Shown here piece after piece: positions 1 through 64,000 of a DNA stretch of 64,000 nucleotides. The position numbers were made by a program, and so were the translations under genes. The DNA is from Holophagales bacterium (lineage in GTDB: Bacteria; Acidobacteriota; Thermoanaerobaculia; Multivoradales; UBA5704): contig JANMTS010000035.1 of assembly GCA_031390755.1 (NCBI GenBank), positions 28,758 through 92,757 of the forward strand, read 5' to 3'. How positions within the stretch are numbered: position 1 is the first letter of the stretch; the number at the start of each line of letters is the position of its first letter. The notes below the pieces were generated by a model. The model saw only the letters and a program-made list of their open reading frames with translations. It searched no databases and was not told the DNA's origin.

Positions 1-414
1 CGTGGGCCGGCCGTAGTCGTCTCCCACCAGGAAGCAGCCGATCCGCCCGATGGCATAGCCCAGGGCGAGCGCGAGGGACGCGACATCGGCCAGGCCCCAG
101 CGGAACAGGTTCCGCTTGTACATCGTGAACAGCACCGCCGCCGCGCCGAGCAGGAAGCCGCCGTACCAGACCAGCCCCGAGCGGTCGAACAGCAGGTGCC
201 AGTCCTTGTTGAGGATGGCGTAGTAGGCCTTGGCGCCGACGATCCCGCCCACACCCGCGGCGAAGACCAGCGCGCTGGCGTCCTCGTCGTCGCCGATCCC
301 CAGGCGGCGCATGCCGGAGAGGAGCTGGACGTAACTGCCGAGGAACGCGAAGACCAGCAGAACCCCAAAGGGGCTGATGGCAAAGGAACCGATGCGGAAA
401 AGCTCCTGGATCAT
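1..414 (-). CDS. lgt: Prolipoprotein diacylglyceryl transferase Lgt, N-terminal part (3' end beyond window start)
   Basis: Manual minus-strand translation from ATG at 414..412 gives MIQELFRIGSFAISPFGVLLVFAFLGSY...GLVWYGGFLLGAAAVLF...LGYAIGRIGCFLVGDDYG. It is hydrophobic, and the IGPF..YG N-terminus and GR(I/W)GxF(L/M)NxxxYG motif are typical of Lgt. It has no stop inside the window, so it is absent from the ORF track. Confidence 0.6.
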   Translation of the reverse strand, partial: MIQELFRIGSFAISPFGVLLVFAFLGSYVQLLSGMRRLGIGDDEDASALVFAAGVGGIVGAKAYYAILNKDWHLLFDRSGLVWYGGFLLGAAAVLFTMYKRNLFRWGLADVASLALALGYAIGRIGCFLVGDDYGRPT

Positions 415-440
415 AGGCGGCGGAATCCTAGCACGCCTGC

Positions 441-1358
441 CTAGGATCGCGGGTGAAAGCGGTCGTAGAGGCTCTTCAGGCGTTCCTGATGGATGTGGGT
501 GTAGATCTGGGTGGTGGAGATGTCGGCGTGGCCGAGCATGGCCTGGACCGCGCGGAGATCGGCGCCGTGCTCCAGAAGGTGGGTCGCGAAGCTGTGCCGC
601 AGCACGTGGGGAGACAGGTCGCGGATTCCCGTCTTGACGCCGTAGGCCTTGAGGTTCTTCCAGAAGCCCATGCGGGTCATGCCATGGCCGACGGAGTTCA
701 CGAACACCGTCTGGTGCCGCCCCTCCGCCAGGTCCGGCCGCACGTCGCGCAGGTAGCGCTTCACCCAGTGCTCGGCCTGCTCCCCCACCGGCACGACGCG
801 CTCCTTGCTCCCCTTCCCGAACGCCACCAGGAAGCCGACGTCCAGGCGGAGCTGCGGGATCTGAAGCCCCACCAGCTCGCTGACCCGCAGGCCCGTGGCG
901 TACAGAAGCTCCAGCATGGCGCGGTCGCGGAGGCCGAGCGGCGTCGCTACGTCGGGCGCGGCCAAAAGAGACTCGATCTGGGCCTCGGTGAGAACCTTGG
1001 GCAGCGTCTTGAACAGCTTGGGAGGAAGAAGGTTGACGGCTGGGTCGTCGGCACGCTCTTCGGTGTCGACGAGATGCGTGTAGAAGCCGCGGATGGCGGA
1101 GAGCGCCCGCGTCATCGAGCGCGGCGCGAGGCCCTGCCGCCGGAGGTCACGCATGTGGGCGGCGAGGGCGGCGGCGTCCGCCGTGAGGAGGTCCGCGCCA
1201 CCCTTGAGGGCCAGCGACTCGCCGAGACGGGTCAGGTCGTTGCGGTAGCCGTCGACCGTGTTCTTCGAGAGACCGCGTTCGACGGAAAGACCCTCCAGGT
1301 AGAGCCGGAGGGCCCGTTTCCAGGGGGGCTGGGGAGCTGGGGGGGAGGCCTGAGACAT
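441..1358 (-). CDS. xerD: Tyrosine site-specific recombinase XerD (chromosome dimer resolution)
   Basis: 305-aa ORF. It has strong XerD-like blocks: LRDRAMLELLYATGLRVSELVGL and KLSPHVLRHSFATHLLEHGADLRAVQAMLGHADISTTQIYTH (the R..HxxR..Y catalytic region). The C-terminal ERLKSLYDRFHP is XerD-like. Confidence 0.8.
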   Translation of the reverse strand: MSQASPPAPQPPWKRALRLYLEGLSVERGLSKNTVDGYRNDLTRLGESLALKGGADLLTADAAALAAHMRDLRRQGLAPRSMTRALSAIRGFYTHLVDTEERADDPAVNLLPPKLFKTLPKVLTEAQIESLLAAPDVATPLGLRDRAMLELLYATGLRVSELVGLQIPQLRLDVGFLVAFGKGSKERVVPVGEQAEHWVKRYLRDVRPDLAEGRHQTVFVNSVGHGMTRMGFWKNLKAYGVKTGIRDLSPHVLRHSFATHLLEHGADLRAVQAMLGHADISTTQIYTHIHQERLKSLYDRFHPRS

Positions 1359-1377
1359 TCTTCGATCGCCGGCGCGC

Positions 1378-1436
1378 TTTTCCCTCTCTCCCCCGGCACG
1401 GGGGAGAGGGCCGGGGAGAGGGGGAATGGGATCAAA
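1378..1436. repeat. REP-like element family 1 (hairpin ccctctctcccccg/cgggggagaggg followed by GGGGAATGGGATCAAAAC); intergenic between leuA-like stop and xerD start
   Basis: Inverted repeat seen directly. A near-identical 3' half (GGGGAGAATGGGATCAATCC) recurs at 44665..44720 in another convergent intergenic spacer. Confidence 0.5.
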
Positions 1437-2664
1437 ACCTTTTGCAGATGGCCAGAACTTCCGCCTCTTCGAGTGTGCAGTCCGCGGCCTTGGCGTGCTG
1501 GAAGATCGCCTGCACCAGCTCGGGGCCGGCCGCGATCCCCCGCTCCTGGAGCCAGTACAGCACGTTCGACTCGCCGCTCATCGGGCCGATCTCGATGATC
1601 TGGTGTCCGCCGATCAGGCTCGCCGGCACCGACGAGTAGATCCGGTCCGCCAGCCACTCCTCGCCACGCGCGCGGGCCTTGATGATCGCCGCCGCGTGGA
1701 CACCCGTGCCGGTGCGGAAGGCATCGCGGCCCACCACCGGATAGTTGTCCGGCAGCGGCACGCCGGTCTTGTCGGCCACCAGCTGGCAGTACTCCTTGAG
1801 CTTGGTCAGATCGCGGTCGATCCACCCCAGGAGCTGCATGTTGACCAGCAGCACGTCGATCGGGCAGTTGCCCACCCGCTCGCCGATGCCCACGGCCGTG
1901 CCGTGGAGACGGTCGGCGCCGGCCTCGGCCGCAGCCAGGGCGTTGATGACCGACAGGCCGCGGTCCTTGTGACCGTGCCAGTCGACCTTCACGTCTTCCC
2001 CCGTGGCATCGACCACGCTGCGGATGAAGCGGATCACGGCGCGCGCCCCGTTCGGCGTGGAGTGACCGACGGTGTCGGCCACGCACACCCGGCGGGCGCC
2101 GGCTTCCACGGCCTCGGTGTAGAGGCGGCGCAGATCGTCCGGCTTGGCGCGGGTCGTGTCTTCGGTGACGTACATCACCGGCAGCCCCTCCCCCACCGCG
2201 TACTCAACGGCCTCGCGGGTCAGGCGGAGCATCTTGTCGAGCGTCCACCCTTCCGCGTACTGGCGGATCGGGGACGAGCCGATGAAGCAGGAGGCCTCGA
2301 TGGCGAGGCCGGTCCTCTGCGCGATCTCCACGATCGGCTTGATGTCCGCGATCACGGTGCGGGCGGCGCAGTTGGGGAAGATCGGCAGCTTCTGATCCAC
2401 GATCTCGCGGGCGAGCCGCTCGACGTCCCGGACCACGTGCGGACCGGCGCCTGGCAGCCCGAGGTCGGCCGACTCGATGCCCAGATCCGCCATGAGGTGG
2501 AGCATGCGCAGCTTGTCCTCGATGACGGGCGAGCGGACGGACGGCGATTGCAGCCCGTCGCGCAGCGTCTCGTCGTCGAGCTCCACCCGGCCGCGGCCCG
2601 GCCGGAGGTCCGGCCCTTCGGCCCGGTTCCAGTCGTAGATCAGCTCAGACTCACTGGGTTGCAT
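1432..2664 (-). CDS. 2-isopropylmalate synthase / homocitrate synthase family protein (DRE-TIM metallolyase, LeuA-like, short form without the C-terminal regulatory domain)
   Basis: 410 aa. Motifs LDDETLRDGLQ, HGHKDRGLSVINALAAAEAGADRLHGTAVGIGERVGNCPIDVLL (HxH metal site plus GERxGN), N-terminus YDWNRAEGP as in actinobacterial-type LeuA. Lies immediately downstream of the leuB-like gene. Confidence 0.7.
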   Translation of the reverse strand: MQPSESELIYDWNRAEGPDLRPGRGRVELDDETLRDGLQSPSVRSPVIEDKLRMLHLMADLGIESADLGLPGAGPHVVRDVERLAREIVDQKLPIFPNCAARTVIADIKPIVEIAQRTGLAIEASCFIGSSPIRQYAEGWTLDKMLRLTREAVEYAVGEGLPVMYVTEDTTRAKPDDLRRLYTEAVEAGARRVCVADTVGHSTPNGARAVIRFIRSVVDATGEDVKVDWHGHKDRGLSVINALAAAEAGADRLHGTAVGIGERVGNCPIDVLLVNMQLLGWIDRDLTKLKEYCQLVADKTGVPLPDNYPVVGRDAFRTGTGVHAAAIIKARARGEEWLADRIYSSVPASLIGGHQIIEIGPMSGESNVLYWLQERGIAAGPELVQAIFQHAKAADCTLEEAEVLAICKRF

Positions 2665-2696
2665 CTCTCTAACCTCCGCTCGGCTCGGGTGTCGGC

Positions 2697-3782
2697 CTAT
2701 TTTACCGCCACAGCCCGCGCGATCAGGTCGCCGACCTGCGAGGTCGTGAGAGAGCCGCCCAGATCGGGAGTGGTCTGCCCCTCTTCAAAGGTCCTGGTCA
2801 TGGCGTCGTCCACGGCCTTCGCCGCGGCTTCATGCCCCAGGTAGTCCAGCATCAGGGCCGCCGAGAGGATGGCGCCGGCGGGGTTCGCCTTGCCGGTGCC
2901 GGCGTACTTCGGAGCCGAGCCGTGGACCGGCTCGAACATCGAGGTCTGTCCGGGATGGAGGTTAGCCGACGCCGCCACGCCCAGGCCGCCCTGGAGGGCT
3001 GCGCCGAGGTCGGTGACGATGTCGCCGAACATGTTGTTGGTCACGATGACGTCGAAGCTCTGCGGGCTCTTGACCATTTGCATGGTCAGCGCGTCGACGA
3101 ACAGGTGGCGCGATTCGATCTGCGGGTACTCGGCGCCGACCTCGGCGAACACGCGCTGCCACAGGTCGTGGCCATAGCGCATGACGTTCGACTTGTCGCT
3201 CATGCACACCTCGCGGCGGCCGTGCGACACGGCGTACTCGAAGGCGGCGCGGATGATCCGCTCCACGCCCTTGCGGGTGTGGATCTCTTCCTGGACGGCG
3301 ACCTCGTCGGCGGTGCCCTTCTTGAAATTGCCGCCCACGTTCACGTAGGCGCCTTCGGTGTTCTCGCGGAAGACCACGAAGTCGATGTCCTTCTTGGTGC
3401 GGTCCTTGAGCGGGCAGAGGCGGTCGGCGTAGAGCTTGACCGGCCGGAGGTTGATGTAGAGGTCGAGTCCGAAGCGGATGCCGAGGAGGATGTCCGCGGC
3501 GTGCTTCATGTCCGGCACCCGGGGATCCCCGTAGGCGCCGATGAAGATGGAAGCGTAGTTTTGACGGAAATCCTCAAGCGCACCGGCCGGCAGCGTCTCG
3601 CCCGTGGCGAGGTAGCGGTCGGCGTCCCAGTCCAGATGGACCAGCTCGAGAGGAAGGCTCCAGGTCTCGGCGGCAGCCTCGAGAACCTTGACCGCTTCCA
3701 CGGTCACGTCCTTGCCGGTGCCGTCACCAGGCAGGACCGCAATGCGCTGCGGCCGGCGATCTTTGGGGTGGACGATGCTCAT
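2697..3782 (-). CDS. 3-isopropylmalate dehydrogenase family protein (LeuB / tartrate dehydrogenase-like beta-decarboxylating dehydrogenase)
   Basis: True start is the internal ATG at 3782..3780 (MSIVHPKDRRPQRIAVLPGDGTGKDV...). Motifs NMFGDIVTDLGAALQGGLGVAASANL and SAPKYAGTGKANP are present. The 679-aa ORF in the track is a spurious N-terminal extension. A 4-bp ATGA overlap joins it to the upstream gene. Confidence 0.75.
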   Translation of the reverse strand: MSIVHPKDRRPQRIAVLPGDGTGKDVTVEAVKVLEAAAETWSLPLELVHLDWDADRYLATGETLPAGALEDFRQNYASIFIGAYGDPRVPDMKHAADILLGIRFGLDLYINLRPVKLYADRLCPLKDRTKKDIDFVVFRENTEGAYVNVGGNFKKGTADEVAVQEEIHTRKGVERIIRAAFEYAVSHGRREVCMSDKSNVMRYGHDLWQRVFAEVGAEYPQIESRHLFVDALTMQMVKSPQSFDVIVTNNMFGDIVTDLGAALQGGLGVAASANLHPGQTSMFEPVHGSAPKYAGTGKANPAGAILSAALMLDYLGHEAAAKAVDDAMTRTFEEGQTTPDLGGSLTTSQVGDLIARAVAVK

Positions 3783-4714
3783 GCGGCGGATGCTAGCACG
3801 AGCCCGGGGCGTCCCTCGCCAGAGGAATCGTCCTCGCAACTCGTTCGCATCGTCCGCAACGATCTCAACGCGGCCTTCGTCCGCCAAGCCTCCACCACCC
3901 GCCCCGCCGCCGGCTGCGGCATCCCGCGCGACATCGTCATCTCCCGGGGAGCCGGCGCGAGGTCGAACACGAACGGGACCTCCGGGCACAGCCAGGCCGA
4001 GTGCAGGGCCGGCCACTGCAGCCCCTTCGCCGGTAGCCCCGGCAGGCCCGGCAGCCGGAACCACTGGGGCAGGCACGCCTCGCCGTCGATCTCGGCCCGC
4101 AGCGGCCAGACCTGCGCCGCCGGCCGCTTCATCTCGACCCGGCGCGCCGGACCGCCGTTGTTCTCTGCGTAGCCCCGCGGGCGGATCTGGAAGTACCGCA
4201 CGGTCTCTTCCCAGGAGCCCAGCCGCGGTCCGGTGATCGGCGAGGGGATGGCCGAGCCGTCGCGCCAGGCCCGGATGTCCAGGGCCCCTCCGCGCTCCAC
4301 CCGCCAGCGCCAGGGGCCGTCCCCCAGGTCGACCGACGGCCGCGGGAAGCGCAGCCGCGCCGAGGACGCCGGCTGGTGTCCCATCAGCCGGACCCCGGGA
4401 GCCATCCAGCCCGGCATCAGCATCCGCCGGAAGAGCACCGAGGGGACGCCGTCGGCATCCACGACATGGAGACGGAGGTTGAGTTGCGGAAAGCTGACCT
4501 GGAAGAGGGGCAGGGCGGAAAAGCGGATCGCGTCCTGGTGGAACAGGAGGGCCGAGGCGAACACCCAGTCCCGCCCCTCCCACGCATGAAGCTGATAGCG
4601 CAGCGGCGCCGGAGGCGCAGGCAGAATCTCCAAGGGGAGAGCCCAGTTCAGGTACAGGCAGTCTCGCACCATCATCCTCAGCCTCATCGAAGTCGCCGCC
4701 CCTCGCGGAACCAT
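3779..4714 (-). CDS. Conserved hypothetical protein (DUF2071/COG3361-like), translationally coupled to the leuB-like gene
   Basis: 311-aa ORF with protein-like composition (..LYLNWALPLEILP..LHAWEGRDWVFASALLFHQDAIRF..). Its stop TGA overlaps the leuB-like ATG (ATGA). The family assignment is from memory only. Confidence 0.45.
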   Translation of the reverse strand: MVPRGAATSMRLRMMVRDCLYLNWALPLEILPAPPAPLRYQLHAWEGRDWVFASALLFHQDAIRFSALPLFQVSFPQLNLRLHVVDADGVPSVLFRRMLMPGWMAPGVRLMGHQPASSARLRFPRPSVDLGDGPWRWRVERGGALDIRAWRDGSAIPSPITGPRLGSWEETVRYFQIRPRGYAENNGGPARRVEMKRPAAQVWPLRAEIDGEACLPQWFRLPGLPGLPAKGLQWPALHSAWLCPEVPFVFDLAPAPREMTMSRGMPQPAAGRVVEAWRTKAALRSLRTMRTSCEDDSSGEGRPGLVLASAA

Positions 4715-4793
4715 AGCACGGCCGGGAAGGGGCCATCGGAGCCGTCTGTTAAAGTGGACGGCCGGACAACGTCACCGTCATGGAGGTTTTCCT

Positions 4794-6479
4794 TTGAAAG
4801 TACGGAACAGATGGATTCAACGAGGGTTGACACCGCTTCTCGCGCTGGCGCTCCCCGCCGGGCTCGCCGCCCAGACGAGCCCGACGGTCGGCAACACCGC
4901 GGTCGAGCGCGCCACCCAGACGATCAACCGCCACGCCATCGAGGGGCCGATCCGCTTCCTCGCCGACGATCTGCTCGAAGGCCGCGGGCCCGCCAGCCGG
5001 GGCGACAGCCTGACCCAGCTCTATCTCGCCAGCACGCTCCAGACCCTCGGCTACGAGCCGGGCGGCGAGAACGGCACCTACTTTCAGTCCTTCGACATCG
5101 TGGGGATGGACTCGACGGTGCCCGACACCTGGGGGTTCAGCAAGGGCGGCCAGAGCGTCTCCCTCAAGAAGTGGGACGAGTTCATCGCCGCCAGCGGAGT
5201 GCAAAAGGACCAGTCCGTGCTCAAGGACGCGGAGCTCGTCTTCGTGGGTTACGGCATCCAGGCTCCGGAGTACCAATGGGACGACTTCAAGGGCATGAAC
5301 CTCAAGGGCAAGATCCTGGTCATGCTCAACAACGATCCCGACTGGGATCCCAAGCTCTTCGAAGGCAACCGCCGGCTCTACTACGGCCGTTGGACCTACA
5401 AGTACGAGAGCGCGGCCCGGCAGGGCGCTGCCGGCGCCATCATCATCCACACGACTCCTTCGGCTGGCTATGGCTGGCAGGTGATCCAGACCTCCTGGAC
5501 CGGCGAGCAGTTCGAGCTGCCCGCGGAAAACGAGCCGAGGCTCCAGGTCGCGGCCTGGACGACCGAGGACGCGGCGCGGCAGCTCGCCAAGCTGGGCGGC
5601 CAGGATCTCGACGCCCTGATCAAGCAGGCCCGGAGCCGTGACTTCAAGCCCGTGCCGCTCGGCGTGACCAGCTCCCTCACGCTCCAGAACAAGATCTCGC
5701 GCAAGAAGACCGGTAACGTGGCGGGCCTCCTGCGCGGCAGCGATCCCAAGCTCAAGGACGAGGTCGTCATCTACACCGCCCACCACGACCACCTCGGTAT
5801 CGGCGAGCCGGACAAGGCCGGCGACGCCATCTACAACGGCGCCCTGGACAACGCCGCCGGCTCCGCGCTGATCCTGGCCATCGCCAAGGGCTTCGCGGCG
5901 CTGCCGGAGCCGCCGAAGCGGTCGATCCTCATCCTCTTCGTGGCTGCCGAGGAGCAGGGGCTGCTCGGCTCCGGCTACTACGCCCGGCATCCGACCTTCC
6001 CCCCAGGGAAGATCGCGGCGAACGTGAACTTCGACGGCGGCAACATCTGGGGTCGTTCGGAGGAGCTGGCCTTCATCGGCCTGGGCAAGTCGTCCCTGGA
6101 CTCGATCGTGAAGTCTCTGGCGGCGAAGCAGGGCCGCGCCGTGGTCGGAGACCAGTTTCCGGACAAGGGCTTCTTCTACCGTTCCGACCAGCTGAGCTTC
6201 GCGCGGATCGGCGTGCCGGCGATCTACTTCGACACCGGCACGAAGTTCCGGGACCGTCCGGCGGACTGGGGCAAGGAGACCCTGGAGGCCTGGGAGGCCG
6301 CCAACTACCACCAGCCGAGCGACCAGCTGACCGCGGACTGGAACTTCGACGGCATGATCGAGGACGCCCACCTGGGCTTCCTGGCCGGCCTGGAGATCGC
6401 AAACGCGGCCCAGCTTCCGACCTGGACTCCCGGCGACGAGTTCGAGGCCGCCCGCAAGGCAGCGCTCGGCGGGAAGTGA
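4794..6479 (+). CDS. Secreted M28-family aminopeptidase with PA domain
   Basis: 561 aa with an N-terminal signal peptide (LLALALPAGLAAQ). Motifs HHDHLG, NGALDNAAGSALILAIAK and FVAAEEQGLLGS (Zn ligands of M28), plus the PA-domain region KGKILVMLNNDPD. Confidence 0.8.
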   Translation: MKVRNRWIQRGLTPLLALALPAGLAAQTSPTVGNTAVERATQTINRHAIEGPIRFLADDLLEGRGPASRGDSLTQLYLASTLQTLGYEPGGENGTYFQSFDIVGMDSTVPDTWGFSKGGQSVSLKKWDEFIAASGVQKDQSVLKDAELVFVGYGIQAPEYQWDDFKGMNLKGKILVMLNNDPDWDPKLFEGNRRLYYGRWTYKYESAARQGAAGAIIIHTTPSAGYGWQVIQTSWTGEQFELPAENEPRLQVAAWTTEDAARQLAKLGGQDLDALIKQARSRDFKPVPLGVTSSLTLQNKISRKKTGNVAGLLRGSDPKLKDEVVIYTAHHDHLGIGEPDKAGDAIYNGALDNAAGSALILAIAKGFAALPEPPKRSILILFVAAEEQGLLGSGYYARHPTFPPGKIAANVNFDGGNIWGRSEELAFIGLGKSSLDSIVKSLAAKQGRAVVGDQFPDKGFFYRSDQLSFARIGVPAIYFDTGTKFRDRPADWGKETLEAWEAANYHQPSDQLTADWNFDGMIEDAHLGFLAGLEIANAAQLPTWTPGDEFEAARKAALGGK

Positions 6480-6550
6480 GATTTCGCCGCGGGACCAAAC
6501 ATTCCCCCGCGGCCCGTGTCTACAGACATTGGCATAGCGCCAACGCCTCG

Positions 6551-6593
6551 CCGGGAGAAGGGGGACGACCTCCCCTCCCGGCCCTTTTTTTGT
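6551..6593 (+). terminator. Putative rho-independent terminator after the M28 peptidase gene (GC hairpin ccgggagaaggggg..tcccctcccgg followed by T7)
   Basis: Hairpin plus ccctttttttg seen in sequence. It lies between convergent genes (ends 6479 and 6594). Confidence 0.45.
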
Positions 6594-8396
6594 CTACGGG
6601 ATCGACTGGATTTCGCGGACGATCCGGAAGCCGGTGTTCTTGTTGTTGCGGTCACGCCCGCGAGGGCTTCTGGTCGAGGGCTGACAGTTTACCGGGGAGG
6701 AATCGAAAGCGCCTCCTGCCCTGATGGGCTCGCCCTGACCGCCCATCAAGCCAAGGCTCGGTGGCTGGTCGACCCACTCCCACACGTTGCCGAGCATGTC
6801 GTAAAGACCCCAATCGCTATTGCGGAAGGTGCCGGTCGGAGCGAGCTCGCTGTAGTCGTCGCCACGCAGGCAGTTCCCTCCTTCGCCATCCCCTGGGCCA
6901 CGGGCGGCGTATTCCCATTCCTCTTTCGTGGGGAGCCTGTACGCATTCGTCTGCTCCAACGCGTTCAACCTGCGGAAGAAATCCTTCGTCTCTACATAGG
7001 TCACGCTCCCCATCGGCAGGTCGTCTCCGCGCGGCTCCATGTCCTTCGCCGTGTTGGTCCCCATGATCTCCTCCCACTGCTTCTGGCTCACTTCGGTAGT
7101 TCCCATGCAAAAGGGCCTCGGGATGGTAACTTCGATCGGCGGCTCACCTTTCTTGCCGGAGCCCATCAGAAACTTTCCTGCCGGGATCCATGCCATTTCC
7201 ATGTCGACACCTACAGGAGACGGGCAATGGTTCTTCCAGGGAGCCCACATCCAGATACCAATCGAGAGGGCCAGAACCGACACGGCGAAGCCGATTCTTG
7301 CCCAGGGAATGGGTGGCCGAAAAAGCCGTCCGTCGGCAGCCCCTAGAAACAGGACAGGGATCGCCCAGTCCAGATCCTTTCCATTTCGCCGGACGTAAAG
7401 CGATCGGCGCGCTTCAGTCACAGCACGGTCCACAGGAGAACCTTTCGCCAACTCGCGGTAGAACCGCGACGCAAAAACAACGGCTGAATCGTCAGGAATT
7501 CTGGCTTGCATGGCCACCACAGCCGGTATCTCTTCTCTAATGAGGTTCTGTGCAACTCCCGAGAAGCGGTCGTCTCGACCTGCGCAGGCCCCTTCGCAAG
7601 CATTGAGGATCACCAGCCTCATGGAGGGGTGGGCCCGGAGCACGAAGGCAAGCGTTGCTCCAGACACAGCCACCGAGGGTTCCTCGCTGTCGCGGAGCAG
7701 GAGAACGCCTTCTCCCGTCGGTGCGAGGGAGCCGTGCCCCATGAAATGGAGCACGTGGAAGACGCCCTGAGCCAGAGCTTCGGCAAGCTCAGAGAGCGTC
7801 GGATTGTCAAGGCGTTTGATGTCCAGCTTTCTCCTCTGGGCAAGTGGAGCGAGACCCTGCCTGATCTCATCCCACTCGGTCTCCACGTCGAGTGGAACCT
7901 GAGATGCCACGTTTGAAACGACGACGAGGATACTCAGGGGGCCGGCCATTCGGACCGTGTCGACAGGTTTTGGAGATCCCAGGTACCGTACGATCGGGCT
8001 TCGTCTCCTCAAAGCGAGGAAGTCCCGTGAATCGTGCAACAGCTCGACAGGCCAATCGGACGTATCCGCGGCGCCCGAGCGAAATCGAAGACGCAGGCCC
8101 TGGCCTCTCTTGAGCCCATGCAGGGCGAGAGCTCGAAGCAGCGCAACATCTCCTGAAAAGACCGAGTCGAAGAGCCTCCTGCCAACTCTCTGAGCTGTTA
8201 CAGCTCCAGATTTGGGGTCAGAGAAGGCCAATCGGACCTGATCTAGCTCTTCCGCAGAGAGGGGATTGGTGATCACCGCGGACTTCTCCACTCCATCAGG
8301 AAGATGTCCTTGAACGCGATACCCAAGGCCCGCAGGGTTGTGGGCGATGGAAAGAAAAAGATCCGCATACCTCCAGACGAGCCGCTTCTCAACCAT
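6594..8396 (-). CDS. CHAT-domain (caspase-like clan CD) protein fused through a TM helix to a C-terminal FGE-sulfatase (formylglycine-generating-enzyme / SUMF1-like) domain
   Basis: 600 aa. Has the CHAT His/Cys dyad context VLHFMGHGSL ... MRLVILNACEGACAG and a hydrophobic helix IGFAVSVLALSIGIWMWAPW. The C-terminal FGE-fold motifs are MAWIPAGKFLMGS, YRLPTKEEWEYAARG, GNVWEWV and GGAF. An 8-nt overlap joins it to the upstream ORF. Confidence 0.75.
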   Translation of the reverse strand: MVEKRLVWRYADLFLSIAHNPAGLGYRVQGHLPDGVEKSAVITNPLSAEELDQVRLAFSDPKSGAVTAQRVGRRLFDSVFSGDVALLRALALHGLKRGQGLRLRFRSGAADTSDWPVELLHDSRDFLALRRRSPIVRYLGSPKPVDTVRMAGPLSILVVVSNVASQVPLDVETEWDEIRQGLAPLAQRRKLDIKRLDNPTLSELAEALAQGVFHVLHFMGHGSLAPTGEGVLLLRDSEEPSVAVSGATLAFVLRAHPSMRLVILNACEGACAGRDDRFSGVAQNLIREEIPAVVAMQARIPDDSAVVFASRFYRELAKGSPVDRAVTEARRSLYVRRNGKDLDWAIPVLFLGAADGRLFRPPIPWARIGFAVSVLALSIGIWMWAPWKNHCPSPVGVDMEMAWIPAGKFLMGSGKKGEPPIEVTIPRPFCMGTTEVSQKQWEEIMGTNTAKDMEPRGDDLPMGSVTYVETKDFFRRLNALEQTNAYRLPTKEEWEYAARGPGDGEGGNCLRGDDYSELAPTGTFRNSDWGLYDMLGNVWEWVDQPPSLGLMGGQGEPIRAGGAFDSSPVNCQPSTRSPRGRDRNNKNTGFRIVREIQSIP

Positions 8397-9300
8397 CGTT
8401 CAGGCTCCACAGGACCGCTTCCCAGAAGTCCCGGACCATCGCGTTTTCGACGACCTCGACCTCCTCGCTGACCGACAGGAGAACCTCCCGGGCCTCCCGG
8501 TGGCGGCCACAGGTGCATAGCGCCGAGGCCGCACGTGCCGCGCACTCGACTCGATCGTCCACCTTGACGGCACAGCTCATCGCGGCGCGGAAGGACTCGG
8601 CCGCGGCCTCCCGCTCCCCCGCCTCTTCCTCCCGATGCCCGAGCCACATGCGAATCTCCAGAGCCAGCGCCCGCAGCGCATCCTGGGGAACCCGCTCCGA
8701 AGCCCGCATCGCTTCCGTCAGCGTGGCTGCCTTCCGGACTAGAGCGATGCACCGCCGACGGCGCTCGGGCTTCTCGTCCAGCAGAAGCATCACATTGCCC
8801 AGCTTGAACCGCAGCAGGATCGCCTCGTAGAGCGAAAACGTATCCTTCCCTGCCGTCGCTTCATGAGCCAGCGCGTAGAGGGCCGCCGCCTGGGGCAGGC
8901 TCCTGTCAGTCTCGAAAACCGCTTCGGCCAGCAGAAACGAATGCCGGCGGATGCGGTCGCGCTCGCCGGGAGGAAGGCCAAGCTGGTCGAGCCGTTCCCG
9001 CGCCGCGCCCTCCAAGAGATCCCGGAGCCGCGACAGATCGGAAGACTCCAGGTCCAACAGCTGATCGCCTTCGAGGTTCAAACGCTCCAGCACGGCTTCA
9101 GCCAGCTCCGAGCCCGACGCGTGGTTGGCCAGAGCGTCCCAGTAACCGTGCTCCATCTCCGTATCGGGAACCCGGCGCGGCCCGAGCCAGGCTCTCAGCG
9201 CTTTCAGCGTGCCGGTCATGTCTCCCGAGAGGAGACGGTCCCAGTCAGGAGAGGAGGCTGTGTGGAAGCCCTCCTGATGGTGGCCCTTTCCGTTCTGCAT
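8389..9300 (-). CDS. Hypothetical all-alpha (TPR-like?) protein inside the CHAT/peptidase operon
   Basis: 303-aa ORF with no recognisable motif. It is directly adjacent (no gap) to the upstream peptidase gene and overlaps the downstream CHAT-FGE gene. Confidence 0.5.
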   Translation of the reverse strand: MQNGKGHHQEGFHTASSPDWDRLLSGDMTGTLKALRAWLGPRRVPDTEMEHGYWDALANHASGSELAEAVLERLNLEGDQLLDLESSDLSRLRDLLEGAARERLDQLGLPPGERDRIRRHSFLLAEAVFETDRSLPQAAALYALAHEATAGKDTFSLYEAILLRFKLGNVMLLLDEKPERRRRCIALVRKAATLTEAMRASERVPQDALRALALEIRMWLGHREEEAGEREAAAESFRAAMSCAVKVDDRVECAARAASALCTCGRHREAREVLLSVSEEVEVVENAMVRDFWEAVLWSLNDG

Positions 9301-10743
9301 TCAATCGAGGCTCCGCAGCATGCGCTTCTTCTTCCCGGCCGTGCGCAGCCTCACTGCGGGATCGCCGACGACGACGTAGTTTCGAGCGTCCTGGCTCTCA
9401 ATCCAGAGCTCGGCGAGGGCCTTTCGGTCCAGAGTGTCTTCAAGAAAGGCCTTCTTGAGTAGCTCTCCCAGAACCGTCGAGATGTCGGAGAATCGCTGGT
9501 TGAGCGGCTCCATGGCCCAGCCAACCCGGCCTCCACCAAGCAGCCGATTCATGGTCTCGACGAACGGGAGGATCTGTGAGCCCGTATCGCGCCAGAGAAA
9601 AGACTGCTGCCACACCTGCTCCACGTGGCCGATGACGGCCAGGGCTCCGCCATCCGGGTGGCTGAGCAGACGCTGCGCCAGGCTCGACACAAAGGGCTTC
9701 GGCGACACTGCCCGCATGTCTTCGACTCTGGAGGCAAAGTCATTGTTGACCGGAGTACCCGCGCTGTTGCAGGCAAACAGAAAGGCGATGAGGCCCAGCA
9801 AGCGGGCAGGCCCGTCAAGGTCAGCGGCCGAAAAGACATGCTCCGGCCCGGCAGCTTCCGTACACGGCCAGTCTTGGCATACGAGGGCGCCCTGGTGACT
9901 CCGTTGGCGAACATGTCCGTTCTTGTAGTAGACACCGTGACCAGCCGAGAACAGGAGATCCGGCGTCTCGTCTCCTCCGAGAAGTCGCCGCAGTCGCTCT
10001 TTGGTAGCCTTCTCTGCCAGGTAGGTCTCACACTGACAGCCAGGCTTGCCATCAAGCTCTTCGATCAGCGGCTTCAGCAATCGCTCATTGCTGACCTCGG
10101 TCCCCGCGTCCTGACAGGGGCCAAAAAAGGCGACCTTTGGACTCGGCTTGAACTCGTCCTCGGCTGCAACAACTGCCGCAGCGTAGGCAGCGAAAGCCTC
10201 TGGCGTCTCGAAGTGAACCCGCCCCACGGCATGGTGGTGATCGAGCCCATATTGGAATTCGAAGGGGATGTCCTCCGGACTGCCCACCAGAAGCAGGTAA
10301 TAGGGAACCTTCTTCGGATCGACTCTGCCGGGGCCAGCTCCCATGCGGGCGAGAAAATCCAGTTTGTCCTCGCCGCGGACATAACCCTTCTCGCCTGCGT
10401 AGATCTTGTAGAGAGAGCCTGCCTGTTCTCTGCGAAGCTTGAGCAGGGGCTCAAGAGCGTCGAGGCTCTCGGAGGCGAAGCGATCGGAGCCGGACACGAC
10501 GACGCCCCATCCGGCCTGGCTCAGATCGTTGGCGTCGACTCCGTCCTTGAGCTCGCGAACACGCCGCTTCTTCGACTTCGCGAGCCGCTCTAAGAGGATC
10601 TCCTCAACCTCGCGGGGGGAAACCGGTCGGCCGGTGTCTCCATCAATGCCACCCGCGCCGAGATTTGTCCTTGTGATCATCCGTGCACCTCCTGCGCAGG
10701 TCGCGGCAGGCGGGCCTTCACCCGCCTGCCAGCGGTTGGTCAC
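9301..10743 (-). CDS. Gingipain-like (peptidase C25-like) clan-CD cysteine peptidase, cytoplasmic (no signal peptide)
   Basis: 480 aa from GTG at 10743 (possible later start at MITRTNLG). Sequence blocks resemble the gingipain catalytic domain: YYLLLVGSPEDIPFEF (cf. YVLLIGDHKDIP), LLFSAGHGVYYKNGH (catalytic His) and LIAFLFACNSAGTP (catalytic Cys). GTGA overlap with the upstream small ORF. Confidence 0.6.
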   Translation of the reverse strand: MTNRWQAGEGPPAATCAGGARMITRTNLGAGGIDGDTGRPVSPREVEEILLERLAKSKKRRVRELKDGVDANDLSQAGWGVVVSGSDRFASESLDALEPLLKLRREQAGSLYKIYAGEKGYVRGEDKLDFLARMGAGPGRVDPKKVPYYLLLVGSPEDIPFEFQYGLDHHHAVGRVHFETPEAFAAYAAAVVAAEDEFKPSPKVAFFGPCQDAGTEVSNERLLKPLIEELDGKPGCQCETYLAEKATKERLRRLLGGDETPDLLFSAGHGVYYKNGHVRQRSHQGALVCQDWPCTEAAGPEHVFSAADLDGPARLLGLIAFLFACNSAGTPVNNDFASRVEDMRAVSPKPFVSSLAQRLLSHPDGGALAVIGHVEQVWQQSFLWRDTGSQILPFVETMNRLLGGGRVGWAMEPLNQRFSDISTVLGELLKKAFLEDTLDRKALAELWIESQDARNYVVVGDPAVRLRTAGKKKRMLRSLD

Positions 10744-10955
10744 TTGCCTTCGGTGGGATAACTCTGATTGCCCTTCGTGGTGGCGTCATCCTGAGCCGGA
10801 GCGGGTACTGCGCCAGCGACGGGATAGCTCTGGTTTCCCTTCCCTGTGCCGTCATCTTGGGCGGGTGCGGGATCTTCCCCCGGCGTGGGGTAGCTCTTGT
10901 TTCCCTTGGCCGTGACGTCACTCTGCGGATCCAACTGCGTGGTCTTGCCCTCCAT
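10740..10955 (-). CDS. Small hydrophilic tandem-repeat protein (3 x about 22-aa repeat KGN[KQ]SYP..PAPAQDD..), first gene of the peptidase operon
   Basis: 71 aa: MEGKTTQLDPQSDVTAKGNKSYPTPGEDPAPAQDDGTGKGNQSYPVAGAVPAPAQDDATTKGNQSYPTEGK. The DNA shows a 66-bp tandem repeat x3. Its stop overlaps the peptidase GTG start. Confidence 0.45.
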   Translation of the reverse strand: MEGKTTQLDPQSDVTAKGNKSYPTPGEDPAPAQDDGTGKGNQSYPVAGAVPAPAQDDATTKGNQSYPTEGK

Positions 10956-11117
10956 TGGGATCTCCTTTCAAGCATGGCGGATGCGATTCAGTCGCCCCGG
11001 TCATTCGAATAGACACCAGCTGCAGATAATTGTTGGGGGGCTGACAAACCTGGAGCGCCGCATCAACGCTCGTAGCGGGTGTCGGCGGTGTGGCAGGAGT
11101 CGTCGCTTGGAGGAATT

Positions 11118-13394
11118 TCAGTAAGGCTCGCCCTGCAGCAAGAACGCGGCCCAGGCCTTGGGCAAGCTTAGCTGGGACGATCTTTCGCCACGCAGGGACA
11201 ATTGAGCAGCCCGGAGCGCCTCTGAGGGCGGGAGCTTCTCGACCAGCATCTGATGATAAAACCGCTCCATCAATTCCTTCGTCCAGTCGTCCCGGACATT
11301 CCATAGACTGACCACAACTCGCTTGGCCCCGGCATGGAGGAAGGCCCGCGTCATTCCCATCGGCCCCTCGCCTCGCACCCTGGGGCCCAGGCCGCTTCCA
11401 CAGGCGCTCAGGACGACCAATTCCGCAGGAAATTTGAGCTTGTAGATCTCCGAAGCTCGAAGCAGGCCCTCCTGCAACACTCCCCGGTGGTCGTAGCGAG
11501 ACAGCACGAGCCCGCTGAAGTCAGGGTGGTCGTTGTAGATGTGATGCGTGCTGATGTGCAGGATCTGGTAGAGCGACAGGGACGGATCCATGGCCGTAGC
11601 ACGGTTGGCCTCGAATCCAATCGCCAGAAATCGGTCGGAGGGCGGAACCAACTTGAGGATGGCGTCAGCCTCGTCAGCCGTATCGGGCAGTCGTGACAAA
11701 CTGCCATAGTCCAACTCTCCCACCAGCCCCCGACTCTGGCTTCGAGAGTCTATTTTGACGCCGTTCAACCTCCGGTCGTCCCGGTTGAAGACGGCGTCCG
11801 TCAGCAACGCCAGTTGTTTGGGTGCCGGCTGCCGGCCCGAGAGGTTCCGTCGCATCTCCACTTGATAGGAGGCTGAGGGCACGTAACTGATGATGTGTCG
11901 ATCGATCAGTTCGCCCCGAGTCGAGGGCAGCGCGGCAAATGGGATCTGATGCAGGGCACCGTCTGCTCGAACCAGGAGTCGCTTGCGGAGCAAGGGCTCT
12001 GCGGCAGCCGGAAGGATGGCGAGGGCCAGTTCCCTGGCCTTCCAACCACGGTTCCTGTCACTCGACAGCTCTCTCCACGTCTCCGCGGCCAGGCCTTCGA
12101 TGACGTTCCGGCCTTTCTTCAGGTCGAAGGCATCGATCCGGTCCGGATTGACCACCCACAGGTAGCTGCCACGCTCTCCGAGCGAATACGAGAGGAGAGT
12201 CGTCTCCTTGTCCAGAAGCTTTCGCTGAATCTCCTGGAGACGGCTCCCCTCTTCTCTACCAAAATCGTCCAATAGAGACCGTGAGTGCGACAGGTCGCTG
12301 ATCTCGAAGGCCTTCACGGCTCGACTGACATCCCGGTCGCGCCGATAGAGCTCCATGAAGAGTGTGACATAGAGGTCGTAGTACTTCTGCCGGAAGGAGA
12401 AGAAGCCGACCCGCGCCCCGACGTCTTCAAGGCCTGTGCGGCTTGCCTCAACTAGATCGATCGATCGCTTCAGCGAGGCCAGGGCATCCTCATATCGCCC
12501 GAGGTCGCGGAGGACCTCGGCTCGGCCGAAGAGCATAGACGCCTGGGCCAGAGGCTCCGGAACGGATTCAAGAAGCCTATAGGCTTCGTCAAATAGACGA
12601 AGGGCCTCGGATTCTCTCCCCTGGACATCCTCCAGATGAGCAAGATCCGCCAGGGAGAAAGCCTCCCAGCGAAGGCTCCCGGCTCGTCTTGCTGTGGATG
12701 CAGCCTCCTCCAAACCCTGTCTTGCCAGGGTCATCTTGCCTTGATCTCGGTAGACATTTCCGCGTCGCTGGAGGGTGCGAGCCCGGTCTTCCTGGTCCTG
12801 AGCCACTCTCAAGCCGTTCTCATAAGCCCACAAAGCTTTATCCAGCTTGTCGAGATCGTGGTACGCGAGACCCAAGCCATCGTAAACCATGCCCAGCACG
12901 TCCCGCCGAGATTCCACCTGGCTGAGCTTTCGAGCCTGCTCGTAGTACTTCAGGGCTTCTTCACTCAAACCGACCGTCAAGAGAAGTTGCCCGAGATCGC
13001 AGTTCGTCAGCGCCTGTTCAGAGGGTTCGTTTACCGAGGGCCAGATTTGAAGCGCTCGTCGATATTCGGTGAACGCAGTCTGAAGCTCGCCGCGATAGAA
13101 GGCGAGCGAGCCGTACCCATTGTGGGCCATTGCCAGCCCTCCCTGATCCCCTGCGGCCTCGGCCAACCTGAAGGCACGATCGTAGTGATCCTTTGCCTGT
13201 CTGGCGTCGACCTCTTCCAGCCGACGACCTGCCGCAATCTCTTTTCGGACTTCCGAGCTGCGGATCGGCCTCTTCGAGGTCGCCGGGCGTGAGGCAGGTG
13301 AGGGAGGAGTCCGAGAGTAGGGCTCGACGGGGGCGGTCGCCAAGCACGCCAGCAGCACTCCCGCAAGCGTGAATTTACAGCGGTTAAAGAGCAT
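11118..13394 (-). CDS. Secreted TPR-repeat protein with C-terminal CHAT domain
   Basis: 758 aa with a signal peptide (LAGVLLACLATAPVEP) and multiple TPR-like repeats (..ALKYYEQARKL.., ..ALWAYENGLRV..). The C-terminal CHAT region has LYQILHISTHHIY (His) and ELVVLSACGSGLG (Cys). Confidence 0.75.
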   Translation of the reverse strand: MLFNRCKFTLAGVLLACLATAPVEPYSRTPPSPASRPATSKRPIRSSEVRKEIAAGRRLEEVDARQAKDHYDRAFRLAEAAGDQGGLAMAHNGYGSLAFYRGELQTAFTEYRRALQIWPSVNEPSEQALTNCDLGQLLLTVGLSEEALKYYEQARKLSQVESRRDVLGMVYDGLGLAYHDLDKLDKALWAYENGLRVAQDQEDRARTLQRRGNVYRDQGKMTLARQGLEEAASTARRAGSLRWEAFSLADLAHLEDVQGRESEALRLFDEAYRLLESVPEPLAQASMLFGRAEVLRDLGRYEDALASLKRSIDLVEASRTGLEDVGARVGFFSFRQKYYDLYVTLFMELYRRDRDVSRAVKAFEISDLSHSRSLLDDFGREEGSRLQEIQRKLLDKETTLLSYSLGERGSYLWVVNPDRIDAFDLKKGRNVIEGLAAETWRELSSDRNRGWKARELALAILPAAAEPLLRKRLLVRADGALHQIPFAALPSTRGELIDRHIISYVPSASYQVEMRRNLSGRQPAPKQLALLTDAVFNRDDRRLNGVKIDSRSQSRGLVGELDYGSLSRLPDTADEADAILKLVPPSDRFLAIGFEANRATAMDPSLSLYQILHISTHHIYNDHPDFSGLVLSRYDHRGVLQEGLLRASEIYKLKFPAELVVLSACGSGLGPRVRGEGPMGMTRAFLHAGAKRVVVSLWNVRDDWTKELMERFYHQMLVEKLPPSEALRAAQLSLRGERSSQLSLPKAWAAFLLQGEPY

Positions 13395-14184
13395 TGATCT
13401 CGAAAGGCTTCTCGCTGATTAAGTGTTCTCCTGGATCATTCGCGAGCCGGCCGTAGGTCTTTGCCAGATAACGCCCTGCGGGAAGGGTTCCGCCAGGGAT
13501 GACGAATGAACCACTTGGCGAAGAGTTACCCTTGAAAGAGGTTCTCCAGACCTCGCGTTCACCTTGCAGGATCCGCCCTTCAAACAGGGCGTACTCATCC
13601 TTGGCATAAGATTGAACTGTGATGGCAACGTTTCCAGGGAAGAGATCCAAGTCCTCCTCTGACAATCCTCCTCGGGTCGGCGTAGTATCCAGCACATTGA
13701 TGGCCCCACCCTCGACCGTAGACCTTGGGGTGAGATTCAATCCACACAGGAGCCCTAGCCCCCCGGCTACAACCAAGGCAGCCGCTTGAGCCCAAAGGCG
13801 AGCCTTACGCCTCGATGGCGCTTCTGGGGATGGAGCCGTCACGGGAGCGCGGAACGGTAGCACCGCCGCAGCCTGCTCTTCCACCTCTCTCCTCTCCGCC
13901 GCCAGCTTCGCCTTCAACGCCTGCCAGTCCTCCTCCACCTCCGCATCGGTAAGCTCCGGCACTCCCGCAGGCGGGGCCAGGGTGGCGAAGCCGGCCAGAT
14001 CGAGGAGGAGGTCGCTGCAGTGCCGGCAGAGCGCCAGGTGCTGGCGGACGCGGGCTTCGGCCTCCGTGGGGAGGGAGCCTTCGTGGTAGGCGGTCAGCTC
14101 CCGGGGGGTGGCGTGCTCGGTGCTGCGCTCACGTTCCGCAAGGTGGCGGATCGCAGCGTTGAGGGATGGTTTTTCTTGGCTCAC
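13384..14184 (-). CDS. Anti-sigma factor (zf-HC2 putative zinc-finger, single TM)
   Basis: Motif HLALCRHCSDLL (zf-HC2) and a TM segment LWAQAAALVVAGGLGLLCGL. A likely GTG start at 14184 overlaps the sigma-factor stop. Its 3' end overlaps the TPR-CHAT start by 11 nt. Confidence 0.6.
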   Translation of the reverse strand: MSQEKPSLNAAIRHLAERERSTEHATPRELTAYHEGSLPTEAEARVRQHLALCRHCSDLLLDLAGFATLAPPAGVPELTDAEVEEDWQALKAKLAAERREVEEQAAAVLPFRAPVTAPSPEAPSRRKARLWAQAAALVVAGGLGLLCGLNLTPRSTVEGGAINVLDTTPTRGGLSEEDLDLFPGNVAITVQSYAKDEYALFEGRILQGEREVWRTSFKGNSSPSGSFVIPGGTLPAGRYLAKTYGRLANDPGEHLISEKPFEINAL

Positions 14185-14185
14185 G

Positions 14186-14770
14186 TCAATACTCTTCACT
14201 TGTAAAATAATTTCCCAGCCGGTCCCGGAGGTGCTGCCTTGCTTGATACAAGTGCGCCTTGACGGTCTCAATGGAGACGCTCATCTCCTCCGCGATCTCA
14301 CGATACTTCAAATCGCCGTCCACGCGCAGGAACACAGCCTTCTTCATCTGCGGCGGAAGCTCCGCCAGGGCGTCGCGAAGAAGCTTCTCCCGCTCGCGCC
14401 CCAGGATGGCCTCCAGCGGATCGTTTTCGCCTTCGCCGTCCAGGGCCACCGTTCCCGCTTCGGACTCCTCCAGGGGGATCTCCTCCCGGTCCCTCTTCAG
14501 GGTCCCTTGAGTCCGAAGCTGGTTCTTGTAGAGATTCGCCGCGATCTGGAACAGCCAGGTTTCGATGCTGCTGTCCCCGCGGAAGCTCTCTCTATTTCTA
14601 TAGACCCGAAGAAATGTCTCTTGGGCGAGGTCGCGGCTCTCATCCACCGAAAATCCCCGGCGGAGAAAGAAGGAGACGACCGGGCGGTGGTATCGCCGGA
14701 AGAGATCCTCAGCCACTACACCTGGAGTGTTGTCGTCGGATCCGAGGTCGTCCGTCATAACCATCGACAC
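14186..14770 (-). CDS. ECF-family RNA polymerase sigma-70 factor
   Basis: 194 aa with region 2 (FLRVYRNRESFRGDSSIETWLFQIAANLYKN) and region 4 (LPPQMKKAVFLRVDGDLKYREIAEEMSVSIETVKAHLYQARQHLR). Confidence 0.85.
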   Translation of the reverse strand: MSMVMTDDLGSDDNTPGVVAEDLFRRYHRPVVSFFLRRGFSVDESRDLAQETFLRVYRNRESFRGDSSIETWLFQIAANLYKNQLRTQGTLKRDREEIPLEESEAGTVALDGEGENDPLEAILGREREKLLRDALAELPPQMKKAVFLRVDGDLKYREIAEEMSVSIETVKAHLYQARQHLRDRLGNYFTSEEY

Positions 14771-14788
14771 CTCTTCGTCAACTCAGAC

Positions 14789-14818
14789 GCCCTCTCCTCC
14801 AGGGTTGAAGGAGAGGGC
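14789..14818 (-). terminator. Putative terminator hairpin downstream of the yceI-like gene (gccctctcctcc..ggagagggc), no U-tract
   Basis: Inverted repeat seen 19 bp after the YceI stop. It also lies just upstream of the ECF sigma gene. Confidence 0.3.
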
Positions 14819-14836
14819 TGAAGCGAGGAAAGGGAG

Positions 14837-15436
14837 CTACTTCTTGGCCGGGGCCGGGCCGTCGGCTTCGATCGAGATGGTGACCTTCACCTCGTCGCCC
14901 AGGATGGCGCCGCCGGTGTCGAGCGCCCGGTTCCAGGTGATGCCGTATTCCTTGCGGTCGACCTTGAAGGTGGTCTCGAAGCCGGCCTTCTCACCGCCCT
15001 GCGGAGTCTTCACCGTGCCGAGCACGTCGACCGGGATCGTCACCTTCTTGGTGACGCCCTTGATGGTCAGGTCGCCCGTGACTTCCAGGGTGTCTGCGTC
15101 CTTGGCCTTGACGGAGGTGCTGGTGAAGCTCCAGACGGGATTCTTCTCGACGCCGAAGAAGTCATCGCCGCGCAGGTGGTTGTCCCGGTCGCCGTTGCCG
15201 GTGTCGACCGACTTGGCCTGGACCTGGAAGCTGACGCTCGACGCCGCCGGATTGGCCTTGTCGTACTTGATGGTGCCGCTGAAGTCCGAGAAGCGGCCGG
15301 AGACGTTCGACACGAAGTGACGGATGGTGAAGTTCACGCCGCTGTGGCCGGCGTCGACCTTGTAGGTCTCGGCTGCCGCGAGGGCCGGCAGAAGAAGCGT
15401 CAGGGAAAGGGCTTGAAGAAGAGCTTTGCACCGCAT
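14837..15436 (-). CDS. YceI-family periplasmic polyisoprenoid-binding protein
   Basis: 199 aa with a signal peptide (LLLPALAAA). YceI-like blocks: YKVDAGHSGVNFTIRHFVSNVSGRF and GDLTIKGVTKKVTIPVD. Confidence 0.75.
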   Translation of the reverse strand: MRCKALLQALSLTLLLPALAAAETYKVDAGHSGVNFTIRHFVSNVSGRFSDFSGTIKYDKANPAASSVSFQVQAKSVDTGNGDRDNHLRGDDFFGVEKNPVWSFTSTSVKAKDADTLEVTGDLTIKGVTKKVTIPVDVLGTVKTPQGGEKAGFETTFKVDRKEYGITWNRALDTGGAILGDEVKVTISIEADGPAPAKK

Positions 15437-15505
15437 GGTTTCAATCCTCCAGAAGATCGTTTTTCGGGCAACAACGTTATCAGACGAATGCCTTGGACAA
15501 GTACT

Positions 15506-18253
15506 TTAGACGGATAGGGCGTACGGCGCCTCGGGGTCGACCCCCAGCTCCGCGATGGCCCGCTGTACGGTGGCGGCGTCGACCTCTCCCCGCCGGGCCA
15601 GCTCGGACAGGGCCGCGACGGTCAAGGACTCGGCGTCCACCTCGAAGAAGCGGCGCAGGGCCTCGCGCGTGTCGCTGCGGCCGAAGCCGTCGGTGCCCAG
15701 AGGGAGGAAACGCCCGGGCAGCCAGCGCGCGATCTGGTCGGGGACCAGCTTCATGTAGTCGGACACCGCCAGGATCGGCCGGTCGTCCCCTTCGAAGAGC
15801 GAGACCACGTACGGCTTGCGCGGCTCCTGGTCCGGATGGAGACGGTTCCAGCGCTCGGTCTCCAGGGCCTCGCGGCGCACCTCCTTGTAGCTGGTGGCGC
15901 TCCAGACGTCCGCCGCGACGCCGTAGCGCTCGGCCAGGATCGCCTGCGCCCTCAGGGCCTCGCGGTGCAGCGAGCCGCTGCCCAGGAGGTGGACCCGCGG
16001 GCGCCTGTCTCCGCCTTCAGTCCCTTCCGCCCCGTCAGGTCCGGCTGGCCCGGCTGACCCGGCAAGGGGGGGACCGCTGAAGTGGTAGAGCCCCTTGAGA
16101 ATCCCCTCCTTCGCGCCCTCGGGCATCGGCGGCATGGGGTAGTTCTCGTTGGCGAGGGTGATGTAGTAGAAGATGTCCTCCCGGTCCTTGTACATGCGCC
16201 GGAGGCCGTCCTCCAGGATCACGGCCAGCTCGAAGGCGTAGGCCGGATCGAACGCCACGAGGTTCGGCACGACGCTCGCCAGCACGTGGCTGTGACCGTC
16301 CTCGTGCTGAAGGCCCTCGCCGTTGAGCGTGGTGCGGCCGGCCGTGGCGCCGAGCAGGAAGCCCCGGGTCCGCTGGTCCGCGGCGGCCCAGATGAGGTCG
16401 CCCACGCGCTGGAACCCGAACATCGAGTAGAAGATGAAGAACGGGATGGCGTCGATGCCGTGGGTGGCGTACGAGGTGCCGGCGGCGATGAACGACGCCA
16501 TCGAGCCCGCCTCGGTGATGCCCTCCTCCAGGATCTGGCCGTCCGTGGACTCCTTGTAGTAGAGCAGCACGTCCTTGTCGACCGGCTCGTAGAGCTGGCC
16601 GACGTGGGAGTAGATGCCGACCTGCCGGAACAGGGACTCCATGCCGAAGGTGCGCGCCTCGTCCGGCACGATCGGCACGACCTGCTTGCCGATCACCGGG
16701 TCCTTGATGAGCTGGGTCAGCATCTGGACGAACACCATGGTGGTCGAGACCTCGCGGTCGACGCCGGAGTGGTAGCGCTCCCAGATGGAGGCCTCGGGCT
16801 GCGGCAGCGGCTCCTTGCGCACGCGCCGGCTGGGCACCGGGCCGCCGAGGGCGTGGCGCCGCTCCATGAGGTACTGGATCTCCTCGCTCTTCTCGTCCGG
16901 CCGGTAGAACGGGATGTCCGGCAGGTTCTCGTCCAGGATCGGGATGTCGAAGCGGTCCCGGAAAAGCTTGATCTCGGCCTCGGAGAGCTTCTTCTGCTGG
17001 TGCGAGATGTTGCGCCCTTCGCCGGCCAGGCCGAGGCCGTAGCCCTTGACGGTCTTGGCCAGGATGACGGTCGGCGAGCCGGTGTGCTCCACCGCGGCCT
17101 TGAACGCGGCGTAAACCTTGGCCGGATCGTGGCCGCCGCGGCGCAGGGCGTGGATCTGGTCGTCCGAATAGTTTTTCACCAGCTCGAGCAGCTCGGGATA
17201 GCGGCCGAAGAACTCGCGGCGCACGTACGAGCCGTTCTCGACGGTGTACTTCTGAAACTCGCCGTCGAGCGTCTCGTTCATGCGCTGGATCAGCAGGCCG
17301 GTGTTGTCGGCCTCGATGATCGGATCCCAGTCCGAGCCCCAGATGACCTTGATGACGTTCCAGCCGGCGCCGCGGAAGTTGGTCTCCAGCTCCTGGATGA
17401 TCTTGCCGTTGCCGCGGACGGGGCCGTCGAGGCGCTGCAGGTTGCAGTTGACGACGAAGATCAGGTTGTCAAGCTTCTCGCGGGCCGCCAGGCTGATGGC
17501 GCCGAGCGATTCCGGCTCGTCGGTCTCGCCGTCTCCGAGGAAGGCCCAGACCTTGCGGTTCTGCGGATCGCGGAGGCCGCGGTCGCGCAGGTAGCGGTTG
17601 AACTTCGCCTGGTAGATGGCGGAGATGGGGCCCAGGCCCATGGAGACGGTCGGGAACTCCCAGAAGTCCTGCATGAGCCACGGATGCGGGTAGGAGGACA
17701 GGCCTCCCCCGGCCGCCAGCTCGCGGCGGAACGCCTCCAGCTGCCCGACGGAGATGCGCCCTTCGAGGAAGGCGTTGGCGTAGAGGCCCGGCGCGCCGTG
17801 ACCCTGGAAGTAGATGACGTCGCCTTCGAAGCCGCTCTCGCCGCGGCCGCGGAAGAAGTGGTGCCAGCCGACCTGGTAGAGCGTCGCGGACGAGGCGAAG
17901 GTGGAGATGTGGCCGCCCAGGCCGGGATAGTGCTTGTTGGCGCGCACGACCATGGCCATGGCGTTCCAGCGCACGAGGCTCTTGATGCGGCGCTCGATGG
18001 CGCGGTCGCCGCCGTAGGCCGGCTCTTCGCTCTTGGGGATCGTATTGATGTAGGGCGTGTTGCCCGTGAACGGGAGGGTGACGTCCTTCTCGAAGCCCTT
18101 TTCCAGCAGCTTCTTGAGCAGGTACTGGGCGCGCTCGTGCCCTTCGATCTCGATGACCTGCTCGAAGGCGGTCAGCCACTCCTCGGTTTCCTGAACATCC
18201 GTGTCCTTGCCACCCGTATACCAGTTGAGTGGCGTGCTGAACTGCTCGCTCAT
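15506..18253 (-). CDS. aceE: Pyruvate dehydrogenase E1 component (homodimeric type)
   Basis: 915 aa with an AceE-typical N-terminus (..DVQETEEWLTAFEQVIEIEGHERAQYLLKKLLEK..) and the TPP-binding GDGETDEPES. Confidence 0.9.
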   Translation of the reverse strand: MSEQFSTPLNWYTGGKDTDVQETEEWLTAFEQVIEIEGHERAQYLLKKLLEKGFEKDVTLPFTGNTPYINTIPKSEEPAYGGDRAIERRIKSLVRWNAMAMVVRANKHYPGLGGHISTFASSATLYQVGWHHFFRGRGESGFEGDVIYFQGHGAPGLYANAFLEGRISVGQLEAFRRELAAGGGLSSYPHPWLMQDFWEFPTVSMGLGPISAIYQAKFNRYLRDRGLRDPQNRKVWAFLGDGETDEPESLGAISLAAREKLDNLIFVVNCNLQRLDGPVRGNGKIIQELETNFRGAGWNVIKVIWGSDWDPIIEADNTGLLIQRMNETLDGEFQKYTVENGSYVRREFFGRYPELLELVKNYSDDQIHALRRGGHDPAKVYAAFKAAVEHTGSPTVILAKTVKGYGLGLAGEGRNISHQQKKLSEAEIKLFRDRFDIPILDENLPDIPFYRPDEKSEEIQYLMERRHALGGPVPSRRVRKEPLPQPEASIWERYHSGVDREVSTTMVFVQMLTQLIKDPVIGKQVVPIVPDEARTFGMESLFRQVGIYSHVGQLYEPVDKDVLLYYKESTDGQILEEGITEAGSMASFIAAGTSYATHGIDAIPFFIFYSMFGFQRVGDLIWAAADQRTRGFLLGATAGRTTLNGEGLQHEDGHSHVLASVVPNLVAFDPAYAFELAVILEDGLRRMYKDREDIFYYITLANENYPMPPMPEGAKEGILKGLYHFSGPPLAGSAGPAGPDGAEGTEGGDRRPRVHLLGSGSLHREALRAQAILAERYGVAADVWSATSYKEVRREALETERWNRLHPDQEPRKPYVVSLFEGDDRPILAVSDYMKLVPDQIARWLPGRFLPLGTDGFGRSDTREALRRFFEVDAESLTVAALSELARRGEVDAATVQRAIAELGVDPEAPYALSV

Positions 18254-18306
18254 GCTCGCGTGACCTCCTGCCCGGGGCGTCTTCCCCCGGTCGACCCCTT
18301 AGATTG

Positions 18307-21300
18307 TCATGTCTGCGCCGCGGCGCCAAGGAGCGAAGCGCTCTCGGGACCCAACGCGGGGGTCGACTCGGGAGCGAGCTCGCGGGCGAGGTTGTCGACC
18401 TTCTCCACGTAGCGGGGGACGTTCAGGCGGACGAACGCGCGGCGGGCTTCGGCCAGGTGGGAGGCCGCTTCCGGGGTCGCCTCTCCGGCGAGCATGGCGA
18501 GGTCGAGCCGGGTCCGCGCCACCTCGAACGGCACCTGGAGGGCCTCGAACCGCTCCAGGGCTTCCCGCAGATGCTCCCCCGCTTCTCCGGGGCGCCCCTG
18601 GACGCGGGTGATCTCGCCGAGAATCCTCTGCGCCAGGCCGACGCCGTACCAGAAGGAGGCCTCGCGGGTCACCGCCAGGGCCTGGGCCGCGAGCGCGGCA
18701 GCTTCGTCGGTCTTCCCCTCGCGCAGGCGGGCTTCGGCCAGGAACGCGGAGAACCAGCCCTGGAGCTGGCGCATGCCGGTGGCCTCGATGCGGCGGATCG
18801 ACTCCTCCAGGGTCTCGACGGCTTGAACGAGATCCCCTTTCTGGAGCCAGGAGTAGCCGAGGAAGCCGAGCGCGGCGGCGGTGTTGAGGGGATCCTGGGC
18901 GCGTTCGAGGCCCGCCCGGCAGAGCTCGACGCCGGCTTCCCAGTCTCCCAGCGAGGCATGGAAGTAGCCGGTGCTCCACGACGGGTCGAGGCGGGAGTCT
19001 TCGAGCGTCAGATAGATGTCGTGCGCGCGGGCCATGGCCGCGAGCGCCTGCTCGAAGCTGCCGAGAAGGTAGTGGTGGAAGCCGGCCACCCAGAACGCCT
19101 GGCCCTGCCACCAGCGGTCCTCGGTGCCTTCCAGCAGAGCCACCGCCTGGAGGCCGGAGACGATGCCCTCGGAGAACCGGCCGGCCCAGAACGCGTCCCG
19201 CGAGAGCACGTAGCAAGCCCGGCCCTCGGTGCCGGTCTCACCGGACCGCCGGGCCTCTTCGATGGCCAGCAGGGCGAACCGGGATGCCTCGGCCTGGTTG
19301 CCGAGATAGCTGTGGGTGTGGGCCAGCCAGAAGTGGAACTGGCCGCTCAGGGAGTCGTCGCCGAGCTTCTCGACGCGCTGGCAGTGGCTCGTGAGCAGCT
19401 CCAGCGTCTCGGGGAGCTGGGCCAGGGGGAGGAGCGAAGCCGCCAGCCGCAGGACCAGCTCGACGATCCGCCGCTCCCGGTGGTCTCGACGTCCCCCGGC
19501 GTCCCCGTCCGGCAGGCCGGCGGCGTGGCGGATGGCGTCCCGCAGCGCGCGCGCCGCCTCGGCGTGGGCATAGGTGGCCGCGGCCTGCTCGGCGAACAGC
19601 CCCAGGTAGAGGACGGCCCTCTCCTCCTCGCCGGCCTCGGACACGTGCCAGGCCAGCCGGTCGTAGACCTCCTCCAGCCGGCCGGCGTAGAGCTGCTCGA
19701 ACGCCCGGCCGGCCGCGGCGTGGAGCGCCCGGCGCCGGCTGGTGAGGAGTGTCTGGTAGACGGCCTCCTGGGTGAGCGCGTGCTTGAAGATGTAGATCGC
19801 CGTCTCGGAGGTCGGCTGCTCGTACAGGAACTCCCAGCGTTTCAGGTCGGTCAGCAGCGGCCCGAGGTTGCCGTCCTCCTCCCAGACCGCGGTCAGGAGC
19901 GCGAGCGACAGCTCCCGGCCCAGGACCGAAGCGGTCTGAAGCAGCCGCTTGTGGCCCTCAGGCAGCCGGTCGATGCGCGCCAGGAGAACGCCCTGGATGG
20001 TGTCCGGCACGGAGACGTTCGGGCTTTCGAGGACGGACCGGGTCAGCTCCTCCAGGAAGAACGGGTTGCCTTCGGCCTTGCTGAGCACGGTTGCCAGCAG
20101 GGCGCCGGACAGGGTCGACCGGTGGAGCACGGCCTGGATGATCTGCCGGCTCTCGCGCTCGGAGAGGCGCGGCAGGGAGATCTGGGTGGCGAAGGACTTC
20201 TCCATCCAGCGCGGCCGGTAGCCGGAGCGGTAGGTGACGAGCAGGAGCATTCGCGCCGCCACCAGGCCGTCGATGAGATATCCGAGGAACTCCTCGGACG
20301 TGGGATCGATCCAGTGGAGATCCTCGATCTCCAGGATCACCATCCGTCCCTGGCCAGTATTTCCGGCAGTACTGCCGGAAATACCACTGGAAGTACTGCC
20401 GGCATGGAGAATGGCCTGGCGCAGGATCTGGAACGTGCGGGTCTGGAGCGCCTGCGGGCTCAGCTCGGCGAGCCCCTCGGTGCCCTCGCGCACGCCGAGG
20501 AGCATCAGGAGGTAGGGCACGGACTCCTCCTGATGGAGTCCCGCCCGCTCCAGGCCCGCGCGCACCTTGGCCGCGACCTGGGCGGGTGAGTCGGCGTCGC
20601 CGATCTTCCACTCGCCGCGCAGCATGTAGAGGAGCGGCAGGTAGGGCATGCCGCTGCCGTAGGAGAGGCAGCGGCCGGTCAGGAAGAGCACATCCTCGCT
20701 CCAGAGCCGGCGCCGCAGCTCGTAGAGCAGTCTCGACTTGCCCGAGCCGGCCTCGCCGGCGATGCCGAGGATCTGCCCTTCCCCGCCGGACGCGCGCTCG
20801 CGCAGCTCGTCGAGCAGCGCCACCTCGCGGTTGCGGCCGACGAAGGGGGACAGCTCGGAGCCGCTCAGCACCGCCTGCTCGGACGGCCGCGAGCCGGCGC
20901 CCAGCACCTGATAGGCCTGGATGGGCTCGGCTTTGCCTTTCACGTGGGCCGGCGGCAGCGCGCGCAGCTCGACGCCTCCCTGGAGGAAGCGCATGGTGGT
21001 CTCGCTGACCAGCACGGTGCCGGGCTCTGCGATCTGCTGGAGCCGCGCCGCGAGGTTGGTGGTGTCGCCGACCGCCGTGTAGTCGCGGCGGAGATGGTCG
21101 CCGATGCCGCCGACCACGACCCAGCCGGTGTTGATGCCCATGCGCACCCGCACGTCGGACTCCTGGGGCTCGTCGCCCTGCGCCTCTCCCTGAAGAATCT
21201 CCAGCCGCTTGAGCAGCCCCAGCGCCGCAAGCACGGCCCGCCGGGCGTGGTCCTCGTGGGCGATCGGCGCGCCGAACAGGGCCATGAAGCCGTCGCCGAG

Positions 21301-21795
21301 GAACTGGTTGATCGTCCCCTCGTAGCGGTGGACCTCGCCGAGCGCGGTCTCGAAGAATTGATTGAGCAGGAGGTGCATGGCCTCGGGGCCGACGCGGTCG
21401 GCGAGCGCCGTGGAGCCCACGAGGTCGCAGAAGAGGACGGTGACCTGCTTGCGCTCGCCTTCGAGGGCCGCCTTGGTCTGGAGCCCGGCGAGATGCTGGG
21501 GCGTGTAGCCCTGGAGGACCGGGACCGGGCGCGACGGCTCGTCCGCCTGCGGCTTGTCGAGCAGGTTGGACGGGGCCGTAGCCATCGCCGGGGGCGGCGG
21601 GGTCAGCAGGGTCGGCGGGATCGGTGGTGCGGCCGGCGGCGGAAGCGACAGGGCACCGCCGCACTCGCCGCAGAAGCGGAAGCCGGGTGGGTTCTCCGCT
21701 CCACACTGCGGGCAGACCGGGGAGAGCTTCCCCCCGCACTGGCCGCAGAACTTCATGTTCGGCGGGCTGTCGAATTGGCAATTCGGACACTTCAT
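18307..21795 (-). CDS. Signal-transduction protein: double zinc-ribbon + class III adenylate/guanylate cyclase domain + AAA/STAND ATPase + TPR repeats
   Basis: 1162 aa. N-terminus MKCPNCQFD..CGQCGG..CPQCGAEN..CGECGG. Cyclase core VTVLFCDLVGSTALADRVGPEAM...GINTGWVVVG..IGDHLRRDYTAVGDTTNLAARL. P-loop GIAGEAGSGKSRLL. The C-terminal half is helical-repeat. Confidence 0.8.
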   Translation of the reverse strand: MKCPNCQFDSPPNMKFCGQCGGKLSPVCPQCGAENPPGFRFCGECGGALSLPPPAAPPIPPTLLTPPPPAMATAPSNLLDKPQADEPSRPVPVLQGYTPQHLAGLQTKAALEGERKQVTVLFCDLVGSTALADRVGPEAMHLLLNQFFETALGEVHRYEGTINQFLGDGFMALFGAPIAHEDHARRAVLAALGLLKRLEILQGEAQGDEPQESDVRVRMGINTGWVVVGGIGDHLRRDYTAVGDTTNLAARLQQIAEPGTVLVSETTMRFLQGGVELRALPPAHVKGKAEPIQAYQVLGAGSRPSEQAVLSGSELSPFVGRNREVALLDELRERASGGEGQILGIAGEAGSGKSRLLYELRRRLWSEDVLFLTGRCLSYGSGMPYLPLLYMLRGEWKIGDADSPAQVAAKVRAGLERAGLHQEESVPYLLMLLGVREGTEGLAELSPQALQTRTFQILRQAILHAGSTSSGISGSTAGNTGQGRMVILEIEDLHWIDPTSEEFLGYLIDGLVAARMLLLVTYRSGYRPRWMEKSFATQISLPRLSERESRQIIQAVLHRSTLSGALLATVLSKAEGNPFFLEELTRSVLESPNVSVPDTIQGVLLARIDRLPEGHKRLLQTASVLGRELSLALLTAVWEEDGNLGPLLTDLKRWEFLYEQPTSETAIYIFKHALTQEAVYQTLLTSRRRALHAAAGRAFEQLYAGRLEEVYDRLAWHVSEAGEEERAVLYLGLFAEQAAATYAHAEAARALRDAIRHAAGLPDGDAGGRRDHRERRIVELVLRLAASLLPLAQLPETLELLTSHCQRVEKLGDDSLSGQFHFWLAHTHSYLGNQAEASRFALLAIEEARRSGETGTEGRACYVLSRDAFWAGRFSEGIVSGLQAVALLEGTEDRWWQGQAFWVAGFHHYLLGSFEQALAAMARAHDIYLTLEDSRLDPSWSTGYFHASLGDWEAGVELCRAGLERAQDPLNTAAALGFLGYSWLQKGDLVQAVETLEESIRRIEATGMRQLQGWFSAFLAEARLREGKTDEAAALAAQALAVTREASFWYGVGLAQRILGEITRVQGRPGEAGEHLREALERFEALQVPFEVARTRLDLAMLAGEATPEAASHLAEARRAFVRLNVPRYVEKVDNLARELAPESTPALGPESASLLGAAAQT

Positions 21796-21840
21796 GACCG
21801 GATCTCTCGTCCGGTCCAGTCTACCAGTCCCCGCGCGCTC

Positions 21841-22197
21841 TCACCTCACCTCGCTCATGAGCGCCAGCGTGTTGCCCTCGCTGTCCTTGAGAAAGGTCAT
21901 CCAGAGCTCGTGGTCCGGCATCTTCGCCACGAGATGAGGCTCGTCGCGGAACTCTCCGCCCCGTTCCCGGATCGCCTCGCAGGCCGCCCGGATGTCGTCC
22001 ACCTTGTAATAGAGGATGGTCGACGGATGGTCGAATTCCGCCTCGGGCACCGTGATCATGAGCCGGACGCCCCCGCAGTCGAAGAACGAGAGGTTCGGGC
22101 CGGCCTGGAAAAGGAACGTCAGGCCGAGCACGTCGCGGTAGAAGGCCGTGGCCCGCTCGACGTCCTTGGCGTTGATGGCGATCTGTCCGATCTTCAT
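21841..22197 (-). CDS. Glyoxalase/VOC-family protein
   Basis: Internal start MKIGQIAINAKDVERATAFYRDVLGL (ATG 22197..22195), 118 aa. The longer 139-aa ORF extension runs into a repeat element. Confidence 0.6.
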   Translation of the reverse strand: MKIGQIAINAKDVERATAFYRDVLGLTFLFQAGPNLSFFDCGGVRLMITVPEAEFDHPSTILYYKVDDIRAACEAIRERGGEFRDEPHLVAKMPDHELWMTFLKDSEGNTLALMSEVR

Positions 22198-22268
22198 GGG
22201 GGCTCCTCTTGAATGTTGCGGATGATATCGGCTTCCCGGCAAGGAAGCCCTCAACTGCATTCCCTGTA

Positions 22269-22368
22269 CGTAGGGGCAACCCTTGTGGTTGCCCTCTTCG
22301 TGGCAGCTCCGGATGCGCAGCAGAGGGCGGCCACAAGAGCCGCCCCTACAGGAAGATCATGTCGTTTC
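22269..22368. repeat. REP/MITE-like palindromic element family 2, copy 1 (two tandem hairpins aggggcaacccttgtggttgccct ... agggcggccacaagagccgcccct)
   Basis: Seen directly. It is about 95 % identical to 23029..23125, and a shortened copy is at 56043..56100. It translates as ..RGNPCGCPLRG.. in the spurious ORFs. Confidence 0.7.
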
Positions 22369-22436
22369 GGGGGCATCCGGAGCCGCCGCGAAACCTCTAC
22401 GATCGGGCTGCGTACCGTCAACACAAGGAGACTCCC

Positions 22437-23015
22437 ATGACCAAGACGGTTGAGACAGCCCGGATCGAGACGATGGACCCACTCACGAGGCGGCGAATGC
22501 TGGGAGTCGGAGCCCTGCTGGCTGCCGGACTCGGAGGATCGTCCCTCTTCGCCCAGACCGCCGCTCCTGCGCCGACCGCCCCGGTCGCGCCGGCCGCGCC
22601 AGCCAAGAAGCCCGCCCCGGACCGCGGCCCCCGGCTGGATGCGGATCTGGTCAAGGAGTTCGTGGGTGCGGCCCACGGCAACCTGGAACGGACCAAGGAG
22701 ATGCTCGCGGCGCAGCCGGCGCTCGTGAACGCCACGTGGGACTGGGGCGGCGGCGACTGGGAGACCGGTCTGGGCGGCGCCTCCCACATGGGCAACCGCG
22801 AGATCGCCGAGTTTCTCCTCGCGCACAATGCCCGCATGGACGTCTTCTGCGCCGTGATGCTCGGCAAGGTCGATCTCGTGAAGGCGTTCCTGGCCGACAA
22901 CCCGAACGTGGTTCACCTGCCCGGACCGCACCGCATCTCCCTCCTCCGCCACGCCGAGGCCGGCAAGCAGGAGGCTCTGGTGGAGCTTCTCAAGGCTCAC
23001 GGCGCCAAGGCGTAG
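22437..23015 (+). CDS. TAT-secreted ankyrin-repeat protein
   Basis: Start ATG 22437 with an AAGGAG RBS at 22425..22430. Twin-arginine signal TRRRMLGVGALLAAG, Ala/Pro-rich linker, then ankyrin-like repeats (GGASHMGNREIAEFLLAHNARMD.., LLRHAEAGKQEALVELLKAHGAKA). Confidence 0.65.
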   Translation: MTKTVETARIETMDPLTRRRMLGVGALLAAGLGGSSLFAQTAAPAPTAPVAPAAPAKKPAPDRGPRLDADLVKEFVGAAHGNLERTKEMLAAQPALVNATWDWGGGDWETGLGGASHMGNREIAEFLLAHNARMDVFCAVMLGKVDLVKAFLADNPNVVHLPGPHRISLLRHAEAGKQEALVELLKAHGAKA

Positions 23016-23028
23016 GCCGGTCAAATGC

Positions 23029-23125
23029 GTAGGGGCAACCCTTGTGGTTGCCCTCTTCGTGGCGGCTCCGGATGCGCAGAGGGCGGCCACAAGAGCCGCC
23101 CCTACAGAAAGATCCTGTCGTTTCC
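23029..23125. repeat. REP/MITE-like palindromic element family 2, copy 2 (direct orientation relative to copy 1)
   Basis: Seen directly. Together with copy 1 it brackets the ankyrin gene. Confidence 0.7.
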
Positions 23126-23212
23126 AGTGAGACAGACAGGCCCGGCCGAGGGCGTCCCCCCGACCGGGCCTGTCGATTCCTTCCCGTCAATGCTTCCGAA
23201 ACTGCACCCGGC

Positions 23213-23611
23213 CTAGTCGGCCAGAGGCGGCACCGTTTCCACCAACTCGACCGGCGGCACCGGATCGGGCTTGCGGAGGGTGGGGCGCGACCGGCGGCGG
23301 CGCAGCGGGGCCACCTGGAACTGCACCAGGCGCTCGCTCTGCGTGCCGATCAGGCCCTTCGCCAGGCCGCGCAGACGCCGCGCCTGCTCGCGGCCGATCA
23401 CGATGCGCTCCAACAGCTCCTGCGTGGTCTGCTGGCGCTGCGCCGCACGCGAATCCTGCAACGCCTTGAGATCCCGGACCGCGTTGAGCGTCTGGGCCAG
23501 GAGCACCTGCACCGGCTGCGCCGGCGACATCACGTCCACATTGTCGGAATACGCCTGGAGCAGGAGCTCCCAATCGATGATGTTGTCGGCATACGACGTT
23601 CTCGTTCTCAT
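23213..23611 (-). CDS. Hypothetical protein
   Basis: ORF with protein-like composition. Chosen start is the internal ATG (MRTRTSYADNIIDWELLLQAY..), because the track's longer ORF starts at TTG. No recognised domain. Confidence 0.35.
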   Translation of the reverse strand: MRTRTSYADNIIDWELLLQAYSDNVDVMSPAQPVQVLLAQTLNAVRDLKALQDSRAAQRQQTTQELLERIVIGREQARRLRGLAKGLIGTQSERLVQFQVAPLRRRRSRPTLRKPDPVPPVELVETVPPLAD

Positions 23612-23993
23612 GGTCTTTCTTCTTTCTATGGGCTTATCGCGCCCACGGTTGTCCTTCAATGAACCTTGGTTCCGGTTTCCCGACCGGTCGACGTCACCTT
23701 TGTCGGTGTCTTGCGATCTCTGTCGAATGTCACGATGTATTCATGCTTGCCCTCCTTCTCCTCACGGACGGAAGCCTAAGACGGTCAATGACCGATGTCA
23801 AGAGGGAGATTTTTCGCTTTTTGACGAACCGATCCCGTACCGGGCTTTACCTGGCCCTACCTGGCCCTACCGGGCTATACGGAATTAGATGGAGCTTTAC
23901 GGAAATTGGCTGAAACTCGGAGCGGGGCGGTCGCCGTCCGGGTTGGCCGGCTTGCCGAAGGGTTCGGGGCGCCAGAGAGCTGGCTCTATTTCA

Positions 23994-24022
23994 TTGCAGT
24001 AACTTGCCACTCATGGCATATT
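23994..24022 (+). promoter_or_regulatory. Putative sigma70-like promoter for abiEi (-35 TTGCAG, 17-bp spacer, -10 CATATT) giving a leaderless or very short-leader transcript (ATG at 24029)
   Basis: Hexamers and spacing read directly. No experimental support. Confidence 0.3.
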
Positions 24023-24028
24023 GCTGCC

Positions 24029-24670
24029 ATGAAATTCGACCGACTGCTGGAGATCGTCGGCGAAGAGCCCGTCTTCGAGGCGGGGCTTCTTCTGGCGGGC
24101 GATGTCGACCCGGCCGATGTCCGCCGCCAGCTTTCCCGCTGGGAGGGTGCGGGCAAGCTGTTCCAGCTCCGCCGCGGTCTCTATGCCCTGGCTCCCCCGT
24201 ATCGGCGGGTTCTGCCCCATCCCTTCCTCGTCGCCAACCATCTGGTCCGCGGCTCCTACGTCAGTCTTCAGGCGGCCCTGGCCCACTACGGCCTGATTCC
24301 CGAGTCTGTGCCCGTGACCACCAGCGTGACCGCGGGCCGCCCCGGGCAGTGGGACACGCCTCTGGGAAGCTACCTCTACCGCCATCTCCGGCCCGATCTC
24401 CTGACCGGCTTCCGCCGGACGCCTCTCGCAGGCGGACAGGAGGCTCTCGTGGCCTCTCCCGAGAAGGCGCTTCTCGATCTTCTCTATCTGGAGCCGGACG
24501 CCGACACCGAGCCGTATCTGGCCGAGCTGCGTCTCCAGCATCTGGAGGGGTTGGATCTCGACGAGCTCCATCGCCTGGCGGAGCGGTTCGGAAAACCCAA
24601 GCTCTTGCGCGCCGCCGAGCGCGTGGCGCGACTGGCTGCTGTCGAGGCTGAGGAGTACGAGCCGCTGTGA
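24029..24670 (+). CDS. abiEi: Type IV toxin-antitoxin system AbiEi-family antitoxin (transcriptional regulator)
   Basis: 213 aa: MKFDRLLEIVGEEPVFEAGLLLAG..VRRQLSRWEGAGKLFQLRRGLYALAPPYRRVLPHPFLVANHLVRGSYVSLQAALAHYGLIPE. This is characteristic AbiEi/COG5340. A 4-bp overlap joins it to the downstream toxin. Confidence 0.8.
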   Translation: MKFDRLLEIVGEEPVFEAGLLLAGDVDPADVRRQLSRWEGAGKLFQLRRGLYALAPPYRRVLPHPFLVANHLVRGSYVSLQAALAHYGLIPESVPVTTSVTAGRPGQWDTPLGSYLYRHLRPDLLTGFRRTPLAGGQEALVASPEKALLDLLYLEPDADTEPYLAELRLQHLEGLDLDELHRLAERFGKPKLLRAAERVARLAAVEAEEYEPL

Positions 24671-25473
24671 GACGCGATCTGATCGATCTTCTGCGCGGCA
24701 GCGCGAGCCCCACCGAGAGCCGGAATCGCCTTCGCGAGCTGCTCCAGGCCCGGATTCTGTCGTCCCTCCAGCGCGCGGGAGCCATGGTGCCGCTCGCCTT
24801 CCAGGGCGGCACCGCCTTGCGGTTTCTCTACGGCATCGGCCGCTATTCGGAAGATCTGGACTTCGCCCTGGAGCGGCCTGACCGGGGTTACGACTTCCGC
24901 CCCTACCTCCAGAGGATTCAGGCCGATCTGCGGCAGGAGGGTTTCGAGACCGAAACCAAAGTGAACGACCAGAAAGTCATGCACAGCGCCTTCCTCGCCT
25001 TTCCGGGCCTGCTCTTCGAGGCCGACCTCTCCCCCCATTCCAACGAGAAGCTCTCGGTCAAGATCGAGGTCGACACGCGACCGCCGTCCGGAGCCGTTCT
25101 CGAAACCAGCGTGGTCCGCCGGCATGCGACGCTCCAGCTCCAGCATCACGACAAAGCCTCCCTGCTCGCCGGAAAGCTCCACGCGATCCTCCAGCGCCCT
25201 TATGTGAAGGGCCGGGATCTCTACGACCTGATCTGGTACTTGAGCGACCGTTCCTGGCCGGCCCCGAATCTCGCGCTGCTCAACAACGCCCTCGCGCAAA
25301 GCCAATGGACGGAGGGTCCCCTGACCCCGGAGACCTGGAAGGAGCGGGCCGCCGAGAGGCTTCAGGGAATCGACTGGGAGAGAGTCCTGGCCGATGTCCG
25401 GCCATTTCTCGAAGACGCGAGAGAGATCGAAATCCTCACGCGGGAGAATGCCTTGCGGCTGCTGAACGGGTGA
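24667..25473 (+). CDS. abiEii: Nucleotidyltransferase AbiEii/AbiGii-family toxin (DUF1814)
   Basis: 268 aa with the GT-type nucleotidyltransferase motif FQGGTALRFLYGIGRYSEDLDFAL. The operon arrangement with AbiEi is typical. Confidence 0.8.
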   Translation: MRRDLIDLLRGSASPTESRNRLRELLQARILSSLQRAGAMVPLAFQGGTALRFLYGIGRYSEDLDFALERPDRGYDFRPYLQRIQADLRQEGFETETKVNDQKVMHSAFLAFPGLLFEADLSPHSNEKLSVKIEVDTRPPSGAVLETSVVRRHATLQLQHHDKASLLAGKLHAILQRPYVKGRDLYDLIWYLSDRSWPAPNLALLNNALAQSQWTEGPLTPETWKERAAERLQGIDWERVLADVRPFLEDAREIEILTRENALRLLNG

Positions 25474-25556
25474 TTCGCCACACTGTTTGTCCCGAAGGGA
25501 CATAGGGATAAAGACTGGCAAGCCGTGTCCGTCCGTCGCCGCGCCTTGGCTCCTCC

Positions 25557-25823
25557 GTCGCAATCCCACCGTGCTGATCAGGGCATTTCCGACGATGGTT
25601 ACATCAACGGAAGGGGGTACGTCGCTTGGAGCGAGTCGCAATCCCACCGTGCTGACCAGGGCATTTCCGACTTTTCGGCTTTCTGGTTGCGAAGTTCGTT
25701 GCCGCGTTGAAGAAGTCGCAATCCCACCGTGCTGATCAGGGCATTTCCGACACGGTTGCGCATTGGATTCCCGTTACGCGTCAGGCGTCGCAATCCCACC
25801 GTGCTGATCAGGGCATTTCCGAC
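25557..25823. CRISPR. Orphan CRISPR mini-array: 4 x 37-bp repeats (GTCGCAATCCCACCGTGCTGATCAGGGCATTTCCGAC; repeat 2 has one SNP), 3 unique spacers of 41, 43 and 35 bp
   Basis: Repeats at 25557-25593, 25635-25671, 25715-25751 and 25787-25823, read directly. No cas genes are in the window. A lower-GC flank at 25824-26150 could be a leader. Confidence 0.65.
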
Positions 25824-26189
25824 TCCGGCCTCGCCAACCCACTGATTCCAAAGGGTCCAAACCGCCTGATTTTCTGACCCCTCGAAATCGCCCCCTCGAA
25901 GGGGCCTTTCCATGCCGTCGGGCGACTCTCGCTTTCCATCTCAAACCTCTCAGTCCATTCAAGATACCGGCCTGGTTCTGAAGTGCCCGCCAAAAGGGAA
26001 CATCGGCGCAGGCATGATTCTTGTCAGGTCCGGGCTCTCGCTTGTCAAAGAACGGCGCAATCTAATCCTACAGGGAGAGACACCTCTTGGGGAAGATTTG
26101 TTGGCCCAGCCACTTCCAGGGCTGAGGAGGGTTGGGGGTGGCCCACCGAACCGGGGTCGCGCGCCTGCGGCGCTTCTGACCCCGGCCTT

Positions 26190-26329
26190 CACACATCCAC
26201 CGCATCCGCAGCAAAGACGGAGCCCGCTGAGCCCGTGTCGAGAAGAACCCGATCCAGCCGAAGCTGCTGGCCGCCAAACCGAAGAGTCACTGTGATGTAA
26301 GGAAGCCCGCCTTCGATATGCAGCTTCAC
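26190..26329 (-). pseudogene. Remnant of a retropepsin-like (clan AA) aspartic protease gene (46 codons: VKLHIEGGLPYITVTLRFGGQQLRLDRVLLDTGSAGSVFAADAVDV, then stop)
   Basis: Manual translation. The DTGS active-site context is present but the ORF stops after 46 codons. Its GTG start overlaps the stop of the upstream 86-aa gene (GTGA). Confidence 0.35.
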
Positions 26330-26586
26330 GCCGCTCCCCGGATACCAAGCCAACGCAGCTCTTCGATCTCAAGCTCCACGCGGTCGGTGCTCAGGACATA
26401 GAGCTCGCGTTGTGGGGCCTTCTGATGGACTTCCATGTAGCCGTCCATCGCAGCCTTGCCGGTCGGAAATGTCGCGAGGACGGCGATGTCGTCAAGGATG
26501 CGGCGGTTGACCTCGGAGTGGGCGGCCGTCGCTTCGACCAGGAGCCATTGCCCGGGGAAATGCGCGCGGATTTCGGGCCACGTCAT
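26326..26586 (-). CDS. Small hypothetical protein (86 aa) upstream of the aspartic-protease remnant
   Basis: MTWPEIRAHFPGQWLLVEATAAHSEVNRRILDDIAVLATFPTGKAAMDGYMEVHQKAPQRELYVLSTDRVELEIEELRWLGIRGAA. Globular-looking composition. The upstream part of the track ORF (WRSSPAAW repeats) is the minisatellite read antisense and is rejected. Confidence 0.4.
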   Translation of the reverse strand: MTWPEIRAHFPGQWLLVEATAAHSEVNRRILDDIAVLATFPTGKAAMDGYMEVHQKAPQRELYVLSTDRVELEIEELRWLGIRGAA

Positions 26587-26787
26587 GCTTGCTCTCCTCT
26601 TGCTTCCATGGGCTTCATCGGCCTTCCACGGCCTGGAGCTAGTATAGCGGGCCGCAATCCCACCCGTGCGCCTGGAAGCCGGCTTGCCGCTCAAGGTTGC
26701 CTCCATCCGATGCCGCCTCGCGCCGGCGAGACGCCGGCGGTCCCAGGAGGGAGGCGCGCGGTAGGGGTTGGGAAGATCGCCGCACGG

Positions 26788-26845
26788 GTGGGGGTTCCCC
26801 CTCTCCCCCCGGAAGGGGGCCAGGGGGTGAGGATTCGAAGCGAAT
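26788..26845. repeat. REP-like element family 3 (..GGGGTTCCCCCTCTCCCCCCGGAAGGGGGCCAGGGGGTGAGGATTCGAAGC..)
   Basis: Related copies at 31776..31832 (inverted), 31897..31957 and 61731..61807. Confidence 0.55.
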
Positions 26846-26941
26846 CCCTTCCGTGAACGGTCTGGGCGTCGCGTGAGCCCTCGCCCCCGTCCCCGGGGCT
26901 GGGGATGAGGGCCGCAGGGCTCCGCCGCCCGATCTCCGGAC

Positions 26942-27205
26942 GACCGCCACCAAGCTCTGGACGACCGCCACACAGCTGGCGGTGACCGCCACACAGCTGG
27001 CGATGACCGCCACGCAGCTGGCGGTGACCGCCGCACAGCTGGCGATGACCGCCACGCAGCTGGCGATGACCGCCACGCAGCTGGCGATGACCGCCACGCA
27101 GCTGGCGATGACCGCCATCCAGCTGGCGGTGACCGCCACACGGTTGGCGGCGACCGCCACGCGGCTGGCGGTGACCGCCACGCGGCTGGCGGTGACCGCC
27201 ACGAA
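26942..27205. repeat. Minisatellite: about 12.5 tandem copies of a 21-bp unit GACCGCCAC(A/G)CAGCTGGCG(G/A)T
   Basis: Seen directly. In frame it would give heptads MTATQLA (+) or VAVTASR/WRSSPAA (-). Whether it is coding is unknown. Confidence 0.85.
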
Positions 27206-27289
27206 AGGCGCGACGGCCCAGAGATCGGGCGGCACGGCTCCCGCGCCGGTCCGGACGGCCCGCGGAGAGATCGGGGACGGCCGCGCGGA

Positions 27290-28153
27290 CTAACGCGCGG
27301 CCTGGGCGGAGTCGGCGACGGCCTGGATCACAGCGGCGGCGATCTCCACGCCCTTGTCGTCCGGGTCCAGCGCGGGATCGTAGGCCGTGAGACCGGCGGC
27401 GGCGATCCCCAGATGCCGGCCGGTGGTCCGCGCCACCTCCACCAGCTCGGCCACCGTCAGGCCGCCGGGGACGGCGTACTCGTTCGCCCGAAGCTCGGTG
27501 GGCTCGAGAACGTCGAGGTCGAAATGGAGGTAGGCCTGTTGCGCGCGGGCGGCGATGGGCTTCAGGGCGGCGCCAAGAGCGTTGCCGATTCCGCCTTCGG
27601 CTCGCACGCTCTCCACCTCCAGGCGGGTCAGGGGCGAGCCGGCGAGCACGTTCAGCTCTCCGAGATCCCACTCCCGGGCGCCCAGATGGATCAAGTTGCG
27701 CTCGTCGAGCGGCACGAAGCCCGGCAGTTGGTTGGTGAGGGTCCGCCAGGCGCGGCCCGCGGCGACGCTGATCGCCATGCCGTCGAAGAAGCCCGAGGGC
27801 GAGGTTTCGGGGGTGTTCAGGTCGCCGTGGGCGTCCATCCACACCACGGCGGAGGGGCCGACCCCGGCGAGCGAGCCCACGGCCGCGGCGTTGCAGTTGC
27901 CGGAGAGGACGATCGGCAGCCGGCCCTCGGCGCGGGCGGCGGCGGCGCGCTCGGCCACGGCGCGGTAGAGGCGCGGCGCCGAGGTGATCTCGGTCAGGAA
28001 CCCTTCGAGGCGCACCGGGGACAGCTCAGCCGGATGCCCGGCCCGCTCCAGACGGTCGAGCAGGCCGCGCTCCACCAGATGAAGAGGGCCGCGGCCCAGG
28101 CGCACGCCGTAGTGGCCCGAGTCGTAGGGCACCTGGATGAGGGTCAACTTCAT
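27290..28153 (-). CDS. Arginase/agmatinase/formiminoglutamase-family ureohydrolase
   Basis: Start MKLTLIQVPYDSG (ATG 28153..28151). Motifs SGNCNAAAVGS, WMDAHGDLNTPETSPSG and HFDLDVLEP (Mn-binding His/Asp blocks of the arginase fold). The 413-aa track ORF is a spurious extension. Confidence 0.75.
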   Translation of the reverse strand: MKLTLIQVPYDSGHYGVRLGRGPLHLVERGLLDRLERAGHPAELSPVRLEGFLTEITSAPRLYRAVAERAAAARAEGRLPIVLSGNCNAAAVGSLAGVGPSAVVWMDAHGDLNTPETSPSGFFDGMAISVAAGRAWRTLTNQLPGFVPLDERNLIHLGAREWDLGELNVLAGSPLTRLEVESVRAEGGIGNALGAALKPIAARAQQAYLHFDLDVLEPTELRANEYAVPGGLTVAELVEVARTTGRHLGIAAAGLTAYDPALDPDDKGVEIAAAVIQAVADSAQAAR

Positions 28154-28566
28154 GACCGGGCGGTCTCCTCGGTCGGCTTGTGCGGCGCATGCAGGGCGGC
28201 CGTGGCGCCCGCGGGGTCCTGAATGATGCAGTAGGTGCCGTTCGGCCCCATGCTCTTCGGCCCGACGATCACCTTGCCGCCCTTCTCCAGGCAGATCCGG
28301 ACGCTTTCGTCCAGGTCCGCGACCTTGAAGTAGACCAGCCAGACCGGCGGAATGCCGGCGTTGGAGCCGCGCGCGTGGCAGACGCCCGCGACGCCGGCTC
28401 CGCCCTCGTCCGGCAGGGTCATCACGTAGTCGTTGTACTCCCCCATGCTGAGGGCCTCGGGCTTCCAGCCGATGACCCCGGCGTAGAAATCGCGGACCTC
28501 GTCGGCGTTCGGAACGGTGAGATCGAACCAACCGGCCGTTCCAATCCCTGTGCTGACATCACTCAT
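28150..28566 (-). CDS. Glyoxalase/VOC-family protein
   Basis: 138 aa. ATGA overlap with the arginase-family gene. Confidence 0.6.
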   Translation of the reverse strand: MSDVSTGIGTAGWFDLTVPNADEVRDFYAGVIGWKPEALSMGEYNDYVMTLPDEGGAGVAGVCHARGSNAGIPPVWLVYFKVADLDESVRICLEKGGKVIVGPKSMGPNGTYCIIQDPAGATAALHAPHKPTEETARS

Positions 28567-28708
28567 GCGCTCTCCTCTCGTCGGTTGAGGGTAAATCTAT
28601 CCCAGTTCCGTTTCTTAAGAGGAGAGGCCGGGGCCGATTCCCCGGCCTGTAACAAGACTTGCAAAAATCCGCCTATGATTCGGAAGACGCAAACGCAGGA
28701 GAGCCCCG

Positions 28709-30178
28709 ATGCCCCTTACATTCAGGATTCGAGCCGTCCGCCTCCTTCTCATCACCTGCCTCGGGTGTCTTCCCGGGGCCGCCGCCGCGTTCGCCCAGCC
28801 TGATCTCTTTCCCCTCCGGGGGGAGGTGACCGGCTGGAATGGGCCGATCGCCGGAGCCACGCTCACCCTGGAGATGGAAGGCCTGCCGCCGAAGACGATC
28901 GTCACGGACGAGTCCGGCCTGTTCCTCTTCGAGGGGCTGCCCGCCGGGCCGTACCGCCTGAAGATCGTGGTTCCCGGGATCAACCCCTTCGAGCATGTCG
29001 GCGTCATCGACGCCCTGACGACCCGGGAGGAGCTCGTCGTCAATTGTCACCTCATCCGCGACGGCGGCCGCGGCACGGTGACGAGCCGGCCGCTGGCTGA
29101 GGCGACTCCAAGCTTCGAGGTTCTGCCGGTGCCGCCGCTCCAGCCGCGGGACGACGAGGGCTTCGCCGAGGTGGAGATCTTCTATGGCACGGACCGGAAG
29201 CTCCGCTCGGGCGACCCGGTGGAGACGCGCTTCGGACCGCAGCGGATGTCGTGGCCCGGCATCCACCTGGGCATCGGGCGGGTCAGCATCCCGCGCGACC
29301 ACCGGATGGGGCAGATCGAGCGGCCGTCCATCTGGAAGCTGGAATTCACGCCGGACCCGCGCGAGCACGTGGTGCTCCTCGGAGTCGAGCCGCTCAACAA
29401 GCAGACGTTCTATCAGCGCCTCCGGGGGAAGCTCGGGAAGTCGGGGGAGAAGGAGCTGATGGTCTTCGTCCACGGCTTCAACGTCTCGTTCCACGACGCG
29501 GCCCTGCGCACGGGCCAGCTCGCCTACGACCTCGGCCTGGACGGCGCGCCGGTCCTCTACAGCTGGCCGTCGATGGGATCGGTCAACAGCTACACGGTCG
29601 ACGAGGCTTCGGTGGAGTGGACGGTGCCGCACCTGGAAGGTTTCCTGCGCGATCTATCGGAGCGCTCGGGGGCGCGGTCGATCTATCTGATCGCGCACAG
29701 CATGGGGAACCGCGCGATGACCCGCGCTCTGGAGCGCATTGCGCTCAAGATGAAGGCCGGCGCGAAGGCGCCGTTCCACCAGATCGTGCTCACCGCGCCG
29801 GACGTGGACGCGGATGTCTTCGCGGACCTGGCGAAGAGCTTTCGCCGGACCGCCGAGCGGGTGACGCTCTACGCGTCGTCGAACGACGAGGCGCTCAAGG
29901 TTTCCAAGAAGATTCACGGCTACCCGCGGGCCGGGGAGACCACTCCGAACGTGCTGATCGTGCCGGGGGTGGACACGATCGACGTCTCCACCGTGGACAC
30001 GAGCTTCCTGGGCCACTCGTACTTCGGGGACAGCTGCTCGGTCATCGCCGACCTCACGACGCTGCTGCGGAAGCGCCAGCCGCCGGAACGGCGCACCGGG
30101 CTGACGAAGAAGCAGAAGGCGGCGAATCTGTCGTACTGGGCGTTTGCCGGGGCGGACGCGTGCCCGACGGCGCCGTAA
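28709..30178 (+). CDS. Secreted alpha/beta-hydrolase of DUF900 family with N-terminal carboxypeptidase-regulatory-like beta-sandwich domain (paralog 1)
   Basis: 489 aa with a signal peptide. GATLTLEMEGLPPKTIVTDESGLFLFEGLPAGPYRLKI (CarbopepD_reg-like). Hydrolase blocks FVHGFNVSF and LIAHSMGNRA (GxSxG). AGGAGA RBS 8 nt upstream. Confidence 0.65.
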   Translation: MPLTFRIRAVRLLLITCLGCLPGAAAAFAQPDLFPLRGEVTGWNGPIAGATLTLEMEGLPPKTIVTDESGLFLFEGLPAGPYRLKIVVPGINPFEHVGVIDALTTREELVVNCHLIRDGGRGTVTSRPLAEATPSFEVLPVPPLQPRDDEGFAEVEIFYGTDRKLRSGDPVETRFGPQRMSWPGIHLGIGRVSIPRDHRMGQIERPSIWKLEFTPDPREHVVLLGVEPLNKQTFYQRLRGKLGKSGEKELMVFVHGFNVSFHDAALRTGQLAYDLGLDGAPVLYSWPSMGSVNSYTVDEASVEWTVPHLEGFLRDLSERSGARSIYLIAHSMGNRAMTRALERIALKMKAGAKAPFHQIVLTAPDVDADVFADLAKSFRRTAERVTLYASSNDEALKVSKKIHGYPRAGETTPNVLIVPGVDTIDVSTVDTSFLGHSYFGDSCSVIADLTTLLRKRQPPERRTGLTKKQKAANLSYWAFAGADACPTAP

Positions 30179-30324
30179 GGGAAGGCGCTCTCCTTTCGTG
30201 GGTTGAGGGCAAATCTATCCCAATTCCGTTTCCTTCTACAGAGACCCGGGCCGGATTGCCTGGCTGTAACAAGCCTTGCGAAAATCCGCCTATGATTGAG
30301 ATGCCGTCATCGCAGGAGAGCCCC

Positions 30325-31764
30325 ATGACCATGAACCGAGCCTTCCGCCGTCTCCTTGTCGCCTGCCTCGGCAGCCTTCTTGGAACCGCCGCGTTCGCCC
30401 AGCCTGATCTCTTTCCCCTGCGGGGCCTGGTGACCGGCTGGGACGGACCGATCGCCGGAGCCACGCTCACCCTGGAGATGGAAGGGCTGCCGCCGAAGAC
30501 GATCGTCACGGACGAGTCCGGCCTGTTCCTCTTCGAGGGGCTGCCCGCCGGGCCGTACCGCCTGAAGATCCAGGTTCCGGAGGTCCGCCCCTTCGAGCAC
30601 ACCGGAGTCATCGACGCCCTGACGGCTCGCGAGGAGCTCATCGTCGATTGTCACCGCACTCGCGACGGCGGCAGCGGCACGGTGACGAGCCGGCCGCTGG
30701 CGCAGGCGGGGCCGATGGGCTTCCCCCAGGCTGACGACGACGAGGGTTTCGCCGAGGTGGAGATCTTCTACGGCACGGACCGGAAGCTGCGCCCCGACGG
30801 CCCGGTGGAGACGCGCTTCGGGCCGGAGCGGATGTCGATACCCGGCATCCATCTGGGCGTGGGCCGGGTCAGCATCCCGCGCGACCACCGGATGGGACAG
30901 ATCGAGCGGCCGTCCATCTGGAAGTTCGAGGTCACACCGGACCCGCGCAAGCACGTGGTGCTCCTCGGGATCGAGCCGCTCAGCAAGCAGAATTTCTATC
31001 AACGGCTCCAGGGGACGATCGGGAAGTCGGGGGAGAAGGAGCTGATGGTCTTCGTCCACGGCTTCAACGTCTCGTTCCACGACGCGGCCCTGCGCACGGG
31101 CCAGCTGGCCTACGACCTCGGGCTGGACGGTGCGCCGGTCCTCTACAGCTGGCCGTCGATGGGATCGGTCAAGAAATACACCGTCGACGAGGGCTCGGTG
31201 GAGTGGACGGTGCCGCACCTGGAGGGTTTCCTGCGCGAGCTGTCCGAGCGCTCGGGCGCGAAGTCGATCTATCTGATCGCGCACAGCATGGGAAACCGGG
31301 CGCTGACCCGCGCTCTGGAGCGCATTGCGCTCAAGATGAAGGCCGACGCGAAGGCGCCGTTCCGCCAGATCGTGCTGACCGCCCCGGACGTGGATGCTGG
31401 CGTGTTCGCGGACCTTGCGCAGAATTTTCGCCGGGCCGGCGAACGGGTGACGCTCTACGCGTCGTCGAACGACGAGGCGCTCAAGATCTCCAAGAGGGTC
31501 CACGGCTATCAGCGGGCCGGGGAGACGGCGCCGGACGTGCTGATCGTGCCGGGCGTGGACACGATCGACGTCTCCAGCGTGGACACGAGCTTCCTGGGTC
31601 ACTCGTACTTCGGGGACAACTGCTCGGTGATCGCGGACCTCATGAGGCTGCTGCGCAAGCGCGAGCCGCCGGAACGGCGCACCGGGCTGGCGAAGAAGCA
31701 AAAGGCGGCGAACCTGTCGTACTGGACGTTTGCCGGGGCGGGCGGGTGCCCGGCGACGCCGTAG
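30325..31764 (+). CDS. Secreted DUF900 alpha/beta-hydrolase, tandem paralog 2 (about 88 % aa identity to paralog 1)
   Basis: Start MTMNRAFRRLLVAC.. with the same AGGAGAGCCCC-ATG context as paralog 1. The 120-bp upstream regions are also duplicated (..GTTGAGGG(T/C)AAATCTATCCCA..TTCCGTTTC..TGTAACAAG(A/C)CTTGC(A/G)AAAATCCGCCTATGATT..). Confidence 0.65.
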   Translation: MTMNRAFRRLLVACLGSLLGTAAFAQPDLFPLRGLVTGWDGPIAGATLTLEMEGLPPKTIVTDESGLFLFEGLPAGPYRLKIQVPEVRPFEHTGVIDALTAREELIVDCHRTRDGGSGTVTSRPLAQAGPMGFPQADDDEGFAEVEIFYGTDRKLRPDGPVETRFGPERMSIPGIHLGVGRVSIPRDHRMGQIERPSIWKFEVTPDPRKHVVLLGIEPLSKQNFYQRLQGTIGKSGEKELMVFVHGFNVSFHDAALRTGQLAYDLGLDGAPVLYSWPSMGSVKKYTVDEGSVEWTVPHLEGFLRELSERSGAKSIYLIAHSMGNRALTRALERIALKMKADAKAPFRQIVLTAPDVDAGVFADLAQNFRRAGERVTLYASSNDEALKISKRVHGYQRAGETAPDVLIVPGVDTIDVSSVDTSFLGHSYFGDNCSVIADLMRLLRKREPPERRTGLAKKQKAANLSYWTFAGAGGCPATP

Positions 31765-31775
31765 GAAGGGGTACG

Positions 31776-31832
31776 CTTCGAATCCTCACCCCCTGGCCCC
31801 CTTTCCCGGGGGGAGAGGGGGAACCCCCTCCC
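31776..31832. repeat. REP-like element family 3 copy (inverted relative to the 26788 copy)
   Basis: The reverse complement matches 26788..26845 almost exactly. Confidence 0.55.
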
Positions 31833-31896
31833 GTTGGAATGAGAGGCCCGCCGCCTCTTCAGCTCTTCTTCTTGCTTTTGCTTTTGGGTGGTGGCG

Positions 31897-31957
31897 CCCC
31901 CTCTCCCGGGGCTTGGGGGGCTGGGAGATGGGAGAGGGGGTCGGGGGGTGAGGACTC
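31897..31957. repeat. REP-like element family 3, right-half variant (CCCTCTCCCGGGGCTTGGGGGGCTGGGAGATGGGAGAGGGGGTCGGGGGGTGAGGACTCC)
   Basis: Matches the right part of the 61731..61807 element. Confidence 0.55.
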
Positions 31958-32003
31958 CCTGCGACGCCCTCCCAGCCCGGAACGCCATGCTAAACTCGGC
32001 CCG

Positions 32004-32396
32004 ATGCGTAGGATCTTCGCCCTCCTGATGCTTCTCGTGCTCGGCTTCAGCCTGAGCGCGGGTGCGCATCCGTGCGGTGCCGAGACGGCTCCGGGCTCCG
32101 AGGCCCGGCCGGCGGCTCAGGAGGCTCCTCCCTGCCATGGGATGAAGATGCCAAAAGCGGCGCCTCCCGCGCACTCGGGCCCTCAGGCCGACACCGTGAG
32201 CGCGGGCGAAGGAAAGGGCTGCTGCGACCCGCGGCAGGCCGATCATCCCTGCGTCCATGCCTGCCACCTCGTGGCCGTGTCCTCGGCCTTGCCCGCGGCG
32301 TTCAGCGTGGTGCCGGTGGCCGCGGTCCAGGCGGTCTCCCCGGGGATTGCGCTGCGCAACCCGGCCCGTTCGATCGATCACATTCCCTTGTCGTAG
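32004..32396 (+). CDS. Small secreted Cys/His-rich putative metal-binding protein (first gene of copper-resistance-like cluster)
   Basis: 130 aa: signal/TM MRRIFALLMLLVLGFSLSAGA, then HPCG.., PPCHGMKMPK.., KGCCDPRQADHPCVHACH. The track ORF 31203.. is a spurious extension. Confidence 0.45.
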   Translation: MRRIFALLMLLVLGFSLSAGAHPCGAETAPGSEARPAAQEAPPCHGMKMPKAAPPAHSGPQADTVSAGEGKGCCDPRQADHPCVHACHLVAVSSALPAAFSVVPVAAVQAVSPGIALRNPARSIDHIPLS

Positions 32397-32501
32397 CTCC
32401 CGTTTCCGTTCAGTCCTGAGCTTTCCATCAACCCGCGCCGATAAGCGCGGCGGGCGGTGCCTTCGGGCTCCCCCGAGGACCGACAGAAGGAGCTACGTTT
32501 C

Positions 32502-33821
32502 ATGTCTGAAAGTCGACGCGATTTTCTGCGCCTCGGCGTGACCGGTGTCGCCACCGCCGCGGCCGGGCTGGTCGCCGCCCGCGCGCAAACGCCGCCCATA
32601 CCGCCCACGCCGCCGGTGGACCATTCCGGCCACGACATGGGCCAGATGGCCCCTCAGCCTGAAGCCAAGCCGGCGGCACCGGCGGCGTCCAAGCCCCGGA
32701 CAGCCGAGAGGCGGACCGGTCAACCCTCCTACATCCCCGTCGAGACCCCGGACATCCCGCGGATGCCCTGGCGCATGGACGGCAACGTCAAGGTCTTCCA
32801 CATCACCTGCGACGTGGTCAAGAGCCGCTTCGTGCCCTGGCGGGAGACCAACACCTGGGGCTACAACGGCTCCACACCCGGCCCCACGGTCGAGGCCGTG
32901 GAGGGCGACCGGGTGCGCTTCGTGGTGGAGAACCGCCTCCCCGAGGCCACCGTCATGCACTGGCACGGGCTGGAAGTTCCGATCGAGATGGACGGCGTCG
33001 AGGGCATCACCCAGGACTTCATCGCCCCGGGCGACAGGTTCGTCTACGAGTTCACGCTGCGGCAGAACGGCACGTTCTTCTACCACTCGCACCGGCCCAT
33101 GCAGCAGATGATGGGCATGATCGGCCTCTTCATCGTCCACCCGAAGACGGCCCACACGCCGCGCTGCGACCGCGACTTCGGGCTCATTCTTCAGGAGTGG
33201 GCCACGCTGCCGAGCAACACCACGCCCAACACGCTGGCGATGGAGTTCAACTGGCTGACGATCAACGGCAAGTCGGCGCCGTCCACCACGCCGATGCTGG
33301 TGCGGCTGGGCGAGCGGGTCCGCATCCGCTTCGTGAACCTCGGGATGGACCATCACCCGATGCACATGCACGGGCACACCTGGTACACCACCGGCACCGA
33401 GGGCGGGCGCATCCCGCGCGCGCTCTGGCGGCCGGGCAACACCGAGCTGATCGGCGTGGCCCAGGCGCGGGACGTGGAGTTCGTGGCCAACAACCCCGGG
33501 GACTGGATGCTCCACTGCCACCTCCCCCACCACATGATGAACACCATGGCCTCGATGGTCGGGCCGATGTCCGATCCGGCGCACCAGCACATGGGGCCGG
33601 TGGCTCCGAACGCGCGCGAGGTCCCGGGCTATCCCCAGGACATGTACATGGTGATGGACGACGCGATCAAGAAGCCCGAGGCCCACGGCCTGCGCCCCGG
33701 GTGGACGGGCGCCATGATGGGCATGATGACCCTCGTCCGGGTGCTCAAGCCGGAGATGTGGGACCGGATCCAGGAGCTCAAAACCGAGACGCTCAAGGCC
33801 CAGGCGCGAGGTGAGGGATGA
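32502..33821 (+). CDS. TAT-exported multicopper oxidase (CopA/CueO-like)
   Basis: TAT motif SRRDFLRLGVTGVATAAAG. Copper-site blocks HWHGLEV, HSHRPMQQMMGMIGLFIVHP, HPMHMHGHTWY, HCHLPHHMMNTM; Met-rich segments. Confidence 0.8.
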   Translation: MSESRRDFLRLGVTGVATAAAGLVAARAQTPPIPPTPPVDHSGHDMGQMAPQPEAKPAAPAASKPRTAERRTGQPSYIPVETPDIPRMPWRMDGNVKVFHITCDVVKSRFVPWRETNTWGYNGSTPGPTVEAVEGDRVRFVVENRLPEATVMHWHGLEVPIEMDGVEGITQDFIAPGDRFVYEFTLRQNGTFFYHSHRPMQQMMGMIGLFIVHPKTAHTPRCDRDFGLILQEWATLPSNTTPNTLAMEFNWLTINGKSAPSTTPMLVRLGERVRIRFVNLGMDHHPMHMHGHTWYTTGTEGGRIPRALWRPGNTELIGVAQARDVEFVANNPGDWMLHCHLPHHMMNTMASMVGPMSDPAHQHMGPVAPNAREVPGYPQDMYMVMDDAIKKPEAHGLRPGWTGAMMGMMTLVRVLKPEMWDRIQELKTETLKAQARGEG

Positions 33822-35224
33822 ACGCCCTGCGCAGCCTGATCCTGGGCGGGAGCTTCCTGCTCCTCGCCGGCGCCGCCCTTGCCCAGCACGAGCATCATCA
33901 GCCGGCTGCTCCCGTAGCGCCAGCAATGGAGACGCCGGCCGCGCCGGAACCCTACGCGCTGCCGGCTCCGGCGTCCGATCCGGGCCTGCCGGCGTACACG
34001 CTGGACGACCTCGAACGCCGCGCCCTGGAGCACAACCCGGCGCTCGCCCAGGCCGAGGCGATGGTCCGCGCTGCCGACGCCCGGGCGCGGCAGGCGGGGA
34101 TGTGGCCGAATCCGGTGATCGGCTACACCGCGGAGGACGTCCCCACCGGCGACCTGGACGCCGGCAGCCACGGCGTGTTCGTCTCTCAGGAGATCCCCCT
34201 GGGCGGCAAGCTGGGACTGAGCCGGCAGGTCCAGACGCGGGACGCGGAACGGGCGCGGATCGACGCGGAGGCCCGGCGGCTGGAGGTGCTGGCCGGGCTG
34301 CGCGGTCAGTACTACCGGGTGCTCGCGGCACAGCAGACCGTCCGGGTGCGGGAGCAGCTCTCGGCCCTGGCGCAGGAGACCGTCGACATCACCGGCCAGC
34401 TCTTCAACACGGGCCTGGCCGACTCGCCCGACCGGCTCGCGGCCGAGACCGAGTCGAGCCTCGCGGAAGCCGATCTCTCGGAAGCCCGCATCGATCTGGA
34501 CCAGAGTTGGGCCGCGCTGCGGGCCGCGGTGGGCGACGGGAGCCTGGAGCCCGGCGTGCTCCAGGGCGACCTCGCGGCGCTGCCGGAGCTCGACCGGCAG
34601 GAGTGGCTGGAGCGGGTGCTGGCGGAAAGCCCGCGCGCCCGACTGGCCACCGCCCAGGCCGGGAGAGCCCGGGCGGCGCTCGCCCGCGCCCGGGCCGAGC
34701 GGCTGCCGGACCTCGCGATCGAGGCCGGCGTGCGGAAGAACCGCGGCGGCCGGAGTGTTCTAGAGGATGGAGAGAAAGAAGCCTTCGCGGACATCGGCTT
34801 CCGGGTGCCGCTGTTCAACCGCAACCAGGGGGGCATCGCCGCCGCCGAGGCCGAGACGGCCGTCGCCGGCCTGGAGAGCGACCGGGCCCGGCTCGCCCTG
34901 GAGTCCAGCTTCGCCGGGACCTGGTCCCGCTATCGATCCGAGAGGCAGCGGGCCGAAGCCTTCAGAGACGGCATCCTCGATCGGGCGCGCACCGCCCACC
35001 GGCAGTACCTGGAGCAGTACCGACAGATGAACGCCAACTACTCGCAGGTCTTAAGCGCCCAGCAGACGCTCTTCCGCCTGGAAGAGGATTATGTGATGAC
35101 GCTGGAACGGGCTTGGCAGGCGGCCGTCTCCGTGCAGAGTCTTCTTGCAGCCGAGCTGGCAGCCGAGCCCTCCGGAATGAACGTCGAAGACAACCAGAGC
35201 GCGGCCTCCGAGCGCCGCCATTAA
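33818..35224 (+). CDS. TolC-family outer-membrane efflux protein (CusC-like)
   Basis: 468 aa with a signal peptide and TolC-type repeats (..LTLDDLERRALEHNPALAQAEA.., ..QQTLFRLEEDYV..). ATGA overlap with the oxidase gene. Confidence 0.7.
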   Translation: MNALRSLILGGSFLLLAGAALAQHEHHQPAAPVAPAMETPAAPEPYALPAPASDPGLPAYTLDDLERRALEHNPALAQAEAMVRAADARARQAGMWPNPVIGYTAEDVPTGDLDAGSHGVFVSQEIPLGGKLGLSRQVQTRDAERARIDAEARRLEVLAGLRGQYYRVLAAQQTVRVREQLSALAQETVDITGQLFNTGLADSPDRLAAETESSLAEADLSEARIDLDQSWAALRAAVGDGSLEPGVLQGDLAALPELDRQEWLERVLAESPRARLATAQAGRARAALARARAERLPDLAIEAGVRKNRGGRSVLEDGEKEAFADIGFRVPLFNRNQGGIAAAEAETAVAGLESDRARLALESSFAGTWSRYRSERQRAEAFRDGILDRARTAHRQYLEQYRQMNANYSQVLSAQQTLFRLEEDYVMTLERAWQAAVSVQSLLAAELAAEPSGMNVEDNQSAASERRH

Positions 35225-35239
35225 AGATTGGAGTTTCCC

Positions 35240-35776
35240 ATGTTGAAGCGACTCGCAACCCTGTCCGCCGCCGCGCTGCTCGCCACGTTCGCGGCCGTCC
35301 CCGTCCTCGCGCAGAGCCACGACCACAAAGCCCACGATGACCACGGCAAGGCGCACGGCAAGGCCGAGGCCGGGCAGTGCCCGCACCATAAGGCCGTCTC
35401 CGCGTCCATGAACCAGGCGATGGCCCTGCTCGACGCGGCCCTGGCCACGAAAGACCATTCCCAGATGACCGCCAAGGCCACCGAGGCCCGCAAGCAGCTC
35501 GCGAGCATGAAGGAGCACATGGCGAAGTGCGAGGCGATGTGCAAGGAGATGAGCTGCACGATGGACCACGGCGCCATGAACCACGGCGCCATGAACCAGC
35601 CGGCCGCCCAGCCGGTCAAGGACACGAAGGTGACCGACCTCGTCTGCGGCATGAAGATCGAAGCCGCCACCGCCGCCGCGAAGTCGGTCTACGCCGGCAA
35701 GACCTACTTCTTCTGCTCGATGGATGAGAAGGCGACGTTCGACAAGGATCCGGAGAGCTTCTTGAAGAAAAGCTGA
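35240..35776 (+). CDS. Secreted YHS-domain metal-binding protein (His/Met-rich)
   Basis: Start ATG 35240 with a GGAG RBS. Signal peptide. HDHKAHDDHGKAHGKAE, CPHHK. C-terminal YHS/TRASH motif DLVCGMKIEAATAAAKSVYAGKTYFFCSMDEKATF. Confidence 0.65.
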   Translation: MLKRLATLSAAALLATFAAVPVLAQSHDHKAHDDHGKAHGKAEAGQCPHHKAVSASMNQAMALLDAALATKDHSQMTAKATEARKQLASMKEHMAKCEAMCKEMSCTMDHGAMNHGAMNQPAAQPVKDTKVTDLVCGMKIEAATAAAKSVYAGKTYFFCSMDEKATFDKDPESFLKKS

Positions 35777-35820
35777 GGCTTGAAACTGCATCGGGGTGGG
35801 CCTCCGGGCTCACCCCGCCC

Positions 35821-36806
35821 CTATTGCGCCGCTGCCCCTGCCTCTCGAAACCGCCGCACCACCTCCGCCACCGGCAAGATCTCCTCGATCCCCTCCACGC
35901 TCCGGCCTGCCTGGAGATAGTCCTTGTAGGAGAACGAGCGCAGCGACGAGCGCTTCAGCTTCCAGAGGGATTGGAGCGAGTAGATCATCCTATCCAGTGC
36001 TTGGTTCTGCGGCCCTTGAGCATCCAGCGGCCGAGCGGGCCGGCCTTCGTGCCCAGCCTCTCGATGTAGGGCGTGCGGATCACCGAGACCGGCACGCCGG
36101 TCATGCGCTCGGTGAGGACGATGTCCGACTCCCGGGCCTTGAGAATGGCCTGCTTGTAGTCGGGGTGGGCCGTGCATTCCGCGGTGGCGATGAAGCGGGT
36201 GCCCATCTGGACTCCGGCATAGCCCATGCGCAGGGCGCTTACGAAGCCCTCCTCGTCGCCGATGCCGCCGGCGCAGACCACGGGCACGCCGAGATCGTGA
36301 AGCTCGGCGTAGAGCTCCTCGATCCCCTTGGTCCCGGCGTGGCCGCCGGCCCGGTTGTTCACCGCGATGAGGCCGTCGACTTGCGCTTCCAGCCCCTTCA
36401 TCGCCCAGCGGCGGTCGGTCACGTCGTGGTAGACGCGGCCGCCCGCGGCGTGGGCCTTCTCCACCACCCAGCGCGGGTTTCCGAGCGAGGTGACGAAGAA
36501 GCGGATGCCCTCTTCGATGGCCGTGTCCACGTAGCGCTGCATGCGCTCCTCGTAGACCTTGGAGGAGCGCTCGACGATCACGTTCATCCCCACCGGTTTC
36601 GTGGTGAGGCTGCGGATGAGCCGGATTCCGGCGCGCAGCTCGTGGCCGTGGACGTAGACGAGGGAGAGGGGCTGGAGGACGCCGATGGCCCCCGCCTCTG
36701 AGGCGGCGGCCACCAGCTCCGGGTTGCTGCAGGGGTACATCGCACCGCACACGATCGGCACCTCGATGCCGAGCTGCGCGGTGAGCGCAGTCTGGAGTTG
36801 GGACAT
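35821..36806 (-). pseudogene. Nitronate monooxygenase (NMO/2-nitropropane dioxygenase family) with an apparent -1 frameshift near 36005-36012 (C-run)
   Basis: N-terminal 273 aa lie in one frame (..IVCGAMYPCSNPELVAAASEAGAIGVL.., ..GGIGDEEGFVSALRMGYAGVQMGTRFIATAEC..) ending RWMLKGRRTKHWIG*. The protein-like C-terminus (QNQALDRMIYSLQSLWKLKRSSLRSFSYKDYLQAGRSVEGIEEILPVAEVVRRF) lies in the -1 frame. Restoring one C in ggcc(c)gcag rejoins them. It could also be a sequencing error. Confidence 0.6.
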
Positions 36807-36816
36807 GCGGAGGAGC

Positions 36817-37101
36817 TTACCGCTCTACCGTCACTCCGCGCCAGAAGGCGATGTAGTTCTTGATCGTCGAGGCCGCAGGCTTGGGGTCCGGATAGAACCA
36901 GGCGGCGTCCCGGTTCTCGTCGCCGTCCACCATCAGTGTGTAGTACCGGGCCGTCCCCTTCCAGCCGCAGCAGGTGGTCGTTCCGCTGGGCTTCAGGTGC
37001 TCGGGGCGGAGGGCATCCGGCGGAAAGTAGACGTTGCCTTCCATCACATGGTAGCGATCGGACTCGGCGATGACCTTCCCCTTCCAGAGAGCTCTGGGCA
37101 T
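36817..37101 (-). CDS. DUF427-domain protein (paralog 1)
   Basis: 94 aa with the conserved CCGWKGTARYY and AAWFYPDPKP blocks. Confidence 0.7.
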   Translation of the reverse strand: MPRALWKGKVIAESDRYHVMEGNVYFPPDALRPEHLKPSGTTTCCGWKGTARYYTLMVDGDENRDAAWFYPDPKPAASTIKNYIAFWRGVTVER

Positions 37102-37234
37102 GACACGTTCCTCCCTAAAACAATCATCAAAAAAGATAAGATCCCCGTAGCGGGGTGACTACTCTATAGGTGCAGCGAGGAGCCCAAACCGGGGCACCCG
37201 ACCTGGGAATACCCTCAAGAGGGAACACCTTAGA

Positions 37235-38536
37235 ATGCACACAATGAATCGTGAGCTTCTCCTCGAACGATACCGAGCCACCCGCAACCTGACGCTCGAC
37301 CTCTGCCGCCCTCTCCGCGCGGAGGACTACCGCATCCAGTCCATGCCGGACGTCAGCCCGCCGTGGTGGAATCTCGGCCATACCACCTGGTTCTTCGCCA
37401 AGAACGTCCTCGAGCCGTTCGGCCGCTATCTGCCGGAGGACGCCCGGCTCGAATTCGTCATGAACTCCTACTACGAGGCCCTCGGACCGCGCATCCAGCG
37501 CGACCACCGCGGCCTCGTCTCGCGGCCGACCAACGACGAGGTCTACCGCTTCCGCGAGTCGGTCGACGCCCGCATGGAGGAGCTGATCCGCGGCGCCTCC
37601 GAGGACGACCTGCCGCAGCTCGAATTCCTCGTCGTGACGGGCGTCCAGCACGAGCAGCAGCACCAGGAGCTGCTGGTCACCGAGATCAAGCACATCCTGG
37701 GCAGCAACGGTCCGGAGATGCGCGAGCCCTACCGGGAAGCAACGGCTGAGCCGCACAAGGCTCCAGAGGCCAGTTGGGTGTCGTTCGAGGGCGGGCTGCA
37801 GGAGATCGGCAACCTGGACGGCGGCTGGTGCTGGGACAACGAGGTGCCGATCCACAAGGCCTGGCTCGACGGCTTCCGCCTTCTCAACCGGCTGGTCACG
37901 AACCGGGACTACCTGGAGTTCATGGAGGACGGCGGTTACACCAATCCGCTCCTCTGGCTGTCGAACGGCTGGGCCAGGGTTCGCGAGCACGACTGGACCG
38001 CTCCGCTGTACTGGGAGAAGGATGGAAACGGCTGGCGGTCGTGGACGCTCTCCGGCACGCGCGCGGTTGATCCCGACGAGCCGGTCTGCCATGTGAGCTT
38101 CTACGAGGCCGAGGCCTATGCCCGCTGGAAGGGCGCGCGCCTGCCCACCGAGCGCGAGTGGGAGCACGCGTCGCGGGTCGCGGGGTTTCCCGGCAAAAGC
38201 GCTGGCAAGGACGCGGGCAAGGACGCCAACTTCCTCGACACCGGCGCCCTGCACCCCCGGGCTCCCCGCGGAGACGCCGACGGCTCGCTCGTCCAGATGG
38301 GCGGCGACGTCTGGGAGTGGACGACCAGCCACTACGAGCCCTATCCCGGCTACCGGCCGTTCGAAGGCGTCCTGATGGAGTACAACGGCAAATTCATGGA
38401 CAATCAGAGGGTGCTGCGCGGCGGCTCGTGCGCCACGCCGGCCAATCACATCCGCGCCAGCTACCGGAACTTCTGGCCCGCCGACGCCCGGTTCCAGTTC
38501 ACGGGCATCCGGCTGGCGAAGGACGGAGGCGAATAG
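37235..38536 (+). CDS. egtB: EgtB-like non-heme iron sulfoxide synthase (DinB_2 + FGE-sulfatase fold; ergothioneine/ovothiol-type)
   Basis: 433 aa. DinB-like N-terminal domain with NLGHTTWFF and VTGVQHEQQHQELL (His metal ligands). C-terminal FGE-like domain VSFYEAEAYARWKGARLPTEREWEHA, GDVWEWTTSHYEPYPGY, RGGSCATP. No egtD/egtC is adjacent. Confidence 0.65.
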   Translation: MHTMNRELLLERYRATRNLTLDLCRPLRAEDYRIQSMPDVSPPWWNLGHTTWFFAKNVLEPFGRYLPEDARLEFVMNSYYEALGPRIQRDHRGLVSRPTNDEVYRFRESVDARMEELIRGASEDDLPQLEFLVVTGVQHEQQHQELLVTEIKHILGSNGPEMREPYREATAEPHKAPEASWVSFEGGLQEIGNLDGGWCWDNEVPIHKAWLDGFRLLNRLVTNRDYLEFMEDGGYTNPLLWLSNGWARVREHDWTAPLYWEKDGNGWRSWTLSGTRAVDPDEPVCHVSFYEAEAYARWKGARLPTEREWEHASRVAGFPGKSAGKDAGKDANFLDTGALHPRAPRGDADGSLVQMGGDVWEWTTSHYEPYPGYRPFEGVLMEYNGKFMDNQRVLRGGSCATPANHIRASYRNFWPADARFQFTGIRLAKDGGE

Positions 38537-38598
38537 CGAGGCCAATAGCGAGGGAAACAGCGCGGTCTGTCCGTCTAGAGTCCCCAAGGGGGTAGCCG

Positions 38599-41451
38599 AT
38601 GCCCGATTCTCCGGAGCCGAAGTCGAAGCCGATCGCCATGGTGGAGGGCTCCGGCCCCCTGCTTTCGCTGTTCGACCGGGCCTATCCCAAGGCGCTCCGG
38701 GACGAGGAAGAGACGATCCTCAAGGCCCGCCGCAGGCAGGCCGGTCTCGGCGCCGATCCCGTCGATCCTGCGGGCCGGCTGGGTGTGGGCCTCTCGGGCG
38801 GCGGCATCCGGAGCGCCACCTTCTGCCTCGGCCTCTTCCAGGCCATGGCCCAGCGCTCCGGGCTGCTGCGCCGGATCGATTTCCTCTCCACCGTCTCCGG
38901 CGGCGGCTACTTCGGCACCTTCTACGGCCGCCTCCTCACCCGCGGCTTCGTCAAGGACGCCGACCACGCCGAGAAGATCCTCCGCGGCGAGGAGGACCCG
39001 GGCGTCCTCAAGTACCTCCGGGAGAACGGCCGCTATCTCTCCCCGAACGGCTCGGGCGACATGCTCCTGGGCGGCGCGGTGCTGCTGCGCAACTGGCTGT
39101 CGATCCACGTGGTGCTCGCGATCTCGGCCCTGGCACTCTGCCTCGGCCTTCAGGTGCCGCGCGCCCTGCCGGCCCTCGCCGGCATCGTGAAGCCTCTGGA
39201 ATCCATGGCGGCGGAGCTGCCGCTCTCCGCCTCGATCTGGTGGAGCCCCTACTCCATCCTCCCGCTGTTCGTCTTCCTGTTCGCGGCGATCCCGATCGGC
39301 TGGGCCTACTGGCTGGTGCGGCCCGTCGGCCAGTCGATGAGCGCGGGGACCGGACGGGAGTCGGTGTGGCCCTCCTGGCTGGCCTGCGTGGCGGCGCTGG
39401 CGCTGGGCATCGCGCTGCCCTACTTCAACCTGGATCTCAACATGCCGGTGGTCTGGCACGGCGTGGCCGCCGTAGCCGGGGCCACGATCGTGTGGCGTTT
39501 CCTGGCCTTTCTCCAGCGTGTCCGGGATCCCGCTGCCGTGCCGGACCCGGACGCAGGTGCCAGGCGCGACTCCCAGGCCGCGCGGGACTTCAAGGCCGAA
39601 GCGTCGAAGGACAAGGAAAGGGTGTCCTGGAAGCTGTTCGTCAATGCAACGATCCGCCACCGGCTGTCCCTCTGGGTAACCCGCGCCCTGCTGCTGTCCG
39701 CCGGGCTGTTCGCCGTGGCCCTGGTCGACACCCTGGGCCAGAGCCTGTACGTGACGCTCCGCAAGTCGGGCGCCGCCGGCCTCTCGCTCGCCGGGATCTT
39801 CGGCGCGCTCACGACCTTCGCGGGCTTCGCGCGGCGCATCGTCGTGATGTTTTCCGGCGGCAAGCGCGACCGTCCGCCGGTCCCCCTGAAGCTCGTGGCC
39901 ACGGTCGTGGCGCTGCTGCTGGCCGGTTTCTACCTGGTCACGATCGACGCGGCGGCGCACGCGATCGCCTGGACGTTCCACATTCCGCTCGACGCCCCGG
40001 AAGCGCTCCGGCCCGCCGCGGCCACGGCCGCCGAGCTCGGAGCCGTCAGGTATCCTCCGGCGGCCTTCGTGGGCTTCCTGGCCAGCCTGGGGCTGGCGTT
40101 CCTGTTCGGCAAGACGTTCTCGTTCATCAACAACTCGTCCCACAACCAGCTCTACTCCTCGCGCCTGTGCCGCGCCTACCTCGGAGCCTCCAACGAAGCC
40201 CGTTGGAAGCGCGGCCGGGGCGTGACAGAGGTTCTGCGGGACGACGACTGCGACGTCGCCACCTACTGGCCGCCGCTCGAAGCGAACGCAGCGCCGCTCC
40301 ACCTGATCAACGTCACGATCAACGAGACCGTGGACGGCCGGTCCCAGGTCCAGCAGCAGGACCGCAAGGGCACGGGCCTGGCGATCGGGCCTTGCGGCAT
40401 GAGCGCCGGCATCGAGCACCACGCGGTGATCGCCTTCGGCAAGCCGAAGAACACCGACCCCTTCGGCCAGCCGGTCAAGGTGTATCCCGAGATCAAGGAC
40501 GACAAGCGTCCTCCCTACCGCGTGTTCGAGTACAAGGGGGAGGACGGCAACGAGCGCTTCCGCGGCGAGCCGCTGCCCGTCGGCTCCTGGGTCGGCATCT
40601 CCGGCGCGGCGTTCTCGACCGGGACCGGCTACCGCACGAGCCTGGGGCTGAGCCTGCTCGCCGGCCTCGCCAACGTGCGGATCGGGCGCTGGTGGGATTC
40701 CGGGGTCCGGCGCGGAAAGCACTCGCACTCGCTCATGGCGACCCGCGTCGAGCGGTTCCTGGCGAAGATCTTCCCGGTCCAGATCTACCTGCTCGACGAA
40801 TTCTTCGCCCGCTTCCCGGGGACGGCTCGACAGTACTGGTATCTGTCGGACGGAGGGCACTTCGAGAACATGGGAGGCTACGAGCTGATCCGCCGGCGCC
40901 TGCCCCTGATCGTGATCGTGGACGCCGAACAGGATGCGGACGCCAACTTCGAGGGCATGGCGAGCCTGATCCTCAAGGCCCGGCTGGACTTCGCGGCGGA
41001 GATCGAGTTTCTTAGCGATACCCAGCTCGACGGCATAACCCGGCCCGAGATCCAGGCCATCCGGCGGCACCTGGGGCCGCTCGACAAGCTACGCCGCGGG
41101 CGCTGGGAGGACGGCAAGCTGGGCGAAGTCGACCGCGCGGGGTACTCTCTGGCCCACGCGGCGCTCGCCCGCGTCACCTACCGGTTCCCCGACCAGGAGT
41201 CGTGGCTGCTCTACATCAAGCCGACCCTGACCGGGGACGAGTCCGCCGATGTCCTCAACTATCACAAGGCCCATCCGGACTTCCCCCACGAATCGACGGG
41301 GGACCAGTTCTTCGACGAAGCGCAGTGGGAGAGCTATCGCAAGCTGGGAGAGCACATCGGGGCGCTGCTGGTCGCGGGGATGCCAGTCGTCCCGACGCCT
41401 CCGGCCGGGCCGGCACCCGCTACCAACCCTCCGTCCCCGGCTCACCCTTGA
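38599..41451 (+). CDS. Patatin-like phospholipase-family protein with a large polytopic membrane insertion between the catalytic Ser and Asp motifs
   Basis: 950 aa. Oxyanion-hole motif GLSGGGIRSATFCLG. Nucleophile motif STVSGGGYFG (GxSxG) near residue 110. About 8 hydrophobic helices span residues about 150-500. The Asp motif YLSDGGHFENMGGYELI comes near residue 755. Confidence 0.7.
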   Translation: MPDSPEPKSKPIAMVEGSGPLLSLFDRAYPKALRDEEETILKARRRQAGLGADPVDPAGRLGVGLSGGGIRSATFCLGLFQAMAQRSGLLRRIDFLSTVSGGGYFGTFYGRLLTRGFVKDADHAEKILRGEEDPGVLKYLRENGRYLSPNGSGDMLLGGAVLLRNWLSIHVVLAISALALCLGLQVPRALPALAGIVKPLESMAAELPLSASIWWSPYSILPLFVFLFAAIPIGWAYWLVRPVGQSMSAGTGRESVWPSWLACVAALALGIALPYFNLDLNMPVVWHGVAAVAGATIVWRFLAFLQRVRDPAAVPDPDAGARRDSQAARDFKAEASKDKERVSWKLFVNATIRHRLSLWVTRALLLSAGLFAVALVDTLGQSLYVTLRKSGAAGLSLAGIFGALTTFAGFARRIVVMFSGGKRDRPPVPLKLVATVVALLLAGFYLVTIDAAAHAIAWTFHIPLDAPEALRPAAATAAELGAVRYPPAAFVGFLASLGLAFLFGKTFSFINNSSHNQLYSSRLCRAYLGASNEARWKRGRGVTEVLRDDDCDVATYWPPLEANAAPLHLINVTINETVDGRSQVQQQDRKGTGLAIGPCGMSAGIEHHAVIAFGKPKNTDPFGQPVKVYPEIKDDKRPPYRVFEYKGEDGNERFRGEPLPVGSWVGISGAAFSTGTGYRTSLGLSLLAGLANVRIGRWWDSGVRRGKHSHSLMATRVERFLAKIFPVQIYLLDEFFARFPGTARQYWYLSDGGHFENMGGYELIRRRLPLIVIVDAEQDADANFEGMASLILKARLDFAAEIEFLSDTQLDGITRPEIQAIRRHLGPLDKLRRGRWEDGKLGEVDRAGYSLAHAALARVTYRFPDQESWLLYIKPTLTGDESADVLNYHKAHPDFPHESTGDQFFDEAQWESYRKLGEHIGALLVAGMPVVPTPPAGPAPATNPPSPAHP

Positions 41452-41932
41452 AAGGGCCGACGACGTCTTTCGTGATCCACCCCCCGTAGAAGCCGCCGGG
41501 CTGGGGGGTGACCCGCTCGCCGTCCACGAAGCAGGCCTCCATGAGGCCCGGGTAGAAGGCGACATGGTTCTGCAGCTCCTCGAACATCCGGGTGGGCTGC
41601 TCATAGAACCAGGCCGCCGACTTGACGCGGACGCCGTTCACGTCGATGTCGTAGTAGTGGGTCAACCCCTTCCACTCGCACCAGCTCGCATCCTCGTTCT
41701 CCCGGAAGAATTCCTTGCGGATGTCCTCCGGCGGGATGTACCAGACGGGCGGGTGGCTCGTCTCCAGCACGCGCCTGGCCCGGCGCGTCTCGGCGATCAG
41801 CACGCCGTTGAACCAGACCTGGACGTGGCGGGAGCTGGCCTCGGTCCGCGGCGGACGGGGGTAGTCCCAGACGGATTCCTGGCCTGGCGCGGGCTCGATG
41901 GGGACGGGAACGGGGATCGGCTGGTGTCTCAT
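41420..41932 (-). CDS. DUF427-domain protein (paralog 2)
   Basis: 170 aa with WCEWKGLTHYYDI and AAWFYEQP. Its 3' end overlaps the patatin gene 3' end by 32 nt (convergent). Confidence 0.7.
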   Translation of the reverse strand: MRHQPIPVPVPIEPAPGQESVWDYPRPPRTEASSRHVQVWFNGVLIAETRRARRVLETSHPPVWYIPPEDIRKEFFRENEDASWCEWKGLTHYYDIDVNGVRVKSAAWFYEQPTRMFEELQNHVAFYPGLMEACFVDGERVTPQPGGFYGGWITKDVVGPFKGEPGTEGW

Positions 41933-43083
41933 GGGACGCCGATTCTATGGGAAGTCGAGGAGAGGTCGAGGAGAGGAAGACCGCAGTCGTCGCACGAGCC
42001 CGCCTCGGTCGACTCCGTGCCGCAGACGGGGCACCACGCCGCGGCCCCGGGGTCCTTCCGGGGCGGCGCTGCCAGGGCCTCCGCTTCGCTGACCTCGAAG
42101 CGCGCGAGCAGAGCCAGCGTCGCCTCGCGCCGGGCTTCCCAGTACCTGCGCCAGTACCGGCTCCAGTCCCCTTCCCCGCGTTCGGCGGCCACGGCCGCGC
42201 CGTGAAGCTCGGCCCGCGCCATGGCCACGAAATCGCCTTTCTTCAGGAGGAGCGCCGCGGCGACCAGGGGATCGACGCCCACGAACAGATCGCGCGACAG
42301 GGCGGCCAAAGCCCGGACCGCAGCCACCGGCGAGAACATCATGTGGAGCAGCGAAGGCCGGCGCGGGAGAATCCCCTGCCGGCAAAGATCCGTGCCGATC
42401 CTCGTGGTGGCCACGAGCACGGCCCCGTACAGCAGGAAGATGCCGGTCAGCAGCGGCAGAAGGAGGCGATCCGGACGGGGATGGACGTAGAGGACCGCCG
42501 GCAGAAGAAGAAGCAGCAGCACGAACAGCCCCCAGCCGAGGATGCGGAGAAACTCGGTCGTCTCCCGGAGCTTTCCGAGACGGGTTTCCGCGGAGGCGGC
42601 GTCGAAGGCTTTTGCGCGGTGTCGGTCGAGCCGTTGGCTCCGGGCCGCGGGCGCCAGGGGCCGAAGCTCCGCCAGCAGCTCGGTGAAGTCCTGGGCATGC
42701 GCCCTGGACGGAAACTTCAGCCTGCCCGCCCCCGGCTGATCCCGCAGAGCCCGCAGATGGACGGTGCCCTCCTCCAACTCCGTCGACGCCTTCTCGTAGC
42801 CGAGGCGGACCCAGCGGCCGGGATCGTAGAGGGCGCCGCGAGAGGCCTCCGCGTCGGGCACGTGGAGAGCGTCCTCCGTCGCGATGACGACCGGCCCGGG
42901 GACGGAGACGGCGAAGTCGAACGGCAGGAAGCCGGCCAGGCGGACGCCGCGGCCCTCGGCCTTGCGCCATCCCCAGGGCCAGCGCACGAACAGCAGGTTT
43001 CGCGCGCCGACCCAGGCGAGGCCCTCGGCGAGATAGAGGATGACGAGGACCGGGAGCAGGTCCTTGAGAACGGCCAGCAGCAT
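41929..43083 (-). CDS. Hypothetical integral membrane protein with C-terminal zinc-ribbon (CPVCG..CDDCG)
   Basis: 384 aa with several hydrophobic segments. The alternative-frame ORF 41945..42970 is rejected as Arg/Gly-rich GC noise. Confidence 0.5.
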   Translation of the reverse strand: MLLAVLKDLLPVLVILYLAEGLAWVGARNLLFVRWPWGWRKAEGRGVRLAGFLPFDFAVSVPGPVVIATEDALHVPDAEASRGALYDPGRWVRLGYEKASTELEEGTVHLRALRDQPGAGRLKFPSRAHAQDFTELLAELRPLAPAARSQRLDRHRAKAFDAASAETRLGKLRETTEFLRILGWGLFVLLLLLLPAVLYVHPRPDRLLLPLLTGIFLLYGAVLVATTRIGTDLCRQGILPRRPSLLHMMFSPVAAVRALAALSRDLFVGVDPLVAAALLLKKGDFVAMARAELHGAAVAAERGEGDWSRYWRRYWEARREATLALLARFEVSEAEALAAPPRKDPGAAAWCPVCGTESTEAGSCDDCGLPLLDLSSTSHRIGVP

Positions 43084-43117
43084 GACCAGCAGTATGAAGT
43101 GTCGCGCTACGACGGCG

Positions 43118-44020
43118 CTACGGCGCGATCGGGGTCTCCGAGTCCTGGCTCCTGCCGCCGAACAGGCGCTTGATCCCGGCTCCCAGCGCGGCGACGGCGA
43201 GCACCACGAGCTTCCAGCCCTTCGCCAGGAACTTGCCGATCACGGCAAAGAGACCCATCTTCGCTGCTGCCGCGCCGGCGCCGCCGGCCACCAGGGCGGT
43301 GAGGCCGTACTCGGCGACCTTGTCGCCGGGCAGCCATTCCGCGTACCGGCCGCCCTGATCGAAAGAGAACCCGGCGAGCAGCGACTGCACGTGCGGCAGG
43401 TCCGCGGCCAGCGCCTGCGGGTCGGTCACCAGCGTCGCGGAGACATAACCCCGGCGGCCGAGGAGGCGGACGTCGTAGTTGACCAGTGCCGACTCCCCGC
43501 CCTTGCCTTCGATGGCCCAGACCAGGTTGTTCGTGCGGCTATCATAGTGCGGCTTCTCGAACCAGCCGGTCACGTGAACCGGATCGGAGCCCATCTTCTG
43601 GCGCTCCTCGTTGGCGGCCTCGGTTCCTTCCTGGATCGACTTCAGGAGAGCGTCCGCGTCGATCTCGTCCTTCTCGTCGACCTAGACGTAGCCGACCTCC
43701 TGGAACTCGAACACCAGGAACCAGCTCTTCGACTCCTCGGCCGGAGCGATCAGGCCGATCTCGGTGTCGGTCGGCGGGTTGCCGGTCATCTCCATGATCT
43801 TCTTGGTCTCCGCCTTGTCGGCGAAGAGGTAACCCTCGGGGACCTTGATCGTGGCCAGGCCGTTTCCGAGCTGGGCGGTGGTGGGCCCGGGGATCCACTG
43901 GATCGGCTGGCCGGGATCTTCCGAGGTTTCCTGGGCGGACACCCCTGCCGTGAGGCCCCCAACCAGGACCGCCAGGATGACGAGGACGACAGGCAGACAA
44001 CGCAGCATTCTGAGGCTCAT
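43118..44020 (-). pseudogene. Membrane-anchored protein (DUF2167/COG4929-like?) interrupted by an in-frame TAG at 43682..43684
   Basis: The two track ORFs (43682..44074 and 43118..43594) are in the same frame. Read-through gives ..FEFQEVGYV*VDEKDEIDADALLKSIQEGTEAANEERQKMGSDPVHVTGWF.. There is an N-terminal signal/TM and a C-terminal TM (LFAVIGKFLAKGWKLVVLAVAALGA). A single AAG/CAG to TAG change would explain it. Pseudogene versus error is unresolved. Confidence 0.5.
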
Positions 44021-44185
44021 GAATACATCTCCTATGTTCGGGGACGAAGGCCCTTTCCTCGGAGTGTCGAACAACCGGAATTGATTTCGCTCATCCTAGC
44101 ATGCGGGTTCCGGCCGGGGCTCTCATGAAATAATCCGCGCGAACCCGCCGGCACCGGCAGGGATCGGCCCGAAAAGGAGCGGCAC

Positions 44186-44584
44186 GTGAGCAAGCGCAGA
44201 AATGTCCAGAGCGGCGCGCCCTGGGAGTCGGTCGTCGGATACTCGCGGGCCGTGCGGGTCGGCCCCTTCATCCACGTCGCGGGAACCACCGGCCTCGACC
44301 AGTCCGGCCAGATCAGCGCCCCCACCGACGCCTACGCCCAGACCGTCCAGGCGATCAAGAACATCGAGACCGCCCTGGAGAAGGCCGGCGCCACGCTCGC
44401 CCACGTGGTCCGCACGCGGATCTACGTCACCAACATGGACGACTGGCAGAAAGTCGGAGAGGCCCACGGCGCCTTCTTCCGGGACATCCGCCCCGCCTGC
44501 ACCCTGGTCGAGGTCAGCCGCCTGATCTCGCCCGACATGCTGGTGGAGATCGAAGCCGACGCCGTCCTCGACGAGCTCGTCTGA
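44186..44584 (+). CDS. ridA: RidA/YjgF-family reactive-intermediate deaminase
   Basis: 132 aa with typical blocks [41 protein letters not shown] and [11 protein letters not shown]. Confidence 0.75.
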
Positions 44585-44664
44585 TCGGCTCACGGCGGCC
44601 CCGGGAAACCATGCAGACCCCGGCGCTCCCGCATCGACCTGCTCGACGAGATCCAGAGCGAAGG

Positions 44665-44720
44665 CTCCCTCCCCTCGCCGCGCGAGGGGAGGGTTGGGGA
44701 GGGGAGAATGGGATCAATCC
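44665..44720. repeat. REP-like element family 1 copy (hairpin ctcccctcg..cgaggggag + GGGGAGAATGGGATCAATCC)
   Basis: Lies in the convergent spacer between ridA and the PHP-LTD gene. It shares its 3' half with the 1378..1436 element. Confidence 0.5.
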
Positions 44721-44725
44721 GCCCG

Positions 44726-47017
44726 TCAGTTGTCGTTGTGCAGCTCGATGAACTCGTAGACGAAGTTGTTCGTCCCCGTCGCGTCCGAGAACTCGTTGAT
44801 CACCACGCCCTTGGCGCAGCCGGCTCCGGCCCCGGTTCCCGGCGTGCCGGTCGTGGAGGCCGTCACCGTCCAGCTTGAAGCCAGGTTCGCCGCGAGGCAG
44901 GGATCCTTGCGCTTCACCGAGCTGCCGCCGCTCGACCCCATGGCGATCGTGCGGCCGTCGATGAGCGTGCTCGAAGCGTTGTAAAGGTCATAGGTCTCGG
45001 AACCGTTGATCACCGGCATCGTGTCCGCGGCGTTGAGATAGAGCACGCCCGCGGGCAGCGTTCCCCAGAACGTCTCGAACGCCGCTTTCGTCGCATTGCG
45101 GCCGATCACCAGGTAGCCGCCGGCCGGGATCGTCGTCCCCGTCGGGATCGTGTAGTTGAACGTGGAGTTGAGCTGCGACACGCGCCAGCCGGCCACGCTC
45201 ACGCTTCCGCCTCCCCCGCCGGGACCGTAGGTGATCCACATCGGCGCCGACCAGAGATCGTGACCGTCGGCCTGCACGGCGTGGACATAGTAGTAATAGG
45301 TTCCCGAGGTCAACGTTTCCGTGAACGACAGCGTGGAAGCCGACGCGGTCCGGTACGCCGACGCCGGCACGCCGCCGCCGATCTGTCCGCGCCAGACCTC
45401 GATCGTCGAGACCGACTCCGCGCCGGGATCGTAGACCGCGGCGCGCAGCGTCAACGAGCCGCCCGAGGCGCTGAAGATGTCGCCCATGACGTGGCCGTCG
45501 CTCGACGTGAAGACGAGCTGGGCGTTCGAATCTTCCGTCGCGTAGAAGTGCCGGGCCTTGTGGGCCTGCATCAGCTTGAGCTTGGTGAGCACCGGCGTCG
45601 CGACGTTCGGAACCAGATAGACCGTGCGGTTGGGGATGCCCACGCCGTAGTTGTTGCAGTGGGAGTCGTGATCCGCCACCGGACCGAGATGGAAACCCTT
45701 GTTCAGGGCCTCCCGCCAGCGCGGCGAGTAGTCGGTGCTGGCCACGTTCGCATTCGCGCAGTCCGTGGCCGTGCTGAAGGCGAGGCCGCTGCGCACCGCG
45801 ATCCCCTGCAGGGCGGCGTCGGCGTCGGCGTTGAAGGCGTAGTTGTCGAACTCGCCCGTGGACGGATGGCAGAGGATGCCGAGGGCTCCCGCGGACGACG
45901 GATTCTCCACCGAACGCTTGTACATCGTGAGATAGCCGTACCGCTTGGGAGTGAACGTGTCGAAATAGCAGTTCGATCCGGCCGTGCACTCCGCGTTCGG
46001 ACCGTTGCAGGTGGTGCAGGTCTCCCAGCCGAAGAGCTTGGGCGTCTCGATCAGGGTCACGTGGCCCTGATCGGCGTTCGTGCTCACGCCCCACTCCATC
46101 CCGTAGAGCCCGACGAAGACGTCGTTGACCGTCGCCGTGTTGGCGGCGGCACGGCCGTCGGCATACCGCTGCTTGACCTTCGCCTCGGTCACCGGCGGGT
46201 TGTTCGTGGCGAGCGCATCGTTGATCAGATGGTTGTGCTCGTTGATGAGCCAGTAGTCGAGACCGGCGGAGTTGCGGGCATAGCTGTACACGGCGGCCGG
46301 ATCGGAGGTGCCGCTGCCGTAGGAGTTGCCGGACGAGCAGCCGGTCGTGGGATGGCCGCCGTCCGACCAGTTCGAGTGGCTGTGGGTGGAGCCGTAATAG
46401 TAGTTGTAGCCGAAGCCGCTCTCGATCGGCGTGTTCTGCTGCGCCTGGCACGAGCCCAGGGCGGTGCTCTGGCGCAGGCGGATGCTCTCGTCCTCGGTGA
46501 GCGAATAGTTCACGATCACGTCGTCCGTGGAGGCGTGCGCCTCCGAGATGCCGGTCATGGATCGCAGATCCTCATAGCTGCGCATGGGCAGGGCGAGGCG
46601 GATGCGGTCCGGAGCGAAGCGGCCGAGAAAGCTGTACCGGTACTTGCCCGGCGGGACGAGGCCGCCCTGCTCGTCGCGGCCGTCCCACGAGAACTCCGCC
46701 ACGGCCTGGCCGCTCTCGTCGATCCTCGCGGCGCCGCTCTCCGCGCGCACCAGCTCGCCGGCCTCGCTGCGGATCTCCAGCCGCCAGAAGGCCCGGCCGA
46801 AGTCGCCGAACGCGGCGGCCCGCTGATTCGAGAGGACCGCATAGAGACGGACCTTTCCGAGGTCGCCCTCCAGCGAGGGAGAGAATTGATAGGTATCGGC
46901 TCCGAGGAAGGCGATGAAATTCGCATCGCATTCGTCGTACTCGGCGGCGCGCACCGGCGCCACGGCCAGGACGGCCAGCAACACGGCAGGCAATAGAAAC
47001 ACTGCAGATCGATTCAT
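44726..47017 (-). CDS. Secreted PHP-domain (polymerase/histidinol phosphatase-like metallo-phosphoesterase) protein with C-terminal lamin-tail domain (LTD)
   Basis: 763 aa with a signal peptide. PHP signature YYGSTHSHSNWSDGGHP. Many Cys. C-terminal LTD motif GVVINEFSDATGTNNFVYEFIELHN. Confidence 0.6.
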   Translation of the reverse strand: MNRSAVFLLPAVLLAVLAVAPVRAAEYDECDANFIAFLGADTYQFSPSLEGDLGKVRLYAVLSNQRAAAFGDFGRAFWRLEIRSEAGELVRAESGAARIDESGQAVAEFSWDGRDEQGGLVPPGKYRYSFLGRFAPDRIRLALPMRSYEDLRSMTGISEAHASTDDVIVNYSLTEDESIRLRQSTALGSCQAQQNTPIESGFGYNYYYGSTHSHSNWSDGGHPTTGCSSGNSYGSGTSDPAAVYSYARNSAGLDYWLINEHNHLINDALATNNPPVTEAKVKQRYADGRAAANTATVNDVFVGLYGMEWGVSTNADQGHVTLIETPKLFGWETCTTCNGPNAECTAGSNCYFDTFTPKRYGYLTMYKRSVENPSSAGALGILCHPSTGEFDNYAFNADADAALQGIAVRSGLAFSTATDCANANVASTDYSPRWREALNKGFHLGPVADHDSHCNNYGVGIPNRTVYLVPNVATPVLTKLKLMQAHKARHFYATEDSNAQLVFTSSDGHVMGDIFSASGGSLTLRAAVYDPGAESVSTIEVWRGQIGGGVPASAYRTASASTLSFTETLTSGTYYYYVHAVQADGHDLWSAPMWITYGPGGGGGSVSVAGWRVSQLNSTFNYTIPTGTTIPAGGYLVIGRNATKAAFETFWGTLPAGVLYLNAADTMPVINGSETYDLYNASSTLIDGRTIAMGSSGGSSVKRKDPCLAANLASSWTVTASTTGTPGTGAGAGCAKGVVINEFSDATGTNNFVYEFIELHNDN

Positions 47018-47173
47018 GGGGATCTCCTCTGTCTTCCAGGTCCCGGAAAGGGCTTCCTACTCTCCAATGTGCCCGGCGGGCTGTTTTGAGAGCTGCCCTG
47101 CGGTTCCAGCTTGGTGACGGAAGGATGACGAATCGTGCCGTGATATCGTCGCTCTGCAAAGGAGGCGCACGTA

Positions 47174-47713
47174 ATGGAGGCGCACTCAATGGAGGAATGG
47201 CCCTTGAAGAGACACCAACTTCTGTTTCTGGCCGCCCTGCTCGGCGTCCTGATCACCTCGCCGGCGTTCGCCGCCGACCACCGGATCGGCTTCGGTATCC
47301 ACCACTGGCAGACGGTCGACGACCTTGCGGACGACGGCCTCGAGGATCTCGACGAGAGCGGAACCTCCGGTATCGCCTCGTATCAATACATGCCCGAGGG
47401 GCTTTTCTCGTTCGAGCTCGACCTGGAGTATTTCGCCGACGGGTTCGGCGGCTCGACCGAAGCGGCCCTGTCGCCGCAGGTCTACGTGCTGGTCGGCCAC
47501 GGCCTCTATGCGGGGGTCGGCGTCGGAGCCATCTTTTCGGACGGTGAGTCCTCGGATCCGTTCTATGCCGCGAAGGTGGGAACGAACATCTCGATCCTGC
47601 CCCGGCTGAGCCTGGACATCAACGCCAACTATCGATTCGACGACTGGAGCCTGATCGACGAGGCCGATACGGACACGGTCACGTTCGGCGCGCTGGTGCG
47701 GATCCGTCTCTGA
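47174..47713 (+). CDS. Putative outer-membrane beta-barrel protein (OmpW/OmpA-like small porin family)
   Basis: 179 aa with a signal peptide LLFLAALLGVLITSPAFAAD and alternating hydrophobic beta-strand-like pattern. C-terminal VTFGALVRIRL. Confidence 0.45.
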   Translation: MEAHSMEEWPLKRHQLLFLAALLGVLITSPAFAADHRIGFGIHHWQTVDDLADDGLEDLDESGTSGIASYQYMPEGLFSFELDLEYFADGFGGSTEAALSPQVYVLVGHGLYAGVGVGAIFSDGESSDPFYAAKVGTNISILPRLSLDINANYRFDDWSLIDEADTDTVTFGALVRIRL

Positions 47714-47769
47714 CAGTTGTCCCCCGACGATCCTCGACGGTCCTCGATGTCCTCGACGATCCTCGATGG

Positions 47770-48060
47770 TCAGCCGCCGCTCACGGCGGGCAGGATGACG
47801 ATCTCGGCGCCGTCGCGCACGGCGGCGCCGAGCCCTCCGAGATCGCGAATGCTCTCGCCGTCGACGAAGATGTTGACGTGAGGCCGCACCTCTCCAAGCT
47901 CGTTCAGAACCCGGTCCCGCACTCCCGGGTATTGCTCCCCGAGACGGGCGAGCGCGTCCGCCACGGAGCCCACCGTGCCCGGAATGCCCTCCACGCTGAC
48001 TCGGTCGTGTCCTCCGGCAAGCTCGCGGAGGGGGGCTGGAATCACGAAGGCGCAGGCCAT
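47770..48060 (-). CDS. ThiS/MoaD-family ubiquitin-like sulfur-carrier protein (C-terminal Gly-Gly)
   Basis: 96 aa ending ..AEIVILPAVSGG. Start ATG 48060..48058 immediately follows the stop of the upstream BNR gene. Confidence 0.6.
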   Translation of the reverse strand: MACAFVIPAPLRELAGGHDRVSVEGIPGTVGSVADALARLGEQYPGVRDRVLNELGEVRPHVNIFVDGESIRDLGGLGAAVRDGAEIVILPAVSGG

Positions 48061-48062
48061 GG

Positions 48063-49181
48063 CTAGACCACCGCCACCTTGACCGAGACGATCGGCGGAA
48101 GCCCGTCGCACAGCTCGGACCAGCTCTCTCCCTCGTCGGCCGAGCCGAACAGCTTGCCGCTCCGCGTTCCGAAGTAGACCCCGGCCGGCTGGAGCGAGTC
48201 GACGGCCATCGCGTCGCGCAGAACCGTCTCGTACGCATCCTGCTGCGGCAGGCCCTCGGACATCGCTTCCCATCCCTTGCCGGCGTCCCGCGTCCGATAG
48301 ACGCGCAGCTTGCCGCCGGGCGTGCAGCGGAACGTGTCGGATTCGAGCGGCACGATCCAGGCGCAATCCGGATCTTCCGGATGAATGCCCAGGGCGAAGC
48401 CGAAGTCGGAGGGCACGCCGTTCGCGATGTCCGTCCAACTCGCGCCGCGGTCGTCGCTCCGGTACAGGCCCCAGTGGTTCTGGAGGAACATCCGGTCGGG
48501 CTGCCGCTTCGACTGGACCACCTTGTGAACGCACTGGCCGAACTCCGGATTCTTGTCCGGCAGGAAGTCGGCCCGCACTCCGTGGTTCGACGGCCGCCAG
48601 TTGGCGCCGCCGTCCTCCGTCACGTACACGCCGCCCGTGGAGATGGCGATCGTCATGCGGTCGAGGTCTTCCGGATCGAGCAGGAGCGTGTGCAGGCAGA
48701 GCCCTCCCCCGCCGGGCTGCCAGCGCGGCCGGTGAGGATGATTCCAGAGTCCTTCCATCAGCGACCAGGAATCGCCGGCATCGCGCGAGACGAAGAGGGC
48801 CGCCGGCTCGACGCCGCAGTACAGGGTATCGGGCTCGGACTCGCGGCCGGGGACGAGCTGCCAGATCTGCCGGAGGGCCGTTTCGGTGCCCTCGGGAAAT
48901 TTCACGTTCGCCTCCTCGGGCAGCGTCCAGTTGACGCCGAAGTCGTCGCTCGACTGGATCACCCCGCCCCAGTGCATACTGGTCGGCGCGGCCCAGAGGC
49001 GGTGGCGCCCGGCGCGGCCGTCGTAATTCATGGAGTAGACGGCGCTACCCGGAAAGTAGGGTCCACCCAGCTCCCACTTTCCCCGCTCGCGGTTTGCGCA
49101 AAGGACGAAGGCCCCCTTCATCGTTCCGACGAGCAGAAGAAGGTCGCCATTCTGGGGGGTGACGTGACGAATGTCCGGCAT
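48063..49181 (-). CDS. BNR/Asp-box repeat beta-propeller protein (sialidase/xyloglucanase-like fold), function unknown
   Basis: 372 aa with repeated S-x-D-x-G-x-x-W motifs: SSDDFGVNW, SRDAGDSW, TEDGGANW, SDDRGASW, TRDAGKGW, SADEGESW. Confidence 0.6.
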   Translation of the reverse strand: MPDIRHVTPQNGDLLLLVGTMKGAFVLCANRERGKWELGGPYFPGSAVYSMNYDGRAGRHRLWAAPTSMHWGGVIQSSDDFGVNWTLPEEANVKFPEGTETALRQIWQLVPGRESEPDTLYCGVEPAALFVSRDAGDSWSLMEGLWNHPHRPRWQPGGGGLCLHTLLLDPEDLDRMTIAISTGGVYVTEDGGANWRPSNHGVRADFLPDKNPEFGQCVHKVVQSKRQPDRMFLQNHWGLYRSDDRGASWTDIANGVPSDFGFALGIHPEDPDCAWIVPLESDTFRCTPGGKLRVYRTRDAGKGWEAMSEGLPQQDAYETVLRDAMAVDSLQPAGVYFGTRSGKLFGSADEGESWSELCDGLPPIVSVKVAVV

Positions 49182-49290
49182 CGGGATCTCCTATGATGGC
49201 TCAGCTCCCCCATCGTATCGGGGATCGATTTCATCCTGCAAGTGCGAGCCTGCGCCTCGATTTCGGGAGCGCTTCGACGCGACGCGGCCC

Positions 49291-50430
49291 TCACGCGGAC
49301 CAGCGGATCTCCCGGGCCGGCGCGTCCTCTTCGACGAACCGGAGCAATGCCTCCCCTTCTCTCTCCAGCTCCTCGATCGCACCGCTGTCGAGCGGGCTGA
49401 ACGGCTCCAGGATCAGGGCAGCGGACTTCTTCTTGCGTTCGACCTTCCAGGTGCCGGCCACGAAGCCGTCGACGAGGAACGTGGCCCTCACCTGGAGGTT
49501 CTTGAGGGTGACGCGGGGACGGTGCTCGTCGGCGATCACCCGCGTGCGGTCGTCGTGGCCGAGCACGAGGTTGTCGAACTCCGGCAGGAAGCGCACCGGA
49601 GCCGGCGTGTCTTCTGAACCCTCCAAGTACCGGGGGGCGTCCGGCAGATCGAACAGCTCGCGCTTGCGCTCGTCCCGGAAGGTGACGAGCTCAGACCGGA
49701 GATCCTCGAACACCGGCTTCAGCGCCGGCAAACCCGACCAGACCTGGGCATCGCGAGGCGTCGCCGGGCCGAACGCGGCGAGATAGCGGCGGACGAGAGC
49801 GTGCGCGGGCGTCTCGTCGACCGGGACCGGTTTCCCGAGCCAGGAATCGGCCAGCGCGAAGTCCGCGGCCGCGGGAAATCCCCAGGCGTCGTCCGTCGGG
49901 ACCTGAACGAGCGGAAGATGCATGCGGATCGCATAGGCCATGGCCCGCTCGTCGGCCGTCACGTTCCTGGCTTTCAGCCCGGCCCTCAGATGATCCCGCA
50001 GAGCGTCGAACGTGGCCGGAGCGCTGCCGAAGAACGCGCGCGCCTCCGCCTGAAGGGCCTCAAGATCGAGATCCTGCGACCGCTCGCGGAGAATCGCCTG
50101 CATGCCCTTGGTGAGCATCGGCTGGAGCGTGCCCCGCAGATCCACGTAGTCGGAGGCTGTCATGAGATGAAGCGTGCCGCGCATCGCCGTCGCGCGAAGG
50201 ATCTCGCGCTTGCGAAGCGCCTCGAGAAGGTCGGCGCGCCGAAAGCCTTCGATGCGCGTCCAGAGGCCGACGAACGGAGGGCGCGCCAGCTGCGCCTGAA
50301 GGCCGACGAGCCGTTCGATCACGGCGGCGGGAGTCCAGGCCTCGCGCGCAAGCAGCATCTGCCGGGCGAGCAGGGCGCGATTGAGCTGGCGGATCGTGAG
50401 CGTGGGTGGCGTGGCGGCGGTCATGGCCAC
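49291..50430 (-). CDS. Winged-helix DNA-binding YcaQ/AlkZ-family protein (DUF1006; putative interstrand-crosslink DNA glycosylase)
   Basis: 379 aa. N-terminus LTIRQLNRALLARQMLLAR..TPAAVIERLVGLQAQ and further YcaQ-like blocks. Confidence 0.6.
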   Translation of the reverse strand: MAMTAATPPTLTIRQLNRALLARQMLLAREAWTPAAVIERLVGLQAQLARPPFVGLWTRIEGFRRADLLEALRKREILRATAMRGTLHLMTASDYVDLRGTLQPMLTKGMQAILRERSQDLDLEALQAEARAFFGSAPATFDALRDHLRAGLKARNVTADERAMAYAIRMHLPLVQVPTDDAWGFPAAADFALADSWLGKPVPVDETPAHALVRRYLAAFGPATPRDAQVWSGLPALKPVFEDLRSELVTFRDERKRELFDLPDAPRYLEGSEDTPAPVRFLPEFDNLVLGHDDRTRVIADEHRPRVTLKNLQVRATFLVDGFVAGTWKVERKKKSAALILEPFSPLDSGAIEELEREGEALLRFVEEDAPAREIRWSA

Positions 50431-50784
50431 CCGAGCCTATCGCAGCCTCAGGCGTTCGTCCCCCACGATCGTTCAGCGCCTCGACGAAGCGGTGTTCGAC
50501 CAGAGCGGCGAGGCGAAGACCCGCATCCAGGTGCGCGTCCTTCACTTCGAGAGCGTCCAGCCGGTCAAGACCGCGTGCGGCGAACTTCCTCCTCTCCAGG
50601 ATGGAGCGAGTCGATGTGGCGGTGGTCGGAGCCCAACGGAACCGTCGAAGGGGGCCGTATCGATCGATTCCACCGGGCGTCCGCGGGGTTTTCAAGACCC
50701 GCACCGGCCGGAACCTCTCGACGGCCCCCCAACAACTGGAATGCTGAAGGGCTCAGCTTACAAAGAGGATTAAGCGCTTCGCGC

Positions 50785-51318
50785 TCAGGCCTTCTTGCCG
50801 CCGGGGATGCGCAGGCGCTGGCCGGGATAGATCTCGTCGGCGTCCTTGAGCATCGGCTTGTTGGCCTCGAAGATCTCCGGATACCGGTTGGCGTTGCCGT
50901 AGTGCTCCTTGGCGATCTTCGACAGCGTATCGCCCGACTTCACTTCGTAGTAGACGGCTTCGTCGGCGGCCTGCGCCGCGGCGTCGACCTTCAGCTGGTC
51001 GTCGACGCTGCCGATGCCCTCGGTGTTGCCGACGAGCAGGACGATCTTCTCCCGCTCTTCCTGGCTCTTCGCGGTGCCCGTGAGGGTGACCTTCTCGCCG
51101 TCGACGTCGACGGCGAAATTCTCGACCTTGAAGCCCATGCCCTCCACGACCTTCGTCAGGGCCTGGCTCCGGCGGCGCTCGTGAAGCTCCTTGACCTGCT
51201 CCGGCGTCGGCCCTCCCTGAGCGTGCGGAGCCGCCTGCGGAGCCTGGCCCTGCACCTTGTCGTCGTCTCCGAGCCCGAGCTTTTTTCCAACGCTCTTCAC
51301 AAATGAAATCAGTCCCAT
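50785..51318 (-). CDS. BON + LysM domain protein (Kbp/YgaU-like)
   Basis: 177 aa with MGLISFVKSVGKKLG (YgaU-like N-terminus). BON segment ..FKVENFAVDVDGEKVTLTGTAKSQEEREKIVLLVGN... C-terminal LysM YEVKSGDTLSKIAKEHYGNANRYPEIFEANKPMLKDADEIYPGQRLRIP. Confidence 0.8.
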   Translation of the reverse strand: MGLISFVKSVGKKLGLGDDDKVQGQAPQAAPHAQGGPTPEQVKELHERRRSQALTKVVEGMGFKVENFAVDVDGEKVTLTGTAKSQEEREKIVLLVGNTEGIGSVDDQLKVDAAAQAADEAVYYEVKSGDTLSKIAKEHYGNANRYPEIFEANKPMLKDADEIYPGQRLRIPGGKKA

Positions 51319-51441
51319 CTCTCACTCTCCTTTTTCTCGGGTGATCGTGTCTCGGGCCGCAGGTCGCGGCCCGCGTTCGTCATCTTGCTGCTTGAACGGC
51401 GTTGCAAGAGGCTTGCCCACCAGAGACAGGTTCGTGACAAG

Positions 51442-52122
51442 TCAGGAATCTTCGCGCGCCCTGACCTCTTTCGCCAGCCTCTCCACGACCTGGTCGATCG
51501 ACAGGTCGGAGGTGTCGACCCGGGTGTAGGTGGCGTCGCAGGTGAGAGGGGAATCCTCGCGGGACCGGTCGCGCCGGTCGCGGCGCTCGATCTCGTCGAG
51601 CACGGCCGCATAGGAAAGATCCCGGCCCGCCGCCTTCAGCTCGTCGTGGCGGCGCCGGCCGCGGATGTCGATCCGGGCGTCGAGGAAGAACTTGTGGGGC
51701 GTGCCCGGGAAGACGCGGGTACCGATGTCCCGGCCGTCGAGGACGCCGCCCCAGTGGCCGGCCGCCTCCCGCTGCAGGGCCACGAGGCGGCTCCGGACGC
51801 CGGGATGGGCGGCGATGGTCGAGGCCGCCTCCCCCACCTCCGGCGTGCGGATGAAGGCTTCGACCGGCTCGCCGTCGACGAGCACGTCGAAGCGGCCGTC
51901 GTCCTGGCGGCGCAGCCCGACCTCGGTCTCCCCCGCGAGCGCTTCGACGGCGGCCCGGTCGGACGGGTCGAGCCCGCGGCGCAGGACGTGGAGGGCGATG
52001 GCGCGGTACATGGCGCCGGTGTCGAGAAAGGGCACGCCGAGCTGCTTCGCGAGGCGGCGCGCCGTGCTGCTCTTGCCGACGCCGGAGGGTCCGTCGATCG
52101 CGACGATCAGCGGTCCTGTCAT
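51442..52122 (-). CDS. cmk: Cytidylate kinase
   Basis: 226 aa. P-loop IVAIDGPSGVGKSSTARRLA, DTGAMYRAIA. Start ATG 52122..52120 overlaps the rluB stop (ATGA). The 451-aa track ORF is a spurious extension through the RluB tail. Confidence 0.85.
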   Translation of the reverse strand: MTGPLIVAIDGPSGVGKSSTARRLAKQLGVPFLDTGAMYRAIALHVLRRGLDPSDRAAVEALAGETEVGLRRQDDGRFDVLVDGEPVEAFIRTPEVGEAASTIAAHPGVRSRLVALQREAAGHWGGVLDGRDIGTRVFPGTPHKFFLDARIDIRGRRRHDELKAAGRDLSYAAVLDEIERRDRRDRSREDSPLTCDATYTRVDTSDLSIDQVVERLAKEVRAREDS

Positions 52123-53375
52123 CGCGGGGATCGACCCCTCGGCGTCCTGGGCCCGCCCGGTCCGCGCGGTGCGGCGCCGGGCCTCCGGGCGGCCGGAGCC
52201 TTCCCGGAAGGAGCCCTCTTCGACGGGGCTCCCTTGGACGGGACTCCCTTCGACGGGGCACCCTTGGACGGAGCGCCCTTCGAGGGCGCCCCCTTTGCGG
52301 GAACTCCCCTGGACGGGGCCCGCTTCGCGGGAGGCCTCTGGGAGGGCGCCCTCGTCAGCGGTGCGGGTCTCGCGGGAGGTCTCCTTGCAGGAGCCGCCGG
52401 AGCCGGAGCCTTGGCCGCGGGGGCCTCCTCCGGGGGAGCCGCAGTCTTCTTCGCAGGCTTCACGGGGGCTTTTGCGGCCGGGCCGCGGGTGGTGGACGGG
52501 ACGGACGGGCGGCGCGGGGCGGGCGCGGTACTCGCGGCGGCGGTGCCGGTGCCGTCCGTCGCCGTCGCCGGCTTCGCGGCCCGCTCCTTCTTCTCCTTGG
52601 CCTCTTTCGGATCGCGCGCGGTTTTCAAGAGCGCCTGGACCTCGCGGTCGGTCAGCTCGCGGATGGAGCCGGGCGGCAGGTCGGGGTCCCGCAGCGGGCC
52701 GATGGCGACCCGCCGCAGCTTGTGGACGGGGTGGCCGACCTGCTGGAACATCTCGCGGATCTGGCGCGTCCGGCCCTCGGTGAGCTGGACGACCCACCAG
52801 GAGTTCTCGCCGCCCTCGTCGTCGTCCCGGACGGGACGGCGGCGATGCGCGACGGGCGAATGCCGCGGCGTGATCTTCGCCGGCGCGGTCTTCTTGCCTT
52901 CGAGGTAGACGCCGGTGCGCAGGCGTTCGAGCGTCTCTTCATCCGGCCGGCCCTTCACCTTGACCTCGTAGATCTTGACGCTGCCGTAGCGCGGATGGGC
53001 CACGCGCTGGGCGAACTCGCCGTCGTCGGTGAGCAGGAGCAGGCCCTCGGTGCCGAAGTCGAGCCGGCCGACCGGGACCAGCGCCTTGCGGAAGGCCGGC
53101 GGGATGAACTCGATCACCGTCGGCCGGCCCTCGGGGTCGGAGAGCGTGGACATCACGTTCTTCGGCTTGTTGAGCAGCAGATAGCGGTGCTCGCCGGTGT
53201 GCGGCTGGATGCGGCGGCCCTCGACCTTGATGGCGTCGTTCTCGGGATCGGCCTTCTCGCCGAGGGTGGCGACGCGGCCGTTCACGCTCACGAGGCCCTG
53301 CTCGATCATCTCCTCGGCCTTGCGGCGCGAGGCGATGCCGGCCCGGGCGATGATCTTCTGCAGACGTTCTTCCAT
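52119..53375 (-). CDS. rluB: 23S rRNA pseudouridine synthase RluB with long Lys/Pro/Ala-rich repetitive C-terminal tail
   Basis: S4 domain IIARAGIASRRKAEEMIEQGLVSVNGRV. Catalytic VGRLDFGTEGLLLLTDDGEF. The about 150-aa tail contains (GAPSK)n, encoded by a 15-bp tandem DNA repeat at about 52215..52300. Confidence 0.85.
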   Translation of the reverse strand: MEERLQKIIARAGIASRRKAEEMIEQGLVSVNGRVATLGEKADPENDAIKVEGRRIQPHTGEHRYLLLNKPKNVMSTLSDPEGRPTVIEFIPPAFRKALVPVGRLDFGTEGLLLLTDDGEFAQRVAHPRYGSVKIYEVKVKGRPDEETLERLRTGVYLEGKKTAPAKITPRHSPVAHRRRPVRDDDEGGENSWWVVQLTEGRTRQIREMFQQVGHPVHKLRRVAIGPLRDPDLPPGSIRELTDREVQALLKTARDPKEAKEKKERAAKPATATDGTGTAAASTAPAPRRPSVPSTTRGPAAKAPVKPAKKTAAPPEEAPAAKAPAPAAPARRPPARPAPLTRAPSQRPPAKRAPSRGVPAKGAPSKGAPSKGAPSKGVPSKGAPSKRAPSGKAPAARRPGAAPRGPGGPRTPRGRSPR

Positions 53376-53411
53376 GATGCGGTCTCTCTTTCTCGACTCG
53401 AGGGGCTGGGG

Positions 53412-54161
53412 CTAGTCCGGCTCGCCGGAATCGGCCGCCTCTTCGAGCGCCGCCACTTCGCGCTGGAAGGTTTCTTCACGGTCCACCAGGAGGGACTCGT
53501 CGATCGGCTGCGGCAGGAAGGCTTCCATGGTCTCGGCGCTCACCGGGGTGATGGCGTCGCCGCCCCCGCCGGCCGTGGCGCCGAAGGTCTCCTCGAACTC
53601 TTCGAGCGGCGGCAGATCCTTGAGGGTGTTCAGGCCGAAGTGGACCAGGAACTCCTTGGTGGTGCCGTAGAGGAACGGCTTGCCCACCACCTCCTTGCGG
53701 CCGGTGATGCGCACGAGCCGGCGCTCCAGAAGCGTCTTGAGGACGCCCGCGGCGCTGACGCCGCGCAGCTCCTGGATCTCGGGCGCGGTGACCGGCTGGC
53801 GGTAGGCGATGATCGCCATGGTCTCCAGCGCGGCCATGGAGAGCTTGCTGCCGCCGGAGACGTCGAAGAAGCGGCGGAGCCAGCCGGCCACTTCCGGACG
53901 GGTGGCGAGACGGACGCCGCCGGCCACGTCCTCGACGAGGATGCCGCGGCCTTCCGTCGACTCCTCCGCACCCTCCCCGGAGCTCTCGGAGCTGCCGGCC
54001 CCGTAGCCGGCATAGCGGGCGAGCACGGTCTCCAGGGCCTCCGGAACCTGCGGCCGGTCCTCCTCGTCGAAGAGATCCACCAGCTTCTGCCGCGGCACCG
54101 GCTCCGAGGAGACGAACAGGATCGCCTCCAGGATCGCCTCCATTTCACGTCTCTCGATCAT
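53412..54161 (-). CDS. scpB: Segregation and condensation protein B
   Basis: 249 aa with winged-helix blocks ILEAILFVSSEPV and MAALETMAIIAYRQPVTAPEIQELRGV. Confidence 0.85.
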   Translation of the reverse strand: MIERREMEAILEAILFVSSEPVPRQKLVDLFDEEDRPQVPEALETVLARYAGYGAGSSESSGEGAEESTEGRGILVEDVAGGVRLATRPEVAGWLRRFFDVSGGSKLSMAALETMAIIAYRQPVTAPEIQELRGVSAAGVLKTLLERRLVRITGRKEVVGKPFLYGTTKEFLVHFGLNTLKDLPPLEEFEETFGATAGGGGDAITPVSAETMEAFLPQPIDESLLVDREETFQREVAALEEAADSGEPD

Positions 54162-54985
54162 CCCGAGATCGCCTCCCGATCCAGAGTGCTCGTCTCGCGG
54201 GTGGTGCGATAGAGGAGGATGTCGCCGCTCTCCGTCTGGTGGATGCGCACGAGGTTCAGGCGCGCCAGCTCCAGCACGGCGAGGAAGGCGGACACGGCCT
54301 CGGACCGGCAGGAGCGCGTGCGCAGGTCGTCGACGAGGTCGAACGGCCGGGCCGCGTCGAGCAGGCCGAGCAGGCGGTCGAACTGGCTGCGGACCGAGAA
54401 CGCCTCCAGGGTGAGCTGGAGCGGCGGCGGATGCTCCCGATCGTAGCGCACCAGCGCCTGGCGCAGCGCGCCGACCAGATCGAAGAGCGAGATGTCGCCC
54501 AGCTCGATCGTGCCGTCGTCCTCCGGCGCCTGGGGCAGCGGCTGGGGCTTGCGCGTCCAGATGCCCATGCGCAGCCGGTCGACCTCCGCGAAGGACTGGG
54601 CGATCTCCTTGAGCCGCCGGTATTCGAGGAGGCGCTGGACCAGCTCCTGCCGCGGGTCTTCCTCGGGCTCGCCCTCGGCCTTGGCCGGCCGCGGCAGCAG
54701 CATCTTGGACTTGAGGTGGATGAGGAGCGCCGCCTCGTAGATGTACTCGCCCGCCACGTCGAGGTTCAGCTCACCCATGAGCGCCAGGTAGGCGTGGAAC
54801 TGGTCGCAGATGGTCGCCACCGGGATGTCGGTGATCTCCACCCGGTTGAGCTTGATCAGGTGCAGCAGGAGATCGAGCGGCCCCTCGAACACCGGCAGGT
54901 GGACGCGCCACGTCTCCGGCAGCAGGGCCGAGACCTCGAACGAGCCCTGCCCGTTGCCTGAACCGTCTGAACCGTCTGAGCTCAT
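54158..54985 (-). CDS. scpA: Segregation and condensation protein A
   Basis: Start MSSDGSDGSG.. (275 aa). ScpA block FEGPLDLLLHLIKLNRVEITDIPVATICDQF. ATGA overlaps at both ends. The 395-aa track ORF is a spurious extension. Confidence 0.85.
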   Translation of the reverse strand: MSSDGSDGSGNGQGSFEVSALLPETWRVHLPVFEGPLDLLLHLIKLNRVEITDIPVATICDQFHAYLALMGELNLDVAGEYIYEAALLIHLKSKMLLPRPAKAEGEPEEDPRQELVQRLLEYRRLKEIAQSFAEVDRLRMGIWTRKPQPLPQAPEDDGTIELGDISLFDLVGALRQALVRYDREHPPPLQLTLEAFSVRSQFDRLLGLLDAARPFDLVDDLRTRSCRSEAVSAFLAVLELARLNLVRIHQTESGDILLYRTTRETSTLDREAISG

Positions 54986-55995
54986 CCGTGGACCTTCTGC
55001 AGGAGCTTCCGGTAGTCCAGCCCCATGGCGGAGCGCGCCAGCTCCATGGTCTCGCCGGCCTGCTCGCGGGCGCGGCGGGAGCCGTCGAGGAGAATGTCCC
55101 AGACGGTGTCGCGGTCCAGCTGGCGGCGGCGCTCGCGCATCGGCTCCAGGAGCTCGTTGATGATGCCGGCGAGCAGCTTCTTGTCGTCCACGCAGCCGAT
55201 CTCGGCGGCCTTGCACTGGTGCCAGACCCGCTCCTTCACGTCGTCGGGGGACATCAGCTTGTGGAACTCGTAGAGGTTGCAGACCTCCGGCCGGCCCGGG
55301 TCCTTGCGCATGATGCGCTCCGGGTCGGTGAACATCTGCTTGCACTTGTTGAGCACCACGTCCGCCGGGTCGGAGAGGTTGATCGCGTTGCCGTACGATT
55401 TGGACATCTTGCGGCCGTCGATGCCGGGCACCTTGGGCGTCGGCGTGAACAGCGCCTTGGGCTCGGGGAACGTGTCGCCGTAGAGCGAGTTGAAGCGGCG
55501 GACGATCTCGCGCGCCAGCTCCAGGTGGCTCGACTGGTCCTCCCCCACCGGCACGAAGTGGGCGCGGTAGACGGCGACGTCCACGGTCTGGAGCACGGGG
55601 TAGCCCAGAAAGCCGTAGTTCGACAGATCCTTGTTCTCGATGTTCTGGGCCTGTTCCTTGTAGGTCGGAACGCGCTCCAGCCAGCCGATCGGCGTGATCA
55701 TCGAGAACAGCAGGTGCAACTCGGCGTGCTCGGGCACGAGCGACTGCACGAAGATCACGGACTGCTGCGGATCGAGTCCGGCGGCGAGCCAGTCGGTGAC
55801 CATGTCGACGGTGTTCTGCGCCACCTGGGACGGGTCGGCGTAGTCGCTCGTCAGGGCGTGCCAGTCCGCCGCCATGTAGAGGCAGTGGTAGCGGCTCTGG
55901 AGGTCGATCCAGTTCTTGAGGGCCCCGAAGTAGTTGCCCAGGTGGATCTTGCCCGTCGAGCGCATGCCCGAGAGCACGGTCTGCTGTTGCGTCAC
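54982..55995 (-). CDS. trpS: Tryptophanyl-tRNA synthetase
   Basis: GTG start at 55995 with a GGAGAG RBS 5 nt upstream (an ATG at MRSTGKIHLGNY is also possible). HIGH-type motif TGKIHLGNY and KMSKS motif KMSKSYGN. Confidence 0.85.
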   Translation of the reverse strand: MTQQQTVLSGMRSTGKIHLGNYFGALKNWIDLQSRYHCLYMAADWHALTSDYADPSQVAQNTVDMVTDWLAAGLDPQQSVIFVQSLVPEHAELHLLFSMITPIGWLERVPTYKEQAQNIENKDLSNYGFLGYPVLQTVDVAVYRAHFVPVGEDQSSHLELAREIVRRFNSLYGDTFPEPKALFTPTPKVPGIDGRKMSKSYGNAINLSDPADVVLNKCKQMFTDPERIMRKDPGRPEVCNLYEFHKLMSPDDVKERVWHQCKAAEIGCVDDKKLLAGIINELLEPMRERRRQLDRDTVWDILLDGSRRAREQAGETMELARSAMGLDYRKLLQKVHG

Positions 55996-56042
55996 GGTCT
56001 CTCCTCTATCCCTTCCTGGCCTCTCGCCTGGTCTGGCAAAAT

Positions 56043-56100
56043 CCGTAGGGGCAACCCTTGTGGTTGCCCTCCAGAGGGCGGCCACAAGGGCCGCCCCTCC
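56043..56100. repeat. REP/MITE-like element family 2, shortened copy 3 (central 25 bp deleted)
   Basis: ccgtaggggcaacccttgtggttgccct + ccagagggcggccacaagggccgcccctcc, seen directly. Confidence 0.6.
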
Positions 56101-56101
56101 A

Positions 56102-56617
56102 TTACGCCCTGGCCGCCCGGGGGGCTTTCTTCACAGCCGGGGCCAGCCGGCGGTCGATGTCGGCCATCAGCCGCTCGTTGGCTTCGAGCACGCCCTTCTC
56201 AATCCACAGGGTCCGCAGCTGGGCGGCGAGCGCGGCCCAGAAGAGGACGTGGTGGATCCACACCGGCAGTGTGCCGGTGGCCGCGCCGCCGCCGAGGATG
56301 AAGGTCGCCATGGCGAGGCCCATCGCTAGCATCAGCGGCGGATAGGACTTGTTCTTGTAGGCCTTGGTCTGCTCGATCAGGTCGGGATCGAGCCTGTTCT
56401 CGTTGACCGCGTCCTTGATCGCCTTGCCGGTGCCGATCAGGTAGAACATGATCCAGCAGTGGGAGAACAGGAGCAGCAGGCAGGAGGCGAGGGCCACGAG
56501 CACGTGGCGCGACATCTCGGAGCCCACCGGGCTCACGAGCAGGTAGCCCAGGACGGCGGTCGCGGCCAGCCCGAGGGTGGCCATGAAGCCGACGATGAGG
56601 AGAGCGCGGCCCATCAT
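56102..56617 (-). CDS. Small integral membrane protein (4 predicted TM helices), function unknown
   Basis: Start MMGRALLIVGFMATLGLAATAVLGYLLV (171 aa). 4-nt overlap with the upstream GT4 gene. The 421-aa track ORF is a spurious extension. Confidence 0.5.
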   Translation of the reverse strand: MMGRALLIVGFMATLGLAATAVLGYLLVSPVGSEMSRHVLVALASCLLLLFSHCWIMFYLIGTGKAIKDAVNENRLDPDLIEQTKAYKNKSYPPLMLAMGLAMATFILGGGAATGTLPVWIHHVLFWAALAAQLRTLWIEKGVLEANERLMADIDRRLAPAVKKAPRAARA

Positions 56618-57851
56618 GGCCGGGTCTCCGAGCTCGGTGGCTTCGGTGGGTTCGGTTCGATTGCGTGTCGCATCTCTTCGTCTCCCGATTCGCCGAGCAC
56701 CACCCGCCGCCAGGAGGCGACGGCGTTGCGCGGCCTGTACCTCTCGTCCACGCGGCGCCGGCCTTCCGCGCCGCGGCGCCGCGCCTCGTCCGGCCGCGCC
56801 AGAACCTCCTCCAGCACCGCGGTCAGGGCGCCGGGGTTCTCCTGCGGCACGAGCCAGCCGGTGCGGCCGTCCTCGACCACCTCGGGGATCCCGCTCACCG
56901 CGCTCGCCACCACCGGCAGCCCGGCGGCCATGGCTTCGAGCACCACGAGCGGCATGCCCTCGTAGGTCGAGGGCACGACCAGCGCCGCGGCGCCCTGGAA
57001 CAGCTCGCGCACCCGGGCGGCTTCGCAGCGCCCCAGGAAGCGGATCTCGGTCCCGGGCGTCTGCCGGCGCACCTCGCCGGCCTTGAGCTCGAGCGCGGCC
57101 CGGTGCTCGCCGTCGCCCGCGATCAGCAGGCGCATGCCGGGCCGGAGGGCTTCCAGCAGCACCTCCACGCCCTTGCGGATGCGCAGCCGCCCGACGAACA
57201 GGAGATATCCCGGAAGCTCGCCCCCCCCGGCCGGAACGTCGATCGCCACGCCTCCGGTCGCGTTGGGCAGCACGGACGCGGCGCCGACCCGGTAGTCGCG
57301 GCACACCTCGGCGGCGGTGGCCGCGCTCGGCGCCAGGATCAGGTCCGCCGCCTGCGCGGAGATCCATCCCAGGAGGATCTGGAGCGGCGCCTTGAGCCAG
57401 CGGAAGCGGCGCTCGACCGCCCCGGGACGCCCCATCACCCGGCCGTCCGCCGCCACCAGGGGGCGCACGGCCCGAAGCTCTTCGACGTAGCTCACCTGGA
57501 GCAGGGCCACGAGGAGGGGCCGGGGATCGGGGCGCGGCGGCAGGCTCCTCCAGAGCCGGACCAGCAGCGCCGCGAAGCCGCCGTCCGATTCGTGGACCTG
57601 CACCACATGGGGCCGGAAGCGCCGGAGCGCCCGCCAGACCGCCGGCACCGCCAGCAGCGGAAACAGCAGCTTGGGACCCGGAGCCTGGCCCGGGCCGCGG
57701 CCCAGAATTTCCACCACGCAGCCGGTTTCCCGCAGACCGGCCGCCAACTGTAACACCTGTTCGCCGACGCCGGAAACGTCCCGCGGCGGCAGGGTGTTGG
57801 CGACGAGAAGCACGCGCAGGGGCGGCGCGGCGGGGTTCGGGCCTGGAGAGA

Positions 57852-57855
<4 letters not shown>
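56614..57855 (-). CDS. Family 4 glycosyltransferase (GT4, GT-B fold)
   Basis: 413 aa with a C-terminal EX7E-type region VVPSTYEGMPLVVLEAMAAGLPVVASAVSGIPEVVEDGRTGWLV. Confidence 0.75.
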
Positions 57856-59897
<2,042 letters not shown>

Positions 59898-59923
59898 AGG
59901 GGCCGACAGCTCCAGAGCCAGGG

Positions 59924-60742
59924 TCAGGGCACCTGGAACTTGAGGGCGACCACGCCGCAGCGCACCTCGTCGCCGGGCTTGATCTCGGACGGCACCCCCG
60001 TCTCCAGCCGGGCGCCGTTGACGAACGTGCTGTTCATCGTGCCGATCTCCTCGCCGACGAAGAACTTGTTGCCGCGGCGGTAGATCTTGGCGTGGCGGCG
60101 GCTGATCGACCGCTGGGTGTCCACCGGCGAGAGGTCGACATCCGGATAGATGCCGGTGACCGCGTCCTTGCGGCCGATGGTGGTCTCGGGGCCGGTCGAG
60201 AGCGGGAACTCCATGCCCGAGGAGGCATGGATGAGCTTCTCGGGGCCGTCGGCCTGCGCCTGCACGGCCATGCGCGGCATCTCCCGGGAGACGCTGGAGA
60301 CAGCCTCGCGGTTGGTGGTCGACGACCGCAGCAGCTCGTCGGTCTCGCGCAGCCGGCGGGCCAGCTTGCGCATCATCCGCACCGCGACCTCGGGGTTGCT
60401 GCGCAGCATCTGGTCGAAGGTGGAGCCGTTGATCTGGAGGAGCTTGACCTCGGTGACCGCGCGGGCCGAGGCGGCGCGCGGCAGGTCTTCCAGGATGGAC
60501 ATCTCGCCGAAGAAGTCGCCCTTCTCCAGCACCGAGAGGAGCGTCTCGTTGCTGCCCGAGCCGCTCAGGATCTCCACCTTGCCCTCGTGGATGATGTACA
60601 TCTCGGTGCCGAGCTCGCCCTCGCGGAAGACGAAATCGCCGTCCTTGTGCTCGATGAGGTAGCCGGCGGAGGTCTTCCGCACGGCTCCCGGAGGCTGAGA
60701 GGCCGGCGCGCCGCCAGTCGTCTTGAAGACGGGATTGCTCAT
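59924..60742 (-). CDS. Cyclic-nucleotide-binding (cNMP/CAP-like) + FHA domain signalling protein
   Basis: Start MSNPVFKTTGG (ATG 60742..60740). cNMP block FREGELGTEMYIIHEGKVEIL..GDFFGEMSIL..RAASARAVT. FHA block TTIGRKDAVTGIYPDVDLSPVDTQRSISRRHAKIYRRGNKFFVGEEIGTMNSTFVNGARL. Confidence 0.7.
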   Translation of the reverse strand: MSNPVFKTTGGAPASQPPGAVRKTSAGYLIEHKDGDFVFREGELGTEMYIIHEGKVEILSGSGSNETLLSVLEKGDFFGEMSILEDLPRAASARAVTEVKLLQINGSTFDQMLRSNPEVAVRMMRKLARRLRETDELLRSSTTNREAVSSVSREMPRMAVQAQADGPEKLIHASSGMEFPLSTGPETTIGRKDAVTGIYPDVDLSPVDTQRSISRRHAKIYRRGNKFFVGEEIGTMNSTFVNGARLETGVPSEIKPGDEVRCGVVALKFQVP

Positions 60743-60765
60743 ATGTTGGTTGATCCCATTCTCGC

Positions 60766-61677
60766 TCAGGAACCGATTTCCATCTGGAGGCGACCGGCCT
60801 GGAGGCGGGCTCGCAGCCCCAGAGGAAGCGTCCAGTTCTGCGGCACGTGGCCCATGGGAAGCCCCCACGCCAGGGGATGCGGCCAGCCAGGAAGGCACTC
60901 CCGAATCACTGCCGGCCATCCGGCCGCCTCGGCGCCCTTCCCCGTCACATGGCCGATCATCATGCCCGCTATCTTATCGAGATTACCCGACAGCCGGAGG
61001 TGGGTCAACATTCGGTCGATCCGGTACGGAGCCTCCTGAACGTCCTCCCACACCACCACCGCGCCCTCCAGGTCCGGAAACCAGGGCGTCCCGACCGTGG
61101 CGGCAAGCAGGCTCAGACACCCGCCGACGAGCGGCCCCTCGACCACCGTCCCCTTCGCCGGCTCCCGGAGCCATCCCTCGAACGGCATCTCCACCGGATA
61201 GCGTCCGGCGAGCGCTCCGAGCAGCGACGCCTCCTCCTCCGGCTCCAATCCGCGCGCCAGCTCGCCGCCCACCAGGGGGCCATGGAACGCCACGAGGCCG
61301 AGCCGACGCACGACCTCATTCAGGAAGGGGGTGAGATCCGAATAGCCGACGTACGCCCGGGGGACTCGGGCCAGCAGCTCCCAGTCCAGCCCGGGAAGGA
61401 TGCGAGGCACGCCGTAACCGCCGCGAGTGAAGAAGATCGCCCGCAGGCTCGGATCGGCCGCCAGCCGGTGAAACGCGGCCAGCCGCTCCAAGTCACCGCC
61501 GGCCAGATAACCCTGGCGGGAGAGGACGTTGTCCGCCAGCACCGGCTCGAAGCCGAGCCGCCGAAGCGATTCGAGACCGGCCTCCAGCTTCTCCGGATCG
61601 ACCGGACCGGACAGCGCGGCAATTCCGATGCGGTCGCCGGGACCGCACGGAGGGGGTAACTCAGGAGTGGAGATCAA
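60766..61677 (-). CDS. ldcA: LD-carboxypeptidase (muramoyltetrapeptide carboxypeptidase, peptidase S66)
   Basis: 303 aa. IGIAALSGPVD, VGYSDLTPFLN (catalytic Ser context), WEDVQEAPYRIDRMLTHLRLSG, MGHV. Confidence 0.75.
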   Translation of the reverse strand: MISTPELPPPCGPGDRIGIAALSGPVDPEKLEAGLESLRRLGFEPVLADNVLSRQGYLAGGDLERLAAFHRLAADPSLRAIFFTRGGYGVPRILPGLDWELLARVPRAYVGYSDLTPFLNEVVRRLGLVAFHGPLVGGELARGLEPEEEASLLGALAGRYPVEMPFEGWLREPAKGTVVEGPLVGGCLSLLAATVGTPWFPDLEGAVVVWEDVQEAPYRIDRMLTHLRLSGNLDKIAGMMIGHVTGKGAEAAGWPAVIRECLPGWPHPLAWGLPMGHVPQNWTLPLGLRARLQAGRLQMEIGS

Positions 61678-61730
61678 AGGCCGGAGAGCTCCATGGGAGG
61701 ATGTTTTGAAAGCCCGGCTTCACCGCGCGG

Positions 61731-61807
61731 AGTCCTCACCCCCTGGCCCCCTCTCCCGGGGTTGGGGGGCTGGGAGATGGGAGAGGGGGTCGGGGGGTGA
61801 GGATTCC
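61731..61807. repeat. REP-like element family 3, full-length copy with terminal inverted repeats (TCCTCACCCC...GGGGTGAGGA)
   Basis: Seen directly. Confidence 0.55.
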
Positions 61808-61818
61808 ATGGGAGGCCC

Positions 61819-61896
61819 GTTCCAGTTTAGCAGCAACCTGCCTGCCTGGAGGGGCACTCGGACGTGGAGTCAAATGCCGGAGAGCTCCATAAGCCG
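61819..61896. repeat. 78-bp direct repeat, copy 1 (GTTCCAGTTTAGCAGCAACCTGCCTGCCTGGAGGGGCACTCGGACGTGGAGTCAAATGCCGGAGAGCTCCATAAGCCG), duplicate of the rnpB 3' end and flank
   Basis: Copy 2 at 62438..62516 differs by one substitution and one 1-bp indel. Copy 2 overlaps the 3' end of rnpB. Confidence 0.8.
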
Positions 61897-61916
61897 TATC
61901 GCGTAGCCTCCGAGGA

Positions 61917-62213
61917 TCAACTCCGTCCCCACCAGTAGAACGGGCGCCGGCTCTGGTGCATGACCGCCAGGATGCGAATCTCCCCGGGGTGGAGCGTGAA
62001 GAGAATGCTGTAGGGGAACCTGCGAACGAGCTTGCGGCGGATGGCTCCGCGGAGAACCGGAGCCAATTCAGGCTGCTCGCGCAACTCGGTGAGGGCCATG
62101 TCCATGGCATCCAGGAAGGCGACTCGAAGCGTGGGAGACTCCAGGCCGTAGAAGTTGGCGGCCTCTTGAGCTTCGCTGCGGGCCTGCTCGTTGAACGAGA
62201 CGGCCCAGGTCAC
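61917..62213 (-). CDS. RelE/ParE-family type II toxin
   Basis: 98 aa: ..LRGAIRRKLVRRFPYSILFTLHPGEIRILAVMHQSRRP.. 4-nt overlap with the upstream antitoxin. Confidence 0.7.
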   Translation of the reverse strand: MTWAVSFNEQARSEAQEAANFYGLESPTLRVAFLDAMDMALTELREQPELAPVLRGAIRRKLVRRFPYSILFTLHPGEIRILAVMHQSRRPFYWWGRS

Positions 62214-62434
62214 CCGACCGTCGACCTCAGCTCGCGCATCACCTGCTCGGCCGGAATCCCCTTGACCTCGCCGGCTTCCCAGGCCTGCTCACGGCGCTCC
62301 GCCTCGTCGAGCCACAACGCCTCGACCTCCTCCTTGGACAGCTCGTCCAGGCTCCGGAGCAGAACCTCCGCAAGCCGCGCACGGGTAGGCGGATCCAGCT
62401 TCAGGACTTCGCTTTCCAACTCGGTGGGCTTCAT
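62210..62434 (-). CDS. Putative addiction-module antitoxin (TIGR02574-like) paired with the RelE/ParE toxin
   Basis: Start MKPTELESEVLKLDPPTRARLAEVLLRSLDE.. (74 aa). ATG 62434..62432 lies 3 nt from direct-repeat copy 2. Confidence 0.6.
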   Translation of the reverse strand: MKPTELESEVLKLDPPTRARLAEVLLRSLDELSKEEVEALWLDEAERREQAWEAGEVKGIPAEQVMRELRSTVG

Positions 62435-62437
62435 GGC

Positions 62438-62516
62438 GTTCCAGTTTAGCAGCAACCTGCCTGCATGGAGGGGCACTCGGGACGTGGAGTCAAATGCCGG
62501 AGAGCTCCATAAGCCG
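62438..62516. repeat. 78-bp direct repeat, copy 2 (covers the rnpB 3' end and its downstream flank)
   Basis: See copy 1. Confidence 0.8.
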
Positions 62517-62910
62517 AGTTCTGTATCTCCGGCCGAAGCCGGATAGCTGTCATTCCTCTGGGACCGGCGTTGCCACCGGCCTCCAGCAACCTACCCGGGA
62601 GTTGGCCCCGGACCCGAAGGTCCGAGGGCGGGACGGGCAGCCCGACTACCACTCCCCTATTTGGTCTTGCGCCGCATGGGGTTTTCCGTGCCTTCGCCGT
62701 CGCCGACGAAGCGGTGCGCTCTTACCGCACCATTTCACCCTTACCGGGACCCGCGCCCCGAGGGACGAAGGCTCCGGCGGTATCTTTTCTGTTTCACTTT
62801 CCGTCGCGTCGCCGCGCCTCGCCGTTAGCGAGCATGCTGCCCGTCGGAGCTCGGACTTTCCTCTCCAGGCCGTCCCGAAGGACGCTTGGAGCGACCGCCT
62901 GGACCTCTCC
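62499..62910 (-). ncRNA. rnpB: RNase P RNA, bacterial type A
   Basis: The reverse complement contains the universally conserved blocks GGAGAGGAAAGTCCGAGCTCCGAC (P4 5' strand), AAGGGTGAAATGGTGCGGTAAGAGCGCACC (P10-P12 region) and ACAGAACTCGGCTTATGGAGCTCTCC (P4 3' strand plus P1 closing). The ends are approximate (+/-10 nt). Confidence 0.85.
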
Positions 62911-62959
62911 GGCGGGCACATCTTACCCCAACCCGAGCCGTCCCCACCGCCCGCCGTCC

Positions 62960-63230
62960 CGAATTCTGATGCGACAAACAAGGTTGCCGCTGCGACAAAC
63001 AGGATTTTGCAGCGACAAACCCGTGAGTCACATCAGAATACCCGTGAGTCGCAGCAGAAATCTTGTTTGTCGCAGCAGAATACCCGACTTTGGATGCGAC
63101 AAACAGGAATTCTGCTGCGACTCGGATGTGAGTTGATGCGACAGACGGGTTTTTTGCTGCGACTCAGTGGAATTTTGATGTGACAAACAGGGCTGTCGAT
63201 GTGAGTTGCGGGCAGTTGGATGCGAAATGG
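62960..63230. repeat. Cluster of degenerate direct and inverted repeats built on the motif (GA)TGCGACAAACA(GG); the last three form an about 42-bp tandem unit. Located 50-320 bp upstream of the rnpB 5' end
   Basis: Motif copies at about 62966, 62991, 63011, 63066 (inverted, GTTTGTCGCAGCAG), 63093, 63135 and 63177. The companion motif TGCTGCGACTC recurs at 63110 and 63157. The ORFs over it are low-complexity and rejected. Confidence 0.6.
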
Positions 63231-63304
63231 AGGCTTGTTGCAACAAGATTCCCGGAGGCACGGGTTGGGGCCGCTCAACGCCCGGCCCCACCCGCCATCG
63301 CCGG

Positions 63305-63576
63305 TCAGTCCCGGCCGTTCGGGTCGAGCGACGGGCCTTCGTCCGTTCGGGCCAAGCCATCCGGGTCGAGCGAACCGCCCGTGTCCGGCTTGCCGTTCGG
63401 ATCGAGCGACGAGCCCGTTTCCGCCCAGAGGCCGGTCAGGAAGCTCCACAGGCCGGGCAGCCAGCGGTCCAGGGAGACTCTTTCGCGGGAGGGACCGGCA
63501 GCTCCGGCCAGGGCCGGGGTGAGGAGGAGAAGCAGGAGGAGGGCGCAGGCGGCGCGGCGGGCGTGGATACGGAGCA
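63305..63576 (-). CDS. Small secreted protein with SLDP(N/D)G repeats
   Basis: Signal peptide MLRIHARRAACALLLLLLLTPALAGAAG. Three copies of the G(S)SLDPNG-type motif (DNA repeat gttcgggtcgagcga x3). Weak call. Confidence 0.3.
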
Positions 63577-63905
63577 TCGGGACATCCCCTTTCGGGACGG
63601 CGTCCGGCCCGGACCGGCGTGGCCCGTCGGGCCGTCCCCGGCCGCCTAGCATCGCACCCGCCGAGGAAACGATCCATCGAAGCATCATTTTCATGGCTCG
63701 AAAGACATGATCTCGACGGCGCCCGCGCTCCGTGTCCCGTTCCGGCCCGGCTGCGGCATCTCTCCTCTTGAAGAAACAGCTCAACGTGGACGACACTAGA
63801 GGAGACGACCGACATGCAGAAGAGCCGCCCGGCCCGCTGGAGAAGGGCCACGACGAAGACTCTCGACTTTCGCCGCCGAGGCGAGGATGCCTTCCGGAGG
63901 GATGA

Positions 63906-64000
63906 ATGAACGAAGACAACCGATGGGCCGACCCTGTGCGGCTCGGGCGAGCCCTGGCGGCGTTGCGCAACTCGCTCAATTGGACGCAGGCCCGGCTGGC
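63906..64000 (+). CDS. Putative XRE-family helix-turn-helix regulator, N-terminal part (runs off window end)
   Basis: MNEDNRWADPVRLGRALAALRNSLNWTQARLA. HTH-like (LGxxLxxLRxxxxxTQxxLA). Only 31 codons are visible. Confidence 0.3.
   Translation, partial: MNEDNRWADPVRLGRALAALRNSLNWTQARL

Follow-up and report, generated by a model that had tools for sequence, protein, structure and literature searches.

CRISPR arrays that stand apart from cas genes are common and well described. In the survey by Bernheim et al. (2019), 23% of the arrays were distant, that is, located more than 20 kb from cas genes, 12% were orphan and 35% lacked adjacent cas genes (PMC7145637). A cas cluster in trans was matched by 75% of the distant arrays, and the mean number of repeats was 13 in distant arrays and 8 in orphan arrays (PMC7145637). 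Use in trans has been shown experimentally for CRISPR05 of Marinomonas mediterranea, an array located about 250 kb from the cas genes, which is processed in trans and whose crRNAs feed a type III-B effector with an RT-Cas1 adaptation module (PMC5576922). Processing of repeats 8 nt from their 3′ end is a documented rule (PMC5576922).

The array described here is located in a stretch of 64,000 nt (the window). Like the distant and orphan arrays of the survey, it is short, lies more than 20 kb from cas genes and has a repeat of a known cas-linked family, but its 4 repeats fall below the means of 13 and 8, and with only three spacers it is small even among distant arrays (PMC7145637). It resembles CRISPR05, which is cleaved 8 nt upstream of the repeat 3′ end, in being isolated and without neighbouring cas genes. 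In contrast to CRISPR05, a 37-spacer type I-F array (Cas6f), the window array has a repeat family that itself adjoins type III genes, and it is known from its sequence. With two type III-B (Cmr) RT/Cas1/Cas2 loci found among its relatives (L008 and L001) it shares a weakly structured 37-nt repeat, the octamer ATTGCGAC, spacers of 34–48 nt and the leader, whereas it has no adjacent effector, Cas6 or adaptation gene. The locus is almost certainly a genuine CRISPR array, with a repeat from a family associated with type III genes. It is an ordinary distant or orphan mini-array and not a new kind of system, and it can be annotated as a minus-strand, cas-distant CRISPR array of that family with no functional link to the adjacent AbiE module.

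The array consists of four copies of the 37-nt unit GTCGCAATCCCACCGTGCTGATCAGGGCATTTCCGAC (plus strand), whose starts are 78, 80 and 72 nt apart (Table 1). The only difference between these near-identical direct repeats is a T>C change at 25656, in the second copy in plus-strand coordinates, which amounts to one SNP in 148 nt; C is also the base present in the sister repeat of a further relative, L022. The three spacers, of 41, 43 and 35 nt, are mutually unrelated and have lengths within the range of the family. A scan of the 64 kb allowing up to three mismatches found these four copies, against none in 100 shuffles, and no further copy elsewhere in the window. No second copy of any spacer was present in the window or in the fetched loci, even at up to 10 mismatches, and TRF finds no tandem repeat at the array. 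An earlier note on this DNA had described four 37-bp repeats with one SNP and unique spacers of these lengths, unlike simple tandem repeats, and this description is borne out; the possibility it raised that the spacers are themselves repeated genomic sequence finds no support within the window. The region is also represented in an independent Logan assembly (SRR20217208; L011), which has an identical abiEii and the same junction between abiEii and repeat 1 and ends 22 nt into repeat 1. A contig end inside the repeat is typical assembler behaviour at arrays. The repeat ends had been called partially self-complementary. Pairing is indeed present (GUCG with CGAC, and AAU with AUU), but the repeat folds no better than shuffled sequence (z = −0.7), and a stable repeat hairpin was rejected on that ground.

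Table 1. Positions in the window of the array, its flanking elements and the island that contains them.
Feature	Position	Strand	Basis
Variable island of 5.1 kb, glyoxalase start to arginase-family stop	22199..27289	.	Comparison with L023
abiEi antitoxin, 213 aa (gene call in L011)	24029..24670	+	
abiEii, nucleotidyltransferase toxin, convergent with the array	24667..25473	+	Pfam PF08843, E = 5e-30
Trailer element holding hairpin GTCCCTTCGGGAC (25489–25501)	25489..25519	-	
CRISPR repeat 4 in transcription order, terminal, not degenerate	25557..25593	-	
Spacer, 41 nt, leader-distal, presumably oldest; GC 0.56	25594..25634	-	
CRISPR repeat 3 in transcription order; SNP is C at 25656 (plus strand)	25635..25671	-	
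Spacer, 43 nt; crRNA sense begins TTCT; GC 0.49	25672..25714	-	
CRISPR repeat 2 in transcription order	25715..25751	-	
Spacer, 35 nt, leader-proximal, presumably newest; GC 0.60; without match	25752..25786	-	
CRISPR repeat 1 in transcription order, leader-proximal; crRNA sense GTCGGAAATGCCCTGATCAGCACGGTGGGATTGCGAC	25787..25823	-	
Leader, conserved repeat-proximal part, about 75 nt	25824..25900	-	Alignment to leaders of cas-linked arrays
Distal leader or spacer DNA, from truncated protease ORF to conserved leader	25901..26188	-	
Truncated (46 aa) retropepsin-like Asp-protease ORF	26189..26329	-	Comparison with intact L022 and L023 genes (127–128 aa)
Conserved 86-aa protein, function not known, partner of the Asp protease	26326..26586	-	64 homologues
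Possible remnant of the repeat 3′ half (GCACGGGTGGGATTGCGGCC), in array orientation	26650..26669	-	

The direction of reading was deduced from the relatives. Where terminal repeats are degenerate (L001, L006, L007 and L010), they always come last, on the 3′ side, when the array is read in the sense ending in ATTGCGAC. Because the degenerate repeats lie 3′ and the conserved sequence lies on the opposite side, the window array, whose own terminal repeat is intact, is read on the minus strand, with its leader extending from 25824 upward. The repeat in crRNA sense thus runs GTCGGAAAT...ATTGCGAC, and the form given in the earlier note is its reverse complement. A plus-strand reading was rejected on the basis of the terminal-repeat degeneracy in the relatives, the ATTGCGAC handle and the position of the leader. 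This changes the meaning of the statement that the array lies immediately downstream of abiEii: the adjacency holds, as the array starts 83 nt past the abiEii stop codon (25473), but the transcriptional sense does not, as the minus-strand array converges on the gene. The 3′-terminal octamer of the repeat, ATTGCGAC, is of the kind found in the Cas6-processed, type III-associated class, and we take it to belong to the octamer-handle motif class of the ATTGNNAC type. Thermus-type repeats likewise end in ATTGCGAC. The octamer would serve as the 5′ handle of the crRNAs because cleavage takes place 8 nt before the repeat 3′ end (PMC5576922). A literature search on the AUUGCGAC tag returned nothing relevant.

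The sequences on both sides of the array point to the same family. The nearest match of the proximal leader is to the leader copies of L022, a homologue of the distal part was absent from every fetched locus, and no sigma-70-like promoter scored in the leader. On the other side, the hairpin GTCCCTTCGGGAC is located about 55 nt beyond the last repeat, between the array and abiEii. It is identical to the hairpins of the L022 trailers, where the surrounding 31 nt are 87% identical, and similar to the hairpin of the trailers of L001, L006 and L008. L022 has 11 copies of the hairpin, some in each orientation, next to an IS200/RAYT-like gene, and the hairpin probably represents a REP-like element rather than a component of the array itself.

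Relatives were sought in public genomes and metagenomes by means of both repeat ends with a free centre of 13 nt, which yielded ten loci, located in soil-type metagenomes and in two MAGs, one of Thermoanaerobaculia and one of Holophagales; L022 was reached via a neighbouring gene. The family repeat in crRNA sense is GTCGGAAATGCCCT(G/A)ATC....GG(T/A)GGGATTGCGAC, with 3–4 mismatches to the window repeat, and the family arrays comprise 2 to 30 repeats and 65 unique spacers of 34–48 nt. The window repeat differs at 4 positions from that of L008 and at 6 from that of L022. The repeats of L008 are flanked by genes for Cas1 (TIGR00287, 281 bits), a reverse transcriptase of the group-II-intron type, Cmr1, Cmr4 and Cmr6. 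In L001 two arrays flank a fusion of an RT fragment with Cas2. A Cas6-like ORF is present in L006, where it is supported by Pfam (PF10040), and in L010, where it was recognised by sequence resemblance, without a profile match. The sister repeat of L022 adjoins RAMPs of the Csx7/TIGR03986 type, Cas2 and Cas6. By the cas genes flanking L008, L001, L006, L010 and L022, the family is of the Cas6 type and serves type III effectors with RT/Cas1-Cas2 adaptation modules, and it occurs in Thermoanaerobaculia and Holophagae (Acidobacteriota). Because the same family forms cas-linked arrays with unique spacers, the earlier claim of a genuine CRISPR array is upheld.

The earlier note had also named an observation that would speak against a CRISPR array, namely the same 37-bp unit dispersed as a non-CRISPR repeat. 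Single copies of the repeat do exist in the relatives L003, L004 and L022, but a leader precedes every one of them, which marks them as empty or minimal arrays rather than members of a non-CRISPR repeat family. In the Holophagales MAG these empty arrays, a conserved leader followed by a single repeat, are located at 4001–4114 of L003 and 7831–7944 of L004. The same MAG has a mini-array of three repeats (L002, 5924–6113) flanked by an IS200-like transposase and by a pair that to the eye resembles VapBC, and no cas genes were visible in the stretches of 4.6–8 kb around its arrays (L002–L004). Other relatives are rearranged in different ways. In a single ORF of L001 (1157–1819), the N-terminal part of a group-II-intron-type RT (some 107 of 353 aa) runs directly into a complete Cas2, with duplicated leaders on both arrays around it, which looks like a deletion of most of the RT and all of Cas1. 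The region 3560–7260 of L022 is a fragmented type III locus in which a leader segment of 150–250 nt is present four times (90–95% identical), each time before a repeat. Three of these leader copies are followed by a single repeat and then by REP-like hairpins, forming units that are 90–93% identical, and two start precisely at a stop codon, one at that of cas2 and one at that of an Asp-protease gene. The cassettes bracketed by the repeats are cas2, an 86-aa gene with the Asp protease, the IS200/RAYT-like gene and MazE/VapC.

The GC content of the spacers, 0.49–0.60, against 0.67 for the genome, is consistent with a foreign origin. When they were compared by blastn with 50,697 phage records and 72,556 plasmids, the best E value was 0.8, and scans of IMG/VR with spacer halves returned only four 18-mer seeds, which were rejected as protospacers and attributed to chance since none extended beyond 19–25 of 35 matched nucleotides. 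The comparison with viral and plasmid sequences that the earlier note had proposed therefore produced no significant match. Missing protospacer matches are usual for environmental lineages. Read in crRNA sense, 16 of the 65 family spacers (25%) have the motif TTCT in their first 9 nt, about 10 times the frequency expected by chance, and 10 of these have it at offset 0. Elsewhere, it is found in 8 of the 65 when the remaining 30 nt or so are considered and in 4 when the last 9 nt are. Of the 65 spacers, 30 start with T. The carriers of the motif are spacers of L001, L005, L006 and L008 and the middle spacer of the window (minus sense), which ties the window spacers to the adaptation machinery of the family. 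The 5′ TTCT could be a retained PAM of the TTC type or an integrase preference.

Genes of the window were called by third-position GC, and about 56 ORFs were searched with Pfam, NCBIfam or PADLOC profiles. No cas gene was found by these searches in positions 1–64000, and no cas remnant or pseudogene was detected in the window by tblastn with the relatives' Cas1, RT, Cas2, Cas6 and Cmr1/4/6 (all E > 0.2). The flanks free of cas genes extend over 25.5 kb on the low-coordinate side and 38 kb on the high-coordinate side, which agrees with the earlier statement that none lie within 25 kb on either side. An adjacent cas gene, the feature missing at the window array, is not required for membership of CRISPR. 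The word orphan, which the earlier note had used, stands at the scale of the 64-kb window and corresponds there to the term distant: as profiles and tblastn found no cas gene in the 64 kb, the array qualifies at the least as distant by the definition of the survey, more than 20 kb from cas genes (PMC7145637). The gene content of the window is chromosomal, with leuA- and leuB-like genes, PDH E1, a tRNA synthetase, RecG, a CHAT/peptidase cluster, sigma factors, a multicopper oxidase and the RNase P RNA gene (62495–62910, minus strand).

The explanation that we favour, with modest confidence, is a minimal CRISPR array of the type III-associated family that is used in trans and was displaced from a locus like L022. 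Minus-strand transcription would run from the leader (25824 and above) through the array, and the transcript would be cleaved 8 nt ahead of the 3′ end of each repeat by a Cas6 whose gene lies elsewhere in the genome. The resulting crRNAs would bear AUUGCGAC as their 5′ handle and would enter a type III effector (Cmr- or Csx7-type), which would likewise be encoded in trans. The effector would target transcripts complementary to the three spacers, so that interference would depend on transcription of the target. All four steps (transcription, Cas6 cleavage, effector loading and interference) are ones that we infer for this array. As to its present state, continued use in trans has slightly better than an even chance and is more likely than a silent relic. 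The near-perfect repeats, the intact terminal repeat and the conservation of the leader point to use or to recent arrival, whereas the breakpoint described below, the truncated gene, the half-repeat and the tiny size favour decay. Use is also disfavoured by the lack of cas genes in the 64 kb, of a scoring promoter in the leader, of a homologue of the distal leader in the fetched loci and of any protospacer match.

The origin by displacement is suggested by the surroundings of the array. The array lies in an island between a glyoxalase gene and an arginase-family gene, which in L023 are 21 nt apart and 78–87% identical to the window pair. The island contains two ORFs of no assigned function, abiEi, abiEii, the hairpin, the array and its leader, the truncated Asp-protease ORF, the 86-aa gene, the half-repeat candidate and a 21-nt tandem array. 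The half-repeat candidate, GCACGGGTGGGATTGCGGCC, is the only additional match within two edits in the window. In L022 the intact pair of the 86-aa gene and a 127-aa Asp_protease_2 gene is located inside the type III locus, where it is preceded by a mini-array of two repeats and followed by a 218-nt leader that begins exactly at the stop codon of the pair, a single repeat and hairpins. Window positions 26597 to 25489 are colinear with L022 positions 4997 to 6016. Homology to L021, L022 and L023 ends at about 26193, where the window protease ORF is cut, and this position marks a rearrangement breakpoint. Together, the array unit and the 86-aa/Asp-protease cassette appear to be a displaced piece of a fragmented type III locus like L022, and in the most economical reading a fragment of such a locus would have been joined into a variable intergenic hotspot by illegitimate recombination. 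The two-gene cassette itself (window 26189–26586; L021, L022, L023 at 5001–5644), in which the stop codon of the 86-aa gene overlaps the start of the protease gene (GTGA), is found in three genomic contexts, truncated in the window and internally deleted in L021, and could be a small mobile or TA-like module.

The main competitor of use in trans is a true orphan relic, a silent leftover of recombination in neutral decay whose cognate Cas6 and type III genes were lost or never present. We regard it as a real, though minority, possibility. The lack of cas genes in the 64-kb window agrees with such a relic, as do the breakpoint at the locus, the truncated Asp-protease ORF beside it and the candidate half-repeat. 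Related loci are themselves eroding, as seen in the fusion of an RT fragment with cas2 in L001 and in L022, which has cas2 without cas1 and many single repeats. True orphans, moreover, represent 12% of all arrays and are short (PMC7145637). The state of the array argues in the opposite direction: its repeats carry a single SNP, its terminal repeat is intact and its proximal leader is conserved, and for most distant arrays a matching cas cluster exists in trans (PMC7145637). A recent transfer, however, would leave the same near-perfect repeats and conserved leader.

A different account of how the array reached its place is that a leader with one or a few repeats and a REP-like hairpin trailer forms a duplicating, relocating module that seeds satellite arrays in TA-rich hotspots, the window array being a seeded copy that gained three spacers. 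This idea, which we consider unlikely, comes from the leader, single-repeat and hairpin units at gene stop codons in L022, the loci with a leader and a single repeat in L003 and L004, and the TA-like flanks in the window, L002, L010 and L022. Such units could be copied through recombination, through the IS200/RAYT-like transposase encoded nearby or through integration by Cas1-Cas2 at ectopic sites.

It is less probable still, and in our view rather improbable, that the array is a guide array that travels with the 5.1-kb island and co-opts the type III machinery of the host against competing mobile elements. The array does lie within an insertion relative to L023, TA cassettes recur by small arrays of the family (L002 and L010, by eye; L022), and mobile elements are known to carry isolated arrays compatible with the cas clusters of their hosts (PMC7145637, PMC11300857). 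Nevertheless, comparison with the empty site of L023, which gave the island clean boundaries, revealed no integrase, terminal repeats, target-site duplication or mobile-element ends at the island, AbiEii homologues elsewhere have no array beside them, and no target of the spacers was found among phages, plasmids and IMG/VR.

The comparison of AbiEii homologues also bears on the suggestion of the earlier note that the array could regulate the adjacent AbiE module. In a locus of this arrangement, regulation could take place by antisense read-through or by crRNA-like RNAs, and the geometry would allow the former, as the array is convergent with abiEii at a distance of 83 nt and read-through would be antisense to the abiEii 3′ end. 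Homologues of AbiEii with 76–82% identity were found in four distinct contexts (L016–L020), in none of which a CRISPR-like repeat is present beside the gene; downstream of them are integrases, CHAT proteins or other genes. A conserved pairing of AbiE and array was rejected on this basis. No spacer is complementary to abiEi, abiEii or any other window sequence, the hairpin separates the array from abiEii, and the leader and trailer belong to the cas-linked family. A regulatory role is thus scarcely credible, and by these comparisons AbiE is to be seen as a neighbour of the array and not as its partner.

CRISPR-associated toxin-antitoxin arrangements include co-location in defence islands and RNA modules of the CreTA type. 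The window array resembles them in that a TA module directly adjoins it and TA-like pairs are present at L002, L010 and L022. It departs from the CreTA type because AbiE is a protein type IV TA and not a crRNA-like RNA antitoxin, and because the pairing is not conserved. By small arrays of the family, L002 has VapBC (an AbrB-type antitoxin and a PIN toxin) and L010 two small TA-like ORF pairs, all read by eye, and L022 has MazE and VapC/PIN, supported by profiles. Since the type of TA differs at each locus, this suggests co-location in defence islands and not a dedicated partnership. A CHAT protein adjoins an AbiE module in L016.

That the locus is not CRISPR at all but a tandem, REP-like or protein-coding repeat has next to no probability: the array is small, a 104-aa ORF (25599–25913, minus strand) overlaps it and no CRISPR-DR or other Rfam family accounts for it, but the family builds long arrays of unique spacers beside cas genes, which refutes this reading, TRF is silent at the array, the codon-position bias of the ORF is weak and similar ORFs cross every family array. 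The best Rfam match, CRISPR-DR20, was rejected because it reached 19.6 bits, below the gathering score of 42, and lies elsewhere (26205–26241).

The value of the locus is modest and lies in comparison, as the type III loci of Thermoanaerobaculia-like bacteria are heavily broken up into mini-arrays and single leader-repeat units amid TA-like and transposase cassettes. The fragmented loci and the TTCT motif are leads, not established findings, on the birth and decay of arrays and on type III/RT-linked adaptation. The less ordinary threads, which are unproven, are the duplication of units in L022, L003 and L004, the TTCT signature and the recurrent 21-nt tandem arrays. These last are made of units of 20–21 nt in up to 12–14 copies, each unit with a short palindrome, and the unit sequences are unrelated between loci. 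They are located at 26942–27203 of the window (12.5 copies), L022 2932–3230, L004 7187–7455, L003 4292–4343, L018 3823–4030 and L021 6715–6891. In four loci they lie 180–1100 nt from CRISPR repeats, and two loci have no CRISPR repeats: L021, and L018, whose tandem array lies close to the 3′ end of an integrase gene. The window tandem array was rejected as a CRISPR-linked feature because of these similar arrays in L018 and L021. The 198-aa ORF at 26639–27235 of the window is the 21-nt repeat read as heptads.

Further observations concern the rest of the window. The cluster at 6594–14770 encodes two CHAT-domain proteins, one an FGE-sulfatase fusion and the other with TPRs, together with a C25-like peptidase, a zf-HC2 anti-sigma-like ORF and an ECF sigma factor. 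A protein of 1162 aa with zinc-ribbon, adenylate-cyclase, AAA and TPR regions is encoded at 18307–21795. Beside the RNase P RNA gene, at 63019–63191, there are tandem repeats of 21 nt (3.2 copies) and 42 nt (2.4 copies).

Follow-up and report, generated by a model that had tools for sequence, protein, structure and literature searches.

Predicted lipid hydrolases of the patatin/cPLA2 superfamily with catalytic motifs split by a membrane insert

Here, we report a bacterial protein family in which a polytopic membrane insert lies between the Ser and Asp motifs of the patatin/cPLA2 superfamily. The member studied is a 950-residue protein encoded in a 64,000-nucleotide stretch of DNA from a Holophagales bacterium, referred to below as the window. 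Judged by its motifs and its structure model, it is probably an integral inner-membrane Ser-Asp lipid acyl hydrolase of the phospholipase A or lysophospholipase type. An earlier note, made from the letters of the window alone, had pointed to a membrane-embedded split patatin as an unusual architecture, and the separation of the two catalytic motifs by such an insert is indeed conserved family-wide. A literature search found no paper on this split membrane-patatin architecture.

Results

Identification of the gene and its family

The locus contains a gene and an overlapping reading frame on the opposite strand:

38599..41451, + strand: complete CDS of 950 aa, predicted membrane-embedded split patatin/cPLA2-like hydrolase (ORF, GC3, homologues, AlphaFold)
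38575..41070, - strand: antisense ORF of 831 aa, not a gene (GC by codon position)

The sense frame is a real gene. Its GC content by codon position (0.68/0.49/0.91) matches the pattern of real genes in the window, a ribosome-binding-like AAGGGGG lies 6 nt 5' of the ATG, and a homologue search returned more than 2,300 homologues of the encoded protein. The antisense frame had been called spurious, and rightly so, since its values (0.92/0.49/0.67) mirror those of the sense frame.

Clustering at 50% identity gave 20,922 family representatives at E≤1e-3, 14,843 at E≤1e-10 and 7,381 at E≤1e-30. The family is present in at least 219 species and more than 10 phyla, including Acidobacteriota, Verrucomicrobiota, Planctomycetota, Gemmatimonadota, Myxococcota and Proteobacteria, and the split architecture is conserved throughout. 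Intact homologues occur in cultured bacteria, among them Cupriavidus metallidurans CH34, where ORF calling gives a frame of 941 aa on the minus strand of NC_007974.2 at about 141045-143870. One relative carries the RefSeq label 'patatin-like phospholipase family protein', thousands of family clusters are labelled 'hypothetical', and there is no curated family model, Pfam and NCBIfam leaving about 800 of the 950 residues uncovered. The family thus described appears to be very large, widespread and unstudied. In one subclade, of Thermoanaerobaculia, a small membrane protein of 5-6 helices is encoded just upstream of the family member or fused to it. A 'two-gene' version in Hymenobacter was considered as a natural split enzyme and rejected; it is probably a frameshift, since the VNEFS motif that it lacks can still be read in the 104-bp gap.

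The catalytic motifs and the N-terminal piece

The protein can be divided into the following parts:

38656..39051, + strand: N-terminal catalytic piece, residues 20-151 (AlphaFold secondary structure; Pfam Patatin 2-69 in relatives; cPLA2-delta and VipD alignments)
38788..38814, + strand: GLSGGGIRS, oxyanion-hole G-G-G-x-R motif, residues 64-72 (S66, G67-G69 and R71 invariant)
38887..38916, + strand: STVSGGGYFG, nucleophile elbow with the putative catalytic Ser100, residues 97-106 (S100 in 98/98; cPLA2-delta alignment)
39052..40113, + strand: membrane insert with eight predicted transmembrane helices, residues 152-505 (hydropathy, AlphaFold helices, positive-inside analysis)
40114..40839, + strand: highly conserved middle soluble region, residues 506-747 (conservation; confident in the full-length model only)
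40840..40878, + strand: YLSDGGHFENMGG, D-G-G motif with the putative catalytic Asp751, residues 748-760 (D751 in 97/98; AlphaFold; weak VipD alignment)
40879..41373, + strand: C-terminal part, residues 761-925 (conservation; about 765-895 confident also in a model of the isolated C-terminal half)

All three motifs lie where the earlier note had placed them. None of the 98 sequences departs from S66, G67-G69, R71, S100, G752 or G753, and D751 is found in 97, the remaining relative (P0108) having Asn instead; with this degree of invariance among 98 homologues the motifs are not due to chance. The N-terminal piece is ordered as strand 1, oxyanion loop, helix, strand 2, nucleophile elbow and helices, and ends in the conserved LRENGRYLSPNGxGD that leads into the first transmembrane helix. 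The stretch ahead of the oxyanion motif is short, about 60 residues. In the AlphaFold model a strand (61-67) runs into S66-G-G-G-I-R71-S72, matching the pattern G-G-G-x-[KR]-G with Ser72, not Gly, at the trailing position. The nucleophile motif is T98-V-S100-G-G102. Its Ser and last Gly are invariant, as expected of the canonical G-x-S-x-G that had been proposed, but the first position is Thr in 94 of the 98 sequences and Ser in 4, and never Gly. A strand (93-98) followed by a helix (101-114) around Ser100 is compatible with the geometry of an elbow, and a profile match to PDB sequences aligns T-V-S-G-G with the nucleophile motif G-I-S-G-S of cPLA2-delta. Around Asp751 the model shows strand 746-751, a helix and strand 770-776, placing the D-G-G directly after a strand, and in a weak HMMER stretch WYLsDGGhFEN was aligned to EYIADGGILDN of VipD. 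Ser100 and Asp751 are 651 residues apart, the spacing ranging from 582 to 758 across the family.

No domain, Patatin and C2 included, was found by Pfam in the window protein at E≤1. Borderline matches to Patatin (PF01734) were seen in 7 of 25 relatives, at 25-29 bits around a gathering cut-off of 27.7, and these cover profile positions 2-69 of 191 only, which shows that the N-terminal part by itself falls short of a complete fold. The possibility that this half already contains a whole patatin fold is thereby set aside. PLA2_B (PF01735) matched 2 of the 25 relatives (best E=0.042) and not the window protein, and the family matched neither NCBIfam models nor DUF3376.

The membrane insert and its topology

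At least eight hydrophobic helices had been described between the Ser and Asp motifs, and eight are seen both by hydropathy and in the AlphaFold model, at about residues 157-184, 217-238, 257-275, 285-305, 358-376, 392-418, 432-455 and 486-504. The membrane domain is smaller than the roughly 600 residues first claimed: it comprises about 350 (residues 152-505; 299-438 across the family), and the following 245 or so (506-747) are soluble and strongly conserved. Hydropathy plots of 87 of the 98 relatives have 7-8 peaks. Lys and Arg are enriched in the even-numbered loops, indicating an N-in/C-in arrangement, and the positive-inside rule thereby puts both predicted catalytic pieces on the cytoplasmic side, with loops 1, 3, 5 and 7 predicted to be periplasmic.

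Mean identity to the window protein is lowest in the membrane part (0.32, compared with 0.57 in residues 506-747). Nine positions on the predicted periplasmic face (Q185, R188, W214, S216, D377, Q381, Y384, H454 and W458) are nevertheless at least 88% conserved, and a second set of conserved polar positions lies at the cytoplasmic interface (R164, N165, W235, W238 and R425). A simple role in anchoring and guiding does not account for the conserved polar residues of the periplasmic face. An internal 4+4 repeat was not found in the insert (probability 1.3%), and in the fold search the insert had no meaningful match, transporters all having a probability below 0.1.

The C-terminal half

Residues 506-747 are among the best-conserved parts of the window protein and carry the motifs LYSxRLxRAYLGASN, PLHLINVTINETVDGRSQxQQQDRKG and WVGISGAAFSTGxGxRTSLGLS. 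They presumably form the remainder of the alpha/beta core together with a cap-like part. The C-terminal part contains a strand (LIVIVDAE) and a conserved end motif, FPHExTxDQFFDEAQWESYRxLG.

Sequence comparisons of this half to known enzymes were negative. The C-terminal-half profile gave only noise against PDB sequences, and an 82-residue profile of the Asp segment, distant members included, had 0 matches in the PDB at E≤10. When a soluble-only profile, with the insert columns removed, was compared by hhalign to RssA and YjjU of E. coli (probabilities of 1.2% and 0.3%, respectively), the N-terminal motifs alone were aligned. A likeness by eye of YLSDGGHFENMGGYELIRRRLPLIVIVDAE to WLVDGAVVNPIPISLTRALGADIVIAVDLQ of RssA was discarded, the segment HMM performing no better than on 2,000 shuffles. 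In the Pfam comparison that had been proposed as a check on whether the Asp motif is the cognate patatin half, the N-terminal piece is partly matched in relatives, but neither Patatin nor PLA2_B matched any of 22 C-terminal halves at E≤10.

Modelled alone from a 22-sequence alignment, residues 506-950 reached a pLDDT of 54 and lost confidence exactly over 506-760, with about 765-895 remaining at 74-93; this comparison is confounded by the shallower alignment, 22 sequences as opposed to 98. A fold search with the isolated model returned noise such as kinesins and phosphatases. The behaviour of the isolated half is a hint that it may not be autonomous. The assignment of the D-G-G region as the cognate catalytic half rests on its motif and invariance, the even number of helices, the topology and the AlphaFold and Foldseek results, and is weaker than the earlier note stated.

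The structure model and its nearest folds

Modelled at full length by AlphaFold, the check that had been proposed, the protein forms a single confident unit (pLDDT 85.5, pTM 0.85) that displays both strand-Ser100-helix and strand-Asp751-helix-strand. Its best fold matches in the PDB, as ranked by Foldseek, are the catalytic domains of cPLA2-delta and cPLA2-alpha (probability 0.96-1.0), followed by VipD, ExoU and patatin at probabilities below 0.2. Alignments to cPLA2 of 481-637 columns outscore those of 115 columns that cover the N-terminal piece only, at weak E-values (best 5e-3) and with an rmsd of 11-24 A and a TM of 0.25-0.30 for the long cPLA2 alignments. The top match of the sequence profile in the PDB is likewise cPLA2-delta (E=0.046). 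The designation patatin-like holds at the level of the patatin/cPLA2 superfamily, with its motifs split by a membrane insert, but the nearest solved structures are those of cPLA2 and not of canonical patatin.

The genomic neighbourhood

The gene immediately upstream is the following:

37235..38536, + strand: EgtB (ergothioneine biosynthesis), 62-nt gap to the 950-aa gene (TIGR03440, E=1.8e-155)

The EgtB-like neighbour that had been noticed is thus genuine. The 62-nt gap contains no terminator-like site, and the two genes are possibly co-transcribed in the window. The significance attached to this adjacency did not survive. It is seen in the closest relatives only, about 68-100% identical, namely at the window/L001 and at L002 and L008 (about 68% identity), and the families formed by the neighbours at the remaining loci of a set of 87 include no EgtB cluster. 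As the adjacency is not kept across these 87 loci, we rejected a functional link to EgtB and membership of an ergothioneine cluster. No neighbour family recurs in more than 6 of the 87, and no sensor, cyclase, CD-NTase or other system gene is among the recurrent neighbours. By Pfam, the eleven annotated neighbourhoods consist mostly of ordinary metabolic genes, without a sensor or signal-generating gene, and close relatives retain the same chromosomal synteny. The split-patatin gene is a stand-alone gene.

Discussion

Enzymes of the cPLA2 type (cPLA2-alpha, 1CJY; cPLA2-delta, 5IXC/5IZ5/5IZR; PLA2_B, PF01735) are nearest to the split family by both fold and PDB sequence profile. Both have a G-G-G-x-R motif with Arg, a nucleophilic Ser that follows strand 2 and an Asp in D-x-G, and in both a long stretch of sequence with additional structure intervenes between the Ser and the Asp. 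In cPLA2 these two already lie about 320 residues apart, with a cap located between Ser228 and Asp549 of cPLA2-alpha. The split family differs in having eight transmembrane helices within the inserted element and in being bacterial, whereas cPLA2 is eukaryotic. The N-terminal Ca2+-dependent C2 domain of cPLA2-alpha and -delta is absent from the window protein by Pfam, and the split enzyme would be permanently integrated in the membrane instead of being recruited by Ca2+. With the patatin-like proteins of PF01734 (Pat17, ExoU, VipD, PlpD, CapV and RssA/YjjU) the family shares the motif logic of G-G-G-x-[KR], elbow and D-G-[GA], and the weak alignments to VipD cover both motifs. In patatin, however, the Ser and Asp are about 140 residues apart in a contiguous domain, while the split family has its far longer spacing and a T-x-S-x-G nucleophile.

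PNPLA6/NTE-type and other membrane-anchored patatin enzymes are lipases tethered by transmembrane segments, and they act from the cytoplasmic side on membrane phospholipids or lysophospholipids. Their anchor lies outside an uninterrupted catalytic domain, whereas the eight helices of the split family lie inside it, between Ser and Asp; a sequence relationship between the two was not detected. Patatin + DUF3376 proteins are also large, bacterial, of the patatin family and of unknown function. One of them adjoins a long family member (P0060) in the same gene cluster (L006), but it has a full Pfam Patatin match and belongs to a different family.

In the reading we favour, a single cytoplasmic alpha/beta catalytic domain would be built from two non-contiguous segments of the polypeptide. 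Residues of about 20-151 would supply the oxyanion loop with its G-G-G-x-R and the nucleophile elbow with Ser100, and residues of about 506-925 would supply Asp751 in the D-G-G motif, with the eight-helix bundle (152-505) inserted directly behind the helices downstream of the nucleophile. With an even number of helices and an N-terminus inside the cell, both pieces would emerge on the cytoplasmic side and could pack together. The insert would occupy the place of the lid and cap elements of patatin and cPLA2, and from this position we infer that it holds the Ser-Asp site permanently on the inner leaflet. It would also guide membrane lipid into the site, and would stand in for recruitable membrane-binding modules such as the C2 domain of cPLA2 and the C-terminal bundle of ExoU. 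The geometry of the Ser100-Asp751 dyad, the hydrolase activity and the substrate are likewise deduced, and the physiological role is most likely to turn over or remodel lipids of the cell's own membranes.

A more active part for the insert is conceivable, and we propose it tentatively. The protein could represent a new class of intramembrane-fed lipase in which the eight-helix bundle replaces the cPLA2-like lid or cap and forms an active conduit. The conserved polar residues of the periplasmic face would serve to capture or sense a lipid, lysolipid or other signal on the far side, either passing it on to the cytoplasmic Ser-Asp site or gating that site, and the small membrane subunit, encoded upstream or fused, might assist in some lineages. 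A coupled transporter-hydrolase, in which the insert draws a lipid or lysolipid out of the outer leaflet or periplasm, by uptake or flipping, for use at the cytoplasmic site, would share the logic of lysophospholipid salvage by LplT/Aas, but in one chain. The nine conserved periplasmic-face positions and the second set at the cytoplasmic interface, which a passive anchor should not need, point in this direction, as does the small membrane protein of the subclade. We nevertheless consider it unlikely: the argument is drawn from conservation, yet no part of the protein is less conserved overall than the insert, which also has no 4+4 repeat and resembles transporters neither by fold nor by sequence, where Pfam gave noise only.

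It is improbable that the C-terminal D-G-G does not act as the catalytic partner, with other conserved residues (e.g. S668 in G-I-S-G-A, H607/H608 or D588) serving instead, or with a non-catalytic lipid-binding protein retaining relic N-terminal motifs. The negative outcome of every sequence-level comparison of the C-terminal half with patatin and cPLA2 would fit such an explanation, as would the missing first Gly of the nucleophile motif, the Asn in P0108 and the fact that S668, H608 and D588 are likewise invariant. A relic, however, would not hold S100, G-G-G-x-R and D-G-G invariant across phyla; S668 is predicted inside a helix (661-669) and not in a strand-turn-helix elbow, and the full-length protein yields one confident model whose best cPLA2 matches extend beyond the N-terminal piece.

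The chances are just as slim for a single-gene anti-phage (abortive-infection) or suicide effector, that is, a latent membrane lipase that destroys the membrane on sensing a phage cue, possibly through the insert. Patatin-like lipases are effectors in known defence systems, e.g. CapV, and this general role, with CBASS CapE as its example, was the basis of the link first suggested; the patchy distribution and variable genomic context of the family would also agree with it, and toxin or mobile genes are found near a few loci (PIN in L002, Ntox5 and PemK in L003, IS21 in L006 and Uma2 in L092). The link was not upheld, however: PADLOC models gave no match to the window protein even at E≤1, neither 50,697 phage records nor a viral fold library contained anything matching the family or its model, and the 87 loci lack a recurring sensor, cyclase or system gene, most annotated neighbourhoods being metabolic and syntenic among close relatives. 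An acyltransferase or transacylase that moves acyl chains between membrane lipids without fatty acid release is highly improbable: transacylase activity occurs in some enzymes of the superfamily, and a bilayer-buried site could keep water out, but no acyl-carrier or lipid-synthesis gene is conserved nearby in the 87 loci.

The thousands of 'hypothetical' clusters across many phyla amount to a large annotation gap, and the intact homologues in cultured bacteria, including C. metallidurans CH34, make the predictions for the family directly testable. Soluble patatin/cPLA2 enzymes must be recruited to membranes, and the extraction of lipid from the bilayer is a central question of the superfamily. 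A membrane domain built into the catalytic domain, as predicted for the split enzymes, would amount to an enzyme that is naturally and permanently docked, and may make this family a good structural subject.

Results

The sequence at 38599–41451 (+) is a single open reading frame of 950 aa with a ribosome-binding-like AAGGGGG 6 nt before its ATG, and its GC content by codon position (0.68/0.49/0.91) resembles that of other genes in this high-GC window. The 831-aa antisense ORF at 38575–41070 (−) displays the mirror image of these values (0.92/0.49/0.67) and is a by-product of the high GC3 of the sense strand, which bears out its dismissal as spurious in the earlier note. The three lipase motifs picked out there were located at the positions reported:

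Residues 64–72 (+), GLSGGGIRS, oxyanion-loop motif
Residues 97–106 (+), STVSGGGYFG, nucleophile-elbow motif
Residues 748–760 (+), YLSDGGHFENMGG, motif with Asp751

In an alignment of 98 sequences S66, G67–G69, R71, S100, G752 and G753 were invariant and D751 was kept in 97. In the remaining relative, P0108 (L094:6001–8898), the putative catalytic Asp is replaced by Asn (SNGGHFEN) with every other motif kept, which may reflect either an inactive form of the enzyme or a mistake in sequencing.

Borderline Pfam Patatin matches were found in 7 of 25 relatives and extended over no more than profile positions 2–69 of 191, a stretch that holds the oxyanion loop together with the nucleophile elbow. Since the match stops at position 69, the N-terminal part is an incomplete fold, in agreement with the split domain proposed at the outset. 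The family profile searched against PDB sequences reached cPLA2-delta (E = 0.046) and VipD (E = 0.42), both through this same N-terminal segment, and a second, very weak VipD stretch placed WYLsDGGhFEN on EYIADGGILDN, which by our own count is the catalytic Asp288 motif of VipD. AlphaFold, supplied with the 98 sequences, produced a confident model (pLDDT 85.5, pTM 0.85) in which strand 61–67, the oxyanion loop, a helix, strand 93–98, Ser100 and helix 101–114 are followed, much later in the chain, by strand 746–751, Asp751, a short helix and strand 770–776. The top Foldseek matches in the PDB were the catalytic domains of cPLA2-delta and cPLA2-alpha (probability 0.96–1.0), with alignments of 481–637 columns outscoring N-terminal-only ones of 115 columns; VipD, ExoU and patatin ranked after them with low probabilities.

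Six attempts to demonstrate a patatin-like character of the C-terminal DGG region independently of the full-length model all failed. A profile of the C-terminal half gave only noise against the PDB, Pfam on 22 C-terminal halves (E≤10) returned neither Patatin nor PLA2_B, and hhalign of an insert-deleted profile with E. coli RssA and YjjU reached a probability of about 1%. The scores of a segment HMM spanning the Asp did not exceed those obtained on shuffled sequences, an 82-residue segment profile found nothing in the PDB at E≤10, and the C-terminal half modelled alone (pLDDT 54) was too poor for a fold search. Confidence in this stand-alone model is lost across residues 506–760 and retained over 765–895 (pLDDT 74–93), a pattern that would fit a half-domain needing its N-terminal partner, with the shallower alignment as a confounder. 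The patatin-like nature of the DGG region, which the earlier note proposed to check by alignment, is thus not recovered by model-independent means. Asp751 is likely the catalytic partner of Ser100, given a motif that hardly varies between phyla, the secondary structure around it, the one confident model and the topology.

Hydropathy revealed eight hydrophobic segments in residues 157–504, and the AlphaFold model has the same eight helices. A membrane domain between the motifs therefore stands, although at about 350 residues (152–505) and not the 600 or so first estimated. The soluble stretch 506–747 ranks with the best-conserved portions of the protein, its mean identity to the window protein being 0.57 versus 0.32 for the membrane part. 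A signal peptide is absent and about 150 hydrophilic residues precede TM1; by a crude count, 87 of 98 relatives have 7–8 hydropathy peaks. Because K+R residues are enriched in the even-numbered loops the predicted topology is N-in/C-in, and with eight helices both catalytic pieces are therefore placed in the cytoplasm, as a single domain requires.

Loops of the membrane insert (K+R counts and lengths in residues, means across 98 sequences; sides predicted)
Loop 1, periplasm, K+R 2.2, length 32
Loop 2, cytoplasm, K+R 4.1, length 21.5
Loop 3, periplasm, K+R 1.1, length 11
Loop 4, cytoplasm, K+R 7.0, length 35
Loop 5, periplasm, K+R 0.7, length 15
Loop 6, cytoplasm, K+R 3.0, length 14

Immediately ahead of the insert lie the helices downstream of the nucleophile elbow and a conserved LRENGRYLSPNGxGD segment; in patatin and cPLA2 the corresponding region contributes lid or cap elements. 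The insert matched no known membrane fold, and no internal repeat was found within it. Insert positions conserved at 88% or more lie at the cytoplasmic interface (R164, N165, W235, W238, R425) and on the predicted periplasmic face (Q185, R188, W214, S216, D377, Q381, Y384, H454, W458; nt about 39151–39972), the latter set being polar and aromatic and far from the cytoplasmic active site.

A word-indexed search yielded more than 2,300 homologues, those with names being 'hypothetical protein', and a profile run exhaustively over 1.84 billion representatives retrieved 20,922, 14,843 and 7,381 proteins at E≤1e-3, 1e-10 and 1e-30, the best 150 matches ranging from 699 to 1,430 aa. Among reference genomes, at one genome per species, the family occurs in 219 species of Acidobacteriota, Verrucomicrobiota, Planctomycetota, Gemmatimonadota, Gamma- and Deltaproteobacteria, Myxococcota, Rokubacteria and others, one of them a cultured isolate, Paludisphaera soli JC670. 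Further cultured hosts, at 30–38% identity, come from plasmid and chromid records. In Cupriavidus metallidurans CH34 the 941-aa copy is intact and retains all signature motifs, and both of its halves align (E = 7e-24 and 8e-58); that of Azospirillum ramasamyi is a 'patatin-like phospholipase family protein' in RefSeq versus an 'Uncharacterized protein' in UniProt. The window protein gave only noise against Pfam (E about 0.1) and no match in NCBIfam or PADLOC at E≤1, and a full-text literature search found no paper on a membrane-embedded split-patatin architecture. The family is thus very large and lacks a curated model.

On a Hymenobacter volaticus plasmid (NZ_CP095064.1, L089) a member is annotated as two genes, 1563–3911 and 4016–5194, the first encoding an N-terminal piece of 782 aa that includes the membrane part and the second a C-terminal piece of 392 aa that bears the DGG motif. 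About 290 aa of soluble sequence additionally extend the N-terminus of this copy. The missing VNEFS motif can still be read in the 104-bp gap, so that the copy looks like a frameshifted gene and not like a natural two-subunit enzyme.

The genes surrounding the lipase gene in the window are as follows:

32457–33821 (+), multicopper oxidase
33818–35224 (+), outer-membrane efflux protein
35228–35776 (+), YHS-domain protein, the last of this copper-related cluster
35985–36806, NMO-family gene on the other strand, upstream neighbour of egtB
37235–38536, egtB (TIGR03440, E = 1.8e-155)
41420–41932 (−), convergent DUF427 gene, overlapping the lipase-gene 3′ end by 32 nt (41420–41451)
43118–44020 (−), DUF2167 gene

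The EgtB neighbour named in the earlier note is indeed directly upstream, and egtB and the lipase gene may be co-transcribed across a 62-nt gap without a terminator-like site; no methyltransferase-like gene lies immediately beside egtB. When all flanking ORFs within 5 kb were clustered for 87 loci, however, EgtB, DUF427 and DUF2167 recurred only in the closest relatives, and the most frequent neighbour family was present in at most 6 loci. In the close relatives L001 and L002 the homologue is likewise followed by this DUF427 gene. The DUF2167 gene is divided into two ORFs by an in-frame stop (...QEVGYV*VDEKD...); the public contig L001, otherwise identical over 6.3 kb, differs at two bases (43680, 43684) and has it intact at 300 aa, and the disrupted window copy reflects pseudogene formation, strain variation or an error in the sequence.

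Eleven Pfam-annotated neighbourhoods contained unrelated metabolic genes (glycosyltransferases, purD, pta, a kdp system, thiolase, hydantoinase, luciferase-like oxidoreductases) and only sporadic toxin or mobile genes, and searches of phage genomes and viral folds with the window protein gave no match. In the absence of a recurrent neighbour family and of PADLOC, phage-genome or viral-fold matches the gene is regarded as stand-alone, and the anti-phage link suggested earlier finds no support.

The only recurrent partner is a 5–6-helix membrane protein of 220–300 aa that neither Pfam nor NCBIfam matches; its gene directly precedes that of the family member, with frequent overlap of the start codon, in at least nine loci (L003:7207–8004, L004:7229–8008, L092:5336–6001, and L010, L011, L012, L020, L022 and L024). 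The protein is fused at the N-terminus of seven homologues of 1,182–1,285 aa in a Thermoanaerobaculia/Acidobacteriota subclade (P0030, P0040, P0056, P0059, P0060, P0062, P0071) and is lacking in the window. Such adjacency and fusion suggest a functional partner in this subclade. The gene of P0060 (1,255 aa) ends a same-strand run on the Acidobacteriota chromosome OY969474.1 (L006:1–701 and the genes after it) and is itself followed by an IS21 element. The other genes of the run encode a Patatin+DUF3376 protein, an unknown of 854 aa, a GMC oxidoreductase, a weak match to DUF4331 and an unknown of 390 aa; in that lineage the run may be a cluster with a lipid-related role. In the CH34 chromid the gene just upstream of the homologue (L088:3801–4775) resembles a fusion of a rhodanese domain with a protein of the DedA family, whose members have links to the handling of membrane lipids; this is a single case scoring below curated cut-offs.

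Discussion

The architecture is real and unusual. Most likely the window protein is a Ser-Asp lipid acyl hydrolase of the inner membrane, a relative of cPLA2 and patatin whose catalytic domain contains an inserted eight-helix membrane domain. The superfamily assignment and the split-domain reading are held with considerable confidence, and the full explanation, including a role in lipid remodelling, is moderately probable. The helix bundle would press the active site to the inner leaflet and steer lipid into it. A passive anchor would not explain the conserved residues on the periplasmic face, and these are the basis of a less probable reading in which the insert would capture or sense a lipid or signal on that side and then feed or gate the cytoplasmic site. 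Cultured hosts of the family exist in which activity, substrate and role can be tested.
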